This document shows, piece after piece, positions 1 to 36,790 of a stretch of 36,790 nt of DNA (the first letter of the stretch is position 1; every line of letters begins with the position of its first letter). The DNA is taken from the NCBI GenBank assembly GCA_020430425.1, contig JAGQJW010000002.1:1-36790 (forward strand). Direction: 5' to 3'. This DNA is from Nanobdellota archaeon (GTDB lineage Archaea; Nanobdellota; Nanobdellia; Woesearchaeales; SKGA01). Below the pieces are notes generated by a model. It was not told the DNA's origin and ran no database searches. It saw only the letters and a program-made list of their open reading frames with translations. A program made the position numbers and the translations under genes.

Positions 1-425
1 AGCAAAGGAGTACGTAAAGAAAGATTGAAGCTTGCAACCAGAATCAGAAATAAGCCTATATATAGTCCGACCAATTCAATGGTTACGGCGTGAAGGATCA
101 AGAACTGATAGAATGGCAAAAGAAATGAGGAAGCCGAATCAACTGCAACGTATGCGTAGGAAATCAGATTCTTTATGATCATCAGAAAGTAGGCGGTAAG
201 CAGTACGCCATCCATCGATTTCTTTCTCCAACCGACAAAAATCTTGCTGGGGCTTGCTTTATAGATGAGCATTCCAAGAGCAGTCCAAGAAATGATCTTC
301 TTGATGTAATCCAGATCAGAACCAATAATCTCAAAGGCATCAAGGACGTTTAGGATGATGATGCCAAGCAGGATAAACTCCTCTGCACCGAACTCTAGTC
401 TCTTGACCAACCCACCCTTTTTCAT
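1..425 (-). CDS. Hypothetical multi-pass membrane protein, partial (3' end runs off the left edge of the window)
   Basis: ATG (complement of cat 423-425) opens a frame with no stop to position 1. It translates MKKGGLVKRLEFGAEEFILLGIIILNVLDAFEIIG...LILVASFNLSLRTPL, with several hydrophobic helices. A TATA-like element lies about 26 nt upstream. The gene is absent from the ORF track because it is truncated. Confidence 0.6.
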   Translation of the reverse strand, partial: MKKGGLVKRLEFGAEEFILLGIIILNVLDAFEIIGSDLDYIKKIISWTALGMLIYKASPSKIFVGWRKKSMDGVLLTAYFLMIIKNLISYAYVAVDSASSFLLPFYQFLILHAVTIELVGLYIGLFLILVASFNLSLRTPL

Positions 426-445
426 AACCTTAAAAGAGGCGTTTT

Positions 446-456
446 CTTATAAAAAG
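446..456 (-). promoter_or_regulatory. TATA-box-like element (minus strand CTTTTTATAAG) about 26 nt upstream of the start at 425
   Basis: AT-rich TATA-like motif at the spacing that recurs before most genes in this window. Confidence 0.45.
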
Positions 457-502
457 ATTTCTCTTAAGACCCCTTTGCTCCTTCTTTTAGGCTCTTGAAA
501 AG

Positions 503-512
503 TTTTATATAT
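503..512 (+). promoter_or_regulatory. TATA box (TTTTATATAT) about 27 nt upstream of the ATG at 534
   Basis: Motif and spacing match an archaeal promoter driving a leaderless or near-leaderless mRNA. Confidence 0.5.
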
Positions 513-533
513 GTTCTTCCATCAATAAACACC

Positions 534-1514
534 ATGAAGTGGTTTGTATTCCTCGTTGGCGTGGTACTCTTGAGCTCTTTTGCTCTGGCTGCCTACGAGG
601 ACGTTCTAGGGAATAATGAAGCATATCTAGTCGATACTGGCGAGCTCTATTTCAAGAAACCGTTCATAGCCTATGAAGGAACCCCTTTTGATATGGTTCT
701 TCTTCCTGACATCAACCAATCGCAGGTAGACCTAGGAATCGAAGTATATAAGGAAGGAAAGATCCTTCCAAAGACCTTCTCTAGCGTTGAATTCGAGAAT
801 GAGACGAAAGTCATTCTCGTATGGGGTGACGTGATTACTAAGGATACTTCCTACACTCTTGTCTACAAGAGGGACGGAAGGACGCTCTTTCGACAGCCGT
901 TCACCATCCAGGCAAAGGAGAAAATAGTCGTTGACAGGACATTACAAGAAAGCACTTATTTTCCTACCAAGATAACTGATAACCAAAGGGAATACCTCCT
1001 TGAACTTCTTTCCAACAAAGGGTTGGACTACACGCTTGAAGATTTTTCTCTCCAAGAGAAACAGGCAAAGGAAGTCTTTTCTGTTGACAAGAAAGTCTAC
1101 ATAGAAACACAGACCTATAATGATAATTCAACGGATACAAGAACAGTAGTCGTCATTGATGTGGCTAAGGATGCTCCTTTCCTTGACGCATATCTCATCG
1201 AAACCATACCAAAAGATTTTGCATTCCACGTAAGCAATCTTACCTTCACTTCAACAGCACCGACCATCCTTGAAGAAGACCCTATTGTTATGTGGCATCT
1301 TCAAGATGTAGATGATCAGAGAATTGAATATGCCATAAAGGGAAATGAGACTCTCACTGGAAATACTATCCTTATCGCAAGCACTATCGAAGAGAAAGAA
1401 GAGCTGACTGATAGCTCATCTACAAAAGGCATCCTCTTACCTATACTGCTCATTCCCTTGATTGCAGGAATCATCATCTTCTTCTCAAAATACAAGATAC
1501 AACGGATAAAATAG
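534..1514 (+). CDS. Secreted, C-terminally membrane-anchored surface protein (putative glycoprotein), function unknown
   Basis: Taken from ORF 495..1514 (TTG start), trimmed to the ATG at 534. This gives the signal peptide MKWFVFLVGVVLLSSFALA-AY. The C-terminus has a Ser/Thr-rich spacer, then the TM helix GILLPILLIPLIAGIIIFF and a basic tail KYKIQRIK. Several N-x-S/T sequons are present (NQS, NET twice, NST, NLT). Confidence 0.72.
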   Translation: MKWFVFLVGVVLLSSFALAAYEDVLGNNEAYLVDTGELYFKKPFIAYEGTPFDMVLLPDINQSQVDLGIEVYKEGKILPKTFSSVEFENETKVILVWGDVITKDTSYTLVYKRDGRTLFRQPFTIQAKEKIVVDRTLQESTYFPTKITDNQREYLLELLSNKGLDYTLEDFSLQEKQAKEVFSVDKKVYIETQTYNDNSTDTRTVVVIDVAKDAPFLDAYLIETIPKDFAFHVSNLTFTSTAPTILEEDPIVMWHLQDVDDQRIEYAIKGNETLTGNTILIASTIEEKEELTDSSSTKGILLPILLIPLIAGIIIFFSKYKIQRIK

Positions 1515-1521
1515 AAGGAAA

Positions 1522-1840
1522 GGTGTAGAGCACCCATAAGCCACCTTCTGTCAAAACCAAAGCATACAACACAGTTGGATACCGATGTTTTGTGACTGGA
1601 TTCTACTAAGCGCCAAAATGACTTGCACCAGCGAGGTCCATGTTCCATCCTTTCTCAAGGACAAAGTCGGTAGGTTAACTCAGGCCTGTCGCCAAGCCCT
1701 TCGCTGCCTCATCCCATTCCTTGAGGGGTTTTATTTCTCTATGGTTTCCAGCCCTGTTCGGGTTCTCGTAAGAGTCGCACTTACGGTGGGTGGACTTTCC
1801 TAAGACAACAAGTGCCCTAACCAGTCTGTGTGCCCTACAA
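1522..1840 (-). ncRNA. rnpB: RNase P RNA (archaeal type-A-like); boundaries approximate
   Basis: The minus strand carries CR-I GGAAAGUCCACC (plus coords 1789-1800) and CR-V ACAGAAGGUGGCUUAUGGG (1533-1551). AAG(U)CCACC can pair with GGUGGCUU to form P4 with a bulged U. A 9-bp terminal helix forms between GUAGGGCAC (1830-1838) and GUGCUCUAC (1525-1533). There is a hairpin CGUAAG-UGCGACU-CUUACG (1767-1785) and a long-range 7-bp helix CUCAAGG/CCUUGAG (1719-1725 with 1654-1660). A TATA-like box lies about 27 nt upstream. Confidence 0.85.
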
Positions 1841-1861
1841 GAAGAAGAGAATGAGACTTGG

Positions 1862-1869
1862 TTTAAAAA
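1862..1869 (-). promoter_or_regulatory. TATA-like box (minus strand TTTTTAAA) about 27 nt upstream of the predicted RNase P RNA 5' end
   Basis: Its position fits the 5' strand of the terminal helix starting near 1838-1840. Confidence 0.45.
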
Positions 1870-1926
1870 GGTTGTTTACTTCTCAAGCTGTTGCGCTACC
1901 CTTTCCCTAAAGTATTCTCCCACAAC

Positions 1927-1936
1927 CTTTAAAAAG
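1927..1936 (+). promoter_or_regulatory. TATA-like box (CTTTAAAAAG) about 27 nt upstream of the ATG at 1958
   Basis: Motif and spacing. Supports the internal start at 1958 over the ORF-track start at 1790. Confidence 0.45.
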
Positions 1937-1957
1937 AACCTTTCCTTCAGTAAGGAA

Positions 1958-2395
1958 ATGAAAAAAGCGGTGTTGTTTGGTGGATTGATTCTTCTTTCTC
2001 TTCTTCTCTCTGCTTGTGGAGGGCAAACACTCTATATGTGTTCTGATGGAACTCCCGGGGGAGGTCAGATTCCTGATGTGTCAAAGAGTCTTACCTATTT
2101 CTGTCCAGACGGAAAAGAGACCGATGACTTTACTCGCTGCACTTTTGTCAAAGAAATCACTATCACGCAAAAGGATGCCGAGACCAAAAGCATCAACTTC
2201 GTAAATGGCTATGTGCGGGCAAGCGGATGGTCAGGAACGCTCATCAATGTCTATCCAGAAGAAGGAGATTTCTATGGTCAGCTTGTCATCTCCAAGAATG
2301 GAGAGCAATCCTATGAAACCCTGGTCAAAGTTGATGGGGTAAAAGGCTCAGTCTCCTGCTTTCAAAATTGCTTATATACGACTCAAATAAGCTGA
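1958..2395 (+). CDS. Small secreted lipoprotein-like protein (lipobox LLSAC), function unknown
   Basis: ORF 1790..2395 trimmed to the ATG at 1958, because its first 56 codons overlap the RNase P RNA. The N-terminus MKKAVLFGGLILLSLLLSACGG is a lipoprotein-type signal with a lipobox Cys. The mature part is Cys-containing and about 120 aa. Confidence 0.68.
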   Translation: MKKAVLFGGLILLSLLLSACGGQTLYMCSDGTPGGGQIPDVSKSLTYFCPDGKETDDFTRCTFVKEITITQKDAETKSINFVNGYVRASGWSGTLINVYPEEGDFYGQLVISKNGEQSYETLVKVDGVKGSVSCFQNCLYTTQIS

Positions 2396-2425
2396 AAACG
2401 GCTTATTTGGCCATCTTTCCAGAAA

Positions 2426-2435
2426 CTTTTATAAA
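2426..2435 (+). promoter_or_regulatory. TATA box (CTTTTATAAA) about 29 nt upstream of the ATG at 2460
   Basis: Motif and spacing. Confidence 0.45.
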
Positions 2436-2459
2436 CTAGGCATCCTTTCCCCTACACCT

Positions 2460-2612
2460 ATGGCTAACAATCAAATCCGTATGCCATCAAGCGGGGCAGG
2501 ACTGACAACTTTCTACGATGAATCAAAATCAAGCATTCATCTTACACCACAGGCAGTGGTGGGACTCACTATTGTAGTCATTGTTGTCGCAATACTCCTC
2601 AACGCACTTTGA
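2460..2612 (+). CDS. secG: Preprotein translocase subunit Sec61-beta / archaeal SecG (50 aa)
   Basis: Not in the ORF track (under 60 aa). Hand translation gives MANNQIRMPSSGAGLTTFYDESKSSIHLTPQAVVGLTIVVIVVAILLNAL*. The MPSSGAGL...Y.E motif followed by a single C-terminal TM helix is the Sec61-beta/SecG signature. Confidence 0.8.
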   Translation: MANNQIRMPSSGAGLTTFYDESKSSIHLTPQAVVGLTIVVIVVAILLNAL

Positions 2613-2626
2613 GGTGAACAACTCAC

Positions 2627-2974
2627 ATGTTTCCAGGTATGAATTCTCGACAGCTAAAACAAGCTATGAAAAAAATGGGTATGGAGCAAGAACAGCTTGA
2701 AGCCCAAGAAGTCATCATCAGATTAGCGGATAGAGATATCATCATCAATAATCCAGAAGTTGCACGAGTCAATATGATGGGTCAAGAGACCTTCCAGATT
2801 GCAGGTGAAATCAGCGAAGCGATCCGTGACGCCACACCTGACATTGATGAAGAAGATATCAAGACCGTCATGGAAGCAACCGGTGCACATCACGAAGAAG
2901 CGCAAGAAGCAATCATCCGAAACCAAGGAGATCTTGCTTCTGCAATCCTAGAACTCAAAGAGGACCATGAGTAA
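2627..2974 (+). CDS. nac: Nascent polypeptide-associated complex protein (archaeal NAC, NAC domain plus C-terminal UBA)
   Basis: MFPGMNSRQLKQAMKKMGM...VIIRLADRDIIINNPEVARVNMMGQETFQIAGE matches the archaeal NAC N-terminus and NAC domain. The C-terminus EEDIKTVMEATGAHHEEAQEAIIRNQGDLASAILEL is UBA-like. A GAGGTGA Shine-Dalgarno sequence lies upstream. Confidence 0.92.
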   Translation: MFPGMNSRQLKQAMKKMGMEQEQLEAQEVIIRLADRDIIINNPEVARVNMMGQETFQIAGEISEAIRDATPDIDEEDIKTVMEATGAHHEEAQEAIIRNQGDLASAILELKEDHE

Positions 2975-3392
2975 GGCATTCCATCAGTATCAAGAGCAAG
3001 CGCATCGATCACTAGATGCGGCCTTTGAACTGCTAGAAGGTGCATATGAACTTTCACAGGATCCAAAGGTGCTGGTATCTGCTCTTCGATACCTCAAAGA
3101 AGCACAAGATGCATGCATGAATTTCGTCATGTATCTGGAAAACAAGACCACAACGATCGAGTCGTTTCTACAACTCGTTCAAGAACATCAAAGCCTCAAC
3201 GAACAGGAACAAGAGACCATCAGGGAAGTCCATCGTCTCTGTAAAGAACAGGAAGAGAGCGATGTCGAATTCCGAAGGAAAAAAACATATGTCTTGTGCA
3301 ATGATGGCTATCAGCTGTCGACATTGACCAAAGAACAAGTGAATGACTATCTTTCACACACGATGACCATAACAAAAAAACTACTACGGTGA
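2967..3392 (+). CDS. Hypothetical all-helical protein, paralog of the next gene
   Basis: The ATG overlaps the NAC stop by 8 nt (ATGAGTAA). No motif recognised. It shares a helical N-terminus and an E[FY]RR-x-(hydrophobic beta-like) C-terminal pattern with 3389..3889. Confidence 0.65.
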   Translation: MSKAFHQYQEQAHRSLDAAFELLEGAYELSQDPKVLVSALRYLKEAQDACMNFVMYLENKTTTIESFLQLVQEHQSLNEQEQETIREVHRLCKEQEESDVEFRRKKTYVLCNDGYQLSTLTKEQVNDYLSHTMTITKKLLR

Positions 3393-3889
3393 AACTCATG
3401 ATTGAACTCCTTGATGATGCAGGCGAAGAACTCAAACGAGCAGAGCACTTGATCTATGTCAGTCTCAAATACACAAGAACAGCAGATGTCCTCTTGAATA
3501 CGCTCTCTCGGATGATTGATGCATACGAATTTCTTCTTGATGCTCTTTTGATGTATGCAAAAGATACCAAAGGGCTTCAGGAATCACCGACCACTCCTCT
3601 AGAAAAAGGAAGCCTTGTCAAAAAACTCTATCCTCAACAGGAAATCCAAGACAATGTCGATCTCTTCTTCTTGATGAGAAAGATCTACCGAGCTCCTTAC
3701 GAAAAGGAGCAGGAATATCGACGGCACGTGGCCATCATCACCTCACTTGACGGACGAGACGAAATAGTCAACATCGATATCATCACTCAATACTATGAGT
3801 TCCAGAGAGCCTTCTTCAAATTCGTGGTAGACATGATCGGAGATCATGCAAAAAAGAAACACGAAGACGAGAACGGCTGGGAATACTAG
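3389..3889 (+). CDS. Hypothetical all-helical protein, paralog of the previous gene
   Basis: The GTG at 3389 overlaps the upstream stop (GTGA); an ATG at 3398 is an alternative start. Sequence MIELLDDAGEELKRAEHLIYVSLKYTRTADVLLNTLSRMIDAYEFLLDAL... No family recognised. Confidence 0.65.
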   Translation: MKLMIELLDDAGEELKRAEHLIYVSLKYTRTADVLLNTLSRMIDAYEFLLDALLMYAKDTKGLQESPTTPLEKGSLVKKLYPQQEIQDNVDLFFLMRKIYRAPYEKEQEYRRHVAIITSLDGRDEIVNIDIITQYYEFQRAFFKFVVDMIGDHAKKKHEDENGWEY

Positions 3890-3917
3890 AAAAAATATTG
3901 AAAATATTTTTTTGTAT
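3890..3917 (+). terminator. AT-only hairpin (AAAAAATATT-GAA-AATATTTTTT) ending in a T7 run
   Basis: A perfect inverted repeat sits directly after the stop at 3889 and is followed by TTTTTTT at 3907-3913. Oligo-T tracts are the usual archaeal termination signal. Confidence 0.4.
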
Positions 3918-3990
3918 CTCTCTGAAATGTTGAGATGTGTGGCGTTCTCTGATTTGGGAGCAGGAAGAGTGATGAGGTTAGGTGAAACAA

Positions 3991-4443
3991 ATGGCACAAC
4001 AAAAAACATCTGGATTTGACTTGGTAAAAAATATCGGCTATATTCTTGTTATCGTTCTCATCTTTTCTCCGCTTACGTTTCTTATCTCAAACACCATCAC
4101 CGGAACCGCAACAAATGACTGCTACACGCGGGTCGTCAAATTCAACGAGACCGACAATAGCGAACAGATTGCCTGTGAACAAGCCTATCAAGAACAACGA
4201 AGCAGCATTGAGCAGCAGCAGTTTCTCATCGTGAGCATCATCAGCATCGTAACCATCGTTCTTCTTCTCTTTCTAGGAAGCAAGATCCACAATATTATCA
4301 GCTACAGCCTCTTCTTTGCAGGCTCACTCAACACGATCATCATTGTCATGAAGAATTCGTCCTCCTCCTTGCTTGCAGCAAGTCTTGGAACGATCCTCTT
4401 TGTGCTCGTGCTCTTTTTCATCAACAAGCACATCAAACACTGA
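3991..4443 (+). CDS. Hypothetical membrane protein (about 4 TM helices)
   Basis: ORF 3982..4443 has a GTG start. The ATG at 3991 is preferred because AGGTGA (3980-3985) lies 5 nt upstream. Hydrophobic segments include IGYILVIVLIFSPLTFLI, FLIVSIISIVTIVLLLFL and LGTILFVLVLFFI. Confidence 0.65.
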   Translation: MAQQKTSGFDLVKNIGYILVIVLIFSPLTFLISNTITGTATNDCYTRVVKFNETDNSEQIACEQAYQEQRSSIEQQQFLIVSIISIVTIVLLLFLGSKIHNIISYSLFFAGSLNTIIIVMKNSSSSLLAASLGTILFVLVLFFINKHIKH

Positions 4444-4451
4444 TCACCCTC

Positions 4452-5333
4452 ATGTATATCTACAGGATCTCACAGGAACACCGTGACATAGCGAAAGCTG
4501 AGATAGAGACTCTCATAGGACCTGTGGTATCACTCGACGACAACCTCTTTCTTGTCGAGAGCTATGGACCAAAGGCAAAGAAACTTGCCTACACAAAACA
4601 GGTCTATAAGATTCTTGCAAGCGGAACTGATACGCAAGAACTGCTTAGTTCTCCAATCGAAGACAACTATCGGTTTGATGCAATCGGTGAAGAGACGCTG
4701 CCTCTCGCAGATAGACTCTATGCCTTGCACCAGAAAAAGGTCAGCCTTGAACAGTACGATCATCACTATGTGCTCTTCTCTCTTGAAACAACCTATTTTA
4801 CTGAAGAGATCTACGTCAATACGGATACCGGCCAAGAACGGCGAGCACATCAACGAGCCTACAATCACCCAACTAGCATGCATCCTCTTCTTGCAAAAGC
4901 CATGATCAACCTCAGTGGAGCAACCTCTTTTATCGACCCGTTCTGTGGAGCTGGAGGAATACTTATCGAAGGAGCGAAGATGGGCTATGAGGTGTTAGGT
5001 GCTGATATCAGTGAAGAAATGATCGAACGAGCAGAACAGAATCTCAAAGCACTAGGATACATCGCACAACTGAGTGTTCAGGATGCACTGACCATCGAGA
5101 GCGAGTATGAGGCCGTCGTCACTGATCTTCCCTACGGAAAGAACTCTGTCCTTGAAAGTAAAGAACTCTATGATCAGTTCCTTGAGCACGCAAAAAATAT
5201 CACCTCAACACTCGTGCTTGGTAGCCAACAAGGAAGCCTTACTGATCTTCACGGCTGGACTGAAGCATATCGATTTCCCGTTTATGTTCACAAGAGCTTG
5301 ACAAGAGAAATCTTAGTTCTGAAGAAAGGATAA
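4452..5333 (+). CDS. Putative tRNA (guanine-N2)-methyltransferase, Trm11/TrmG10-like SAM-dependent methyltransferase
   Basis: SAM motif I DPFCGAGGILIEGA and motif IV TDLPYGK (the D/N-PPY-type amino-methyltransferase motif), with an N-terminal THUMP-like region. The size and layout fit archaeal Trm-G10/Trm11. Confidence 0.75.
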   Translation: MYIYRISQEHRDIAKAEIETLIGPVVSLDDNLFLVESYGPKAKKLAYTKQVYKILASGTDTQELLSSPIEDNYRFDAIGEETLPLADRLYALHQKKVSLEQYDHHYVLFSLETTYFTEEIYVNTDTGQERRAHQRAYNHPTSMHPLLAKAMINLSGATSFIDPFCGAGGILIEGAKMGYEVLGADISEEMIERAEQNLKALGYIAQLSVQDALTIESEYEAVVTDLPYGKNSVLESKELYDQFLEHAKNITSTLVLGSQQGSLTDLHGWTEAYRFPVYVHKSLTREILVLKKG

Positions 5334-5825
5334 TCACATGAATTTCAATGATTCAAGAACTTCACTCATATAGATGTCATTACGAAATATTTCTGGAGTG
5401 AGATGCTGAGTCACCCTCTCTAGATATCGGAGTGCATTATCAAATGAAAGTCTCTGCTGCTGGGTAAGATGTTTTTTGTCAGCAATCAATTGGTATGCCG
5501 GTCTCATATCACCTACAATATGAAGCTTTTCATTGATCCCTTGTCCCATCACCAGCTCAAGACCATCAACACTTCCTCTGTACTGCAGCCTAACCCCTCC
5601 ATTGAACATGGTTGGTTGCTTGAAGTCAACGGGACCAAACAATTCTGTCACATAGATATTGCTGGTCTCTGGTAATGGCTCACCAATTCTGAAATGGTAA
5701 TAAGGCGTAAACTTGTCGAAGTGACCAATGACTGCAAGACGTTTTATTCCCTCATCATGATATTTTCTGGCTACTTCTTCAATGATTTCCTTTCTTTCGT
5801 GTGGACGCAATAATCTTTCTTTCAT
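5334..5825 (-). CDS. Hypothetical protein (163 aa)
   Basis: Clean ORF abutting convergent gene 4452..5333 with no spacer. No motif recognised. Confidence 0.6.
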   Translation of the reverse strand: MKERLLRPHERKEIIEEVARKYHDEGIKRLAVIGHFDKFTPYYHFRIGEPLPETSNIYVTELFGPVDFKQPTMFNGGVRLQYRGSVDGLELVMGQGINEKLHIVGDMRPAYQLIADKKHLTQQQRLSFDNALRYLERVTQHLTPEIFRNDIYMSEVLESLKFM

Positions 5826-5831
5826 GTTTAC

Positions 5832-6989
5832 CTACTGATGCTCAAGAATCTCTTTACACATCAAGATTCCTTGTACGATGGTCTGTGAAGAAGAATCCGT
5901 CTCAAGACTTCGCAAGATAATATTAATGGCGTCACCGTAGCTAGAATCCCTATGTTCCTTAAGAAATGAAATGATCGCTTTATGAAGATTGTTCGTTGGC
6001 TCCTGCGATAGTTCCAAAGGCTCTTCCTGTTCGTGGGGTCGTGCTTCAACTATTTGAGATGTCCAGACATCAAGACAGTACATCTTCTTATCACTATCCA
6101 TGACAAAATCTCCTAAGAGACTCTTGACATGAAACTCGCCAGCAATCTTTTTTGTCAACCGAGCGATCTCAAGGATATTCTGTTCGGTTGCGCTTTGAGA
6201 AGTCCCTGCATCAAACGTCTTGATCGCAGGTTTATTGAGCTGAAGATCAAAAAGAGAAACAGCCGTCTGTCGATTAATCTTCTGATTCGTCACTTTCAAA
6301 AAATCAACAGCGACTTCAAACGTATCACGTTGTACTGTCTTACTCTTATCGATAAAGCCGATGTAGCTTGAGACAAACAATTTCTTCTGATCAACGAGAT
6401 AAGAACTTTCAAAACAAGTCTTGATATTTGGAAGCCTTGATACGACGACTGCAATGGAGAAGTCAGTCACTTCCATCTGCTGACGAAGCACCACACTCGA
6501 CGGTGCAAACGCGCTTAAGTATACGGTCTTTAGTGCATGCAGAAAACCATCAAAAGTATCTTTTGTATAGGTGACTCCTTTGCTGACGATATCCTGATCG
6601 TTATAGGTGACACTTCGACGTAAAGAGAGCAAAGAATGCTGTGTCTTTTTCCCCTGAAGGACATCAAGGCTTTTCGTGTCAAGGCAAGCAAGCTCAAAAC
6701 ATTCCCTTAAGCCTTGAGAAATCGATGAAGGGAATTTACTTTCAAGAATCTTTGGGGCCAACTCATTAAAGCCACGAACGAGATTCTCCGTGGAACCTTC
6801 TTCATTGCTAAACAATGCATTGATCTCTTCCATCAAGTTATTGTGCTTTATGAATTCAACAAACACATTGCTAGTAATCACCAAACTAAATGGAACCGAG
6901 ACGGATTTCTGACCAAGAAGGATGGCTTTTTGACCAACCAAATTAGCATCGTGCTCTCCTACATTCTTTAACGGTACAAACGCTCCCAT
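5832..6989 (-). CDS. Stand-alone PEP/pyruvate-binding (ATP-grasp, PPDK/PEP-synthase N-terminal-like) domain protein
   Basis: NLVGQKAILLGQKSVSVPFSLVITSNVF resembles the GGKxxNLxxL...vPxGFvIT N-terminal signature of PEP-utilising enzymes. The ORF track extends the gene to 7103. I prefer the ATG at 6989 (Met39) because a TATA box lies 27 nt upstream and the longer form would overlap the divergent kinase start. Confidence 0.55.
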   Translation of the reverse strand: MGAFVPLKNVGEHDANLVGQKAILLGQKSVSVPFSLVITSNVFVEFIKHNNLMEEINALFSNEEGSTENLVRGFNELAPKILESKFPSSISQGLRECFELACLDTKSLDVLQGKKTQHSLLSLRRSVTYNDQDIVSKGVTYTKDTFDGFLHALKTVYLSAFAPSSVVLRQQMEVTDFSIAVVVSRLPNIKTCFESSYLVDQKKLFVSSYIGFIDKSKTVQRDTFEVAVDFLKVTNQKINRQTAVSLFDLQLNKPAIKTFDAGTSQSATEQNILEIARLTKKIAGEFHVKSLLGDFVMDSDKKMYCLDVWTSQIVEARPHEQEEPLELSQEPTNNLHKAIISFLKEHRDSSYGDAINIILRSLETDSSSQTIVQGILMCKEILEHQ

Positions 6990-7011
6990 ACCAAGGAATA
7001 AGGGCTCTTGA

Positions 7012-7020
7012 GATATATAA
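7012..7020 (-). promoter_or_regulatory. TATA box (minus strand TTATATAT) about 27 nt upstream of the ATG at 6989
   Basis: Motif and spacing. Sits in the divergent region shared with the kinase gene. Confidence 0.45.
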
Positions 7021-7092
7021 GACTTTTGTCTGTCAAGGGCGTTAGCTTTATATATGACAAGACCTCTTTTTGCATTAAAAGGGGTGAGATGA

Positions 7093-8385
7093 GTGTATGA
7101 CATAATTACTGCAGGAAGCGCTACCGTAGATGTCTTTGCAAATACCCATTCTCAACTTGTCAAGTTCGTCACCAACGATGGCGAAGACGATTATATTGCA
7201 TACCCTTCTGGTAGCAAGATCCTCATCAAAAATCTTACTTTTCTTGTAGGGGGTGGAGGAACCAATACGGCCGTCTCCTTCTCTCGTCTGGGATGCAAGA
7301 CAGCCTATCTAGGAAACATCGGTCTTGATGCAAACAGTCATCGAGTCCTTGACCTGCTCAAAGATGAACAGATAGATTTTATCGGAACACGAAGCGGGCA
7401 GACAGGATACTCCATCATCCTTGACAGCATCGAACAGGACCGTACCATCCTTACCTTCAAAGGGGCAAATGATGAACTCTCTTTTGAAGAAATCAATAAG
7501 GACCAGTTTGACGCGAAATGGTTCTATTCCTCATCACTCACAGGAAATTCTCAAGAAACTCTTAGAAAGCTCGTCCACCTTGCCTATGAGAAACATATCA
7601 AGATAGCATTCAACCCTTCCAACTATCAGGCAACACTTGGTTATGAAGCACTTAAGGATATCCTTGAACGATGCACCGTACTGGTAATGAACAAGGAAGA
7701 AGCAAATCTTCTCTTCAATCAGAACAATCAACCAGAACTCTTCTCCCATTTCCTTTCAGAACACAAGAGCGCCTACGTGGTCATCACTGACGGGGCAAAA
7801 GGAGCCATCTGCCACCATGATGATGAACAATGCACCATTACGCCAAGCCCTCATCTCAGTGTTGTTGAAACAACGGGTGCCGGAGATGCTTTTGCCTCAG
7901 GATTTGTTGCGGGACTTTTTCACCATCTCCCTTTGGCTGACGCTATGAAACTAGGTATGGTGCAGGCAGAAAGCGTCATCCAATCTATCGGAGCAAAAGA
8001 GTCGCTTCTCCTTAAGGAAGTCGCTTTTTCAAGAATAGGGCAGTTCCAAGGAACCATCTCCTTTCAGAAAGAAGAGCAGCGTTTTACTTCACCAAAACAG
8101 AACCATCTTCTTCCGCCACAGTTCTATGAAGCAGAACCTGAAAGAGGATTCCGGTTTGATACTGGACAGAACATCACTAGCCTTGAAGAATTAGGATACT
8201 ACCTTGAATTCATGTCAGATGAACAGTTCAATAAACACGTCAGCATCCATCACAATCATTTTGCAGACTGGGTTGAGCATGTCTTCTCTCTTTCAAACCT
8301 TGCTAATCAATTACGAAAACTACCAATCAGAAAAGCGCAAAGTTCATTAATCATCAACTTCGTGCACAAAGGAGGAAACCCATGA
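7093..8385 (+). CDS. PfkB/ribokinase-family carbohydrate kinase with a roughly 115-aa C-terminal extension
   Basis: GTG start. The N-terminus MYDIITAGSATVDVF, VGGGGTNTAVSFSRLG and the anion-hole/catalytic motif ETTGAGDAFASGFVAG are classic PfkB motifs. Residues from about 315 to 430 lie beyond the kinase fold. Confidence 0.88.
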   Translation: MYDIITAGSATVDVFANTHSQLVKFVTNDGEDDYIAYPSGSKILIKNLTFLVGGGGTNTAVSFSRLGCKTAYLGNIGLDANSHRVLDLLKDEQIDFIGTRSGQTGYSIILDSIEQDRTILTFKGANDELSFEEINKDQFDAKWFYSSSLTGNSQETLRKLVHLAYEKHIKIAFNPSNYQATLGYEALKDILERCTVLVMNKEEANLLFNQNNQPELFSHFLSEHKSAYVVITDGAKGAICHHDDEQCTITPSPHLSVVETTGAGDAFASGFVAGLFHHLPLADAMKLGMVQAESVIQSIGAKESLLLKEVAFSRIGQFQGTISFQKEEQRFTSPKQNHLLPPQFYEAEPERGFRFDTGQNITSLEELGYYLEFMSDEQFNKHVSIHHNHFADWVEHVFSLSNLANQLRKLPIRKAQSSLIINFVHKGGNP

Positions 8386-9170
8386 AAATCAACACAAAGA
8401 AACTCTTACACAACGACCGGTCACTCATGCTTGCCTGTGACCAAGGACTTGAGCATGGACCAAAAGACTTCAACCTCAAAAATATCGATCCACAATATAT
8501 CTTCGATATCGCGCATGAAGGAAGATATAATGCAGTGATTGTGCAAAGCGGCATCGCAGAAAAATTCTATCATGGTCCCTACAGAGATATCCCTCTGGTT
8601 GTCAAGATCAACGGAAAGACCAGTCTTCTTTCAGGGGAACCTATCTCGCCTCAGATCTGTTCAGTCGACCGCGCCCTAAAGATCGGAGCTTCAGCAATAG
8701 GCTATACGCTCTATCCTGGAAGCGAACATGAAGGAGCAATCTATGAAAACTTCGGAAAGGTCGTAGAACAGGCACATGACTACGGAATTCCTGTCATTGC
8801 TTGGATGTACCCTCGAGGAAAGAACATCCCTAATGACATTGATACGGAAATCCTTGCCTATAGTGCGCGGATCGGCCAAGAGCTAGGAGCAGATATCCTC
8901 AAGATGAAATATAACGGAGACAAAGAAGCCTATAAGTGGGTGGTCAGAAACGCTGGACGGGCAAAACTCATGGTCGCAGGAGGAGTCAAAGGAACACCAG
9001 CTGAATTTCTTCAGAAGACAAAAGACGTGCTTGATGCAGGAGCAACAGGGATGGCCATCGGACGTAACGTATGGCAATCAGAACAACCGTTCACCATCAC
9101 TCATGCGCTACGGGATCTCATGTTCAATCACCGAAGCGTACAGGACGTCCTGAAATATTTCGAGAAATAA
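8382..9170 (+). CDS. Class I aldolase of the archaeal DhnA/FbaB type (fructose-bisphosphate aldolase class IA or ADH synthase-like)
   Basis: Size is 262 aa. The pattern DQGLEHGP...VKINGKT...DILKMKYNG...GMAIGRNVWQ is typical of the archaeal class IA aldolase TIM barrel with a Schiff-base Lys. A strong AAGGAGG Shine-Dalgarno sequence is present and an ATGA overlap couples it to the kinase gene. Confidence 0.82.
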   Translation: MKINTKKLLHNDRSLMLACDQGLEHGPKDFNLKNIDPQYIFDIAHEGRYNAVIVQSGIAEKFYHGPYRDIPLVVKINGKTSLLSGEPISPQICSVDRALKIGASAIGYTLYPGSEHEGAIYENFGKVVEQAHDYGIPVIAWMYPRGKNIPNDIDTEILAYSARIGQELGADILKMKYNGDKEAYKWVVRNAGRAKLMVAGGVKGTPAEFLQKTKDVLDAGATGMAIGRNVWQSEQPFTITHALRDLMFNHRSVQDVLKYFEK

Positions 9171-9188
9171 ATTTCTCTTTTCCTTACA

Positions 9189-9198
9189 TTTTAAATAT
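9189..9198 (+). promoter_or_regulatory. TATA box (TTTTAAATAT) about 27 nt upstream of the ATG at 9221
   Basis: Motif and spacing. Supports the internal start. Confidence 0.45.
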
Positions 9199-9220
9199 CT
9201 GTAGTGATTACCCTGCTCTC

Positions 9221-9640
9221 ATGCTAACCCCTCAGACCAAACAGATTTTTATCCATAGTGGATTGCTTGATAAGACAACACTCAATCAACTCCTTGACTC
9301 TCCAGCCCTTAAGGAAGAAGATGCTCAAGTCCATAATTATATCAGGACAAAAATAAATACGGAACAAGGACTGAAACCACAAATCTCCTTCAAGTCAGGA
9401 GAACTCATCAGAGGAAAACTTCTTACCGTCACCCAATCATCCTATGAGGCTATCAAAACTTACGAAGAGAACAGGAATTTCTGCGAGAAAGATATCTATG
9501 TCTCTGTCATCGACCCTTTTCTTAAGGAAACTGATTTTCCTTCAACCTTTGCCACTTTCTTCGTTCCGAAAATCAAATGCGAAGGTGGTCGAAACTGGCT
9601 CTTTCCCGACTTTGAAAAGGAATACTTAAAAGAGAACTAG
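9221..9640 (+). CDS. Hypothetical protein (139 aa)
   Basis: ORF 9071..9640 trimmed to the ATG at 9221, because the upstream part overlaps the aldolase gene. No motif recognised. Confidence 0.55.
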   Translation: MLTPQTKQIFIHSGLLDKTTLNQLLDSPALKEEDAQVHNYIRTKINTEQGLKPQISFKSGELIRGKLLTVTQSSYEAIKTYEENRNFCEKDIYVSVIDPFLKETDFPSTFATFFVPKIKCEGGRNWLFPDFEKEYLKEN

Positions 9641-9655
9641 ACTTCTTCTCTTCTC

Positions 9656-10876
9656 ATGTTCAAGATAGTCCACCAAGATGGAAAAGCAAGGGTTGGTAGA
9701 CTGCAGACTGCACACGGAACAGTAGAAACTCCTTTTTTCATGCCTGTAGCGTCAAAAGCAAGCGTGAAAGCGATGTCAGGAAGCGATATTGAGGATCTTG
9801 GTTATCAATCACTTATCTCCAACTCTTTCATCCTTTCCCTCTCCCCCGGAATAGATGTGGTAGAGAACATTGGTGGCATCCATAAGTTCATGCATTTCAA
9901 CAATACTATCTTTACTGACAGCGGAGGCTTTCAGGTCCTCTCAAAAGATTTCCTTCTCAAGAAGTCAGACAAAGGAGTCTATTTCAAAGACAAGAGCGGA
10001 AAGAAATCATTGTACACGCCAGAACTCGTTGTGGAAAATCAGCTTCGACTAGCAAGCGATGTCGCTATGACTCTAGATGATGTAGCACATTTCGGTCTTG
10101 GAGGAAAAGACTATGTGGATGCGATCAAGCGAACGCACGCCTGGGCAAAACGAAGCAAACAGGCACACGATGAACTCAAAGAATCCTATAACAGCAAACA
10201 ACTATTATTCGGTATCTGTCAAGGCGGCATCAGAGAAGAATACCGCAGGTTCTCAACCCACAAGATCAACGAGATGGACTTTGATGGAGTTGCCTTAGGA
10301 GGACTCGTTGTCGGAGAGAGTCGAAAAGAACTTCTTGAAAGTATCAAAATTGCTGTTGATTCTTTTGACCAAGAGAAGATCAAATATCTTATGGGATTAG
10401 GAAGTCCTTCAGACATCGTACAGGCAGTAGGTGAAGGTGTTGATTGTTTTGACAGTATCTATCCAACAGCAAACGCACGGCATGGAAGTATCCTTACAAA
10501 AACAGGACGATACATGATCAAAAAGATCGCCTACAAACACGACAAAGGGCCTCTTGAAGAAGGCTGTACCTGCTCCACCTGCACCCACTACTCAAAATCC
10601 TACCTCCACCATCTTCTTCGAACCCACGAGCTCCTAGGATATAAACTTGCAACCATCCATAATCTTCACTTCATGAACCAACTTCTCAACAATATCAGAA
10701 CAGCGATCAAGGAAGGTCGTTACGAAATATTCAAGAATGAGTTCCTTGAAGCCTATTTCTCAGGAAAAGAAGCAAAGGAATTCTCCAGCCAAATCCAGCG
10801 AAAATACCAAGAAAAAGAGGAACAACAACAAGCAAAATATCTTCTTACCCACCAAAACAGTTCCTCCAAAAAATAA
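9656..10876 (+). CDS. tgtA: tRNA-guanine transglycosylase, catalytic TIM-barrel domain only (archaeosine-type likely)
   Basis: GKARVGRLQTAHGTVETPFFMPV, FTDSGGFQV and GLGSP are present, plus the Zn site CTCSTCTHYSKSYLHHL (C-x-C-x2-C...H). At 406 aa it has no PUA or C-terminal domains and ends in a Lys/Glu/Gln-rich tail. Confidence 0.85.
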   Translation: MFKIVHQDGKARVGRLQTAHGTVETPFFMPVASKASVKAMSGSDIEDLGYQSLISNSFILSLSPGIDVVENIGGIHKFMHFNNTIFTDSGGFQVLSKDFLLKKSDKGVYFKDKSGKKSLYTPELVVENQLRLASDVAMTLDDVAHFGLGGKDYVDAIKRTHAWAKRSKQAHDELKESYNSKQLLFGICQGGIREEYRRFSTHKINEMDFDGVALGGLVVGESRKELLESIKIAVDSFDQEKIKYLMGLGSPSDIVQAVGEGVDCFDSIYPTANARHGSILTKTGRYMIKKIAYKHDKGPLEEGCTCSTCTHYSKSYLHHLLRTHELLGYKLATIHNLHFMNQLLNNIRTAIKEGRYEIFKNEFLEAYFSGKEAKEFSSQIQRKYQEKEEQQQAKYLLTHQNSSSKK

Positions 10877-10921
10877 ACTTTTTAAATCAGGGCCTCTAGA
10901 AGGAATGATAAGGGGTTTGCC

Positions 10922-11539
10922 ATGGATTTTTCACCAGATGTCATGTTTGACTACAATCTCAAGGAGAAGAGACGATTCGCCTATACGACTTTTGCCGTTC
11001 TAGGACTTATTCTCATCATCGCCATCCTCTATATTCTTGTCCTCCAAAATACGGATATCGCACTTATCACTGCCATTAAAAAAGGCATCCTTCACATCAT
11101 CAACAATATCAAGGACAAGACGCTTCTAGGAGTCTTCTACGCGTCAAGCATCGGAGGACTCTTCTTTGTCACCATCAGCCTTGAAGCAGTATTTCTCACC
11201 TTTCTCAAAGCAGGATTTCCTCCGGCAGTCCTTGTCGGTATGTATCTGTTTGGCCTTACCATCTCCTATACAATCAATTATTATTTAGGAATGAGACTTG
11301 CAAGCCTCAGCCAGAAAGCGATCACTCCTCAGAAATTCTATAAGATCAAAGGAGTACTCAATAAATATGGGGTCATGGCCATCTTCTTTTTCAACGTCTT
11401 GCCTCTACCAAGCCAGCCGCTCTCGGCGATACTTGGTGTCTTCAAATATAACAAAGCAAAATTTTATGCGTTCTTTCTTTTGGGACAGACCATAAAATAT
11501 TCAGTCATGGTACTAGCAGCACATTTCATAGGTGCATAG
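10922..11539 (+). CDS. Membrane protein, DedA/VTT (TVP38/TMEM64-like) family candidate
   Basis: Five to six hydrophobic helices. The NVLPLPSQPLSAILGVFKYNKAKFYAFFLLGQ segment resembles the VTT-domain re-entrant region. Confidence 0.5.
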   Translation: MDFSPDVMFDYNLKEKRRFAYTTFAVLGLILIIAILYILVLQNTDIALITAIKKGILHIINNIKDKTLLGVFYASSIGGLFFVTISLEAVFLTFLKAGFPPAVLVGMYLFGLTISYTINYYLGMRLASLSQKAITPQKFYKIKGVLNKYGVMAIFFFNVLPLPSQPLSAILGVFKYNKAKFYAFFLLGQTIKYSVMVLAAHFIGA

Positions 11540-11549
11540 GGAAAACACA

Positions 11550-12029
11550 ATGAAACTATCAACAGACATAAAAAAACCAAGAAGGATACTCTCCACAAAA
11601 GTAAATGACATCGAACACATGGATTTCTTCTCCCGATATATCGGAAAGAAAGTCTTCTCCCAATCAGGAGAGAAAGTAGGTGTCGTCAAGGATCTCATCT
11701 TTGAGAAAGGGGTCCACAAAGGATTTCTTCTCACCAAAAATCTTTTCATCGACAAGGAATATTTCAACAAGGAATTCGATGAAGCGATGATGCTTCAGAT
11801 CGAGCCGGTAACCAGCATCATCGGAAAGCTCGTCTTTGATGTCGATGGAAAGAAGATAGGTAAAGTGAAAGATATTGAACGAACCAATCATGGCAATGAC
11901 TACAAAGCACTTCTTGTCAAGAAAACCATCTTCTCAAAACCGAAAATCATTGAGAAGAAGAATGTTGATGTGACCAAAAAGAATGTCCTGCTCAAAGTAT
12001 CCGTTGACCAAGTCATAAAGAAGCAATAA
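11550..12029 (+). CDS. PRC-barrel domain protein (two repeats)
   Basis: ORF 11532 has a GTG start and overlaps the upstream stop, so the ATG at 11550 is preferred. The repeats GKKVFSQSGEKVGVVKDLIF and GKLVFDVDGKKIGKVKDIE are PRC-barrel-like. Confidence 0.6.
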   Translation: MKLSTDIKKPRRILSTKVNDIEHMDFFSRYIGKKVFSQSGEKVGVVKDLIFEKGVHKGFLLTKNLFIDKEYFNKEFDEAMMLQIEPVTSIIGKLVFDVDGKKIGKVKDIERTNHGNDYKALLVKKTIFSKPKIIEKKNVDVTKKNVLLKVSVDQVIKKQ

Positions 12030-12030
12030 A

Positions 12031-12441
12031 ATGATCATAACAAGCGATGATATTCTCGGAAAAGTGGCACTTGACTCAGAAGGAGGAGTCTTAGGAACTG
12101 TAGTCAAACTGCACATCGATAAAAAACAGAAACAGATGACAGGTATCACTGTCGACCAAGGATTTCTCAAACCAGACCTCTTTATCGGAATGAATTATAT
12201 CCGAACTTTTGGAATCGATGCTATCCTTCTCAACGACGTCCCGTTAGACACCCTCAAAGGAAAGAAAGTACTGACTACGCATGGATCACTTATCGGCTCA
12301 GTAAAGAATGTCCTTTCTAAAGGAAATAATATCACTAAACTGGTCATCACAAGCGGTAGAGAAACACTAGAAGTCAAGGCAAGCTTTATCAAGGAGGCGG
12401 GCCAAAGCATCGTTCTACGAAAGAATTGGCATAAGAAGTAA
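12031..12441 (+). CDS. PRC-barrel domain protein (two repeats)
   Basis: ILGKVALDSEGGVLGTVVKLHID and LKGKKVLTTHGSLIGSVKNVL. Starts 1 nt after the previous stop. Confidence 0.62.
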   Translation: MIITSDDILGKVALDSEGGVLGTVVKLHIDKKQKQMTGITVDQGFLKPDLFIGMNYIRTFGIDAILLNDVPLDTLKGKKVLTTHGSLIGSVKNVLSKGNNITKLVITSGRETLEVKASFIKEAGQSIVLRKNWHKK

Positions 12442-12443
12442 CG

Positions 12444-12454
12444 TTTATATATAT
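12444..12454 (+). promoter_or_regulatory. TATA box (TTTATATATAT) about 26 nt upstream of the ATG at 12474
   Basis: Motif and spacing. Supports the ATG at 12474 over the TTG at 12459. Confidence 0.5.
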
Positions 12455-12473
12455 TCTCTTGTTCTTAAGGCCT

Positions 12474-13769
12474 ATGACTTTCATATCTATTCAAGAAGCA
12501 ATGCAGCAGGGAAGCGGAGAAGTCTCCCTTCGAGGATGGGTCCATCGAGAACGAGGAAGCAAGAAACTCAAATTCATTGTTCTACGGGATTCTTCAGCAA
12601 CTATTCAATGCGTCATTGAACGAAGCGTTGTCGGAGACGAATCCTTTGATGTTGCAGACAAGCTACAGCGAGAAGCAAGCATCACTCTCACAGGAATCAT
12701 CAAGAAGGATGATCGTGCACCAGGAGGGTTTGAACTTTCCGTCACTTCTTTTGAACTCGTTGGTGAAAGTGACCAGTTCCCTATCGAACAAGGGCAGTCA
12801 GTAGAATTTCTTGCAGACAATAGGCATCTTGCCATTCGAAGCAGAAAGATGATCGCCATCATGAAGATTCGAAGCACTTACATCCAAGCAAGAGAACGCT
12901 TCTTTGAACAGGAAGGATTCTATCGCTTTGATACTCCCATCCTTCAGCCGACCCAGAGTGAAGGAGGAAGCACCCTCTTTTCAGTCAATTACTATGAAGA
13001 TCAGATGTATTTGGCACAGACTTGGCAGCTCTACGGCGAGTCAGCGATCTTTGCTCTAGAGAAGGTCTACAACATGGGACCTACCTTTCGTGCCGAAAAA
13101 TCAAAGACATCTCGTCACCTCTCAGAATTCTGGATGGCAGAGATGGAAGCTGCGTGGATGAAACTAGCCGAGGTTACTGAATTCGCAAAGAAAGAACTCA
13201 AGTACTGTATCAAGGAAGTAGTCAGAGTACGAAGCGAAGAACTCAAATTTCTTGAACAGGATCCCCAAGCACTTCTTACTATGGCTGAAAAGGAATGGCC
13301 TACCATCAAATACAAGGAAGCACTAGCAACCCTCAAAGAGAAAGCAGGAATGGATGTACCCTTTGGAAAAGATCTTCGAACCATCGAAGAAGAGAAACTC
13401 ACCGAATTCTATGATACCCCCATCGTCGTCACTCATTATCCGACTGAAATCATGGCCTTCTACAAGCCAGGAGACAAAGATCATCCTGAAGAAGCGCTCT
13501 GTTTTGACATGCTTGCGCCTGCAGGCTACGGAGAGATCGTCGGGGGAAGTGAACGAAGCCTCGACGTTGCTGACATGGAACGACGACTCAAAGCAGATGG
13601 GGAGGACCCGGCAGACTATAATTTCTATTTCGATACCAGAAGATATGGCTCAGTACCGCACTCAGGCTACGGAGTGGGCGTAGAGCGAGTAATCCGTTGG
13701 ATCTGTGGGCTTGAGAGCATCAAAGACGCAATACCCTTCCCTCGAACCATGCTTCGCTACAAACCGTAA
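12474..13769 (+). CDS. asnS: Asparaginyl-tRNA synthetase
   Basis: N-terminal OB fold (VSLRGWVHRERGSKKLKFIVLRD), class II motif 2 FRAEKSKTSRHLSEFWMAEMEAAW (AsnRS-specific) and motif 3 GYGVGVERVIRWICGLESIKDAIPFPR. Confidence 0.92.
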   Translation: MTFISIQEAMQQGSGEVSLRGWVHRERGSKKLKFIVLRDSSATIQCVIERSVVGDESFDVADKLQREASITLTGIIKKDDRAPGGFELSVTSFELVGESDQFPIEQGQSVEFLADNRHLAIRSRKMIAIMKIRSTYIQARERFFEQEGFYRFDTPILQPTQSEGGSTLFSVNYYEDQMYLAQTWQLYGESAIFALEKVYNMGPTFRAEKSKTSRHLSEFWMAEMEAAWMKLAEVTEFAKKELKYCIKEVVRVRSEELKFLEQDPQALLTMAEKEWPTIKYKEALATLKEKAGMDVPFGKDLRTIEEEKLTEFYDTPIVVTHYPTEIMAFYKPGDKDHPEEALCFDMLAPAGYGEIVGGSERSLDVADMERRLKADGEDPADYNFYFDTRRYGSVPHSGYGVGVERVIRWICGLESIKDAIPFPRTMLRYKP

Positions 13770-13805
13770 AGCATATATTCTGCTCTTCTCTAGATTTAGA
13801 GGTAT

Positions 13806-14069
13806 ATGGATGAATCTGGGAACCTTCTAACTAGGATAAACACTTTTTTTGGCTGTCTCACTAAAGTACGATACGTCAAGACCTACCAAACCCTTAAGGA
13901 TAAATCATACCACCAAGAAGATATCTCCATCATCAAGAAGGACTATGATACCCTCGCAAATATTCTCTATAAATTACCTCCTCGAAAACAGGACGGGGCA
14001 AAGAATCTTCTCAATGATCTGGATAAAAGAATCATGAACTATCATAAATTCGGTATGGATAAAGAGTAA
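13806..14069 (+). CDS. Hypothetical small protein (87 aa)
   Basis: ORF with a GAGGT Shine-Dalgarno sequence and a TATA-like GCATATATTC about 30 nt upstream. No motif recognised. Confidence 0.5.
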   Translation: MDESGNLLTRINTFFGCLTKVRYVKTYQTLKDKSYHQEDISIIKKDYDTLANILYKLPPRKQDGAKNLLNDLDKRIMNYHKFGMDKE

Positions 14070-14070
14070 T

Positions 14071-15264
14071 CTATTGCTCAAGGATGTGCTGCGCGAGATC
14101 AACCATCCGCTCCTGAAAGACCGTCTTTTTCTCACCATCAGCCTGTTCCTTATCAAGTGACTGCAGGAGTTCCTTGATACATCGTTTCTCATCACCAGAA
14201 AAAGGAAGCTGACCAAGATGCTCTTCTATAGTCTCTTTCTCTACATCCTGATGCGCAACTGATGATGCCGTCAATTCCTCAAACAATTTACTATATAGCT
14301 TGTTGGTGTTCTTGAGCACAATGTATGCTCCCTTGTCATAACAACGCTCGACCAAAGATTTCATATCCATGTCGCTGGTTTTTCCTTCCACTGTCCCGAA
14401 CAACCGTATGAGAACAATCGCCTGATCAAGGGTCTCTTTTTCAATAGCAAGAGAAATTTTCTCATGAGCCTCCTCGCTGGTCAACCCTGAACAATCAACT
14501 TTCAGGGAAACCACTTCTTTGCTAGGAATAAAAAGATGCTCAAAATCATCATTGTCATAATAGACAAACGAACCTCTCCTGAGATCATCCAATTCTGAAA
14601 AACTATTTGGAAAGGTAGGACCGGGATATACTACATCCTTGTATCGTTCACTTGAGAACTTATTGACGATATGCACGTGACCTCCTGCATAGTAGGTGAA
14701 ACCAGAAGGCAACAAATCAAGAGGGGAAGCATCCATGCTCTCTAGCTTTGGAGTCTTAAGCTCTTGGATTGCCGTGTGGAACATGAATATTTTCTTTCCG
14801 ACAGGAATATCGGTCGTATCAATCTTTCTGTATTGCTGTTGATCAAGCATACCTGCCCGACCCATGATGCCAGTGATAAGCACATTTGTTTTTGGATCTT
14901 TGGTGAACTCCAGTTTGAGATCGCCTTTTTCAGTCAACTCACCTTTAGCGACATTAATGACCAGACCCGCTAGCTCCAGAACGTCAAGCATGGTTCTACC
15001 GTGCGGAGAATAGTCGTGACTACCAGGGATGATATAGACAGGAATCTTTGCCATGGATAATCGTTTAAGCTGGGCGGTCACGAACTTGAGCGCATCGACT
15101 CGAGGAAGTGCGGTGTTGAAGAGATCTCCTGCAAGCAAGACAAAATCAACCTCCTTCTCAAGGGCAAAACCAATTACATACTTGAAATTATCATGGCCTA
15201 ATTTAGCCAGACGAAGATCCTTATAGCCATCAATGTGACAGTCAGCAAAATGAACAAACCTCAT
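14071..15264 (-). CDS. mre11: Mre11/SbcD-family DNA repair phosphoesterase (nuclease)
   Basis: Calcineurin-like phosphoesterase motifs appear in order: FADCHI (DxH), LLAGDLFN (GD), PGSHDY (a GNHD variant), FMFHTA and GGHVHI. The 397-aa length is typical of archaeal Mre11. Confidence 0.8.
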   Translation of the reverse strand: MRFVHFADCHIDGYKDLRLAKLGHDNFKYVIGFALEKEVDFVLLAGDLFNTALPRVDALKFVTAQLKRLSMAKIPVYIIPGSHDYSPHGRTMLDVLELAGLVINVAKGELTEKGDLKLEFTKDPKTNVLITGIMGRAGMLDQQQYRKIDTTDIPVGKKIFMFHTAIQELKTPKLESMDASPLDLLPSGFTYYAGGHVHIVNKFSSERYKDVVYPGPTFPNSFSELDDLRRGSFVYYDNDDFEHLFIPSKEVVSLKVDCSGLTSEEAHEKISLAIEKETLDQAIVLIRLFGTVEGKTSDMDMKSLVERCYDKGAYIVLKNTNKLYSKLFEELTASSVAHQDVEKETIEEHLGQLPFSGDEKRCIKELLQSLDKEQADGEKKTVFQERMVDLAQHILEQ

Positions 15265-15284
15265 AGAAAGGAGTACTTGAAGAG

Positions 15285-15296
15285 ATTTTATATGTG
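15285..15296 (-). promoter_or_regulatory. TATA box (minus strand ACATATAAAATC) about 27 nt upstream of the Mre11 start at 15264
   Basis: Motif and spacing. Confidence 0.45.
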
Positions 15297-15319
15297 TGTT
15301 GGTTGGTTTAAAAACTGAC

Positions 15320-15730
15320 TCATACTAGTCCATAGAACTCTGGATTCCTGAAATATTCAAGAAGAAGACTTGCAAAGAGAACAAGATCAAAATCCTGCAC
15401 TTCCTGAGGATCAACAAGCATCCATTCACTGTGCTCTTCAGTCAACTCTACGGCGGTATTTTCTGCTTCCAGAAGAAAAACATGACATCTGCTCTTCACC
15501 GTATCAGTATGGTAATCAAAAAAAGAAAGCTCTTTGACGACTCTACAGGAAACCCCTAGTTCCAGCTGACATTCTCGAAGCACATTCTCTGTAGGAGATT
15601 CCTCTCCCTTGAGTGTGCCTCCCGGGCATTCCCATTTCCCAATATTCTCTGGCAGAGGATCCGTCGCTCGTTTAAGTAAGAAAAATCTCTTCTGATAACG
15701 AACAAGTCCTCGAGTAATATTGAATTCCAT
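15320..15730 (-). CDS. Nudix hydrolase
   Basis: Nudix box GKWECPGGTLKGEESPTENVLRECQLELGV, matching G-x5-E-x7-REUxEExGU. Confidence 0.85.
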   Translation of the reverse strand: MEFNITRGLVRYQKRFFLLKRATDPLPENIGKWECPGGTLKGEESPTENVLRECQLELGVSCRVVKELSFFDYHTDTVKSRCHVFLLEAENTAVELTEEHSEWMLVDPQEVQDFDLVLFASLLLEYFRNPEFYGLV

Positions 15731-15782
15731 AATCTATATGGAAAGGAATACAGTTAATAAAATCTTCTACAGAATCGGCTCT

Positions 15783-16598
15783 TTACATCAATGGATTCTG
15801 GCCACCATATTCTGCGTAGAACTTGCCATTCCTGAAATCAAGTGAGAAGGTATCGTGGTTACAGCTGGTGGTTCTCATCTTCTTGACCTGAATCTCACGA
15901 ATCTGTTTTCGACGGTAAGATGCCAAGTGGATATAGATGATACCATCTGAAAGGAAATCTTCATTGAAATCACCAATCTTTGATCCATCAAGAGGAGTCT
16001 CTGTGATCATGTATGAGGTGATATTCAAGTCACGTAAGAATTCAAAGACATAGAACAGTTCGATACGAGGATTATTGAATTTTGAGAGGACGTGCAATGC
16101 ACTCAATGAATCAAGCACAAATAAATCGAGCTTGCTTTCCAGCTTAATCTTCTTGACGATATTTTTCATTACATTCAACCAACTACGGTTCTCATCAAGC
16201 TTAACATCCTTGATCTCTTTTCTGATGCAACCCACATCTGCAATGATAATATTTCCTGTCGTACTGGCATTGATATTCCTGATATCCTTTGCTAACGTTG
16301 ATAGATCACGAAGAACGATGAGATTCACTTTAGTGAAATCATAATCCATATTTATCATGTGATTGATGATGGAAGAATAGGATTGCTCCATGGAGAGATA
16401 TAACCCTGTTCTCTTGTTCTCAATAGCTTCATTGTAGAGAATGTTAAATGAGACGGACGATTTCATCGTACCTGCAGAACCTGCAATGAGTGTGATGTGA
16501 CCTCGAGGGATACCTCCTTGTAGTGCTTCATCAAAACCAGAAATATGTGTCTTTATACGGATAATCTCATCCTTTTTCTTCACAATTGGCTCAGCCAC
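15783..16598 (-). CDS. KaiC-like / RadA-paralog (aRadC-type) RecA-superfamily ATPase with a deviant P-loop
   Basis: GTG start with a GAGGGTG Shine-Dalgarno sequence. ISGFDEALQGGIPRGHITLIAGSAGTMKSS aligns with the KaiC/RadA GiPxG...G-x-x-G-x-G-K-T region, but the second Gly is Met. Other matches are LYLSMEQS (in place of ...EE), Walker B-like LFVLDSLSAL, and FLSDGIIYI...QVKKMRTT (KMRg). Confidence 0.78.
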   Translation of the reverse strand: MAEPIVKKKDEIIRIKTHISGFDEALQGGIPRGHITLIAGSAGTMKSSVSFNILYNEAIENKRTGLYLSMEQSYSSIINHMINMDYDFTKVNLIVLRDLSTLAKDIRNINASTTGNIIIADVGCIRKEIKDVKLDENRSWLNVMKNIVKKIKLESKLDLFVLDSLSALHVLSKFNNPRIELFYVFEFLRDLNITSYMITETPLDGSKIGDFNEDFLSDGIIYIHLASYRRKQIREIQVKKMRTTSCNHDTFSLDFRNGKFYAEYGGQNPLM

Positions 16599-16711
16599 TC
16601 ACTCACACCCTCTTTTTATGACTGGTAGGAAGTACAATTCTGCACTCTTCTTTCTCCTACTCTCCTGCATCTAAGAAACTTATCCTTTTTAAATCTTATC
16701 AAAATAATTCT

Positions 16712-17887
16712 CTATCTCAACTCAAACTCATAGACTATTCCTTGCTTAGTGGTAACGAGAATCTTCTCAGAATCAGGAATCTTTCGACAAGAGGTGATAT
16801 GTCCTTGAGTCTCTTCTTCAGCAAGTTTCTTTGCCGTATCCTCACCTACATCACGACTGGTCATCAAGGAGCTATACCCCGTCTGATTGATGATGCCTGA
16901 AAGCCCTGGCATAAAACTCAGATTAAAATCACCTTGTCCATCAAGCACATACATCTTCTGATCATAGCTCCCTGCAACGATACGAAAGAACCCATCCTTA
17001 TCGATAAGAACTGGCGGTGCAGTCACCCAGAAGTCCGTCTCATAAGACCAGATCTTCTCTCCTTGTGGGCTGATGCAATACACGTTGTTATCACAAGAGC
17101 CAAGCAAAATGTCCTTTCCCTGATCACTTGAAAGATGTGCAGTAATCGGCGCAGAAATAAGTGAACCCTTCGTCTCAAATTTCCATTTGAGCTCTCCGTC
17201 AAGAGTAAGTGCATAAAGATAATTGTCATGACTTGCAATGAGAAGAATCTTCTCTCCGTCACCAAACAGTTCGCAGGAGGTAAGATCTGCGGTGATCTGA
17301 CCTTTTGTCTGGTAAGTCCAAAGATGCAGACCTTTCGTGTTGAACGCAATCACTTTTCCATCTTCACAACCGACAAAAATCTTACCATCAACATAAAGAA
17401 TGTTTGAGGTGATCGGTGTATGGATCTTGATCGCCTTCATCTTTTTCCCTTTCAAATCCAAGAAGTGAACCACGCCATCGATGGTCCCTACAGCAATAGC
17501 AGGTTCTCCTCCTTCTTGAGGAATAATAGAAGGAGTTCCTCGAATGGCGCTTTCAACCTTTTGTTTCCAAATTTGAGAACCGTCTGCTGACAGACAGTAT
17601 ATCTCTCCAAGCTCTGTACCCACGTAGATGAAGTCTGCATGGACGAGTGGCGTGCAAACGATACTGGATGAATTTTCTTGATCAAGAAATAATGATTCTT
17701 CTTTTCCCAGATGAGGATTCGTCTCAAAAGACCATTGGATCTGCCCTTGAAAATTAACACAGACGATCTTTCCGGATTGTGTTCCAAAAACGATTCCTTT
17801 TTCTACAAAAGAACACTGAGAGGTGATATCAGTCTGGACATCAAGTGACCACTCTTTTGCAAGACCTTTTTTCTTGTGAGAAAACAT
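16712..17887 (-). CDS. PQQ-like (BamB-like) beta-propeller repeat protein, cytoplasmic (no signal peptide)
   Basis: Blade motifs recur about every 40-45 aa: GQIQWSFET, GSQIWKQKV, GLHLWTYQT, GELKWKFET, GEKIWSYET. Confidence 0.75.
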   Translation of the reverse strand: MFSHKKKGLAKEWSLDVQTDITSQCSFVEKGIVFGTQSGKIVCVNFQGQIQWSFETNPHLGKEESLFLDQENSSSIVCTPLVHADFIYVGTELGEIYCLSADGSQIWKQKVESAIRGTPSIIPQEGGEPAIAVGTIDGVVHFLDLKGKKMKAIKIHTPITSNILYVDGKIFVGCEDGKVIAFNTKGLHLWTYQTKGQITADLTSCELFGDGEKILLIASHDNYLYALTLDGELKWKFETKGSLISAPITAHLSSDQGKDILLGSCDNNVYCISPQGEKIWSYETDFWVTAPPVLIDKDGFFRIVAGSYDQKMYVLDGQGDFNLSFMPGLSGIINQTGYSSLMTSRDVGEDTAKKLAEEETQGHITSCRKIPDSEKILVTTKQGIVYEFELR

Positions 17888-17990
17888 TTTACCTCGACAC
17901 TTCCTTTTCTTCTTCTAATTAAAACAGCGTATATAAATATTTCCGTCACCAATAAACCACTCTAGAGGCACTACAGAGGCTAAGCGAAGG

Positions 17991-18000
17991 TTTTAAATAT
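17991..18000 (+). promoter_or_regulatory. TATA box (TTTTAAATAT) about 27 nt upstream of the ATG at 18022
   Basis: Motif and spacing. Confidence 0.45.
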
Positions 18001-18021
18001 CGCTAAAACGCCGTATGGCTT

Positions 18022-19428
18022 ATGACTGATCTCTCTCAATTATCCTCTGATGCGACGTCCTACAACACCGTTAGAGAAGGACTGAAAAAGGCAGGATACA
18101 AAGGAAAGGAACTAGACGAACAGCTCGCAACTTTCCAACAGGATCATCAACAAACAAATCATCAATACTATAGAAGACTCAACAGGCTTTTTGGTCTCAA
18201 AGAATTCCTCGACCGTCTTGCTTATGGTTTTGGAGCAACACAATTCGTCACTCTTTTTTTCTTTCTCACTGGAGCATCAGCATTTCTTGTCGGCATCATC
18301 AATGGACTAAAAGATCTTCTCGGCGGTCTGATCTCTTCATTTCTTCACCAGTACGCACACGTACAAACATTAGGAAAGAATTTCATCGCAAACTCAGGAA
18401 TCCTTTTCGGATTCAGTTTCCTTGGATTGGTGTTTGCAATAAGAACACATTCTGCACCTTTGTTTGCCGTCTTTGTCCTGCTTGGAAGTATCGGTGTAGT
18501 TGCGTATGGAGAACTGCACATGAGACTCTTTGAGAAAAGCATCCCTCACGAGAAGAAAAGCGGTTTTCTTAAGAAGCTCACCAGAAACGGCCTTCTCATT
18601 ACTGCACTTGCATTTGTAGGATCAGCATATCTCATAGACAGGTTCTCAAAAGATGTCTTGATGATAGGAACCTTTTCTCTTCCCCTCTCAGGATATTTTC
18701 TTATCTTTGAAGCGGCTGCAATAGCATTCATCCTCTCAGGATTCATCCTCTCAAAAATACCTGATTCAACGGAAACCGTCACTTATCCTTTCTGGAAATT
18801 TCTCAAGGAATATCGCCATCACCTTCGAGAACAACGCAAACTCTTCTTCTCAAACAAGCACATCAAGCTCCTTTATTTTGCAAATATGCTCACTACCATC
18901 ATCCAAAGTCTTGGAGCATCCTTTTACGGATACTATATCTACAAACTTTTTGAGCATCAGCTCTTTGGAGGATTCCTCAACGTAGCGATCATCTTTGGAA
19001 TTGCGATCCTCGTCTCCTTTCTTGGACCATCATTCACCCGAATGGTTCAGAAAAGTGCAGGGCTTGCACCTCTTTTCGTATTCGGAACTCTTCTTATTGC
19101 TATCATGCCTTTGACACTCGTCTATAATACTCACTTTCCTGCCATTGCTGTTGCAAGCAGTGCCATGGTCATTGGAGCAAGTACGTTAGGAGTGGCACAA
19201 GGCTTACTCACCAGAAAACTACTCTTTGCAGAAGAAAGAAAAGTGTTCTTCCAGTCGCAAAGCGTGATGCTGATCATTCCTTTTCTCATCTTCATCCCTG
19301 CTGGCGCGTATGTTGCAAGCAATTACTCATTTGAATTGCTCTTTAAGATACTTTTATATGTCCTTGTTGGCTTAGTCACTCCACTCTACCTCTTTTTGGT
19401 GATCCAATCAAGAAAGAAAAGGTTATGA
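18022..19428 (+). CDS. Polytopic membrane protein (10-12 TM helices), possible MFS-type transporter
   Basis: A soluble N-terminus of about 65 aa is followed by many hydrophobic helices. No diagnostic motif was seen, so the transporter call rests on topology alone. Confidence 0.6.
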   Translation: MTDLSQLSSDATSYNTVREGLKKAGYKGKELDEQLATFQQDHQQTNHQYYRRLNRLFGLKEFLDRLAYGFGATQFVTLFFFLTGASAFLVGIINGLKDLLGGLISSFLHQYAHVQTLGKNFIANSGILFGFSFLGLVFAIRTHSAPLFAVFVLLGSIGVVAYGELHMRLFEKSIPHEKKSGFLKKLTRNGLLITALAFVGSAYLIDRFSKDVLMIGTFSLPLSGYFLIFEAAAIAFILSGFILSKIPDSTETVTYPFWKFLKEYRHHLREQRKLFFSNKHIKLLYFANMLTTIIQSLGASFYGYYIYKLFEHQLFGGFLNVAIIFGIAILVSFLGPSFTRMVQKSAGLAPLFVFGTLLIAIMPLTLVYNTHFPAIAVASSAMVIGASTLGVAQGLLTRKLLFAEERKVFFQSQSVMLIIPFLIFIPAGAYVASNYSFELLFKILLYVLVGLVTPLYLFLVIQSRKKRL

Positions 19429-20054
19429 TTATGACAAACAAAATCCCTAAAGACAGCCTTGGAAGTCCCTTTAGCAAGTGGGAGCTGACTGTCAAAGAGA
19501 CCTTTGCTCTTGATGGACTGTATAAGAGGATCCATGATTTTCTCGTTGAGGAACAATGGAAAGATCTCAATGGTGGCGATGTCGATAGCGGTGGCGACGA
19601 GTTTGAAGACTACTATTTCCAGCGAACGCAAGGAGATATGAAGTTCCACGTCATCTGGTGGAGAGCAACCAAGAGACCAAAGATACACGGGAACAAATAC
19701 GTACAATTCTATCTCATCCTTGATATGGTAACTCAGGCACTCAAGGATAAGGAAGTCATCCACAATGGACAGAAAATAGGTCTTCATAATGGAGAGTTCA
19801 AGGTAAATGCCCAGCTCTTCCTTGTTGATGAGGATCCAAACAGTCCCGGGAATGCACAATGGAATGAACACCCGATACTCTCCTTTGTCAAGAAAAGATT
19901 CTGGAACCGAGAAAACAAGGGAGTCATGGGTGCCTGCAAAGGCGAGCTTATGAAATTCTCGAACGATCTCTATGAACTTATTCAACGGTATACGGGTGTA
20001 CTTCCAGAAGGACCAGTCAGAGATTTCTCTCCTGTCAAAGGAACACACAACTAA
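19425..20054 (+). CDS. Hypothetical soluble protein (209 aa), translationally coupled to the membrane protein
   Basis: ATGA start/stop overlap with 18022..19428. No motif recognised. Confidence 0.6.
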   Translation: MIMTNKIPKDSLGSPFSKWELTVKETFALDGLYKRIHDFLVEEQWKDLNGGDVDSGGDEFEDYYFQRTQGDMKFHVIWWRATKRPKIHGNKYVQFYLILDMVTQALKDKEVIHNGQKIGLHNGEFKVNAQLFLVDEDPNSPGNAQWNEHPILSFVKKRFWNRENKGVMGACKGELMKFSNDLYELIQRYTGVLPEGPVRDFSPVKGTHN

Positions 20055-20530
20055 TCTTCTTTGAGAATATCAACAACCTCAGCTCGGTTGATCTCTACCA
20101 ATGCTTGAGGTGATACAAGAATAGAATCCTCCAGAGTGCCTGCAGAAAAAATCACCTGATCAATGTCCAGAAGACTCCTATCAACGAATACTCTGATATT
20201 CCAGAGAGAACCAAAGGGAGGTACGCTTCCAACCACGCAATCGCTTAAGGAAAGCACTTCTTGGGGGTGGGCAAGAGAAACATTCTTTTCACCAAGAATC
20301 TTTTTGAGTTTCTTTAGAGAGATTCTTTGATGTGCTGGAACAACAGCCTGAAAAAAAGCTCCTGATTTTGTCTGTAAAACAATCGCTTTTGCACCGTGCT
20401 CGTGAGTTGTCCCTCGAAGGAGCGAAGCTCCTTTACTGTCCCGAGGAATCGTATCATGAGTCAAGTGCTTGTAGGAAATATTCTCGTCATCAAACAATTT
20501 CTTGATCTGTTCTAATGTTGCCTTACTCAT
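20051..20530 (-). CDS. YbaK/ProX-type aminoacyl-tRNA deacylase (trans-editing domain protein)
   Basis: The 159-aa sequence has KAIVLQTKSGAFFQAVVPAHQRISLKKLKKILGEKNVSLAHPQEV...VVGSVPPFG, which matches the YbaK/ProRS-associated editing domain pattern. Confidence 0.78.
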   Translation of the reverse strand: MSKATLEQIKKLFDDENISYKHLTHDTIPRDSKGASLLRGTTHEHGAKAIVLQTKSGAFFQAVVPAHQRISLKKLKKILGEKNVSLAHPQEVLSLSDCVVGSVPPFGSLWNIRVFVDRSLLDIDQVIFSAGTLEDSILVSPQALVEINRAEVVDILKED

Positions 20531-20531
20531 C

Positions 20532-22529
20532 TTAGTTCTGTTCCTGTTTTATGATCAGGACTTGATAGGGTGCGAGCCTTTGAAAACAGATCTCATGAGA
20601 GAACAGTGCGAAGTTCGTACTCTTCTGTGTGGAGAACTGTTCTGGAAATGCATACTGTCCAGTCCCTCGAAACTGTTCTCTATCACTGTCAAACACCAGA
20701 GAATAAGAACCTCGTTTCTGAACTCCGATAGAGTACTGGTGCAGCTCTCTTGAAGAAAGATTGACCAAGATATAGAACACATCCTTTGATCCTTGTGTCC
20801 TATCTTCTCGTCTGATGACCAGTACTTTATTGGTCTCATCGACATTCACATATTTTCGATAAATAGTGTTCTCAGGAAAGAATGCTGGATGACGAGTCAA
20901 TAAGTTAACCTGCTTCTTATACTCAATTACCTTTTTGGTATCCTCGTTTGTTCTCAACAGACCCCACTGGATGCTACTGTCGTGCTCAAAGGTTCCTTCC
21001 TGCAAGAGAAACGACTGCAAGAGATCAAGGAATCGACCCTCACAACCAAAAGCGATAATGGCTTCCATGACCTTGATTTTTCCGATCGCATGAAAAGCAA
21101 GATTAGGATTCTTGAGGATGAGCGCATCATAGGCATAGGAACCAGTCGCTCGACCATGCATGAGACCTGCTGCTGCATCGTGATTATGGAAGTCAGCAAT
21201 AGTACTATTGCTTCGGCCCCACTCTTTCTCATCACGAATGTGTTCAAAACGCCAGACTGAAGTCTCTTCAACAGCTTTAGGCATGAATTCCTTATGGAAA
21301 TAATACGTCAAGCGGCTGCTGTTGTAAGCAGTTGCCCCTAAAGCACGAGGCTCAGTTGCTAGGGGTGCAACCAACATCTTTGCGTTATCACCATAGAAAT
21401 AATGAGACTCGAGATGGATGAGTGCAAAAGGGTTGTGTGTGTAAATCTGCTCGATAAGCTCTCGCATGAACGGACGGCCGAATTCTCGATCAGGCCCTTG
21501 ACCCGCATCACCATATCGTAAGATACCATCGACATTATCAATACGAAAACCATCAATACCATATCGTATCAGATAATGCAGGGCACTTTCTGTAAGGTAT
21601 CGTCGCACATTACCATCACCATACCGAAAACGCATCGTGCCCCAAGGAGTCTGTTCTTGAAGGTAGGTCTCTTCATGATACTTGGTGATCCATTTGTGCA
21701 AACCAACATCTTCGCCATTCATTCCAAACAGTCGATAATCTTTGTGAGGGCAGTGGCTAAGAATAAGATCGCAGATGACTGCAATCCCTAACTCGTGGCA
21801 TTTGTCTATCATGCGAGCAAAGGAATCAGGATCCCCCCAATTTTTCTGCAAGGCAAAAGAATAAGGGACCAGATATCGAAACTTCCAGTTGTCTCCATCA
21901 ATGGATTGTGCAACGGGCAAGAACTGAATGGTGTTGAAGCCTAACTCTTTTACCTTCTCCAACACCCCACAAGTGGCGATGTAGGTAAACAAGTCCTGAT
22001 CACTCTCGGCAGTAGTCTTTGCACTTTCATCAAACTCAAACCATCGAGAGACAAGACCTGGAAGATCTGTCTGCAGGAGCGCTGTTGACTGACGAAGGGT
22101 ATTCGGTCCTGCAAACCGCTTCTTATACGTACTTGGATCATCGAAATCCCAGAAGATACAATTACCATCCTTATCAAAGAAAGTCGCTGCAGGATCACGA
22201 AGCAACTCGTTCCTTGTCAGAAAAAGATACGGATCCTTGTGCTTGAGAGCGGTTGTTCTCAACTCATGAAAACCAGACTCGTCCTGACAGGTGAACTTGA
22301 ATGAATCAAGATCATTTTCCCCCCACTCATTGAACGGACCAACCAAAAAAATATCATCAAAACTGTTTGAATAGACGCGAAAATCAACTTCCTTTGCCTG
22401 TCCTTTATCATCTCTTGACTTGACCTGATATCCAAACTCCTGCTGGTAAACCTTCTTTCTTTTCAAGTCCTGTCGGTACAGCAAGGATTCCCATTGATAG
22501 AAGATTGAACGTAAAGGGATTGCTGCCAT
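20532..22529 (-). CDS. GH13-family alpha-glucan-active enzyme with an N-terminal CBM48-like module (branching/debranching/amylase-like; specificity unresolved)
   Basis: The CBM48-like segment is VDFRVYSNSFDDIFLVGPFNEWGEN. GH13 regions are I AVICDLILSHCPH, II GIDGFRIDNVDGI (nucleophile Asp), III LIHLESHYF and IV IADFHNHDAAAG. Confidence 0.82.
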   Translation of the reverse strand: MAAIPLRSIFYQWESLLYRQDLKRKKVYQQEFGYQVKSRDDKGQAKEVDFRVYSNSFDDIFLVGPFNEWGENDLDSFKFTCQDESGFHELRTTALKHKDPYLFLTRNELLRDPAATFFDKDGNCIFWDFDDPSTYKKRFAGPNTLRQSTALLQTDLPGLVSRWFEFDESAKTTAESDQDLFTYIATCGVLEKVKELGFNTIQFLPVAQSIDGDNWKFRYLVPYSFALQKNWGDPDSFARMIDKCHELGIAVICDLILSHCPHKDYRLFGMNGEDVGLHKWITKYHEETYLQEQTPWGTMRFRYGDGNVRRYLTESALHYLIRYGIDGFRIDNVDGILRYGDAGQGPDREFGRPFMRELIEQIYTHNPFALIHLESHYFYGDNAKMLVAPLATEPRALGATAYNSSRLTYYFHKEFMPKAVEETSVWRFEHIRDEKEWGRSNSTIADFHNHDAAAGLMHGRATGSYAYDALILKNPNLAFHAIGKIKVMEAIIAFGCEGRFLDLLQSFLLQEGTFEHDSSIQWGLLRTNEDTKKVIEYKKQVNLLTRHPAFFPENTIYRKYVNVDETNKVLVIRREDRTQGSKDVFYILVNLSSRELHQYSIGVQKRGSYSLVFDSDREQFRGTGQYAFPEQFSTQKSTNFALFSHEICFQRLAPYQVLIIKQEQN

Positions 22530-22633
22530 GAATATACCTTCTAGACCTGTACAAAGCCCAGTTTATAAAGGTTTCAATCCTTTCAGGATTATCATCCATC
22601 ATTTTTTTAAATGAGTAGAACTCTCCCTCTCCC

Positions 22634-22969
22634 ATGGTCTTGAACAAACTACAACAAGCCTATGCTTATTCTCTGAACCAAGTCAAAAAATCAAATGGAA
22701 ACAGTAAATTCGGTGCGACAATAGATAACATCGTCAGTATCGGAATCGGAGGAAGTGCAGGAGTCATATCAACAATGGTTGAAGATCCTTTACTTCCTTT
22801 CTTTGTCATGTCTTTTCCAGGCACTGCCTACTCCTACGTAACAGAAGAAAAAAACCAATCAAAAGGAAACTACACGGGTATCATCAAGCAAGCAGGAATC
22901 GGCTACACTTCCTTTTTTGTCGGCCGATACCTTGCCCAAGCAGTAAAGCCATTCCTTCTTTTTCAATAA
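22634..22969 (+). CDS. Hypothetical small protein (111 aa), Gly-rich hydrophobic segments
   Basis: ORF only. IVSIGIGGSAGVISTMV and AGIGYTSFFVGRYL suggest membrane association. Confidence 0.45.
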   Translation: MVLNKLQQAYAYSLNQVKKSNGNSKFGATIDNIVSIGIGGSAGVISTMVEDPLLPFFVMSFPGTAYSYVTEEKNQSKGNYTGIIKQAGIGYTSFFVGRYLAQAVKPFLLFQ

Positions 22970-24646
22970 TTATTTTTTCCTTGTTGAAATGGCAAGCTCA
23001 TCAAGCTGTGCTTGACTTACCGAACTTGGAGAATCCATCATCAGATCGACAGCATCCTTGTTTTTTGGAAAAGCAATAACCTCTCTGATATTCTCTGCTC
23101 CTGCAAGAAGCATGACCATCCTGTCAAGACCAAAAGCAAGACCTCCGTGAGGTGGTGCTCCATACTCAAACGCACCTAGCAAGAAACCGAACTTCTCTTT
23201 CTGTTCCTGTTCGGTTATGCCTAAGGCATTGAACACTTCCACCTGCAGATCTCTCTGATGGATCCTGATGCTTCCACCACCAAGCTCAACACCATTAAGC
23301 GTCAAATCATAGGCTTTTGATTTAGCGTGGTGAGGCTCTGTTGCAAGCAGGTGTCTATCTTCTTCTTGAGGACTGGTGAATGGGTGGTGCATCGCAACAT
23401 ATCGACTATCTTCTTCACTCCATTCCATCAAGGGGAAATCAGTGATCCACAAGAAACTCCATTTCTCTTTGATCAGCTGCAGCTCTTTTCCCAGATGCAG
23501 TCGAACAGCACCAAGTGCTGCGGGAACAACGTGAATAGAATCTGCAACAAAGAAGAGATACTCATTATCCTTTAGCTCGACAGGAACATCCTTGAGGAAC
23601 TTTGCAATACCGCCAGCAAGATTTCCTTCTTCTTTTTTCACCCAAGCAAGACCTTTTGCACCGTAGACTTTAGCGATATCCGTCAGCTTATCGATCTGTT
23701 TTCTGGAAAAGTCACCAGCGACCTTCAAGCAACGAACAACTTCTGCTTCTTTGAAGATAGAAAAATCAGTTGCCTTTGCCCATTTCGTAACCTCTTCAAT
23801 CTCAAGACCAAAACGAACATCAGGCTTATCACTTCCAAACCGGAGCATGGCTTCGTCATACTTCATTCTCGCAAAAGGAATCGATAATTCGACACCGATG
23901 GTCTCTTTCCAGACCCGTGCAATCATCCCTTCCATAACTGAGTAGATATCCTCCTCTTGAACATAGGACATCTCCAGATCAATCTGAGTGAATTCTGGTT
24001 GCCTATCGGCTCGCAAATCCTCGTCACGAAAACATTTCACGATCTGCAAGTATCGATCAAGACCACCGACCTGAAAGAGCTGCTTGAAAATCTGTGGACT
24101 CTGCGGAAGCGCATAGAATTTCCCTTGGTTCACCCTGCTTGGTACCAGATAGTCTCTTGCACCTTCAGGAGTGCTCTTTCCAAGAATAGGCGTTTCCATC
24201 TCAAGGAACCCCAGTTCATCAAAATATTTTCGAACAGACATGGTCGCCTTGTGACGAAGAATAAGATTCTTTTGCATGTGTGAGGAACGAAGATCAAGAT
24301 ATCTATACTTGAGTCTTGTCTCTTCAGTTGCATTCTCATCAAGCGGAAGCGGTGCTGACCTGTTAAGAAGAATAACCTCTTTTGCCTGCACTTCAATCTC
24401 TCCTGTCTCCAGTTTCTTATTTGCTTCTGGTTTCTTGACTACTGTTCCTTTCACTTGGATGACTGACTCCTTTGAAGCGTCGATAGGTTTGTTTGAAGTC
24501 ACTTGCGTGATTCCGTATCTATCTCGAATATCAATAAAGGTGACTGCACCATGTGTTCGGATACTCTGTACCCAACCTGCAAGGGTCACTTCCTGACCTT
24601 CATTTGTCGCTCTCAACTCTCCACACGTATGACTTCGATACATCAC
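22970..24646 (-). CDS. aspS: Aspartyl-tRNA synthetase, bacterial type (with GAD-like insertion domain)
   Basis: OB-fold N-terminus (VTLAGWVQSIRTHGAVTFIDIRDRYG), motif 2 FRDEDLRADRQPEFTQIDLEMSY, GSDKPDVRFGLE followed by an insertion of about 130 aa, then WITDFPLMEW, HHPFTSP and motif 3 GGLAFGLDRMVMLLAG. The 558-aa length fits the bacterial type. Confidence 0.93.
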   Translation of the reverse strand: MMYRSHTCGELRATNEGQEVTLAGWVQSIRTHGAVTFIDIRDRYGITQVTSNKPIDASKESVIQVKGTVVKKPEANKKLETGEIEVQAKEVILLNRSAPLPLDENATEETRLKYRYLDLRSSHMQKNLILRHKATMSVRKYFDELGFLEMETPILGKSTPEGARDYLVPSRVNQGKFYALPQSPQIFKQLFQVGGLDRYLQIVKCFRDEDLRADRQPEFTQIDLEMSYVQEEDIYSVMEGMIARVWKETIGVELSIPFARMKYDEAMLRFGSDKPDVRFGLEIEEVTKWAKATDFSIFKEAEVVRCLKVAGDFSRKQIDKLTDIAKVYGAKGLAWVKKEEGNLAGGIAKFLKDVPVELKDNEYLFFVADSIHVVPAALGAVRLHLGKELQLIKEKWSFLWITDFPLMEWSEEDSRYVAMHHPFTSPQEEDRHLLATEPHHAKSKAYDLTLNGVELGGGSIRIHQRDLQVEVFNALGITEQEQKEKFGFLLGAFEYGAPPHGGLAFGLDRMVMLLAGAENIREVIAFPKNKDAVDLMMDSPSSVSQAQLDELAISTRKK

Positions 24647-24655
24647 ATTTCACCC

Positions 24656-25216
24656 TTACTTCTCGATGATAAACACTCGTTGCATAACATCTCCTTGTCG
24701 GAGATTCTCTACCACGTCCATTCCTTGTACGACCCGGCCAAAGATGGCATAGGAACCGTCAAGATGAGGTGCGGCCTCTAAAGTAATATAGAACTGACTT
24801 GATGCGCTATTAGGATCGGAACTTCGTGCCATAGCAAGTACGCCCTTGTCGTGCTTGAGACCTTCAACAATCTCCAAAGGAATGGTAGTACCACTTCCTC
24901 CTGTTCCATCACCATCAGGATCCCCTCCTTGAATGACAAAGCCTGGAACGTATCGGTGAAATGTCAGTCCATCATAGAAACCACTCCTGACCAGATCAAG
25001 AAAGTTCTTTGCGGTGACCGGCACCTGTTCTTCATAAATCTCTGCGATAATGACGCCTTTATTCGTATCTATCTGCACTAATTGTTTTCCCATAGTATCA
25101 TCTCGAACAGTATTTGCTGTTATCTGGCTTGAAAAATCTGATTGATGAGCAATCAAAACAGACAGCACTACAATGATTGCCGCCACGGTCAAGATAAAGA
25201 TTCCTTTATTTTCCAT
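24656..25216 (-). CDS. Cyclophilin-type peptidyl-prolyl cis-trans isomerase with N-terminal signal/anchor
   Basis: FHRYVPGFVIQGGDP...GVLAMARSSDPNSASSQFYITL...HLDGSYAIFGRVVQGMDVV. The N-terminal hydrophobic helix is IFILTVAAIIVVLSVLIA. Confidence 0.9.
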   Translation of the reverse strand: MENKGIFILTVAAIIVVLSVLIAHQSDFSSQITANTVRDDTMGKQLVQIDTNKGVIIAEIYEEQVPVTAKNFLDLVRSGFYDGLTFHRYVPGFVIQGGDPDGDGTGGSGTTIPLEIVEGLKHDKGVLAMARSSDPNSASSQFYITLEAAPHLDGSYAIFGRVVQGMDVVENLRQGDVMQRVFIIEK

Positions 25217-25217
25217 C

Positions 25218-25802
25218 TTATTTACCTTTCATCTGGATGTCATACAAGATATCCTGAGTTTTAGAAAGATTATATTTTAATCCTTCTATCTTCTTTCTCA
25301 TATCAATCCCTCGAAAATCAATGGTCAAAAATAATCCCATCAACTCTTCTAGAGCGATGCTTATCCGTTCGACCTCCTTGAACTCTTTCTCGGTGGCTAA
25401 TTTGAGAGCTCTTCTGGCAAGCTCACCAGAACAGTCGCACAGTCCTGCAAGATAAATGTCTGCAGGAACCTCCAGCTCCTTTGTCAAAGGAAATGATCCT
25501 GATTCAATAAATGAGAGGTAGCATTGAGCCTCTACATATTCTTCCAGTGCGGCAGCGTATGCTCCTACTTCCTTTGCATCATATCTCTTAAGAAGGGCTC
25601 TTACTTTTGACCGTTGTTTTTTTGCCTGCAAGAGAAGCTGTCTTGCTTTCTTGATCTCATTTCGATGCAAAGCATAGATCGCTTGCTTAGAGGGTTTAAG
25701 AATATCTCGTGAAAGGGTGATGATCTGATCCCTGATCAGGTCATTTTTCTTGTAGTCGTTTTGGATACGAGAAAATTCCTTTTGCAAACCGCTCTGTGCC
25801 AT
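25218..25802 (-). CDS. Translin-family protein (archaeal translin-like)
   Basis: All-helical, 194 aa. EEYVEAQCYLSFIESGSFP...ADIYLAGLCDCSGELARRAL matches the translin pattern E-EyvEa..f...YllGl.DltGEL.R. Confidence 0.65.
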   Translation of the reverse strand: MAQSGLQKEFSRIQNDYKKNDLIRDQIITLSRDILKPSKQAIYALHRNEIKKARQLLLQAKKQRSKVRALLKRYDAKEVGAYAAALEEYVEAQCYLSFIESGSFPLTKELEVPADIYLAGLCDCSGELARRALKLATEKEFKEVERISIALEELMGLFLTIDFRGIDMRKKIEGLKYNLSKTQDILYDIQMKGK

Positions 25803-25879
25803 GAGAAGCGATAATCCTTTCCGATTTATAAAACCTCACCAAAACACCTTTTCAAAGCGCTTCTCGTTCCACCGTAACG

Positions 25880-25887
25880 TTTATATA
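25880..25887 (+). promoter_or_regulatory. TATA box (TTTATATA) about 26 nt upstream of the ATG at 25910
   Basis: Motif and spacing. First gene of the membrane-protein triplet. Confidence 0.5.
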
Positions 25888-25909
25888 CTCTCTTCGCTGC
25901 GTTGGACCT

Positions 25910-26488
25910 ATGGCAGCAACAGTTCTTGGCGGTACCATTGAGTTCATGGCTCAGCTAGGAATCTATGATATCATCCTGCCTTTTCTTCTGGTCTTCACCC
26001 TGATGTTTGCCACTCTTGAAAAGACTAAACTGCTTGGTGTGGAAATCATAGTAGACAAATCGGGGAAAGAACATTCCTATACTAGAAAGAACCTCAACAG
26101 CATCATCGCGTTCACCACGGCTTTTTTTGTCATCGCTTCAGCACAGCTGGTGCGTATCATCAGTGAAGTCATCGCAAACACCATGATTCTTCTTGTCACC
26201 GGACTCAGTTTCATGCTAGCTGTCGGACTTTCTCACTCTGGACAAGATGAATTCAAGCTCTCAAAGCTCGGCAAGGGCTGGGAGATAGGATTCTGGATAG
26301 CAAACCTCGTTGGAATCATTCTCATCTTTCTCAACGCTATCGGTTGGCTTGACAAGATCTATCAGTTCGTCACTCAAGGACTCAAGAATCCTCAAACCCT
26401 CTCCATCTTCCTCATCTTGGTTTTCGTGGGACTCATGGTCTGGATCACTTCAAGCCCTAAGAACAAACCAGAACGAAGCGATGATTAG
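25910..26488 (+). CDS. Multi-pass membrane protein, paralog 1 of 3 (unknown family)
   Basis: N-terminal motif LGIYDIILPFLLVFTLMFATLEKTKLLG, four to five TM helices and a basic/acidic C-terminal tail. Confidence 0.7.
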   Translation: MAATVLGGTIEFMAQLGIYDIILPFLLVFTLMFATLEKTKLLGVEIIVDKSGKEHSYTRKNLNSIIAFTTAFFVIASAQLVRIISEVIANTMILLVTGLSFMLAVGLSHSGQDEFKLSKLGKGWEIGFWIANLVGIILIFLNAIGWLDKIYQFVTQGLKNPQTLSIFLILVFVGLMVWITSSPKNKPERSDD

Positions 26489-26593
26489 ACTTTTTCTTGA
26501 GAATCAGCTTCTGTTTATAAGGTAATTTACCGAAAGGTTTTAAAAGGAAGACACCAATAAAGAACCTAAAGGAACTCGTGTGAGGCGATACAT

Positions 26594-27184
26594 ATGTATG
26601 GTTTAGGCTTTGATAATATGATTTTTACTCTTCAACAATGGGGCGTCATAGATGTAATTCTGCCCTTCATCCTGATCTTCACCATTGTCTTTGCGGTGAT
26701 GGAAAAGACCAAGATCCTTGGCAGTGAAGACTATCAGGTGCGAAAATACGCTGCAATCATCTCAATGGTGGTGGCTTTTGCAGTTGTCGTTCCGCATATC
26801 ACCGGTGCATACTACTATGGATTTGATGCTGTACAGGTCATCAACAATGCACTTCCGCAAGTGGGTCTTCTTCTTGTGGCAATCGTTATGATGCTTTTGA
26901 CTATCGGACTCTGGACGGGTAAACGTGCAGACGGCTCAAAAGGAATCGGTACTTGGTTCACTATGGCATCCGTTGTGGTCGTTATCGGAATCTTCATCGC
27001 AAGCATGGGCTGGTGGCAAGTGCCTCAGTGGCTCTGGTTCTCATTGAACAGCGAACTCATTGCTTTGGTCGTTGCAATCCTCGTGTTTGGAATCATCATC
27101 AATTTCATCGCACAAGGAGAGAAGAAACCCGACAAGGACAAGAAGCCTCTTTCAAAAGACATCCAAGAGTTTCTTCAGGGATGA
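26594..27184 (+). CDS. Multi-pass membrane protein, paralog 2 of 3 (unknown family)
   Basis: N-terminal motif WGVIDVILPFILIFTIVFAVMEKTKILG is nearly identical in pattern to paralog 1. Same topology, with a Lys-rich tail. Confidence 0.7.
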   Translation: MYGLGFDNMIFTLQQWGVIDVILPFILIFTIVFAVMEKTKILGSEDYQVRKYAAIISMVVAFAVVVPHITGAYYYGFDAVQVINNALPQVGLLLVAIVMMLLTIGLWTGKRADGSKGIGTWFTMASVVVVIGIFIASMGWWQVPQWLWFSLNSELIALVVAILVFGIIINFIAQGEKKPDKDKKPLSKDIQEFLQG

Positions 27185-27224
27185 TTCTTTCCCTTTTTTT
27201 ATTTTATAATGGTTGAGGAATAGT

Positions 27225-27884
27225 ATGGCAACATTTTTGGACGTATCACTATTTGGCTACTTCGGTTCTATCTTCATTTTCCTATTCGTCTTTGCGATTG
27301 TCTGGGGAATCCTTACTTGGGCAAAAATCTTCAAGGGCGTACCAGGAGAGAAAGGAATCTATGGACTAGTTGCACTTTCAATAGGCCTTATCGTCATGAT
27401 CTCAAGCGACACGTCAACACTCATCGCGACCATGGCACCTTGGTTTGCCGTTCTCATGATCTTTGTCTTTCTGGTCTTTCTCATCTTTCGGATGTTCTCA
27501 GGAGACGATCACAGCCAACTATCAAGTGCCATAAAATCGCCAGGAGTCTACTGGACACTCATCGTCCTTTCAGTCATCATCTTGCTTGCAAGCCTCTCTT
27601 CAACCTTTGGACAGCGACTGCTTGATGACGGTCAAGGAACAACTACCAGCGTCAATATAGACTCTAGAAATGAAGTGACTAATCCGCAGGAAATTACTGA
27701 TGGAACAACATCTACGACCACGACGACAACAGATGCTGTATCTGGCTCGACGGCAACCAATAGCTTTAGCGATAATGTCCTCTCAACGATCACCCATCCA
27801 AAAGTCCTAGGACTCATCATGATGATGTTCATATCCTTTTTTGCAATCCTTCTGATTGCACGATCACAGGATCCAAACGTATAA
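27225..27884 (+). CDS. Multi-pass membrane protein, divergent paralog 3 of 3, with a Thr-rich extracytoplasmic linker
   Basis: ORF 27213 (TTG) trimmed to the ATG at 27225, which has a GAGG Shine-Dalgarno sequence 7 nt upstream. FGYFGSIFIFLFVFAIVWGILTWAKIFKG aligns with the paralog motif. A low-complexity stretch TDGTTSTTTTTTDAVSGSTATNS precedes the last TM helix. Confidence 0.68.
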   Translation: MATFLDVSLFGYFGSIFIFLFVFAIVWGILTWAKIFKGVPGEKGIYGLVALSIGLIVMISSDTSTLIATMAPWFAVLMIFVFLVFLIFRMFSGDDHSQLSSAIKSPGVYWTLIVLSVIILLASLSSTFGQRLLDDGQGTTTSVNIDSRNEVTNPQEITDGTTSTTTTTTDAVSGSTATNSFSDNVLSTITHPKVLGLIMMMFISFFAILLIARSQDPNV

Positions 27885-27888
27885 TAAA

Positions 27889-28329
27889 ATGGCAGACCCT
27901 TTACCTATCAACCAACTCCCGAACATGGGGCAAGCACCTTCGATGTCAGGAGGCTTTCAGTCATCTGGAGGTCAACCTCTGCAGACGTTCTCTGATCCTC
28001 ACACTACTGCAACCAATGAAGAACTCATTGAAGCGATCATCGATGAAAAATGGAACGAGCTCCTTAAGGACGTCAACAAGATCATCGAGTGGAAAAATCA
28101 GACGGAGACAAGAGTCACCACGATCGAACAAGAGATCAAGGATATGAAAGACCAGTTCGATAAGCTGCATCAAGCACTTCTTGGAAAGATCGGCGAGTAT
28201 GATAAACACATTCTTGATATCGGAACAGAAATACAGTCCATGGAAAAGGTATTCGCTAAAGTGCTTCCTGTCTTCACCCAAAATGTCTCAGAGCTTTCTA
28301 GAATAACTGATGATCTCAAACAACGATAG
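27889..28329 (+). CDS. Coiled-coil protein with a disordered Gly/Gln/Ser/Pro-rich N-terminus (unknown function)
   Basis: ORF 27856 (TTG) overlaps the upstream gene, so the ATG at 27889 is preferred; it lies 4 nt after the upstream stop. Heptad-like helical sequence runs from EELIEAIIDEKWNELLKDVNKIIEWKNQ onward. Confidence 0.62.
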   Translation: MADPLPINQLPNMGQAPSMSGGFQSSGGQPLQTFSDPHTTATNEELIEAIIDEKWNELLKDVNKIIEWKNQTETRVTTIEQEIKDMKDQFDKLHQALLGKIGEYDKHILDIGTEIQSMEKVFAKVLPVFTQNVSELSRITDDLKQR

Positions 28330-28331
28330 GA

Positions 28332-28811
28332 TCATTCATGATGCTGTTCGTGCACTTCTTTTCCCTGATCTTTTTGATGGAACCTTTTTCTTAAGAAATC
28401 ATTCACTTCCTTTCTCGTTACAAAATCAACCGGCTGCCAATACTCAACATATTTCTGAATGACCTTGAGCTCATTTCTTGATGCGAAATTCTCAATCTCA
28501 TCACTAAGCATGCTGACTTTCTCAAAAATATCCCTCATCTTCAACTTGATCTCAGCGATATCATCATTGATGATGCGCAAATCATCATAATGGTTTTTTT
28601 CCACCTCAACAATATTATGTTCTGTTGTCTGGGATTTTTTTCGCAGAGTGCCGTACCGTTCCTCAAGAATCTTTAATCTTGTTGCAACGTTATTGAGCTG
28701 AGAACCTGCAAGAGCCATCTCTTTTGCATCTTCTTTTGTCCCTTCATTCTTATGTCTGGCAACATGCTCTTTTGGATCAGGTTGATTAGGAAACAATTCA
28801 GGCTCGACCAT
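28332..28811 (-). CDS. Coiled-coil protein with a disordered charged N-terminus (unknown function)
   Basis: LNNVATRLKILEERYGTLRKK...IAEIKLKMRDIFEKVSMLSDEIENFASRNELKVIQKYVEYWQPVDFVTRKEV. A TATA box lies about 28 nt upstream of the ATG. Confidence 0.62.
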   Translation of the reverse strand: MVEPELFPNQPDPKEHVARHKNEGTKEDAKEMALAGSQLNNVATRLKILEERYGTLRKKSQTTEHNIVEVEKNHYDDLRIINDDIAEIKLKMRDIFEKVSMLSDEIENFASRNELKVIQKYVEYWQPVDFVTRKEVNDFLRKRFHQKDQGKEVHEQHHE

Positions 28812-28833
28812 ATGCTTTCTCTAAGAACTCTTC

Positions 28834-28845
28834 TCATATAAATGA
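28834..28845 (-). promoter_or_regulatory. TATA box (minus strand CATTTATATGAG) about 28 nt upstream of the start at 28811
   Basis: Motif and spacing. Confidence 0.45.
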
Positions 28846-28957
28846 ATTGTTTTTACTAAAAAGTAGCCAAACAACCCCTTCTTTAGCATGGTGTGCGCCT
28901 TTTATGCAAAGACATATAAACGCTCTTTGCCCTTATTCTCATAAAAGGGTGAGGTAA

Positions 28958-31252
28958 GTGCCGGATACTAAACTCAAGTATGATGTAATTAGAGAGGGGG
29001 ATGACGTAGTTCTTGTCGTTGACTATAGCAATCGAGGTAGGATTCCCTCTATCGAAGACGATGAAATCACCATGTCCGAGACCATGACCATGCTCTTGGA
29101 GAACCAGACGGCAACAAGAATCATCTTCTCACAAAAACACGATTATGAATACGATTTCTCTCAAGTCACACTTATCTTAGAGCTAGCAAGGTTGTATGCG
29201 AAACTGGTGCGAAATAAAGAACTTTTCAGTTATCCGGCGCTCGCCCAGAACATCGCCGCTTCCTTGCTAGCATCTAAGTATAACGAACTGCATAACATTC
29301 TGTTTGCAGAACTCAAGAAGGATCCTCTTGCCTGCTATGTGCTGCTACGTCGGATCAGAAGAAGAGAACAGATCCAGCTTGACAAAGAAATCGATGAAGA
29401 CCTGATTGCAAGCCTCAAACATTATGTCGGATTGCTTGATTACATCCTCCAGCTTCTTGAAGGAACAAAACTGCTCACCGTTGCAAGACCTTACCTTGAA
29501 GGATATCAAGTGGGAACCCGAGATGTCTACAGAAGAATCTTCACTCCCCTCATCAAGCCCGATTTCATGTTCACCAAACTCATGGCAGCATACCCGAAGA
29601 ATGCCATCGAACTAGAGAACTATACTCTTGAAGGCGACATCGAGATCATTGTCTTTGAACTGCCCGATACCGTCCAATATCTGTATCATGTCATGCCACC
29701 CGAGTTCAAGCTCAACGAGGATCAGTACGAACTTTTAGATACGGCAAGAAAAATTCTTAGCGAACACACTCCGGATCAAGATGAATTCACTGATCCTGCA
29801 AGGATGAGAGATGTCTTCTACCATGTGGGAAAGGATCTGCTTGTTGAACTCTCAGAATATCGAGAGATGAATCTCAAGGATGAAGAAGTGGAGAATCTTG
29901 CAAAGATACTCGTACGTTACACTGTTGGCTTTGGTCTGATAGAAGTGCTTCTTGCCGATGAGAATATGCAGGATATTTCCGTGAACAGCCCTGCAGGAGA
30001 ATTACCCATCTTCATAGTCCATGCAGACTATGATGACTGCATCACCAACATCTATCCGACACCAAGCGATGCAGAAAGCTGGGCATCAAAGCTTCGGCTC
30101 ATCAGTGGACGACCATTGGATGAGGCAAACCCTATCCTTGACACTGAACTGGAACTTCCTGGGGCAAGCATTCGAACCTCAACCATCACAAAACCGCTTG
30201 ATCCAACAGGCATCGCGTTCTCCTTTCGACGACACCGAGACAAGCCATGGACGCTTCCGCTTTTCCTCAAGTATCAGATGATCACTCCCCTTGCTGCTGG
30301 TCTGCTTTCTTTTCTCATTGACGGAACGAGAAGCATGCTCATCTGCGGAACGAGAAGCAGCGGAAAAAGCAGTTTTCTCTCAAGCCTCCTTGTTGAGATC
30401 ATGAGACGACACCGAATCATTACCATCGAAGACACTTTAGAACTACCAACAAAGTCACTTCGACAACTAGGTTTCAACATACAACCGATGAAAGTAGCAA
30501 GCGCTCTTGCCAAAAGCGGTGATGAGTTCAGCGCGGAAGATGGCATTCGAAGCACGTTACGATTAGGAGACTCTGCTCTGATTGTAGGAGAGGTTCGAAG
30601 CGGAGAAGCAAAAGCACTCTATGAAGCAATGAGAGTAGGTGCAGCTGCAAATGTAGTTGCAGGAACAATCCACGGAGACAGCCCTTTTGGAGTATTCGAT
30701 CGACTGGTGAATGATATCGGTATTCCAAAAACATCCTTTAAGGCAACAGACATCATCGTCATCGCAAACCCTATCAAATCAGCAGATGGATTGCACAAGC
30801 TTCGACGAGTGCTCCAGATTACTGAGGTAAGAAAAGACTGGCAGGATGATCCTTCAAGTGAACACGGTTTTGTCGACCTGATGAAATACAATGCAGCAAC
30901 AGACCAATTAGAGCCTACTCCTGAGCTGCTCAATGGAGAGAGCGACATCCTCAAAGATATTGCCTCAAAAGTAAAAGAATATACGGGCAATTGGGATGCT
31001 ATGTGGGAGAACATCATCCTTCGAGGAAAGCTCAAAGAGCGGATCCTTGAGCTCAGTGAGAAGGAGAAGATGCCTGAACTTCTTGAAGCAGCTTTTGTTA
31101 TCCTCGCAAATGACATGTTCCACAAAACGGTGGAACGGGTCATCAAACGATCTGGAAAGACGGATAACGATCTCATCTATTTTGAATGGGATGACTGGTT
31201 GACTAAAGAAATAAAACGAATGAAACTGAAAAATGGACGAGAAAGCATATGA
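28958..31252 (+). CDS. Type II/IV secretion / type IV filament assembly ATPase (FlaI/GspE/VirB11 superfamily), oversized at 764 aa
   Basis: GTG start with a GGTGAGG Shine-Dalgarno sequence. YTVGFGLIEVLLADENMQDISVNSP, Walker A GTRSSGKS (nt 30347-30370), Asp box IITIEDTLEL, Walker B ALIVGEVRSGEA and His box GTIHGDSP. There is an N-terminal extension of about 300 aa and a C-terminal extension of about 130 aa. Confidence 0.88.
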   Translation: MPDTKLKYDVIREGDDVVLVVDYSNRGRIPSIEDDEITMSETMTMLLENQTATRIIFSQKHDYEYDFSQVTLILELARLYAKLVRNKELFSYPALAQNIAASLLASKYNELHNILFAELKKDPLACYVLLRRIRRREQIQLDKEIDEDLIASLKHYVGLLDYILQLLEGTKLLTVARPYLEGYQVGTRDVYRRIFTPLIKPDFMFTKLMAAYPKNAIELENYTLEGDIEIIVFELPDTVQYLYHVMPPEFKLNEDQYELLDTARKILSEHTPDQDEFTDPARMRDVFYHVGKDLLVELSEYREMNLKDEEVENLAKILVRYTVGFGLIEVLLADENMQDISVNSPAGELPIFIVHADYDDCITNIYPTPSDAESWASKLRLISGRPLDEANPILDTELELPGASIRTSTITKPLDPTGIAFSFRRHRDKPWTLPLFLKYQMITPLAAGLLSFLIDGTRSMLICGTRSSGKSSFLSSLLVEIMRRHRIITIEDTLELPTKSLRQLGFNIQPMKVASALAKSGDEFSAEDGIRSTLRLGDSALIVGEVRSGEAKALYEAMRVGAAANVVAGTIHGDSPFGVFDRLVNDIGIPKTSFKATDIIVIANPIKSADGLHKLRRVLQITEVRKDWQDDPSSEHGFVDLMKYNAATDQLEPTPELLNGESDILKDIASKVKEYTGNWDAMWENIILRGKLKERILELSEKEKMPELLEAAFVILANDMFHKTVERVIKRSGKTDNDLIYFEWDDWLTKEIKRMKLKNGRESI

Positions 31253-33452
31253 TCAGGTAGCATCTCTTTTCAAGGAGCGATTAGAGGATGAGCTTGCAGG
31301 AAAGAAACCTCAAGAAGAAACTGAGATAGAGTCTCGTGCCTATGATGAGTTCAAACAGCAATACCTCCCCAAGCATCTGAGCTTCTATGAGAAGATCTGT
31401 CAGTTCTCTGAAAAGACCTTACCAATGAAACCGCAGGAAAAAGATGTTCCTAAACTGCAAGAAGCTATCAATACCTGTCACCTCAACACGTCTCCAACTG
31501 GAATCTATAGTTCTTCTTTTGTCATCCCTTTAGGCATAGTCCTATTTGCGATAGTCTTCTTTTTCATGCTTCCTGTCCTTTTTGGAGGATTTCCCAACAT
31601 GTTCTTTATCATCTTCAGCCTCCTTGTAGCAGTGGGTCTGATGATCCCCCTACAGAAGCTTCCTTTTATCCTCGCAAACAGATGGCGACTCAAGGCAAGC
31701 AACCAGATGGTCCTTGCTATCTTCTACATGGTCACCTATATGCGACACACGTCAAACATAGAAAATGCGATCAACTTTGCAGCAGAACATCTTGCTCCAC
31801 CTCTCTCTTTAGATCTGCGAAAAGTCATGTGGGACGTAGAGACCCAGACCTATGACTCCATGAAAAACTCTCTTGATGCGTATCTACTTCGATGGAAAGA
31901 TTATAATATGGAGTTTGTCGAGAGCATCCACCTCATCCAATCAAGCCTTATGGAATCATCGAATGACCGCCGACTCAATAGCCTTGACAAGGCACTCACC
32001 GTCATCCTTGATGAGACTTTTGAGAAGATGCTGCACTATGCCCATGGACTCAAGGGACCGCTTACTACCTTGAATATGCTTGGAGTAGTACTTCCGATCC
32101 TTACTCTAGTCATCTTGCCACTGGTAGTGAGTTTCATGGATGGCTTTCGATGGTACCACCTCTTTGCCATCTACAATATTGCATTACCTGCTCTTGTCTA
32201 CTCATTAGGTATGAGCATCCTCACCACAAGACCTGGTGGCTCTGGACAGGAAGACATCACCAAGAAAAACCCCGAGCTCAAAAAATATCAAAACGTCGTA
32301 GTGACTGTGGGACAAAAGGAGCAGTACATCAAACCGATATATCTCTCACTCGCATTAGCTATTTTTCTTCTTTTCATCGGGTTCCTTCCTCTTCTCTGGT
32401 CAGCAGTAGGCTTTCCTGATTACGGTATCGTCAAGGATTCTGGAAGGGTCCGGATCATGGATATTGAAACTGCTAAGGCCGATGGTTGGACCGTACAGTA
32501 TTACTTTCTGGGATATCGAGAACGAGATGCTACAGGAGAACTCGTAGGTCCTTTTGGTCTTGGAGCAATGCTCTTGAGTCTTATGATCCCTCTAGGGATA
32601 GGATACAGTACAGGACTCTACTATAAGTATCGTACCCAGCATATCGTAAAGGTAAGAGAACAGGCAAAGAAACTGGAGCTGGAATTCTCAGGAGCACTTT
32701 TTCAGCTAGGAAACCGGATCGGTGATGGCATCCCTGCTGAAGCAGCCTTTGGAAGAGTAGCACAGCTCATGCCAGACACGGTCTCTGGAAAATTCTTTAA
32801 CTTAGTCCATGTAAATGTCACTAACTTAGGTATGAGTGTGGAGCAAGCGATCTTTGACAAGGATAAAGGTGCACTCAAGTATTACCCTTCTGACCTCATC
32901 GAGAGCAGCATGAAAGTACTTGTCGAGTCAAGCAAGAAAGGGCCTTTGGTTGCAAGTCAAGCTCTCATCAATGTCTCAGAATATCTTAAGCAGATGCATC
33001 GAGTAGACGAACGGCTCAAGGATCTTCTTGGAGATGTCATCTCTGGAATGAAGAGTCAGGTGTTGTTCTTAACTCCCGTCATTTCAGGAATAGTAGTAGG
33101 AATCACCAGCATGATCACTAAAATATTGGGAACACTAGGAGATAAAGTCAATTCACTAGGAAGCGCTGCAGGAACTGCAGGTGCAGGAGGTGGGGTGCTT
33201 CAGCTCTTTGGTGTAGGAATCCCTTCCTATCATTTTCAGATTGTAGTTGGACTCTATGTCGTACAACTATCCTATATCCTTACCGTCATCGCAAATGGCA
33301 TAGAAAACGGACCGGATAGAATAGGAGAAGAAACTAGTCTAGGAATGCAGATGACCAAATCGATTCTCATCTACACCGGCATCTCTTTTGCAGTGATTCT
33401 CATCTTCAACTTAGTGGCGACTACCATCCTGACAAATGTATCTGGACTATAG
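31233..33452 (+). CDS. FlaJ/TadC/PilC-like polytopic membrane platform protein (two T2SSF-like cytoplasmic domains), oversized at 739 aa
   Basis: Overlaps the ATPase gene by 20 nt. Two helical cytoplasmic modules (NIENAINFAAEHLAPPLSLDLRKVMWDVE... and ELEFSGALFQLGNRIGDGIPAEAAFGRVAQLMPD...) are each flanked by TM helices, as in FlaJ/TadB-C. Confidence 0.68.
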   Translation: MDEKAYDQVASLFKERLEDELAGKKPQEETEIESRAYDEFKQQYLPKHLSFYEKICQFSEKTLPMKPQEKDVPKLQEAINTCHLNTSPTGIYSSSFVIPLGIVLFAIVFFFMLPVLFGGFPNMFFIIFSLLVAVGLMIPLQKLPFILANRWRLKASNQMVLAIFYMVTYMRHTSNIENAINFAAEHLAPPLSLDLRKVMWDVETQTYDSMKNSLDAYLLRWKDYNMEFVESIHLIQSSLMESSNDRRLNSLDKALTVILDETFEKMLHYAHGLKGPLTTLNMLGVVLPILTLVILPLVVSFMDGFRWYHLFAIYNIALPALVYSLGMSILTTRPGGSGQEDITKKNPELKKYQNVVVTVGQKEQYIKPIYLSLALAIFLLFIGFLPLLWSAVGFPDYGIVKDSGRVRIMDIETAKADGWTVQYYFLGYRERDATGELVGPFGLGAMLLSLMIPLGIGYSTGLYYKYRTQHIVKVREQAKKLELEFSGALFQLGNRIGDGIPAEAAFGRVAQLMPDTVSGKFFNLVHVNVTNLGMSVEQAIFDKDKGALKYYPSDLIESSMKVLVESSKKGPLVASQALINVSEYLKQMHRVDERLKDLLGDVISGMKSQVLFLTPVISGIVVGITSMITKILGTLGDKVNSLGSAAGTAGAGGGVLQLFGVGIPSYHFQIVVGLYVVQLSYILTVIANGIENGPDRIGEETSLGMQMTKSILIYTGISFAVILIFNLVATTILTNVSGL

Positions 33453-33481
33453 AACTATTCGATAAAGAAAGTGGCTGCCAA

Positions 33482-36400
33482 TCAAGTAGTCTGGTCTGCG
33501 GGTGGCTGATACGCATCTGAACCCGCAACTTTCTGGACAATAGACGGGTAGGTATGTTCCAGATGCGCATTAAGAGTTTCGTTGGTTCCTTTCTCCTGCA
33601 ATAGTCTTGAAACAAAGGTCTCAAGCTCCTTCTCATCAAGTGCCGACAATGAATTCTTGAAATCACTAACGCGATTAGCAGAATAGAAGCTCATCACTCT
33701 CTCGACATTCCTGTCTTTGATCTTGTCAAAGAATCTTTCATAATATCTGATGACTATATCCTCATAAGGACGATCATTCAAGTAACCAACAGACTCCTGA
33801 TAACTCGCCCATCGTTGACCATTTGGATCAAAATAGCTGATAGTCCTTGAGGGTGACTGTAGGCTGGTGGTTCTGATAAGCGGCAATCGATCAACCACTT
33901 CCTTGAAGAAAGGAAGATTGATGATCAGTCCTCTTTCTGACTCATACTTCTTCGCCTCAGTCTGGATATTATTAATGGTTGTGACCGCATCCAACTGGAT
34001 GGCAGGAAGATCCCTGTTTGCTGTCCTGAACTGTTCATACTTAGTATATTCAGCGTTGTAGAAAGGCATGCTTTCAGCCCTATCCGGTTCGTGGAAGGCG
34101 ATGAATCTTTTTGGCGGAAATAATCTTCTAGATATTATCATATTATTGTCATCATCAGACCGTCGATAGTGTACTATTCCTGCTAGATTAATGTCTGCTA
34201 TATCTTCTACCCACTGATATTTTTTCGAATACAAATTTCCATAGAGCATCCTTCGAAAAGTCTCGTTCTCTTCTGAATGAAACGCATCATAAATTACTTG
34301 AGCAGATTCTCTTAGAGTATCAACTGTTGATTCGTATTTTTGAAGGTTCTTGCTCAGTAAAGATAACCGTTCATTCTTCTTTTTCTGCTTTCGTTCTTCT
34401 TCTCGATATTTCTTCTCAGCTGCTTTCCATTCCTTGTTCTTTTTCTTGAGATTCTTCAAGCTTTCCTTACTTAGACCCCAACTCTCATAATGTCCTCTCT
34501 CTTCAACAGGAATCAAATCTTTATATTTCTCATATCGGTCAGCGTCGTTCTTGATCTTTCGATCCTCGCTGATCTGCTCCATCTTGTTTCTCATATGGGA
34601 TGCCATCTTAGAAGAAAACTCATATGTCTTGACAACTGGCCATCTTCCTAATCTGTATAGTCCAACGGAACCACCAACCACTCCCCTGAACGCGTAGTTT
34701 CCTGCCTTGGCAATTCCATTTAAGGTCATCATGGTTCCTTGTCCAATCTTTCTGCCAGCATACTGAAGACCAGATATGGTCTTGGCTCTGACAGGAAGCG
34801 TCTTTTCGTACAGCATATTCATCTTATCTAACGAGTAACTTGCAACCTTTCCTGAAGCCTTCACTAGCTTATATCCTGCATATGCAGGCAAGAAGAGAGC
34901 TCCACCTACCAAGCCAAGACCGACCAACAATGGTGTTGCAACCGTCATGCCGATCCCTGAAACGACCTTATCTATGGTGATGGATGCATTGGCTGTTCGC
35001 TCGCCAAAGAACTGCCTATAAAAATCTCTGACCAGATCGAACTTGGAATTGAATTCCATCCGTTTCTGATATCTCTTTTTGCTGGTCAAATCCTTTTTCC
35101 TTTTTCTTTCATTTAGCCTTTGTTCCTGTAAATATTTTTTTCTGCTCTTTTCCAGATCCAAAATATACTCATCCAAATCCTTGAATTGAACACCAGTTCC
35201 CATCCGGTCAAGGAACCCGTTCTTTTTGAGAACAATCTTTCCATCAAACTCATCGAACTGCCTTTTCTTGGTTGTGGTCAAAACCAGTTGGTTTTCCCCT
35301 ATCTCTTCATAAGAAACAAATGATCCTGTTACGCTCTCAAACAGCGGTAATGATTCGATTTTCTTGATTGCTCTTGCTCTTGACTCCTTAAAGGACTCTG
35401 CCCACTTATCCATCCGGTTCGTAAGGCTCTCATCATAGTCCTGAAAGATCCTTTTCGTGGTCATTTTCATCTGAAGCCATTCTTCTTCTGGAACAGTAAT
35501 GTATGATTGGAGAATATTCCTGAGCGCGTTCTCTTTTCTGACTAATGATTCTGAAGGGACTTTCTTATTGAGGCTACGCATGTATTCATCACTGATATCA
35601 AGGATGCTTTTATTCAACTCGAGAGCAAGATCCTGTGCTGCAAGGTGCTGATAGATATTTTCCTGAAGCTTTCTTCTTCCCGCCATCCCGACATGACCTA
35701 AAGGCGTATCAATAATGAGTGATAATCGATGTATCTTTGAAAAAGCGTCGTAGTTCGCAAAATCATTCTCAAAACGAACCCCTGCTCTAGTGGCCACGAA
35801 CTGAGGTCCTCTCTCAGTATTAAAGAACAATTTTGCCCTGTATGAATCGGTCTGTATAGTTCTATCGAACTCAAGATAGCTCTTTTTTCTTGCACCGTGA
35901 TTTGTTCCATTGACCGTAAAAGGAATAATACTTTTCTGTGCTCTTGATGTCAAGTAATAATATTCTCTTGATCTGGCCTTACTGAATAGTTTCTCTCTTT
36001 GCTTCCTGAATTTCTTGTTAACAGTGATGGTTGTACCTTCAGTGATGGAAACCTTATCATCAGATGAAAAATTAACCACTCTGTTTCCGAATTTCAGCTT
36101 GTTCCTCTGTTCTTGACGAGAAAGAGATTTAGCATCAACTACTTTTGCGACATAATGGATTGACTTATTGTTCTTGACCGATTCGATATGCACTTCATCT
36201 GCTCCCGATTCAATGGCAGTAGAAACTCCTAGTGCCAAAGGCCTAAACCGCTGATAGAATTCGTTATCTTCTGGGACTCCTATGATGGTTGAGAGCAGCT
36301 CGTCAATCTCCGGTCCAGAAAATCCTTTACCATCACTTTTCATAGTCATCTTGTTCTTTGAGAACCTGACCTTAATCTCTTTAGGATTCGTATTATAAAG

Positions 36401-36538
36401 AGCTGAAAACAATTCGGTGACATACTCGGTGTTATCGCTAAAGAATGATGTTGAGACCTTTTCTTGTAGCTTCTGCTCGTTTACTGAGTAGAGGAAACCT
36501 TCTTTCCTGACAATCTTCTCTAATTTTTTAGCTGCCAT
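33482..36538 (-). CDS. Large (1018 aa) protein: weak GHKL-like (Hsp90/MutL/MORC-like) N-terminal region, central hydrophobic/Gly-rich segment, Lys/Glu-rich coiled coils and a C-terminal globular region
   Basis: An uninterrupted 3-kb ORF. By-eye GHKL-like elements are TELFSALYNTN, KSDGKGFSGPEIDELL (compare DNGIGM..eel), LALGVSTAIESGADEVHIES (compare GvGfySaflvAd.V.v.s) and EGTTITVNKKF (compare GTtv.v..LF). The hydrophobic segment VVSGIGMTVATPLLVGLGLVGGALFLPAYAGY spans residues 525-557. Basic coiled-coil tracts lie around residues 465-495 and 695-730. Confidence 0.75.
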   Translation of the reverse strand: MAAKKLEKIVRKEGFLYSVNEQKLQEKVSTSFFSDNTEYVTELFSALYNTNPKEIKVRFSKNKMTMKSDGKGFSGPEIDELLSTIIGVPEDNEFYQRFRPLALGVSTAIESGADEVHIESVKNNKSIHYVAKVVDAKSLSRQEQRNKLKFGNRVVNFSSDDKVSITEGTTITVNKKFRKQREKLFSKARSREYYYLTSRAQKSIIPFTVNGTNHGARKKSYLEFDRTIQTDSYRAKLFFNTERGPQFVATRAGVRFENDFANYDAFSKIHRLSLIIDTPLGHVGMAGRRKLQENIYQHLAAQDLALELNKSILDISDEYMRSLNKKVPSESLVRKENALRNILQSYITVPEEEWLQMKMTTKRIFQDYDESLTNRMDKWAESFKESRARAIKKIESLPLFESVTGSFVSYEEIGENQLVLTTTKKRQFDEFDGKIVLKKNGFLDRMGTGVQFKDLDEYILDLEKSRKKYLQEQRLNERKRKKDLTSKKRYQKRMEFNSKFDLVRDFYRQFFGERTANASITIDKVVSGIGMTVATPLLVGLGLVGGALFLPAYAGYKLVKASGKVASYSLDKMNMLYEKTLPVRAKTISGLQYAGRKIGQGTMMTLNGIAKAGNYAFRGVVGGSVGLYRLGRWPVVKTYEFSSKMASHMRNKMEQISEDRKIKNDADRYEKYKDLIPVEERGHYESWGLSKESLKNLKKKNKEWKAAEKKYREEERKQKKKNERLSLLSKNLQKYESTVDTLRESAQVIYDAFHSEENETFRRMLYGNLYSKKYQWVEDIADINLAGIVHYRRSDDDNNMIISRRLFPPKRFIAFHEPDRAESMPFYNAEYTKYEQFRTANRDLPAIQLDAVTTINNIQTEAKKYESERGLIINLPFFKEVVDRLPLIRTTSLQSPSRTISYFDPNGQRWASYQESVGYLNDRPYEDIVIRYYERFFDKIKDRNVERVMSFYSANRVSDFKNSLSALDEKELETFVSRLLQEKGTNETLNAHLEHTYPSIVQKVAGSDAYQPPADQTT

Positions 36539-36786
36539 TAAGATGATCCTCCTTCATGTACATAGGTCTTGTTGAGAAAAGAACTCATTTTCGGAACGAT
36601 CTTATTGTTGTAAGCAGAAATGTATGTAGTGACTGCAGTCAAGATTCCTGCTACTGCAAGATCGCCATAATCAGGATCGGTTGCCGTCTCCAACGCCTTT
36701 CTTACAAAGGAACTGTGTATGTTCAAAGAAAGAACTTCTTTACTTGAGAACGTATCAAAGATCCGCTCTTTTGTGGAACGTTTCAT
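36538..36786 (-). CDS. Hypothetical small protein (82 aa), translationally coupled to the 1018-aa gene
   Basis: Its TAA stop shares one nucleotide with the downstream ATG (TAATG). It has a hydrophobic stretch LAVAGILTAVTTYISAY. The region upstream is outside the window. Confidence 0.5.
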   Translation of the reverse strand: MKRSTKERIFDTFSSKEVLSLNIHSSFVRKALETATDPDYGDLAVAGILTAVTTYISAYNNKIVPKMSSFLNKTYVHEGGSS

Positions 36787-36790
36787 AGAG

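Follow-up and report, generated by a model that had tools for sequence, protein, structure and literature searches.

Nine consecutive genes at positions 25910–36786 of a 36,790-nucleotide stretch of Nanobdellota DNA (the window, meaning the whole stretch analysed) raise the question of whether they make up one envelope- or filament-associated locus, as an earlier note on this sequence had proposed. All nine ORFs, g1–g9, were verified at their coordinates, but they turned out to be two distinct things: a conserved set of seven genes, g1–g7 (25910–33452), which is syntenic across Woesearchaeota, and an unrelated pair, g8 and g9 (33482–36786), which all 160 related loci lack. The proposed unit is therefore reduced to seven genes. 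This module appears to be an undescribed variant of the type IV filament (TFF) machinery. We describe its components before turning to their linkage and possible function.

The gene g6 (28958–31252, plus strand) encodes a secretion ATPase of the T2SSE/FlaI/TadA superfamily, 764 aa in length, which matched Pfam T2SSE with 58.9 bits at a cut-off of 24.9. Its best NCBIfam model was FlaI (NF058587) with 118.4 bits, under the cut-off of 550, and TadA (TIGR03819) gave 110.2 bits, under the cut-off of 373, so that g6 classifies neither as an ArlI/FlaI nor as a TadA equivalog. The closest solved relatives in the PDB are afGspE (2oap, 5.4e-26), CpaF (5e-22) and FlaI (4.5e-14). Walker A (GTRSSGKSS), the Asp box (TIEDTLE), Walker B (LIVGEVRSGEA) and the His box (AGTIHGDSP) are all kept across 80 orthologues. 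We conclude that g6 is a FlaI/TadA/GspE-type ATPase with intact catalytic motifs, and activity is predicted from them. Compared to the 511–513 aa of the archaeal solved relatives it is about 250 aa longer, with about 224–280 aa added at the N-terminus and a helical stretch of about 110 aa extending the C-terminus. The ATPase is thus oversized as previously claimed, although extra terminal domains that vary by subsystem are already a known theme among ATPases in the survey of archaeal type IV filaments.

Relatives of g6 are 58–79% identical to it along their entire length; one is encoded by each of 325 stretches matched in a species-representative genome collection. Measured against the same distant genomes, g6 was 60.5% identical, g7 51.7% and the aspartyl-tRNA synthetase (AspRS) 48.2%, so both g6 and g7 are more conserved than the neighboring AspRS and evolve slowly. 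The same lineage has, in addition, a canonical TFF cluster (locus L076), whose ATPase scores 243 bits against the FlaI model and which also includes two genes for T2SSF proteins and one for a KaiC protein. Since g6 is only 28% identical to the ATPase of this cluster, it represents a distinct ancient paralogue.

The first 20 nt of g7 (31233–33452, plus strand, 739 aa) are shared with the end of g6. The gene encodes a platform-like polytopic membrane protein with about nine hydrophobic segments as judged from hydropathy: a helical N-terminal region of about 95 aa is followed by helical bundles alternating with transmembrane segments, and a beta-rich insert lies at about residues 355–440. No Pfam or NCBIfam family matched at E values up to 1, no PDB entry was found by phmmer or with a profile of 56 orthologues, and hhalign against two genuine T2SSF proteins gave non-significant probabilities of 5.5 and 0.4. 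With all of these searches negative or insignificant, and the fold search alone successful, we rejected a FlaJ/TadC identity at the sequence level. An internal repeat or duplication was likewise not detected by hhalign.

The AlphaFold model of g7 (pLDDT 82.3, pTM 0.78) superposed in Foldseek on the cytoplasmic helical-bundle domain of EpsF (2vmb/3c1q) and OutF (5nbg) with a probability of 1.00, TM of 0.69–0.76 and rmsd of about 2.9 over about 120 aa, and its top match was the chain modelled as PilC in the T4aP machine (3jc8). The predicted fold of g7 thus contains cytoplasmic helical bundles of the GspF/PilC type, whereas g7 has no detectable sequence similarity to these platforms and is about twice their size. 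Its candidacy as the platform is based on gene position together with the fold match of the model. Of the FlaI/FlaJ-like pair described earlier, the ATPase half is confirmed by the T2SSE match and the platform half is supported by gene position and predicted fold; the platform candidate is oversized as well. In genome loci g7 adjoins g6 in 79 of 80 cases; in metagenome loci it is absent near g6 in 7 of 18.

Upstream of the motor genes lie three contiguous genes on the plus strand, g1 (25910–26488, 192 aa, about five helices), g2 (26594–27184, 196 aa) and g3 (27213–27884, 223 aa), which had been described as paralogous membrane proteins. Their paralogy is borne out: g1 and g2 are related by blastp (1e-13) and by hhalign (probability 99.9), and g3, the most divergent of the three, aligns to g1 with a probability of 98.7 and to g2 with 98.4. 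In the AlphaFold model of g1 (pLDDT 80.8) an amphipathic helix at the N-terminus is followed by TM1, a beta hairpin (residues 44–58) and four further helices. Typical of g2 are the motif DV(L/I)LPF(I/L)LIFT..FA..(E/Q)KTKILG and a charged cytoplasmic tail, and in the alignment of g3 the HPKVLG motif is conserved and the Ser/Thr-rich loop that precedes the last helix varies. Orthologues of g1 are found in 48 of 80 genome loci, and g2 is contiguous with g1 and g3 in every related locus that carries the triplet. The triplet matched no Pfam or NCBIfam family when single sequences were searched, and 39 members gave no Pfam match; g1 had no match in PADLOC, nor did its model in PDB or BFVD by Foldseek. 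The three contiguous paralogues make up a single new family, whose members are small membrane proteins with five helices.

The following two genes, g4 (27889–28329, plus strand, ATG start, alternative TTG start at 27856; 146 aa) and g5 (28332–28811, minus strand, 159 aa), encode cytoplasmic coiled-coil proteins. Disordered heads and coiled-coil tails had been noticed in both, in agreement with the low-complexity heads and the heptad periodicity seen here. In g4 a head rich in P, Q, G and S precedes a C-terminal coiled coil, conserved and about 100 aa long, with heptad periodicity at residues 50–108; Pfam returned only sub-threshold matches to coiled-coil families. While g4 is called in its 146-aa form in the nearest relatives, it measures about 212 aa in most relatives, where an N-terminal helical domain is added and the gene lies on the opposite strand (37 loci versus 10). 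The heptad-periodic g5, found in 63 of 80 genome loci, carries a C-terminal W.P..FVTR motif that is conserved in the alignment. Homology between g4 and g5 was rejected (hhalign probability 2.5), so the two are unrelated proteins.

We then asked how tightly these genes are linked. Among the 55 ATPase-anchored genome loci, defined as those with at least 4.5 kb of upstream sequence, 42 carry all of g1–g5 and g7. Metagenome loci were scanned with an alignment of g1 only, because a mixed alignment of the triplet was too divergent; here g4, g5 and g6 lie beside the triplet in 23 of 27 loci, and this is true even in a sub-clade in which g7 is not adjacent. Two related loci, L002 and L005, have the g1–g5 block moved and inverted, and the orientation of g4 differs from clade to clade; the linkage of g1–g7 persists through such rearrangement. 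In 9 of the 55 loci g6–g7 occurs without g1–g5 nearby, and in several relatives a gene for a Trp/Tyr-tRNA synthetase intervenes between g5 and g6. Background synteny was also observed: of 38 loci, 16 have translin adjoining g1 and 25 have AspRS in the flank. The flanks downstream of the module are completely variable. The link between the sub-clusters, said earlier to rest on adjacency only, is consequently more than the adjacency of one genome, yet it is statistical only and lies atop general synteny. Triplet, coiled-coil pair, ATPase and platform are co-located across related genomes in the suggested check of neighborhood conservation, but the 1018-aa protein g8 is not among them.

All named homologues among the matches listed are annotated as 'hypothetical' and come from Woesearchaeota, Nanoarchaeota or Nanobdellota, except for one 'Euryarchaeota archaeon' and two non-descriptive JGI names. 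Our literature search found no description of the g1–g7 module, and its layout and accessory set are missing from two surveys of archaeal type IV filaments, one of them Makarova et al. 2016 (PMC4858521). The genes do not map to characterised accessory families, and the misfit with known archaellum and pilus layouts observed before is real.

If the module drives a filament, the subunits should be sought. A FlaFind-like scan of the window gave no convincing class III signal, the sole matches being a lipoprotein-type signal and a cyclophilin N-terminus. Among the scanned window ORFs of at least 100 aa, a set from which a few nested or overlapping ORFs were left out, there was no prepilin peptidase, archaellin or FlaF/G, and a KaiC-like protein (15783–16598) considered as FlaH/ArlH was discarded with 43.6 bits against the ArlH cut-off of 215. 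These results agree with the absence of such components recorded in the earlier note. Nor did the 160 related loci show any pilin-like gene, prepilin peptidase gene or recurrent class III candidate in the 3 kb flanking the module. FlaK has been reported from most Woesearchaeota MAGs (PMC11606122), and archaeal pilins are often encoded apart from the ATPase and TadC genes (Makarova et al. 2016, PMC4858521). For g1–g7 the label 'filament-associated' is an inference.

The module can be compared with several known systems. With the motor core of the archaellum (ArlI/ArlJ, ArlX or ArlC/D/E, ArlF/G, ArlH) it shares the superfamily of the ATPase and the order of an ATPase gene followed by a polytopic platform gene, and the coiled-coil genes alongside may be a scaffold analogy. 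In contrast to the archaellum, the module has no archaellins, ArlF/G or ArlH, g7 lacks a FlaJ/T2SSF sequence match, the three five-helix paralogues have no counterpart and g6 has its 250 or so extra residues. In the archaeal adhesive pili and GspE-like systems (Aap, Ups, Epd; clade 2 and clade 4 of Makarova et al. 2016) we find the closest solved g6 relative, afGspE, as well as ATPases with variable extra terminal domains and pilins sometimes encoded elsewhere; these systems, however, possess platforms that can be recognised as TadC/T2SSF and pilins carrying class III signals. From the bacterial Tad/Flp motor (CpaF/TadA, TadB/TadC), both CpaF and the TadA model match g6, but g1–g7 is archaeal, has a single fused platform-like protein and comes without Flp pilin, TadV, RcpA or TadZ.

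The pair g8 (33482–36538, minus strand, 1018 aa) and g9 (36538–36786, minus strand, 82 aa) lies outside the module. The operon layout is as described before, g9 lying upstream of g8 with an overlap of 1 nt. The two nearest relatives of the locus carry unrelated small ORFs at this position, followed by a RIO1 kinase gene, and g8/g9 is an unrelated, strain-specific insertion into a hypervariable spot downstream of the module rather than a component of the apparatus as had been suggested. A word-indexed search found no homologues of g8; an exhaustive HMMER search recovered 16 distant relatives, giving a family of 17 representatives among 1.8 billion. The profile of this family matched the N-terminal and middle domains of TRAP1/Hsp90 with E = 4e-4, with DxGxG, GT.I and a DS....LNLSR-like motif aligned and the N-box unaligned; D69, G70 and G72 are invariant across the family. 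Pfam HATPase_c matched neither g8 nor nine relatives. The protein has a central hydrophobic segment at residues 525–555 and Lys-rich helical regions in its long C-terminal part, and the nearest known proteins with which it can be compared are Hsp90/TRAP1/HtpG and sacsin-like GHKL ATPases. We regard g8 as a member of a rare family, putatively anchored in the membrane and bearing a GHKL signature of the Hsp90 type that is marginal; the former designation as a GHKL-like giant is supported to that extent only. Its best relative adjoins a HATPase_c_3/SACS protein with no type IV filament genes nearby. As a defence-system protein g8 was not supported by any PADLOC match, and g9 gave no family match in Pfam, NCBIfam or PADLOC.

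We favor, with a probability of about 0.58, the reading that g1–g7 is a vertically inherited module specific to Woesearchaeota/Nanoarchaeota and derived from the TFF superfamily, g8/g9 being an unrelated insertion. A g6 hexamer would dock beneath the g7 platform, and ATP hydrolysis would drive the movement of the platform in the membrane, just as it does in pili and archaella. By analogy only, g4 and g5 could provide a cytoplasmic scaffold with a role like that of FlaX or FlaC/D/E, and g1–g3 could assemble into a hetero-oligomer serving as collar or stator in the membrane, where g3 would turn its Ser/Thr-rich loop outward. The subunits handled by the machine would be encoded elsewhere in the genome, and because none are found in cis, pilin- or archaellin-like substrates with class III signals would be the most probable. 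That one surface apparatus comprises the full set of nine, the genes for the 82-aa and 1018-aa proteins among them, we consider highly improbable: the adjacency is seen in this single window only, and although the hydrophobic segment means that g8 could be membrane-associated, the pair is missing from the 160 related loci, the nearest relatives differ at that position and the best g8 relative sits in a different context. It is also unlikely that g6–g7, g1–g3 and g4–g5 are functionally unrelated and stay close merely through slow change of gene order. Such a view can draw on the syntenic housekeeping neighbors, on the tRNA synthetase gene inserted between g5 and g6, on the loci with g6–g7 alone and on the three separate transcription units in the window; yet the sub-clusters are adjacent in 76–85% of loci compared to 42% for translin, their adjacency outlasts relocation and inversion of the block while the downstream flanks vary completely, and the seven families share one narrow taxonomic range without homologues elsewhere.

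The remaining alternative, possible though in our view not probable, is that no filament is built at all. The TFF ATPase/platform core would have been exapted for a pilin-independent, ATP-driven machine core to Woesearchaeales life, in which the ATPase powers a g1–g3 complex, the working membrane part, on coiled-coil scaffolds; a host-exchange channel or translocon, or an envelope or division device, would be examples. A machine of this kind would explain both the constant lack of pilin genes, with none in cis in 160 loci, and a conservation stronger than an aminoacyl-tRNA synthetase shows, a degree unusual among surface appendage systems. The divergence of the g7 platform past sequence recognition also points in this direction, as does the canonical TFF cluster of the same lineage, which could serve pilins, and so does the linkage of ATPase, triplet and coiled-coil genes, which in one sub-clade is tighter than that of ATPase and platform. 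To our knowledge, however, every characterised T2SSE/T2SSF pair works on subunits with class III signals, an alternative substrate has no positive evidence in its favor, and the frequent separation of archaeal pilin genes from their ATPase and TadC genes (PMC4858521) weakens the argument from missing pilins. Were the machine pilin-independent, it might exchange material with a host cell or take part in building the envelope.

Hundreds of species of Woesearchaeota, which are tiny archaea of the DPANN group, carry the seven-gene module that we read as derived from the TFF superfamily. Few DPANN lineages are as widespread as Woesearchaeota, and our literature search found no cultured representative described. 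The combination of a motor core, a platform invisible at the sequence level and a new triplet, all tightly conserved, makes g1–g7 a candidate, open to testing, for a surface or membrane machine that defines the lineage. Surveys of TFF systems relying on T2SSF sequence models would overlook it, and automated 'FlaI' annotations in Woesearchaeota genomes may denote the g6 paralogue rather than an archaellum.

The divergent intergenic region between g5 and g6 (28812–28957) contains putative TATA-like boxes on both strands, as read from the sequence. On the side of g6, ACATATAAAC is located about 36–45 nt upstream of the GTG start codon. On the minus strand TTTATAT is found about 25 nt upstream of the ATG of g5.

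The nine ORFs that an earlier note had read as one candidate envelope/filament-associated locus (25910-36786) were all recovered at these coordinates in an ORF listing of the window. The membrane protein genes g1-g3 share one direction with the succeeding g4. Convergent g4 and g5, the coiled-coil pair, are separated by 2 nt, while g5 and g6, the ATPase gene, are divergent and 146 nt apart; the spacer bears TATA-like boxes on each strand. The last 20 nt of g6 are shared with g7, which encodes a platform-like protein; g8 (33482-36538, minus strand, 1018 aa) is convergent to g7 and overlaps g9 (36538-36786, minus strand, 82 aa) by 1 nt. The window is archaeal; its remaining genes are chiefly housekeeping, and an RNase P RNA of archaeal type lies at 1526-1837 on the minus strand (118 bits). 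Mechanical ORFs at 1316-1648 and 1790-2395 run over this RNA gene; ORF 1958-2395 (plus strand) adjoins it and from an internal start yields a lipoprotein-like signal, MKKAVLFGGLILLSLLLSAC. Two class IIb aminoacyl-tRNA synthetase genes lie at 22970-24646 (minus strand) and 12459-13769 (plus strand); a GAD insertion domain, as is usual in bacterial-type AspRS, is present in the 558-aa enzyme and absent from the 436-aa one. A stand-alone KaiC-domain ATPase of 271 aa (15783-16598, minus strand) shows a weak likeness to FlaH/ArlH (43.6 bits, cut-off 215).

g6 is a secretion ATPase. It exceeds the Pfam T2SSE cut-off, its closest solved relatives are afGspE (5e-26), CpaF (5e-22) and FlaI (4.5e-14), and all 80 aligned orthologues retain Walker A, Asp box, Walker B and His box. 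NCBIfam gave FlaI and TadA as its top models, at 118 and 110 bits against cut-offs of 550 and 373, values that place the module outside both the archaellum and the Tad pilus. Solved homologues leave about 224-280 residues at the N-terminus and about 110 at the C-terminus unmatched; ATPases with additional terminal domains are already known from archaeal type IV filament systems. g7 has about nine hydrophobic segments and matched nothing in Pfam, NCBIfam or PDB, even with a 56-sequence profile. An AlphaFold model built from 66 sequences was confident (pLDDT 82.3, pTM 0.78), and Foldseek aligned it to EpsF/OutF cytoplasmic domains with probability 1.00, TM 0.69-0.76 and rmsd of about 2.9 Å, the best match being a PilC chain in a type IVa pilus machine model. 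What supports calling g7 a platform is thus its predicted fold and the position of its gene, not its sequence.

By its core, the module is a member of the type IV filament superfamily. A canonical cluster of this kind was found in a related locus, L076, where the ATPase reaches 243 bits with the FlaI model and is accompanied by two T2SSF genes, a 166-aa ORF and a KaiC-like ATPase gene. This cluster spans L076:17054-22257, with the g7 orthologue about 2.6 kb upstream. Both filament-type systems therefore coexist in the lineage, and with g6 only 28% identical to the canonical ATPase, g6-g7 is a separate paralogous system of old standing.

The ATPase search of species-representative genomes gave 325 matched stretches encoding a relative. 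The best 80 of these 325 are 58-79% identical over their full length, and nearly all are labelled Woesearchaeota, Nanoarchaeota, Nanobdellota or placeholder. Many related MAG contigs are labelled "uncultured Methanosarcinales archaeon" and one "Patescibacteria group bacterium"; with their Woesearchaeota-like gene content, these labels look like placeholders or mis-binning. Sequence reached 4.5 kb or more upstream of the ATPase gene in 55 loci, of which 42 had g1-g5 and g7, 4 had some of them and 9 had g7 alone; g7 directly follows g6 in 79 of 80 loci. When the triplet served as anchor, 27 of 80 independent loci from JGI metagenomes had sufficient flank, and g4, g5 and g6 were present in 23 of these. 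In one sub-clade g7 is not adjacent (7/18 loci), while triplet, coiled coils and ATPase still stay together. Linkage of the module genes outlasts rearrangement: in two loci (L002 and L005) the g1-g5 block is inverted on the opposite side of g6-g7; and g4 lies on the opposite strand in 37 loci versus the window's strand in 10. Downstream flanks are wholly variable. Because the housekeeping neighbours are themselves fairly syntenic (translin adjoins g1 in 16/38 loci, AspRS is within the flank in 25/38) and a Trp/Tyr-tRNA synthetase gene intervenes between g5 and g6 in several relatives, the functional link among g1-g3, g4-g5 and g6-g7 is statistically well supported, short of proof. In close relatives the intervening class I synthetase lies at L004:3895-5007, L007:8734-9861 and L010:8124-9371 and is not found in the window. 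In L010 (JBKHAG010000001.1), 192-nt inverted repeats at 9451-9642 and 14559-14750 (93% complementary) exactly flank the ATPase-platform pair; they may delimit an invertible or mobile cassette or be MITE-like insertions. The window holds nothing like them.

g1, g2 and g3 form a single family (blastp 1e-13, HMM cross-matches, hhalign probability 98.4-99.9) with the common motif DV.LPFLL.FT..FA.LEKTK..G and a variable Ser/Thr-rich loop in g3. Pfam gave no recurring family over 39 triplet members, and nothing in PDB or BFVD was structurally close to the g1 model (pLDDT 80.8). Both g4 and g5 combine a low-complexity head with a heptad-periodic tail; hhalign ruled out mutual kinship. In the window's clade g4 (27856-28329) has been inverted and shortened by loss of a roughly 50-aa N-terminal domain with the consensus ..QG..NNQIIQTLQRDGYS..QIFEAMNQA, which most relatives keep (e.g. 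L015:8790-9464) and which shows faint UBA- or HTH-like matches. Against the same distant genomes, identity was 60.5% for g6, 59.4% for the conserved part of g4, 51.7% for g7, 48.2% for AspRS and 32-43% for g1, g2, g3 and g5. All 120 matches listed for g7 and all 120 for the triplet are "hypothetical" or unnamed, two of the latter with non-descriptive JGI names, and nearly all those listed with a source organism come from the same lineage. Accessory genes of the module are absent from the available portions of a 2016 census (PMC4858521) and a 2026 MacSyFinder survey (bioRxiv 10.64898/2026.04.22.720090). Lineage-specific unannotated membrane families of Woesearchaeota/Pacearchaeota have been catalogued without functional interpretation (PMC8204110).

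The genes travelling together encode an active-looking hexameric-type ATPase and a membrane partner with the GspF fold, along with two coiled-coil proteins and a new set of three paralogous membrane proteins. On the model of pili and archaella, g6 would drive the platform, g4/g5 could scaffold its cytoplasmic face, the triplet might form a collar or stator, and the subunits acted on would be encoded elsewhere. A FlaFind-like scan of the window gave only the lipoprotein-type signal and the N-terminus of a cyclophilin-type peptidyl-prolyl isomerase, in keeping with the earlier claim that no class III signal is present, and within 3 kb of the module no recurrent candidate emerged from 160 loci. 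The cyclophilin (24656-25216, minus strand) starts MENKG|IFILTVAAIIVVLSVLIA and fits the FlaFind-like class III pattern; this could equally be an ordinary signal anchor. Only in the clade nearest the window does its gene lie between those for AspRS and translin. The main rival, exaptation of the module for a pilin-independent role, fits both how unusually well the module is conserved and the lack of any pilin gene in cis; we consider it rather unlikely. As for a filament machine with subunits encoded elsewhere, pilin genes in archaea often lie apart from their ATPase/TadC genes, according to the 2016 census (PMC4858521). The Woesearchaeota gene repertoire includes FlaK and archaellins, and archaellin (flaB) ranks with their most strongly expressed transcripts (PMC11606122).

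g8 does not belong to the module. No homologue of g8 or g9 was found in the related loci, and g8 itself was the sole match in a word-indexed search of 5.8 billion proteins. In the two closest relatives (g7 80-82% identical), AspRS, cyclophilin, translin and g1-g7 follow one another as in the window; past g7 come unrelated small ORFs and then a RIO1 kinase gene, so the position of g8/g9 is a variable spot. Exhaustive HMMER found 16 distant relatives of g8 (120-1240 aa) that have mainly the N-terminal 130-550 residues in common and carry no Pfam domains. The family profile matches TRAP1/Hsp90 (E = 4e-4) across N-terminal and middle domains, including DxGxG and a DS....LNLSR-like motif, and the best relative, which is woesearchaeal, is encoded immediately after a HATPase_c_3/SACS protein, in a neighbourhood that lacks filament genes. 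The description of g8 as "GHKL-like" is therefore plausible, while its assignment to the module does not stand. At L083:5830-11333 this relative (P0242) overlaps the end of the 724-aa HATPase_c_3/sacsin-like protein and comes after five unannotated genes; the arrangement may represent a distinct GHKL-pair cassette.

Follow-up and report, generated by a model that had tools for sequence, protein, structure and literature searches.

A paired Hsp90-like module in DPANN archaea with a probable pseudo-ATPase subunit and a predicted membrane segment

The gene pair and its operon

The window, which is the whole 36,790-nucleotide stretch of contig JAGQJW010000002.1 (Nanobdellota archaeon, assembly GCA_020430425.1) that was analysed, ends with two genes on the reverse strand, namely a complete gene encoding a 1018-residue protein, designated B, and the 3′ end of a gene upstream of it, designated A (Table 1). 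The B reading frame is real as originally called and its product is matched by the N-terminal profile of the family with an E-value of 2.4e-82 (hmmsearch). An exhaustive HMMER search gave a set of 16 B homologues, most of them 790–1240 amino acid residues long and most later traced to DPANN loci, with sequences that diverge quickly (17–37% identity). The features of B are beyond chance, since homologues conserve its N-terminal motifs as well as the hydrophobic run and a stretch of ~95 residues at the C-terminal end. There is no family model for B in Pfam, NCBIfam or PADLOC and its public records read 'hypothetical protein'; the A-B gene pair is likewise without family annotation and no published description of it was found.

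Table 1 Positions of the genes and protein regions at the A-B locus (positions in the window; residues are those of B).
Feature	Position	Strand	Basis
Gene for the 1018-residue B-type Hsp90-like protein, probable pseudo-ATPase	33482..36538	-	ORF list; stop codon 33482-33484
GGAGG Shine-Dalgarno-like motif	36548..36552	-	Read from the sequence; 9 nt 5′ of the B ATG, within the end of the upstream gene
3′ part of the gene for the canonical A-type ATPase (Hsp90/sacsin-like), truncated at the window edge	36538..36790	-	Open frame, BLASTP, alignment of C-termini; one-base overlap of its TAA and the B ATG
Residues 1-215, predicted Bergerat-fold (GHKL) domain of Hsp90 type	35894..36538	-	PDB profile, AF2, Foldseek, motif table over 87 B proteins
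Residues 216-300, predicted start of Hsp90-middle/S5-like second domain	35639..35893	-	HMMER and Foldseek alignments that reach the TRAP1 middle domain; family alignment; paralogy of A and B across ~390-450 residues
Residues 301-524, strongly basic linker, poorly conserved and for the most part helical (e.g. 470-500, ERKRKKDLTSKKRYQKR)	34967..35638	-	Composition; helices in low-confidence single-sequence model
Residues 525-556, hydrophobic and Gly-rich, free of charged residues, containing Pro536 and Pro551 (VVSGIGMTVATPLLVGLGLVGGALFLPAYAGY), predicted membrane hairpin/anchor	34871..34966	-	Hydropathy, conservation
Residues 590-635, Gly-rich, basic, moderately amphipathic, family motif G-x-G-I-x-x-G-x-x-Y	34634..34771	-	Hydrophobic moment, alignments
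Residues 705-762, K/E-rich helix with coiled-coil-like heptad periodicity	34253..34426	-	Heptad score; best-scored part of single-sequence model
Residues 923-1018, conserved helical C-terminal domain, archaeal B only	33485..33772	-	Alignments; Y952 and F960 invariant

The TAATG junction between B and the upstream frame, and with it the proposed translational coupling, is borne out, with a GGAGG 9 nt before the ATG. The expected continuation of the operon past the window is also supported, as the upstream frame runs off the window end without a stop. This frame had been taken for an 82-residue stoichiometric partner, which it is not: only 4 nt separate its Met, which is internal, from the window end and no stop precedes it, and the fragment is the truncated C-terminus of an A protein of ~620–790 residues. 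It matches residues 593–670 of the 724-residue A protein of locus L001 (BLASTP, E 5e-9) as well as the C-termini of three A paralogues of locus L004, and along its whole length it can be aligned with the C-terminal ~80 residues of proteins of 617–792 residues from seven homologous archaeal loci. The last 83 codons of the window's own A gene are visible, and the properties of A given below are those of the homologous loci.

Among loci with downstream room, B lies directly downstream of A at 58 of 73 in genomes and 56 of 64 in metagenomes, often with an overlap of 4 nt. The window fits this pairing, with the 3′ end of A joined to B by TAATG on the same strand. Bacteria of at least five phyla or orders carry the A-B pair, as do the DPANN archaea, where it closes a conserved six-gene operon (g1-g2-g3-g4-A-B at L001 and L009; g3-g4-(A-B)x3 at L004, a single Woesearchaeota contig with three tandem pairs). 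The C-terminus of the g2 protein is weakly J-like and, in L001, includes an HPD motif, while no functional hint was found from g1, g3 or g4. The archaeal operon is located amid housekeeping genes in very small genomes. The B of the window belongs to the DPANN subtype (defined by an uncharged mid-protein Gly/Pro segment of B together with its conserved helical C-terminal domain, and by a specific segment at the C-terminus of A), this subtype and the A-B paired Hsp90-like module as a whole being classes defined in the present analysis. The archaeal-specific C-terminal modules of A and B co-occur.

Fold and catalytic motifs of the B head

Based on sequence profiles and a predicted structure, the first ~300 residues of B are a GHKL fold of the Hsp90 type. 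When the profile of the N-terminal 300 residues was compared with the PDB, 16 TRAP1 sequences came first (E 6e-6 to 4e-5), followed by Hsp83, MLH1 (E 1.5e-3), Hsp90 and Grp94. The TRAP1 alignment starts at profile position 20 and extends from the N-terminal strand/helix (F..E..LL....LY....F.RELIS) to the middle-domain loop, such that an Hsp90-type N domain including the strand/helix 1 signature is present. The AF2 model of the head, built from the 16-sequence alignment (pLDDT 78.7, pTM 0.80), gave TRAP1 as its best Foldseek match (E 1.3e-12), with MutL below (E 7e-11); there were 466 PDB matches at E ≤ 1e-3 and the top 50 were all Hsp90-family or MutL proteins. The GHKL-like head of the original prediction was therefore recovered in both sequence and fold, and its S5-like middle is supported as an S5-like second domain, with alignments that enter the middle domain of TRAP1. 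The suggested kinship with MORC and MutL is revised: of the two families compared directly, Hsp90 and MutL, the former is the nearer (TRAP1, HtpG and Grp94), and MutL falls below in both the profile search (6e-6 versus 1.5e-3) and Foldseek (1e-12 versus 7e-11). The homology is remote, as B reached none of the Hsp90 models of Pfam or NCBIfam. Weak matches to HATPase_c_3, from five of the 16 family members, support the assignment of the fold. The portion at residues 216–300 extends as far as the site that corresponds to the catalytic loop of Hsp90, where the query has LIIDTPLGHVGMAGRRK (GHVGMAGRRK at the position of NLSRE) as against NLSR(E/N) in relatives; the NLSR(N/E) motif is kept in a more distant B clade and in all A proteins.

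The four stretches that had been assigned to GHKL motifs are located as described and align with motifs I–IV in the family and Hsp90 alignments. In motif I, E42 is kept and A46 occupies the +4 position where the Mg-binding Asn is expected; this Asn is missing from all 87 B proteins (ELVQA.. or ELFSA) and present in five of five aligned A-type sequences. The replacement of the Asn was thus correctly foreseen, but the Asp of DxGxG, thought to be shifted or replaced, is neither, since motif II is the canonical D69-G70-K71-G72. Both glycines are invariant and D69 nearly so in the 16 aligned database homologues; in the motif table of 87 B proteins, the second Gly is lost from those of Bacteria. The lid is degenerate (R99-P-L-A-L-G104-V), with a family consensus of GLAxAV versus KFGIGF in A and QFGVGF in TRAP1, and motif IV is G168-T169.

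The A proteins carry ELVQNSIDA, DDGxGM, KIGKFGIGF, GT and NLSRN, and match HATPase_c_3 (E 9e-13), SACS and HtpG (E 1.8e-12). The paralogy of A and B spans 260–450 residues, which take in the ATPase fold at the N-terminus and the middle domain that follows. The C-terminal segment of A had no sequence match in the PDB; it may resemble the C-terminal helices of Hsp90.

The choice between a divergent ATPase and a pseudo-ATPase, left undecided originally, leans towards the latter because all B proteins have lost the Asn while the adjacent A retains every catalytic motif. With the Mg-binding Asn and Gly-rich ATP lid both lost, B is, on motif grounds, very probably unable to hydrolyse ATP. The catalytic Glu and the adenine-contacting Asp are retained in B, which is unexpected in a purely structural subunit.

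The hydrophobic segment of B and a putative membrane-tethered clamp

The mid-protein hydrophobic, Gly-rich stretch predicted at residues 525–557 was found as an uncharged run at 525–556, a feature unusual for the superfamily. It comprises 32 uncharged residues, including 7 Gly and 2 Pro, with a Kyte-Doolittle peak of 1.96. An equivalent run of 27–46 residues occurs in 15 of 16 archaeal B proteins, in which its character is conserved but its sequence is not: charged residues and His are absent, Lys/Arg residues and a Tyr belt flank it and a central Pro is kept (14/15). The charge of the C-flank is 0 to +6, positive in 14 of the 15, and that of the N-flank is non-negative in 12. The ATPase domain lies N-terminal to the segment and a K/E-rich helical region C-terminal to it. 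A comparable segment is missing from nearly all bacterial B proteins and from every archaeal A protein compared. The flanks suggest a membrane hairpin, a reading that draws on hydropathy, charge and conservation, the full-length model having a pLDDT of 38.7. Its 32 residues would be few for a pair of complete transmembrane helices. Tethering to the membrane is not intrinsic to the module, given that the segment is missing from the A-B pairs of Bacteria.

The Gly-rich region that follows is moderately amphipathic, as had been claimed, with a hydrophobic moment of 0.37–0.48 across residues ~590–631. Of the basic coiled coils, the K/E-rich helices are present, but heptad periodicity rises above the 99th percentile of shuffled sequences (0.52) only at residues 705–762 (0.66–0.68). 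Relatives terminate in ...LV-x-EVGR and, among all loci, the profile of the C-terminal domain matched archaeal B proteins only; a profile search with the last ~95 residues found no relative in the PDB or Pfam. Whole-protein searches of Pfam, NCBIfam and the PDB gave no match beyond the head, and these together with the C-terminal profile search detected no MutL C-terminal, MORC, CW, HTH or other DNA-binding domain.

We place at about even the chances that A and B form a heterodimeric Hsp90-like clamp which is tethered to the membrane by the non-hydrolysing B subunit. We infer the heterodimer, and likewise its division of labour, hairpin topology and cellular role. In such a clamp A would supply hydrolysis, B would be the structural, asymmetric partner, and closure would proceed via the N-terminal domains and depend on ATP as in Hsp90 dimers. 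The B of DPANN archaea has gained three extras, namely the long basic helical region, the uncharged Gly/Pro segment of 27–46 residues and the private C-terminal domain; the segment would form a hairpin inserted into the membrane from the cytoplasmic side, with both large halves of the protein cytoplasmic. The outcome would be an ATP-driven clamp at the membrane, acting with the four other operon proteins on membrane-proximal proteins or the membrane itself. In Hsp90, ATP binding is required in both protomers, and engineered Hsp90 heterodimers reportedly require hydrolysis in one protomer only. Loss of the Asn may abolish ATP binding in B altogether, so that closure may proceed by a different mechanism. 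A bolder and doubtful version is that the DPANN operon encodes a natural heterodimeric Hsp90-like machine in which a reticulon-like hairpin wedges the dead subunit into the membrane and closure remodels membranes or clients, for example at the host contact site; if true, bacteria would have, in their hairpin-less pair, a second type of Hsp90 system that is widespread but has gone unrecognised.

It is unlikely that the pair is instead a conflict or immune module, with A as an ATPase switch, B as a diversifying sensor or adaptor and the archaeal segment as an effector or localisation element (e.g. disrupting membranes once activated). The fast divergence of B, the three tandem pairs in one archaeon, the several B genes per A (L015, L025 and L080) and the fusions of B-like heads to TPR repeats at some bacterial loci, and the presence of M48 and trypsin-like peptidases, a Ser/Thr kinase and an AAA ATPase among the neighbours would all fit, as would the resemblance of the A N-terminus to TmtA, the sacsin-like ATPase of the Tiamat defence system (PADLOC E 3e-15 to 5e-10 for full-length A homologues), and to MzaB. 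These matches, however, are limited to ~90 generic ATP-binding residues, neither B nor the A fragment matched PADLOC-DB 2.0, nuclease and other recognised toxin domains are absent, the GHKL genes of viral contigs are single, generic and without a B, and the archaeal setting is one of housekeeping genes.

Rather less probable is a single-pass (type II) topology for B, in which the head would be cytoplasmic and the C-terminal ~460 residues outside, linking the ATPase to the cell surface, for example in host contact. One uncharged run of 27–46 residues could cross the membrane once, DPANN archaea are mostly surface-attached symbionts (PMC6349945), and in the window B adjoins genes for a type IV pilus-like ATPase and a polytopic membrane protein. 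The pilus genes, however, are convergent and absent from all other loci, the charges of the flanks disfavour translocation of the C-terminal side, the mid-segment Pro is conserved, and the extremely K/E-rich, coiled-coil-like region after the segment is atypical of a secreted domain.

Two further readings are less probable still, and equally so. B might be an autonomous, homodimeric GHKL ATPase, highly divergent but active, whose adjacency to A reflects shared regulation only; E42, D69, G70, G72 and G168-T169 are retained and, in the closest clade of the query, N49 lies one turn past the lost Asn. N49 is not conserved across the wider family, however, the Gly-rich lid is lost (bacterial B proteins also lack the second Gly of DxGxG), and the pairing with A is tight, often overlapping, at about 80–88% of loci. 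Alternatively, residues 525–556 might be a buried core or glycine-zipper oligomerisation element of a soluble protein, for which the moderate hydropathy peak and the high Gly content, permitting tight helix packing, could be cited; against this, the Lys/Arg and Tyr-belt flanks and the lack of charge and His over 27–46 residues in 15 of 16 proteins form the pattern of a lipid-facing stretch and not of a protein core. That B is a MORC/MutL-type DNA-clamping protein is very improbable, in spite of its basic coiled coils and the MutL and MLH1 matches, as Hsp90 comes first by sequence and structure, Hsp90-specific signatures are present at the N-terminus and, in the A proteins and a more distant B clade, in the middle loop, and the domain searches detected nothing related to DNA binding.

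Comparison with known systems

The operon is conserved in otherwise extremely reduced genomes, with three copies in one genome, which suggests that the A-B system is important to DPANN symbionts. Defining the B family would annotate hundreds of long orphan genes.

The A proteins are similar to the repeating region of sacsin and to sacsin-like ATPases, the models for which (Pfam SACS, NCBIfam NF047352, TmtA) are matched across the ATP-binding region; none of them was matched by B. Sacsin joins Hsp90-like modules with a J domain (PMC3710099), a combination paralleled by the weak J-like C-terminus of g2 in the archaeal operon. Unlike sacsin and TmtA, which are single giant polypeptides, A and B are a pair of genes, one canonical and the other degenerate. 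We know of no membrane segment in sacsin or TmtA and, more widely, of no Hsp90, MutL, MORC or sacsin protein with a membrane-type hairpin.

Atlastin and the bacterial dynamin-like proteins, the latter frequently encoded by tandem paralogous gene pairs, combine a domain at the N-terminus that dimerises in a nucleotide-dependent manner with helical bundles and, in mid-protein, a short hydrophobic hairpin or paddle. As these are GTPases of the dynamin/TRAFAC class with no homology to B, the likeness is an analogy and a mechanistic lead only. In concept, the pair also resembles obligate GHKL heterodimers whose ATPase sites are unequal, such as MLH1-PMS2 (MutL-alpha) and Topo VI-B-like partners, where paralogous GHKL subunits, one of them degenerate, form an asymmetric clamp; A-B differs in belonging to the Hsp90 branch of GHKL, in having no DNA-related domains and in the complete loss of the Mg-binding Asn from B.

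The closest comparison is with Hsp90 (HtpG, TRAP1 and Grp94), with which B shares a Bergerat N domain followed by an S5-like middle, the N-terminal strand/helix signature, a RELIS-type helix 1, DxGxG and GT, and with which B relatives and the partner A share the NLSR catalytic loop. HtpG has been described as absent from Archaea, for which only uncharacterised 'HSP90-like' proteins have been mentioned (Chen et al. 2006, PMC1525184). B differs from Hsp90 in having neither the Mg-binding Asn nor the Gly-rich lid, and in its extra membrane-type hydrophobic segment, coiled coil and private C-terminal domain. In the whole-protein searches and the C-terminal profile search, no similarity was detected past about residue 300–400. 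Whereas Hsp90 is a homodimer, A and B are two different genes, and the proposed clamp is akin to TRAP1, which closes asymmetrically. Hsp90, among the most intensively studied of ATP-driven machines, has two identical protomers that nevertheless act asymmetrically; in A-B, the asymmetry has been fixed by evolution in two genes, one with all of the catalytic motifs and the other always without the Asn, which makes the pair a natural system in which to study one-sided hydrolysis.

Fold and catalytic motifs of the B protein

The 1018-aa protein of the window (B) is a member of an undescribed family of Hsp90-like paralogues in which the loss of the Mg-binding Asn is fixed. Searches with the single sequence gave no match in Pfam, NCBIfam, PADLOC or the PDB, and a word-indexed protein search found nothing besides the query and, with a profile, only one 155-aa fragment. 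Sixteen B relatives, mostly of 790–1240 aa, were recovered when 1.84 billion representatives were searched exhaustively with HMMER. Their conservation lies mostly in the first ~200–330 residues and in the last ~90; in their alignment G70 and G72 are invariant and K27, Y39, E42 and D69 nearly invariant. The metagenome collection searched contained no close relative of the B in the window. The B proteins tested matched no Pfam, NCBIfam or PADLOC model; weak matches to HATPase_c_3 were seen in five of the 16 members and to HATPase_c in three. In NCBI, B is named 'hypothetical protein' and its partner (A, see below) 'ATP-binding protein'.

The profile of B residues 1–300 matched 16 TRAP1 sequences in the PDB (E 6e-6 to 4e-5), after which came Hsp83, MLH1 (1.5e-3), Hsp90 and Grp94. 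The alignment begins at the Hsp90 N-terminal strand/helix (F..E..LL....LY....F.RELIS) and stops at the middle-domain loop, where VVDSEDIPLNLSRE lies opposite IDxPxFxLxLSxN. An AlphaFold2 model of the same residues, made with the 16-sequence alignment, had a pLDDT of 78.7 and a pTM of 0.80. The single-sequence model of full-length B (pLDDT 38.7) was unusable. In Foldseek against the PDB, TRAP1 and cytosolic Hsp90 rank top (E 1e-12 to 1e-10) with alignments of ~340 columns spanning the N and middle domains, and the MutL N-terminal domains come below Hsp90 (E ~7e-11). The original prediction of a GHKL head with MORC/MutL likeness is therefore right as to the GHKL fold and wrong as to the nearest branch, which is Hsp90 rather than MutL; the MORC/MutL label was rejected, the direct comparison covering MutL. 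Although B fails two of four strict GHKL motifs and falls short of every curated Hsp90 model, the fold is clearly present.

In the Hsp90 register the ELISN motif corresponds to E42-L-F-S-A46 and the Mg-binding Asn is therefore replaced by Ala, as had been predicted. The D of DxGxG, previously read as shifted or replaced, is in its canonical place, the motif being perfect (D69-G70-K71-G72). G168-T169 is kept and the lid reads RPLALGV versus GQFGVGF. In an alignment of 87 non-identical B-type proteins, none has the Mg-binding Asn; the usual sequences are ELVQA.., ELFSx and ELISA. Bacterial members are in addition without the second DxGxG Gly. Judged from this alignment, the Asn loss is a trait of the whole family and not the decay of a single lineage.

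Partner A and the spread of the A–B pair

B is obligatorily paired with a canonical Hsp90/sacsin-like ATPase (A). At the locus of the best B homologue (P0002), the gene directly upstream encodes a 724-aa protein with matches to HATPase_c_3 (E 9e-13) and to a sacsin domain, and overlaps B by 4 nt; the P0003 locus has the same arrangement. Another homologue, P0008, lies on a Candidatus Woesearchaeota contig (L004) with three consecutive A–B pairs (708+1115, 680+935 and 704+905 aa). After these three pairs come three small proteins (171, 167 and 122 aa), which are paralogues with identities of up to 56%, and a 241-aa protein without assigned function. The A proteins have all canonical motifs (YVRELVQNSIDA, DDGxGM, SKIGKFGIGFVS, GT and NLSRN) and match HtpG (E 1.8e-12), middle-domain loop included. 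The paralogy of A and B extends over 260–450 residues.

In the window, GGAGG is located 9 nt 5' of the B ATG, and this ATG overlaps by one base the TAA that ends the upstream frame (TAATG). This frame had been taken for an 82-aa ORF encoding a small stoichiometric partner; its start is 4 nt from the end of the window, which is the entire contig on record, and no stop codon precedes it. The 83 upstream codons align to residues 593–670 of the 724-aa A (E 5e-9) and, over their whole length, to the C-terminal ends of seven A proteins from archaea. The frame is therefore the C-terminal tail of a truncated A gene, and the small partner was rejected.

A scan with the A alignment, in which each GTDB species was represented by one genome, gave 79 loci, in the Archaea from Woesearchaeota, Nanoarchaeota and an unclassified archaeon, and in the Bacteria from Myxococcota, Elusimicrobiota, Vulcanimicrobiota/Eremiobacterota, Burkholderiales, Nitrospirales and other groups. 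When pairs were counted with HMMs built for A and for the head of B, the B gene was immediately downstream of A at 58 of the 73 genome loci with room for it and immediately upstream at two more; an independent metagenome scan gave B immediately downstream in 56/64. At some bacterial loci a single A is accompanied by several B genes, or a B-like head is joined to TPR repeats. A conserved neighbour is common to 20 bacterial A–B loci, its sampled member being an M48 (HtpX-like) peptidase, and a kinase, AAA ATPase or trypsin-like peptidase is found near other A–B loci. Viral contigs contained only generic single GHKL genes.

Coordinates of features in the window and at homologous loci (L numbers)
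Feature	Location	Strand	Remarks
B ORF, 1018 aa	33482-36538	(-)	ORF list
Archaeal RNase P RNA	1526-1837	(-)	118 bits, complete model
Class II tRNA synthetase, 436 aa	12459-13769	(+)	Asp/Asn/Lys type
Class II tRNA synthetase, 558 aa	22970-24646	(-)	Asp/Asn/Lys type
Translin-family protein	25218-25802	(-)	E 3.7e-20
Three small membrane proteins upstream of FlaI-like ATPase	25910-27884	(+)	
Two small coiled-coil proteins	27856-28811		no family assignment
764-aa secretion ATPase and 739-aa polytopic membrane protein genes	28958-33452	(+)	20-nt mutual overlap
Four genes without assigned function preceding A–B	L001 2624-7833; L009 4351-8697		
Three consecutive A–B pairs	L004 2490-17636		Candidatus Woesearchaeota CALDOJ010000007.1, contig common to L007
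3–5 B-type genes around one A	several bacterial loci, e.g. L015, L025, L080		
559-aa protein, B-like head and TPR repeats	L017 16720-18399	(-)	
M48 (HtpX-like) peptidase	L017 8554-9930	(-)	divergently transcribed

Archaeal operon, membrane-type segment and surroundings of B

At two archaeal loci (L001 and L009) four genes in conserved order (~280–297, 416–459, 320–370 and 440–465 aa) precede A–B, and L004 retains the last two. The complete pair itself occupies 7830-10004 and 10001-13333 at L001, and 8694-11072 and 10963-14130 at L009. The second gene gave sub-threshold J-domain matches only (Pfam E 0.018, PDB E ~0.2); its L001 product (459 aa) has a long coiled coil and a weak J-like end with HPD, degenerate in L009. 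Profiles of the first, third and fourth genes found no relatives in the PDB.

The B of DPANN archaea has acquired a membrane-type segment. A single uncharged, His-free run of 27–46 residues is present in 15/16 archaeal B proteins (positions 476–661), with 3–9 Gly and, in 14 of the 15, one or two Pro. Net charge on the C-terminal flank ranges from 0 to +6 (positive in 14/15), and on the N-terminal flank it is zero or positive in 12/15. A comparable segment is absent from nearly all bacterial B proteins and from all archaeal A proteins. In the window's B the run comprises residues 525–556. C-terminal to it lie a Gly-rich region of moderate amphipathicity (590–631) and K/E-rich helices, whose heptad periodicity is significant at 705–762; the hydrophobic Gly-rich segment and the amphipathic region had been predicted and are real, and the predicted coiled coil has a coiled-coil-like counterpart at 705–762. 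A conserved helical domain, made up of the last ~95 residues, occurs in archaeal B proteins only, and the C-terminal segment of A is likewise archaeal-specific. Profiles of these two modules found no PDB or Pfam relative, and profile–profile comparison revealed no relationship between them.

The window is archaeal, as it encodes an archaeal RNase P RNA. Two mechanical ORFs (1316-1648 and 1790-2395) overlap this RNA, and the first especially is unlikely to be a gene. Of the two tRNA synthetases, the 558-aa enzyme has a GAD insertion, which is of the bacterial AspRS type, and shares only ~23–25% identity with the other; the organism therefore appears to retain both an archaeal-type and a bacterial-type enzyme. 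Translin-family proteins, one of which is encoded here, are uncommon in prokaryotes, and the two small coiled-coil proteins lie between the translin gene and a group of pilus-like genes. In this group, the first two small membrane proteins are paralogous at 32% identity (E 2e-15) and the third contains a Thr-rich tract. The 764-aa ATPase is FlaI/TadA-like, matching T2SSE at E 4.5e-16 and the FlaI model at E 3.5e-34, the latter falling far short of the FlaI cutoff. No family match was found for the 739-aa membrane protein. Together these genes may represent a divergent archaeal type IV pilus-like locus. The gene for the 739-aa protein converges on B across a 29-nt gap; a functional tie of B to it and the ATPase was rejected because the genes are convergent and the two are missing from every homologous locus.

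Possible mechanism and known Hsp90-like proteins

A and B would form an asymmetric heterodimeric clamp in which ATP is hydrolysed by A alone. The overlap of the genes, the paralogy, the Hsp90-type N-terminal strand/helix in B and the co-occurrence of lineage-specific C-termini all argue for a heterodimer. Hsp90 protomers exchange the N-terminal strand/helix, and the engineered Hsp90 heterodimers of Mishra and Bolon (from 2014) reportedly require hydrolysis in one protomer only. The hydrophobic segment is predicted to be a hairpin whose two ends lie in the cytoplasm, since the ATPase head must be cytoplasmic, the C-terminal flank is basic and has a highly charged region downstream of it, and Pro is found mid-segment. 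The pair could function in membrane-proximal protein remodelling, in membrane shaping or in an immune-type role, the last being suggested by the bacterial contexts. The overall picture of a clamp with hydrolysis by A only and a B hairpin in the membrane is given an even chance of being correct; the identity of B and its pairing with A are far more secure than this mechanism.

Neither a canonical/degenerate Hsp90-like gene pair nor a membrane-anchored Hsp90 relative was found described in the full-text literature, a weak negative because subscription titles are outside its coverage. HtpG is absent from Archaea, and only uncharacterised 'HSP90-like' proteins have been reported in archaea and bacteria, among them a 982-aa protein of Methanosarcina mazei (NP_634445.1) that was without the Hsp90 marker residues and served as outgroup (Chen et al. 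2006, PMC1525184). Compared by length alone, the M. mazei protein falls within the range of the B family.
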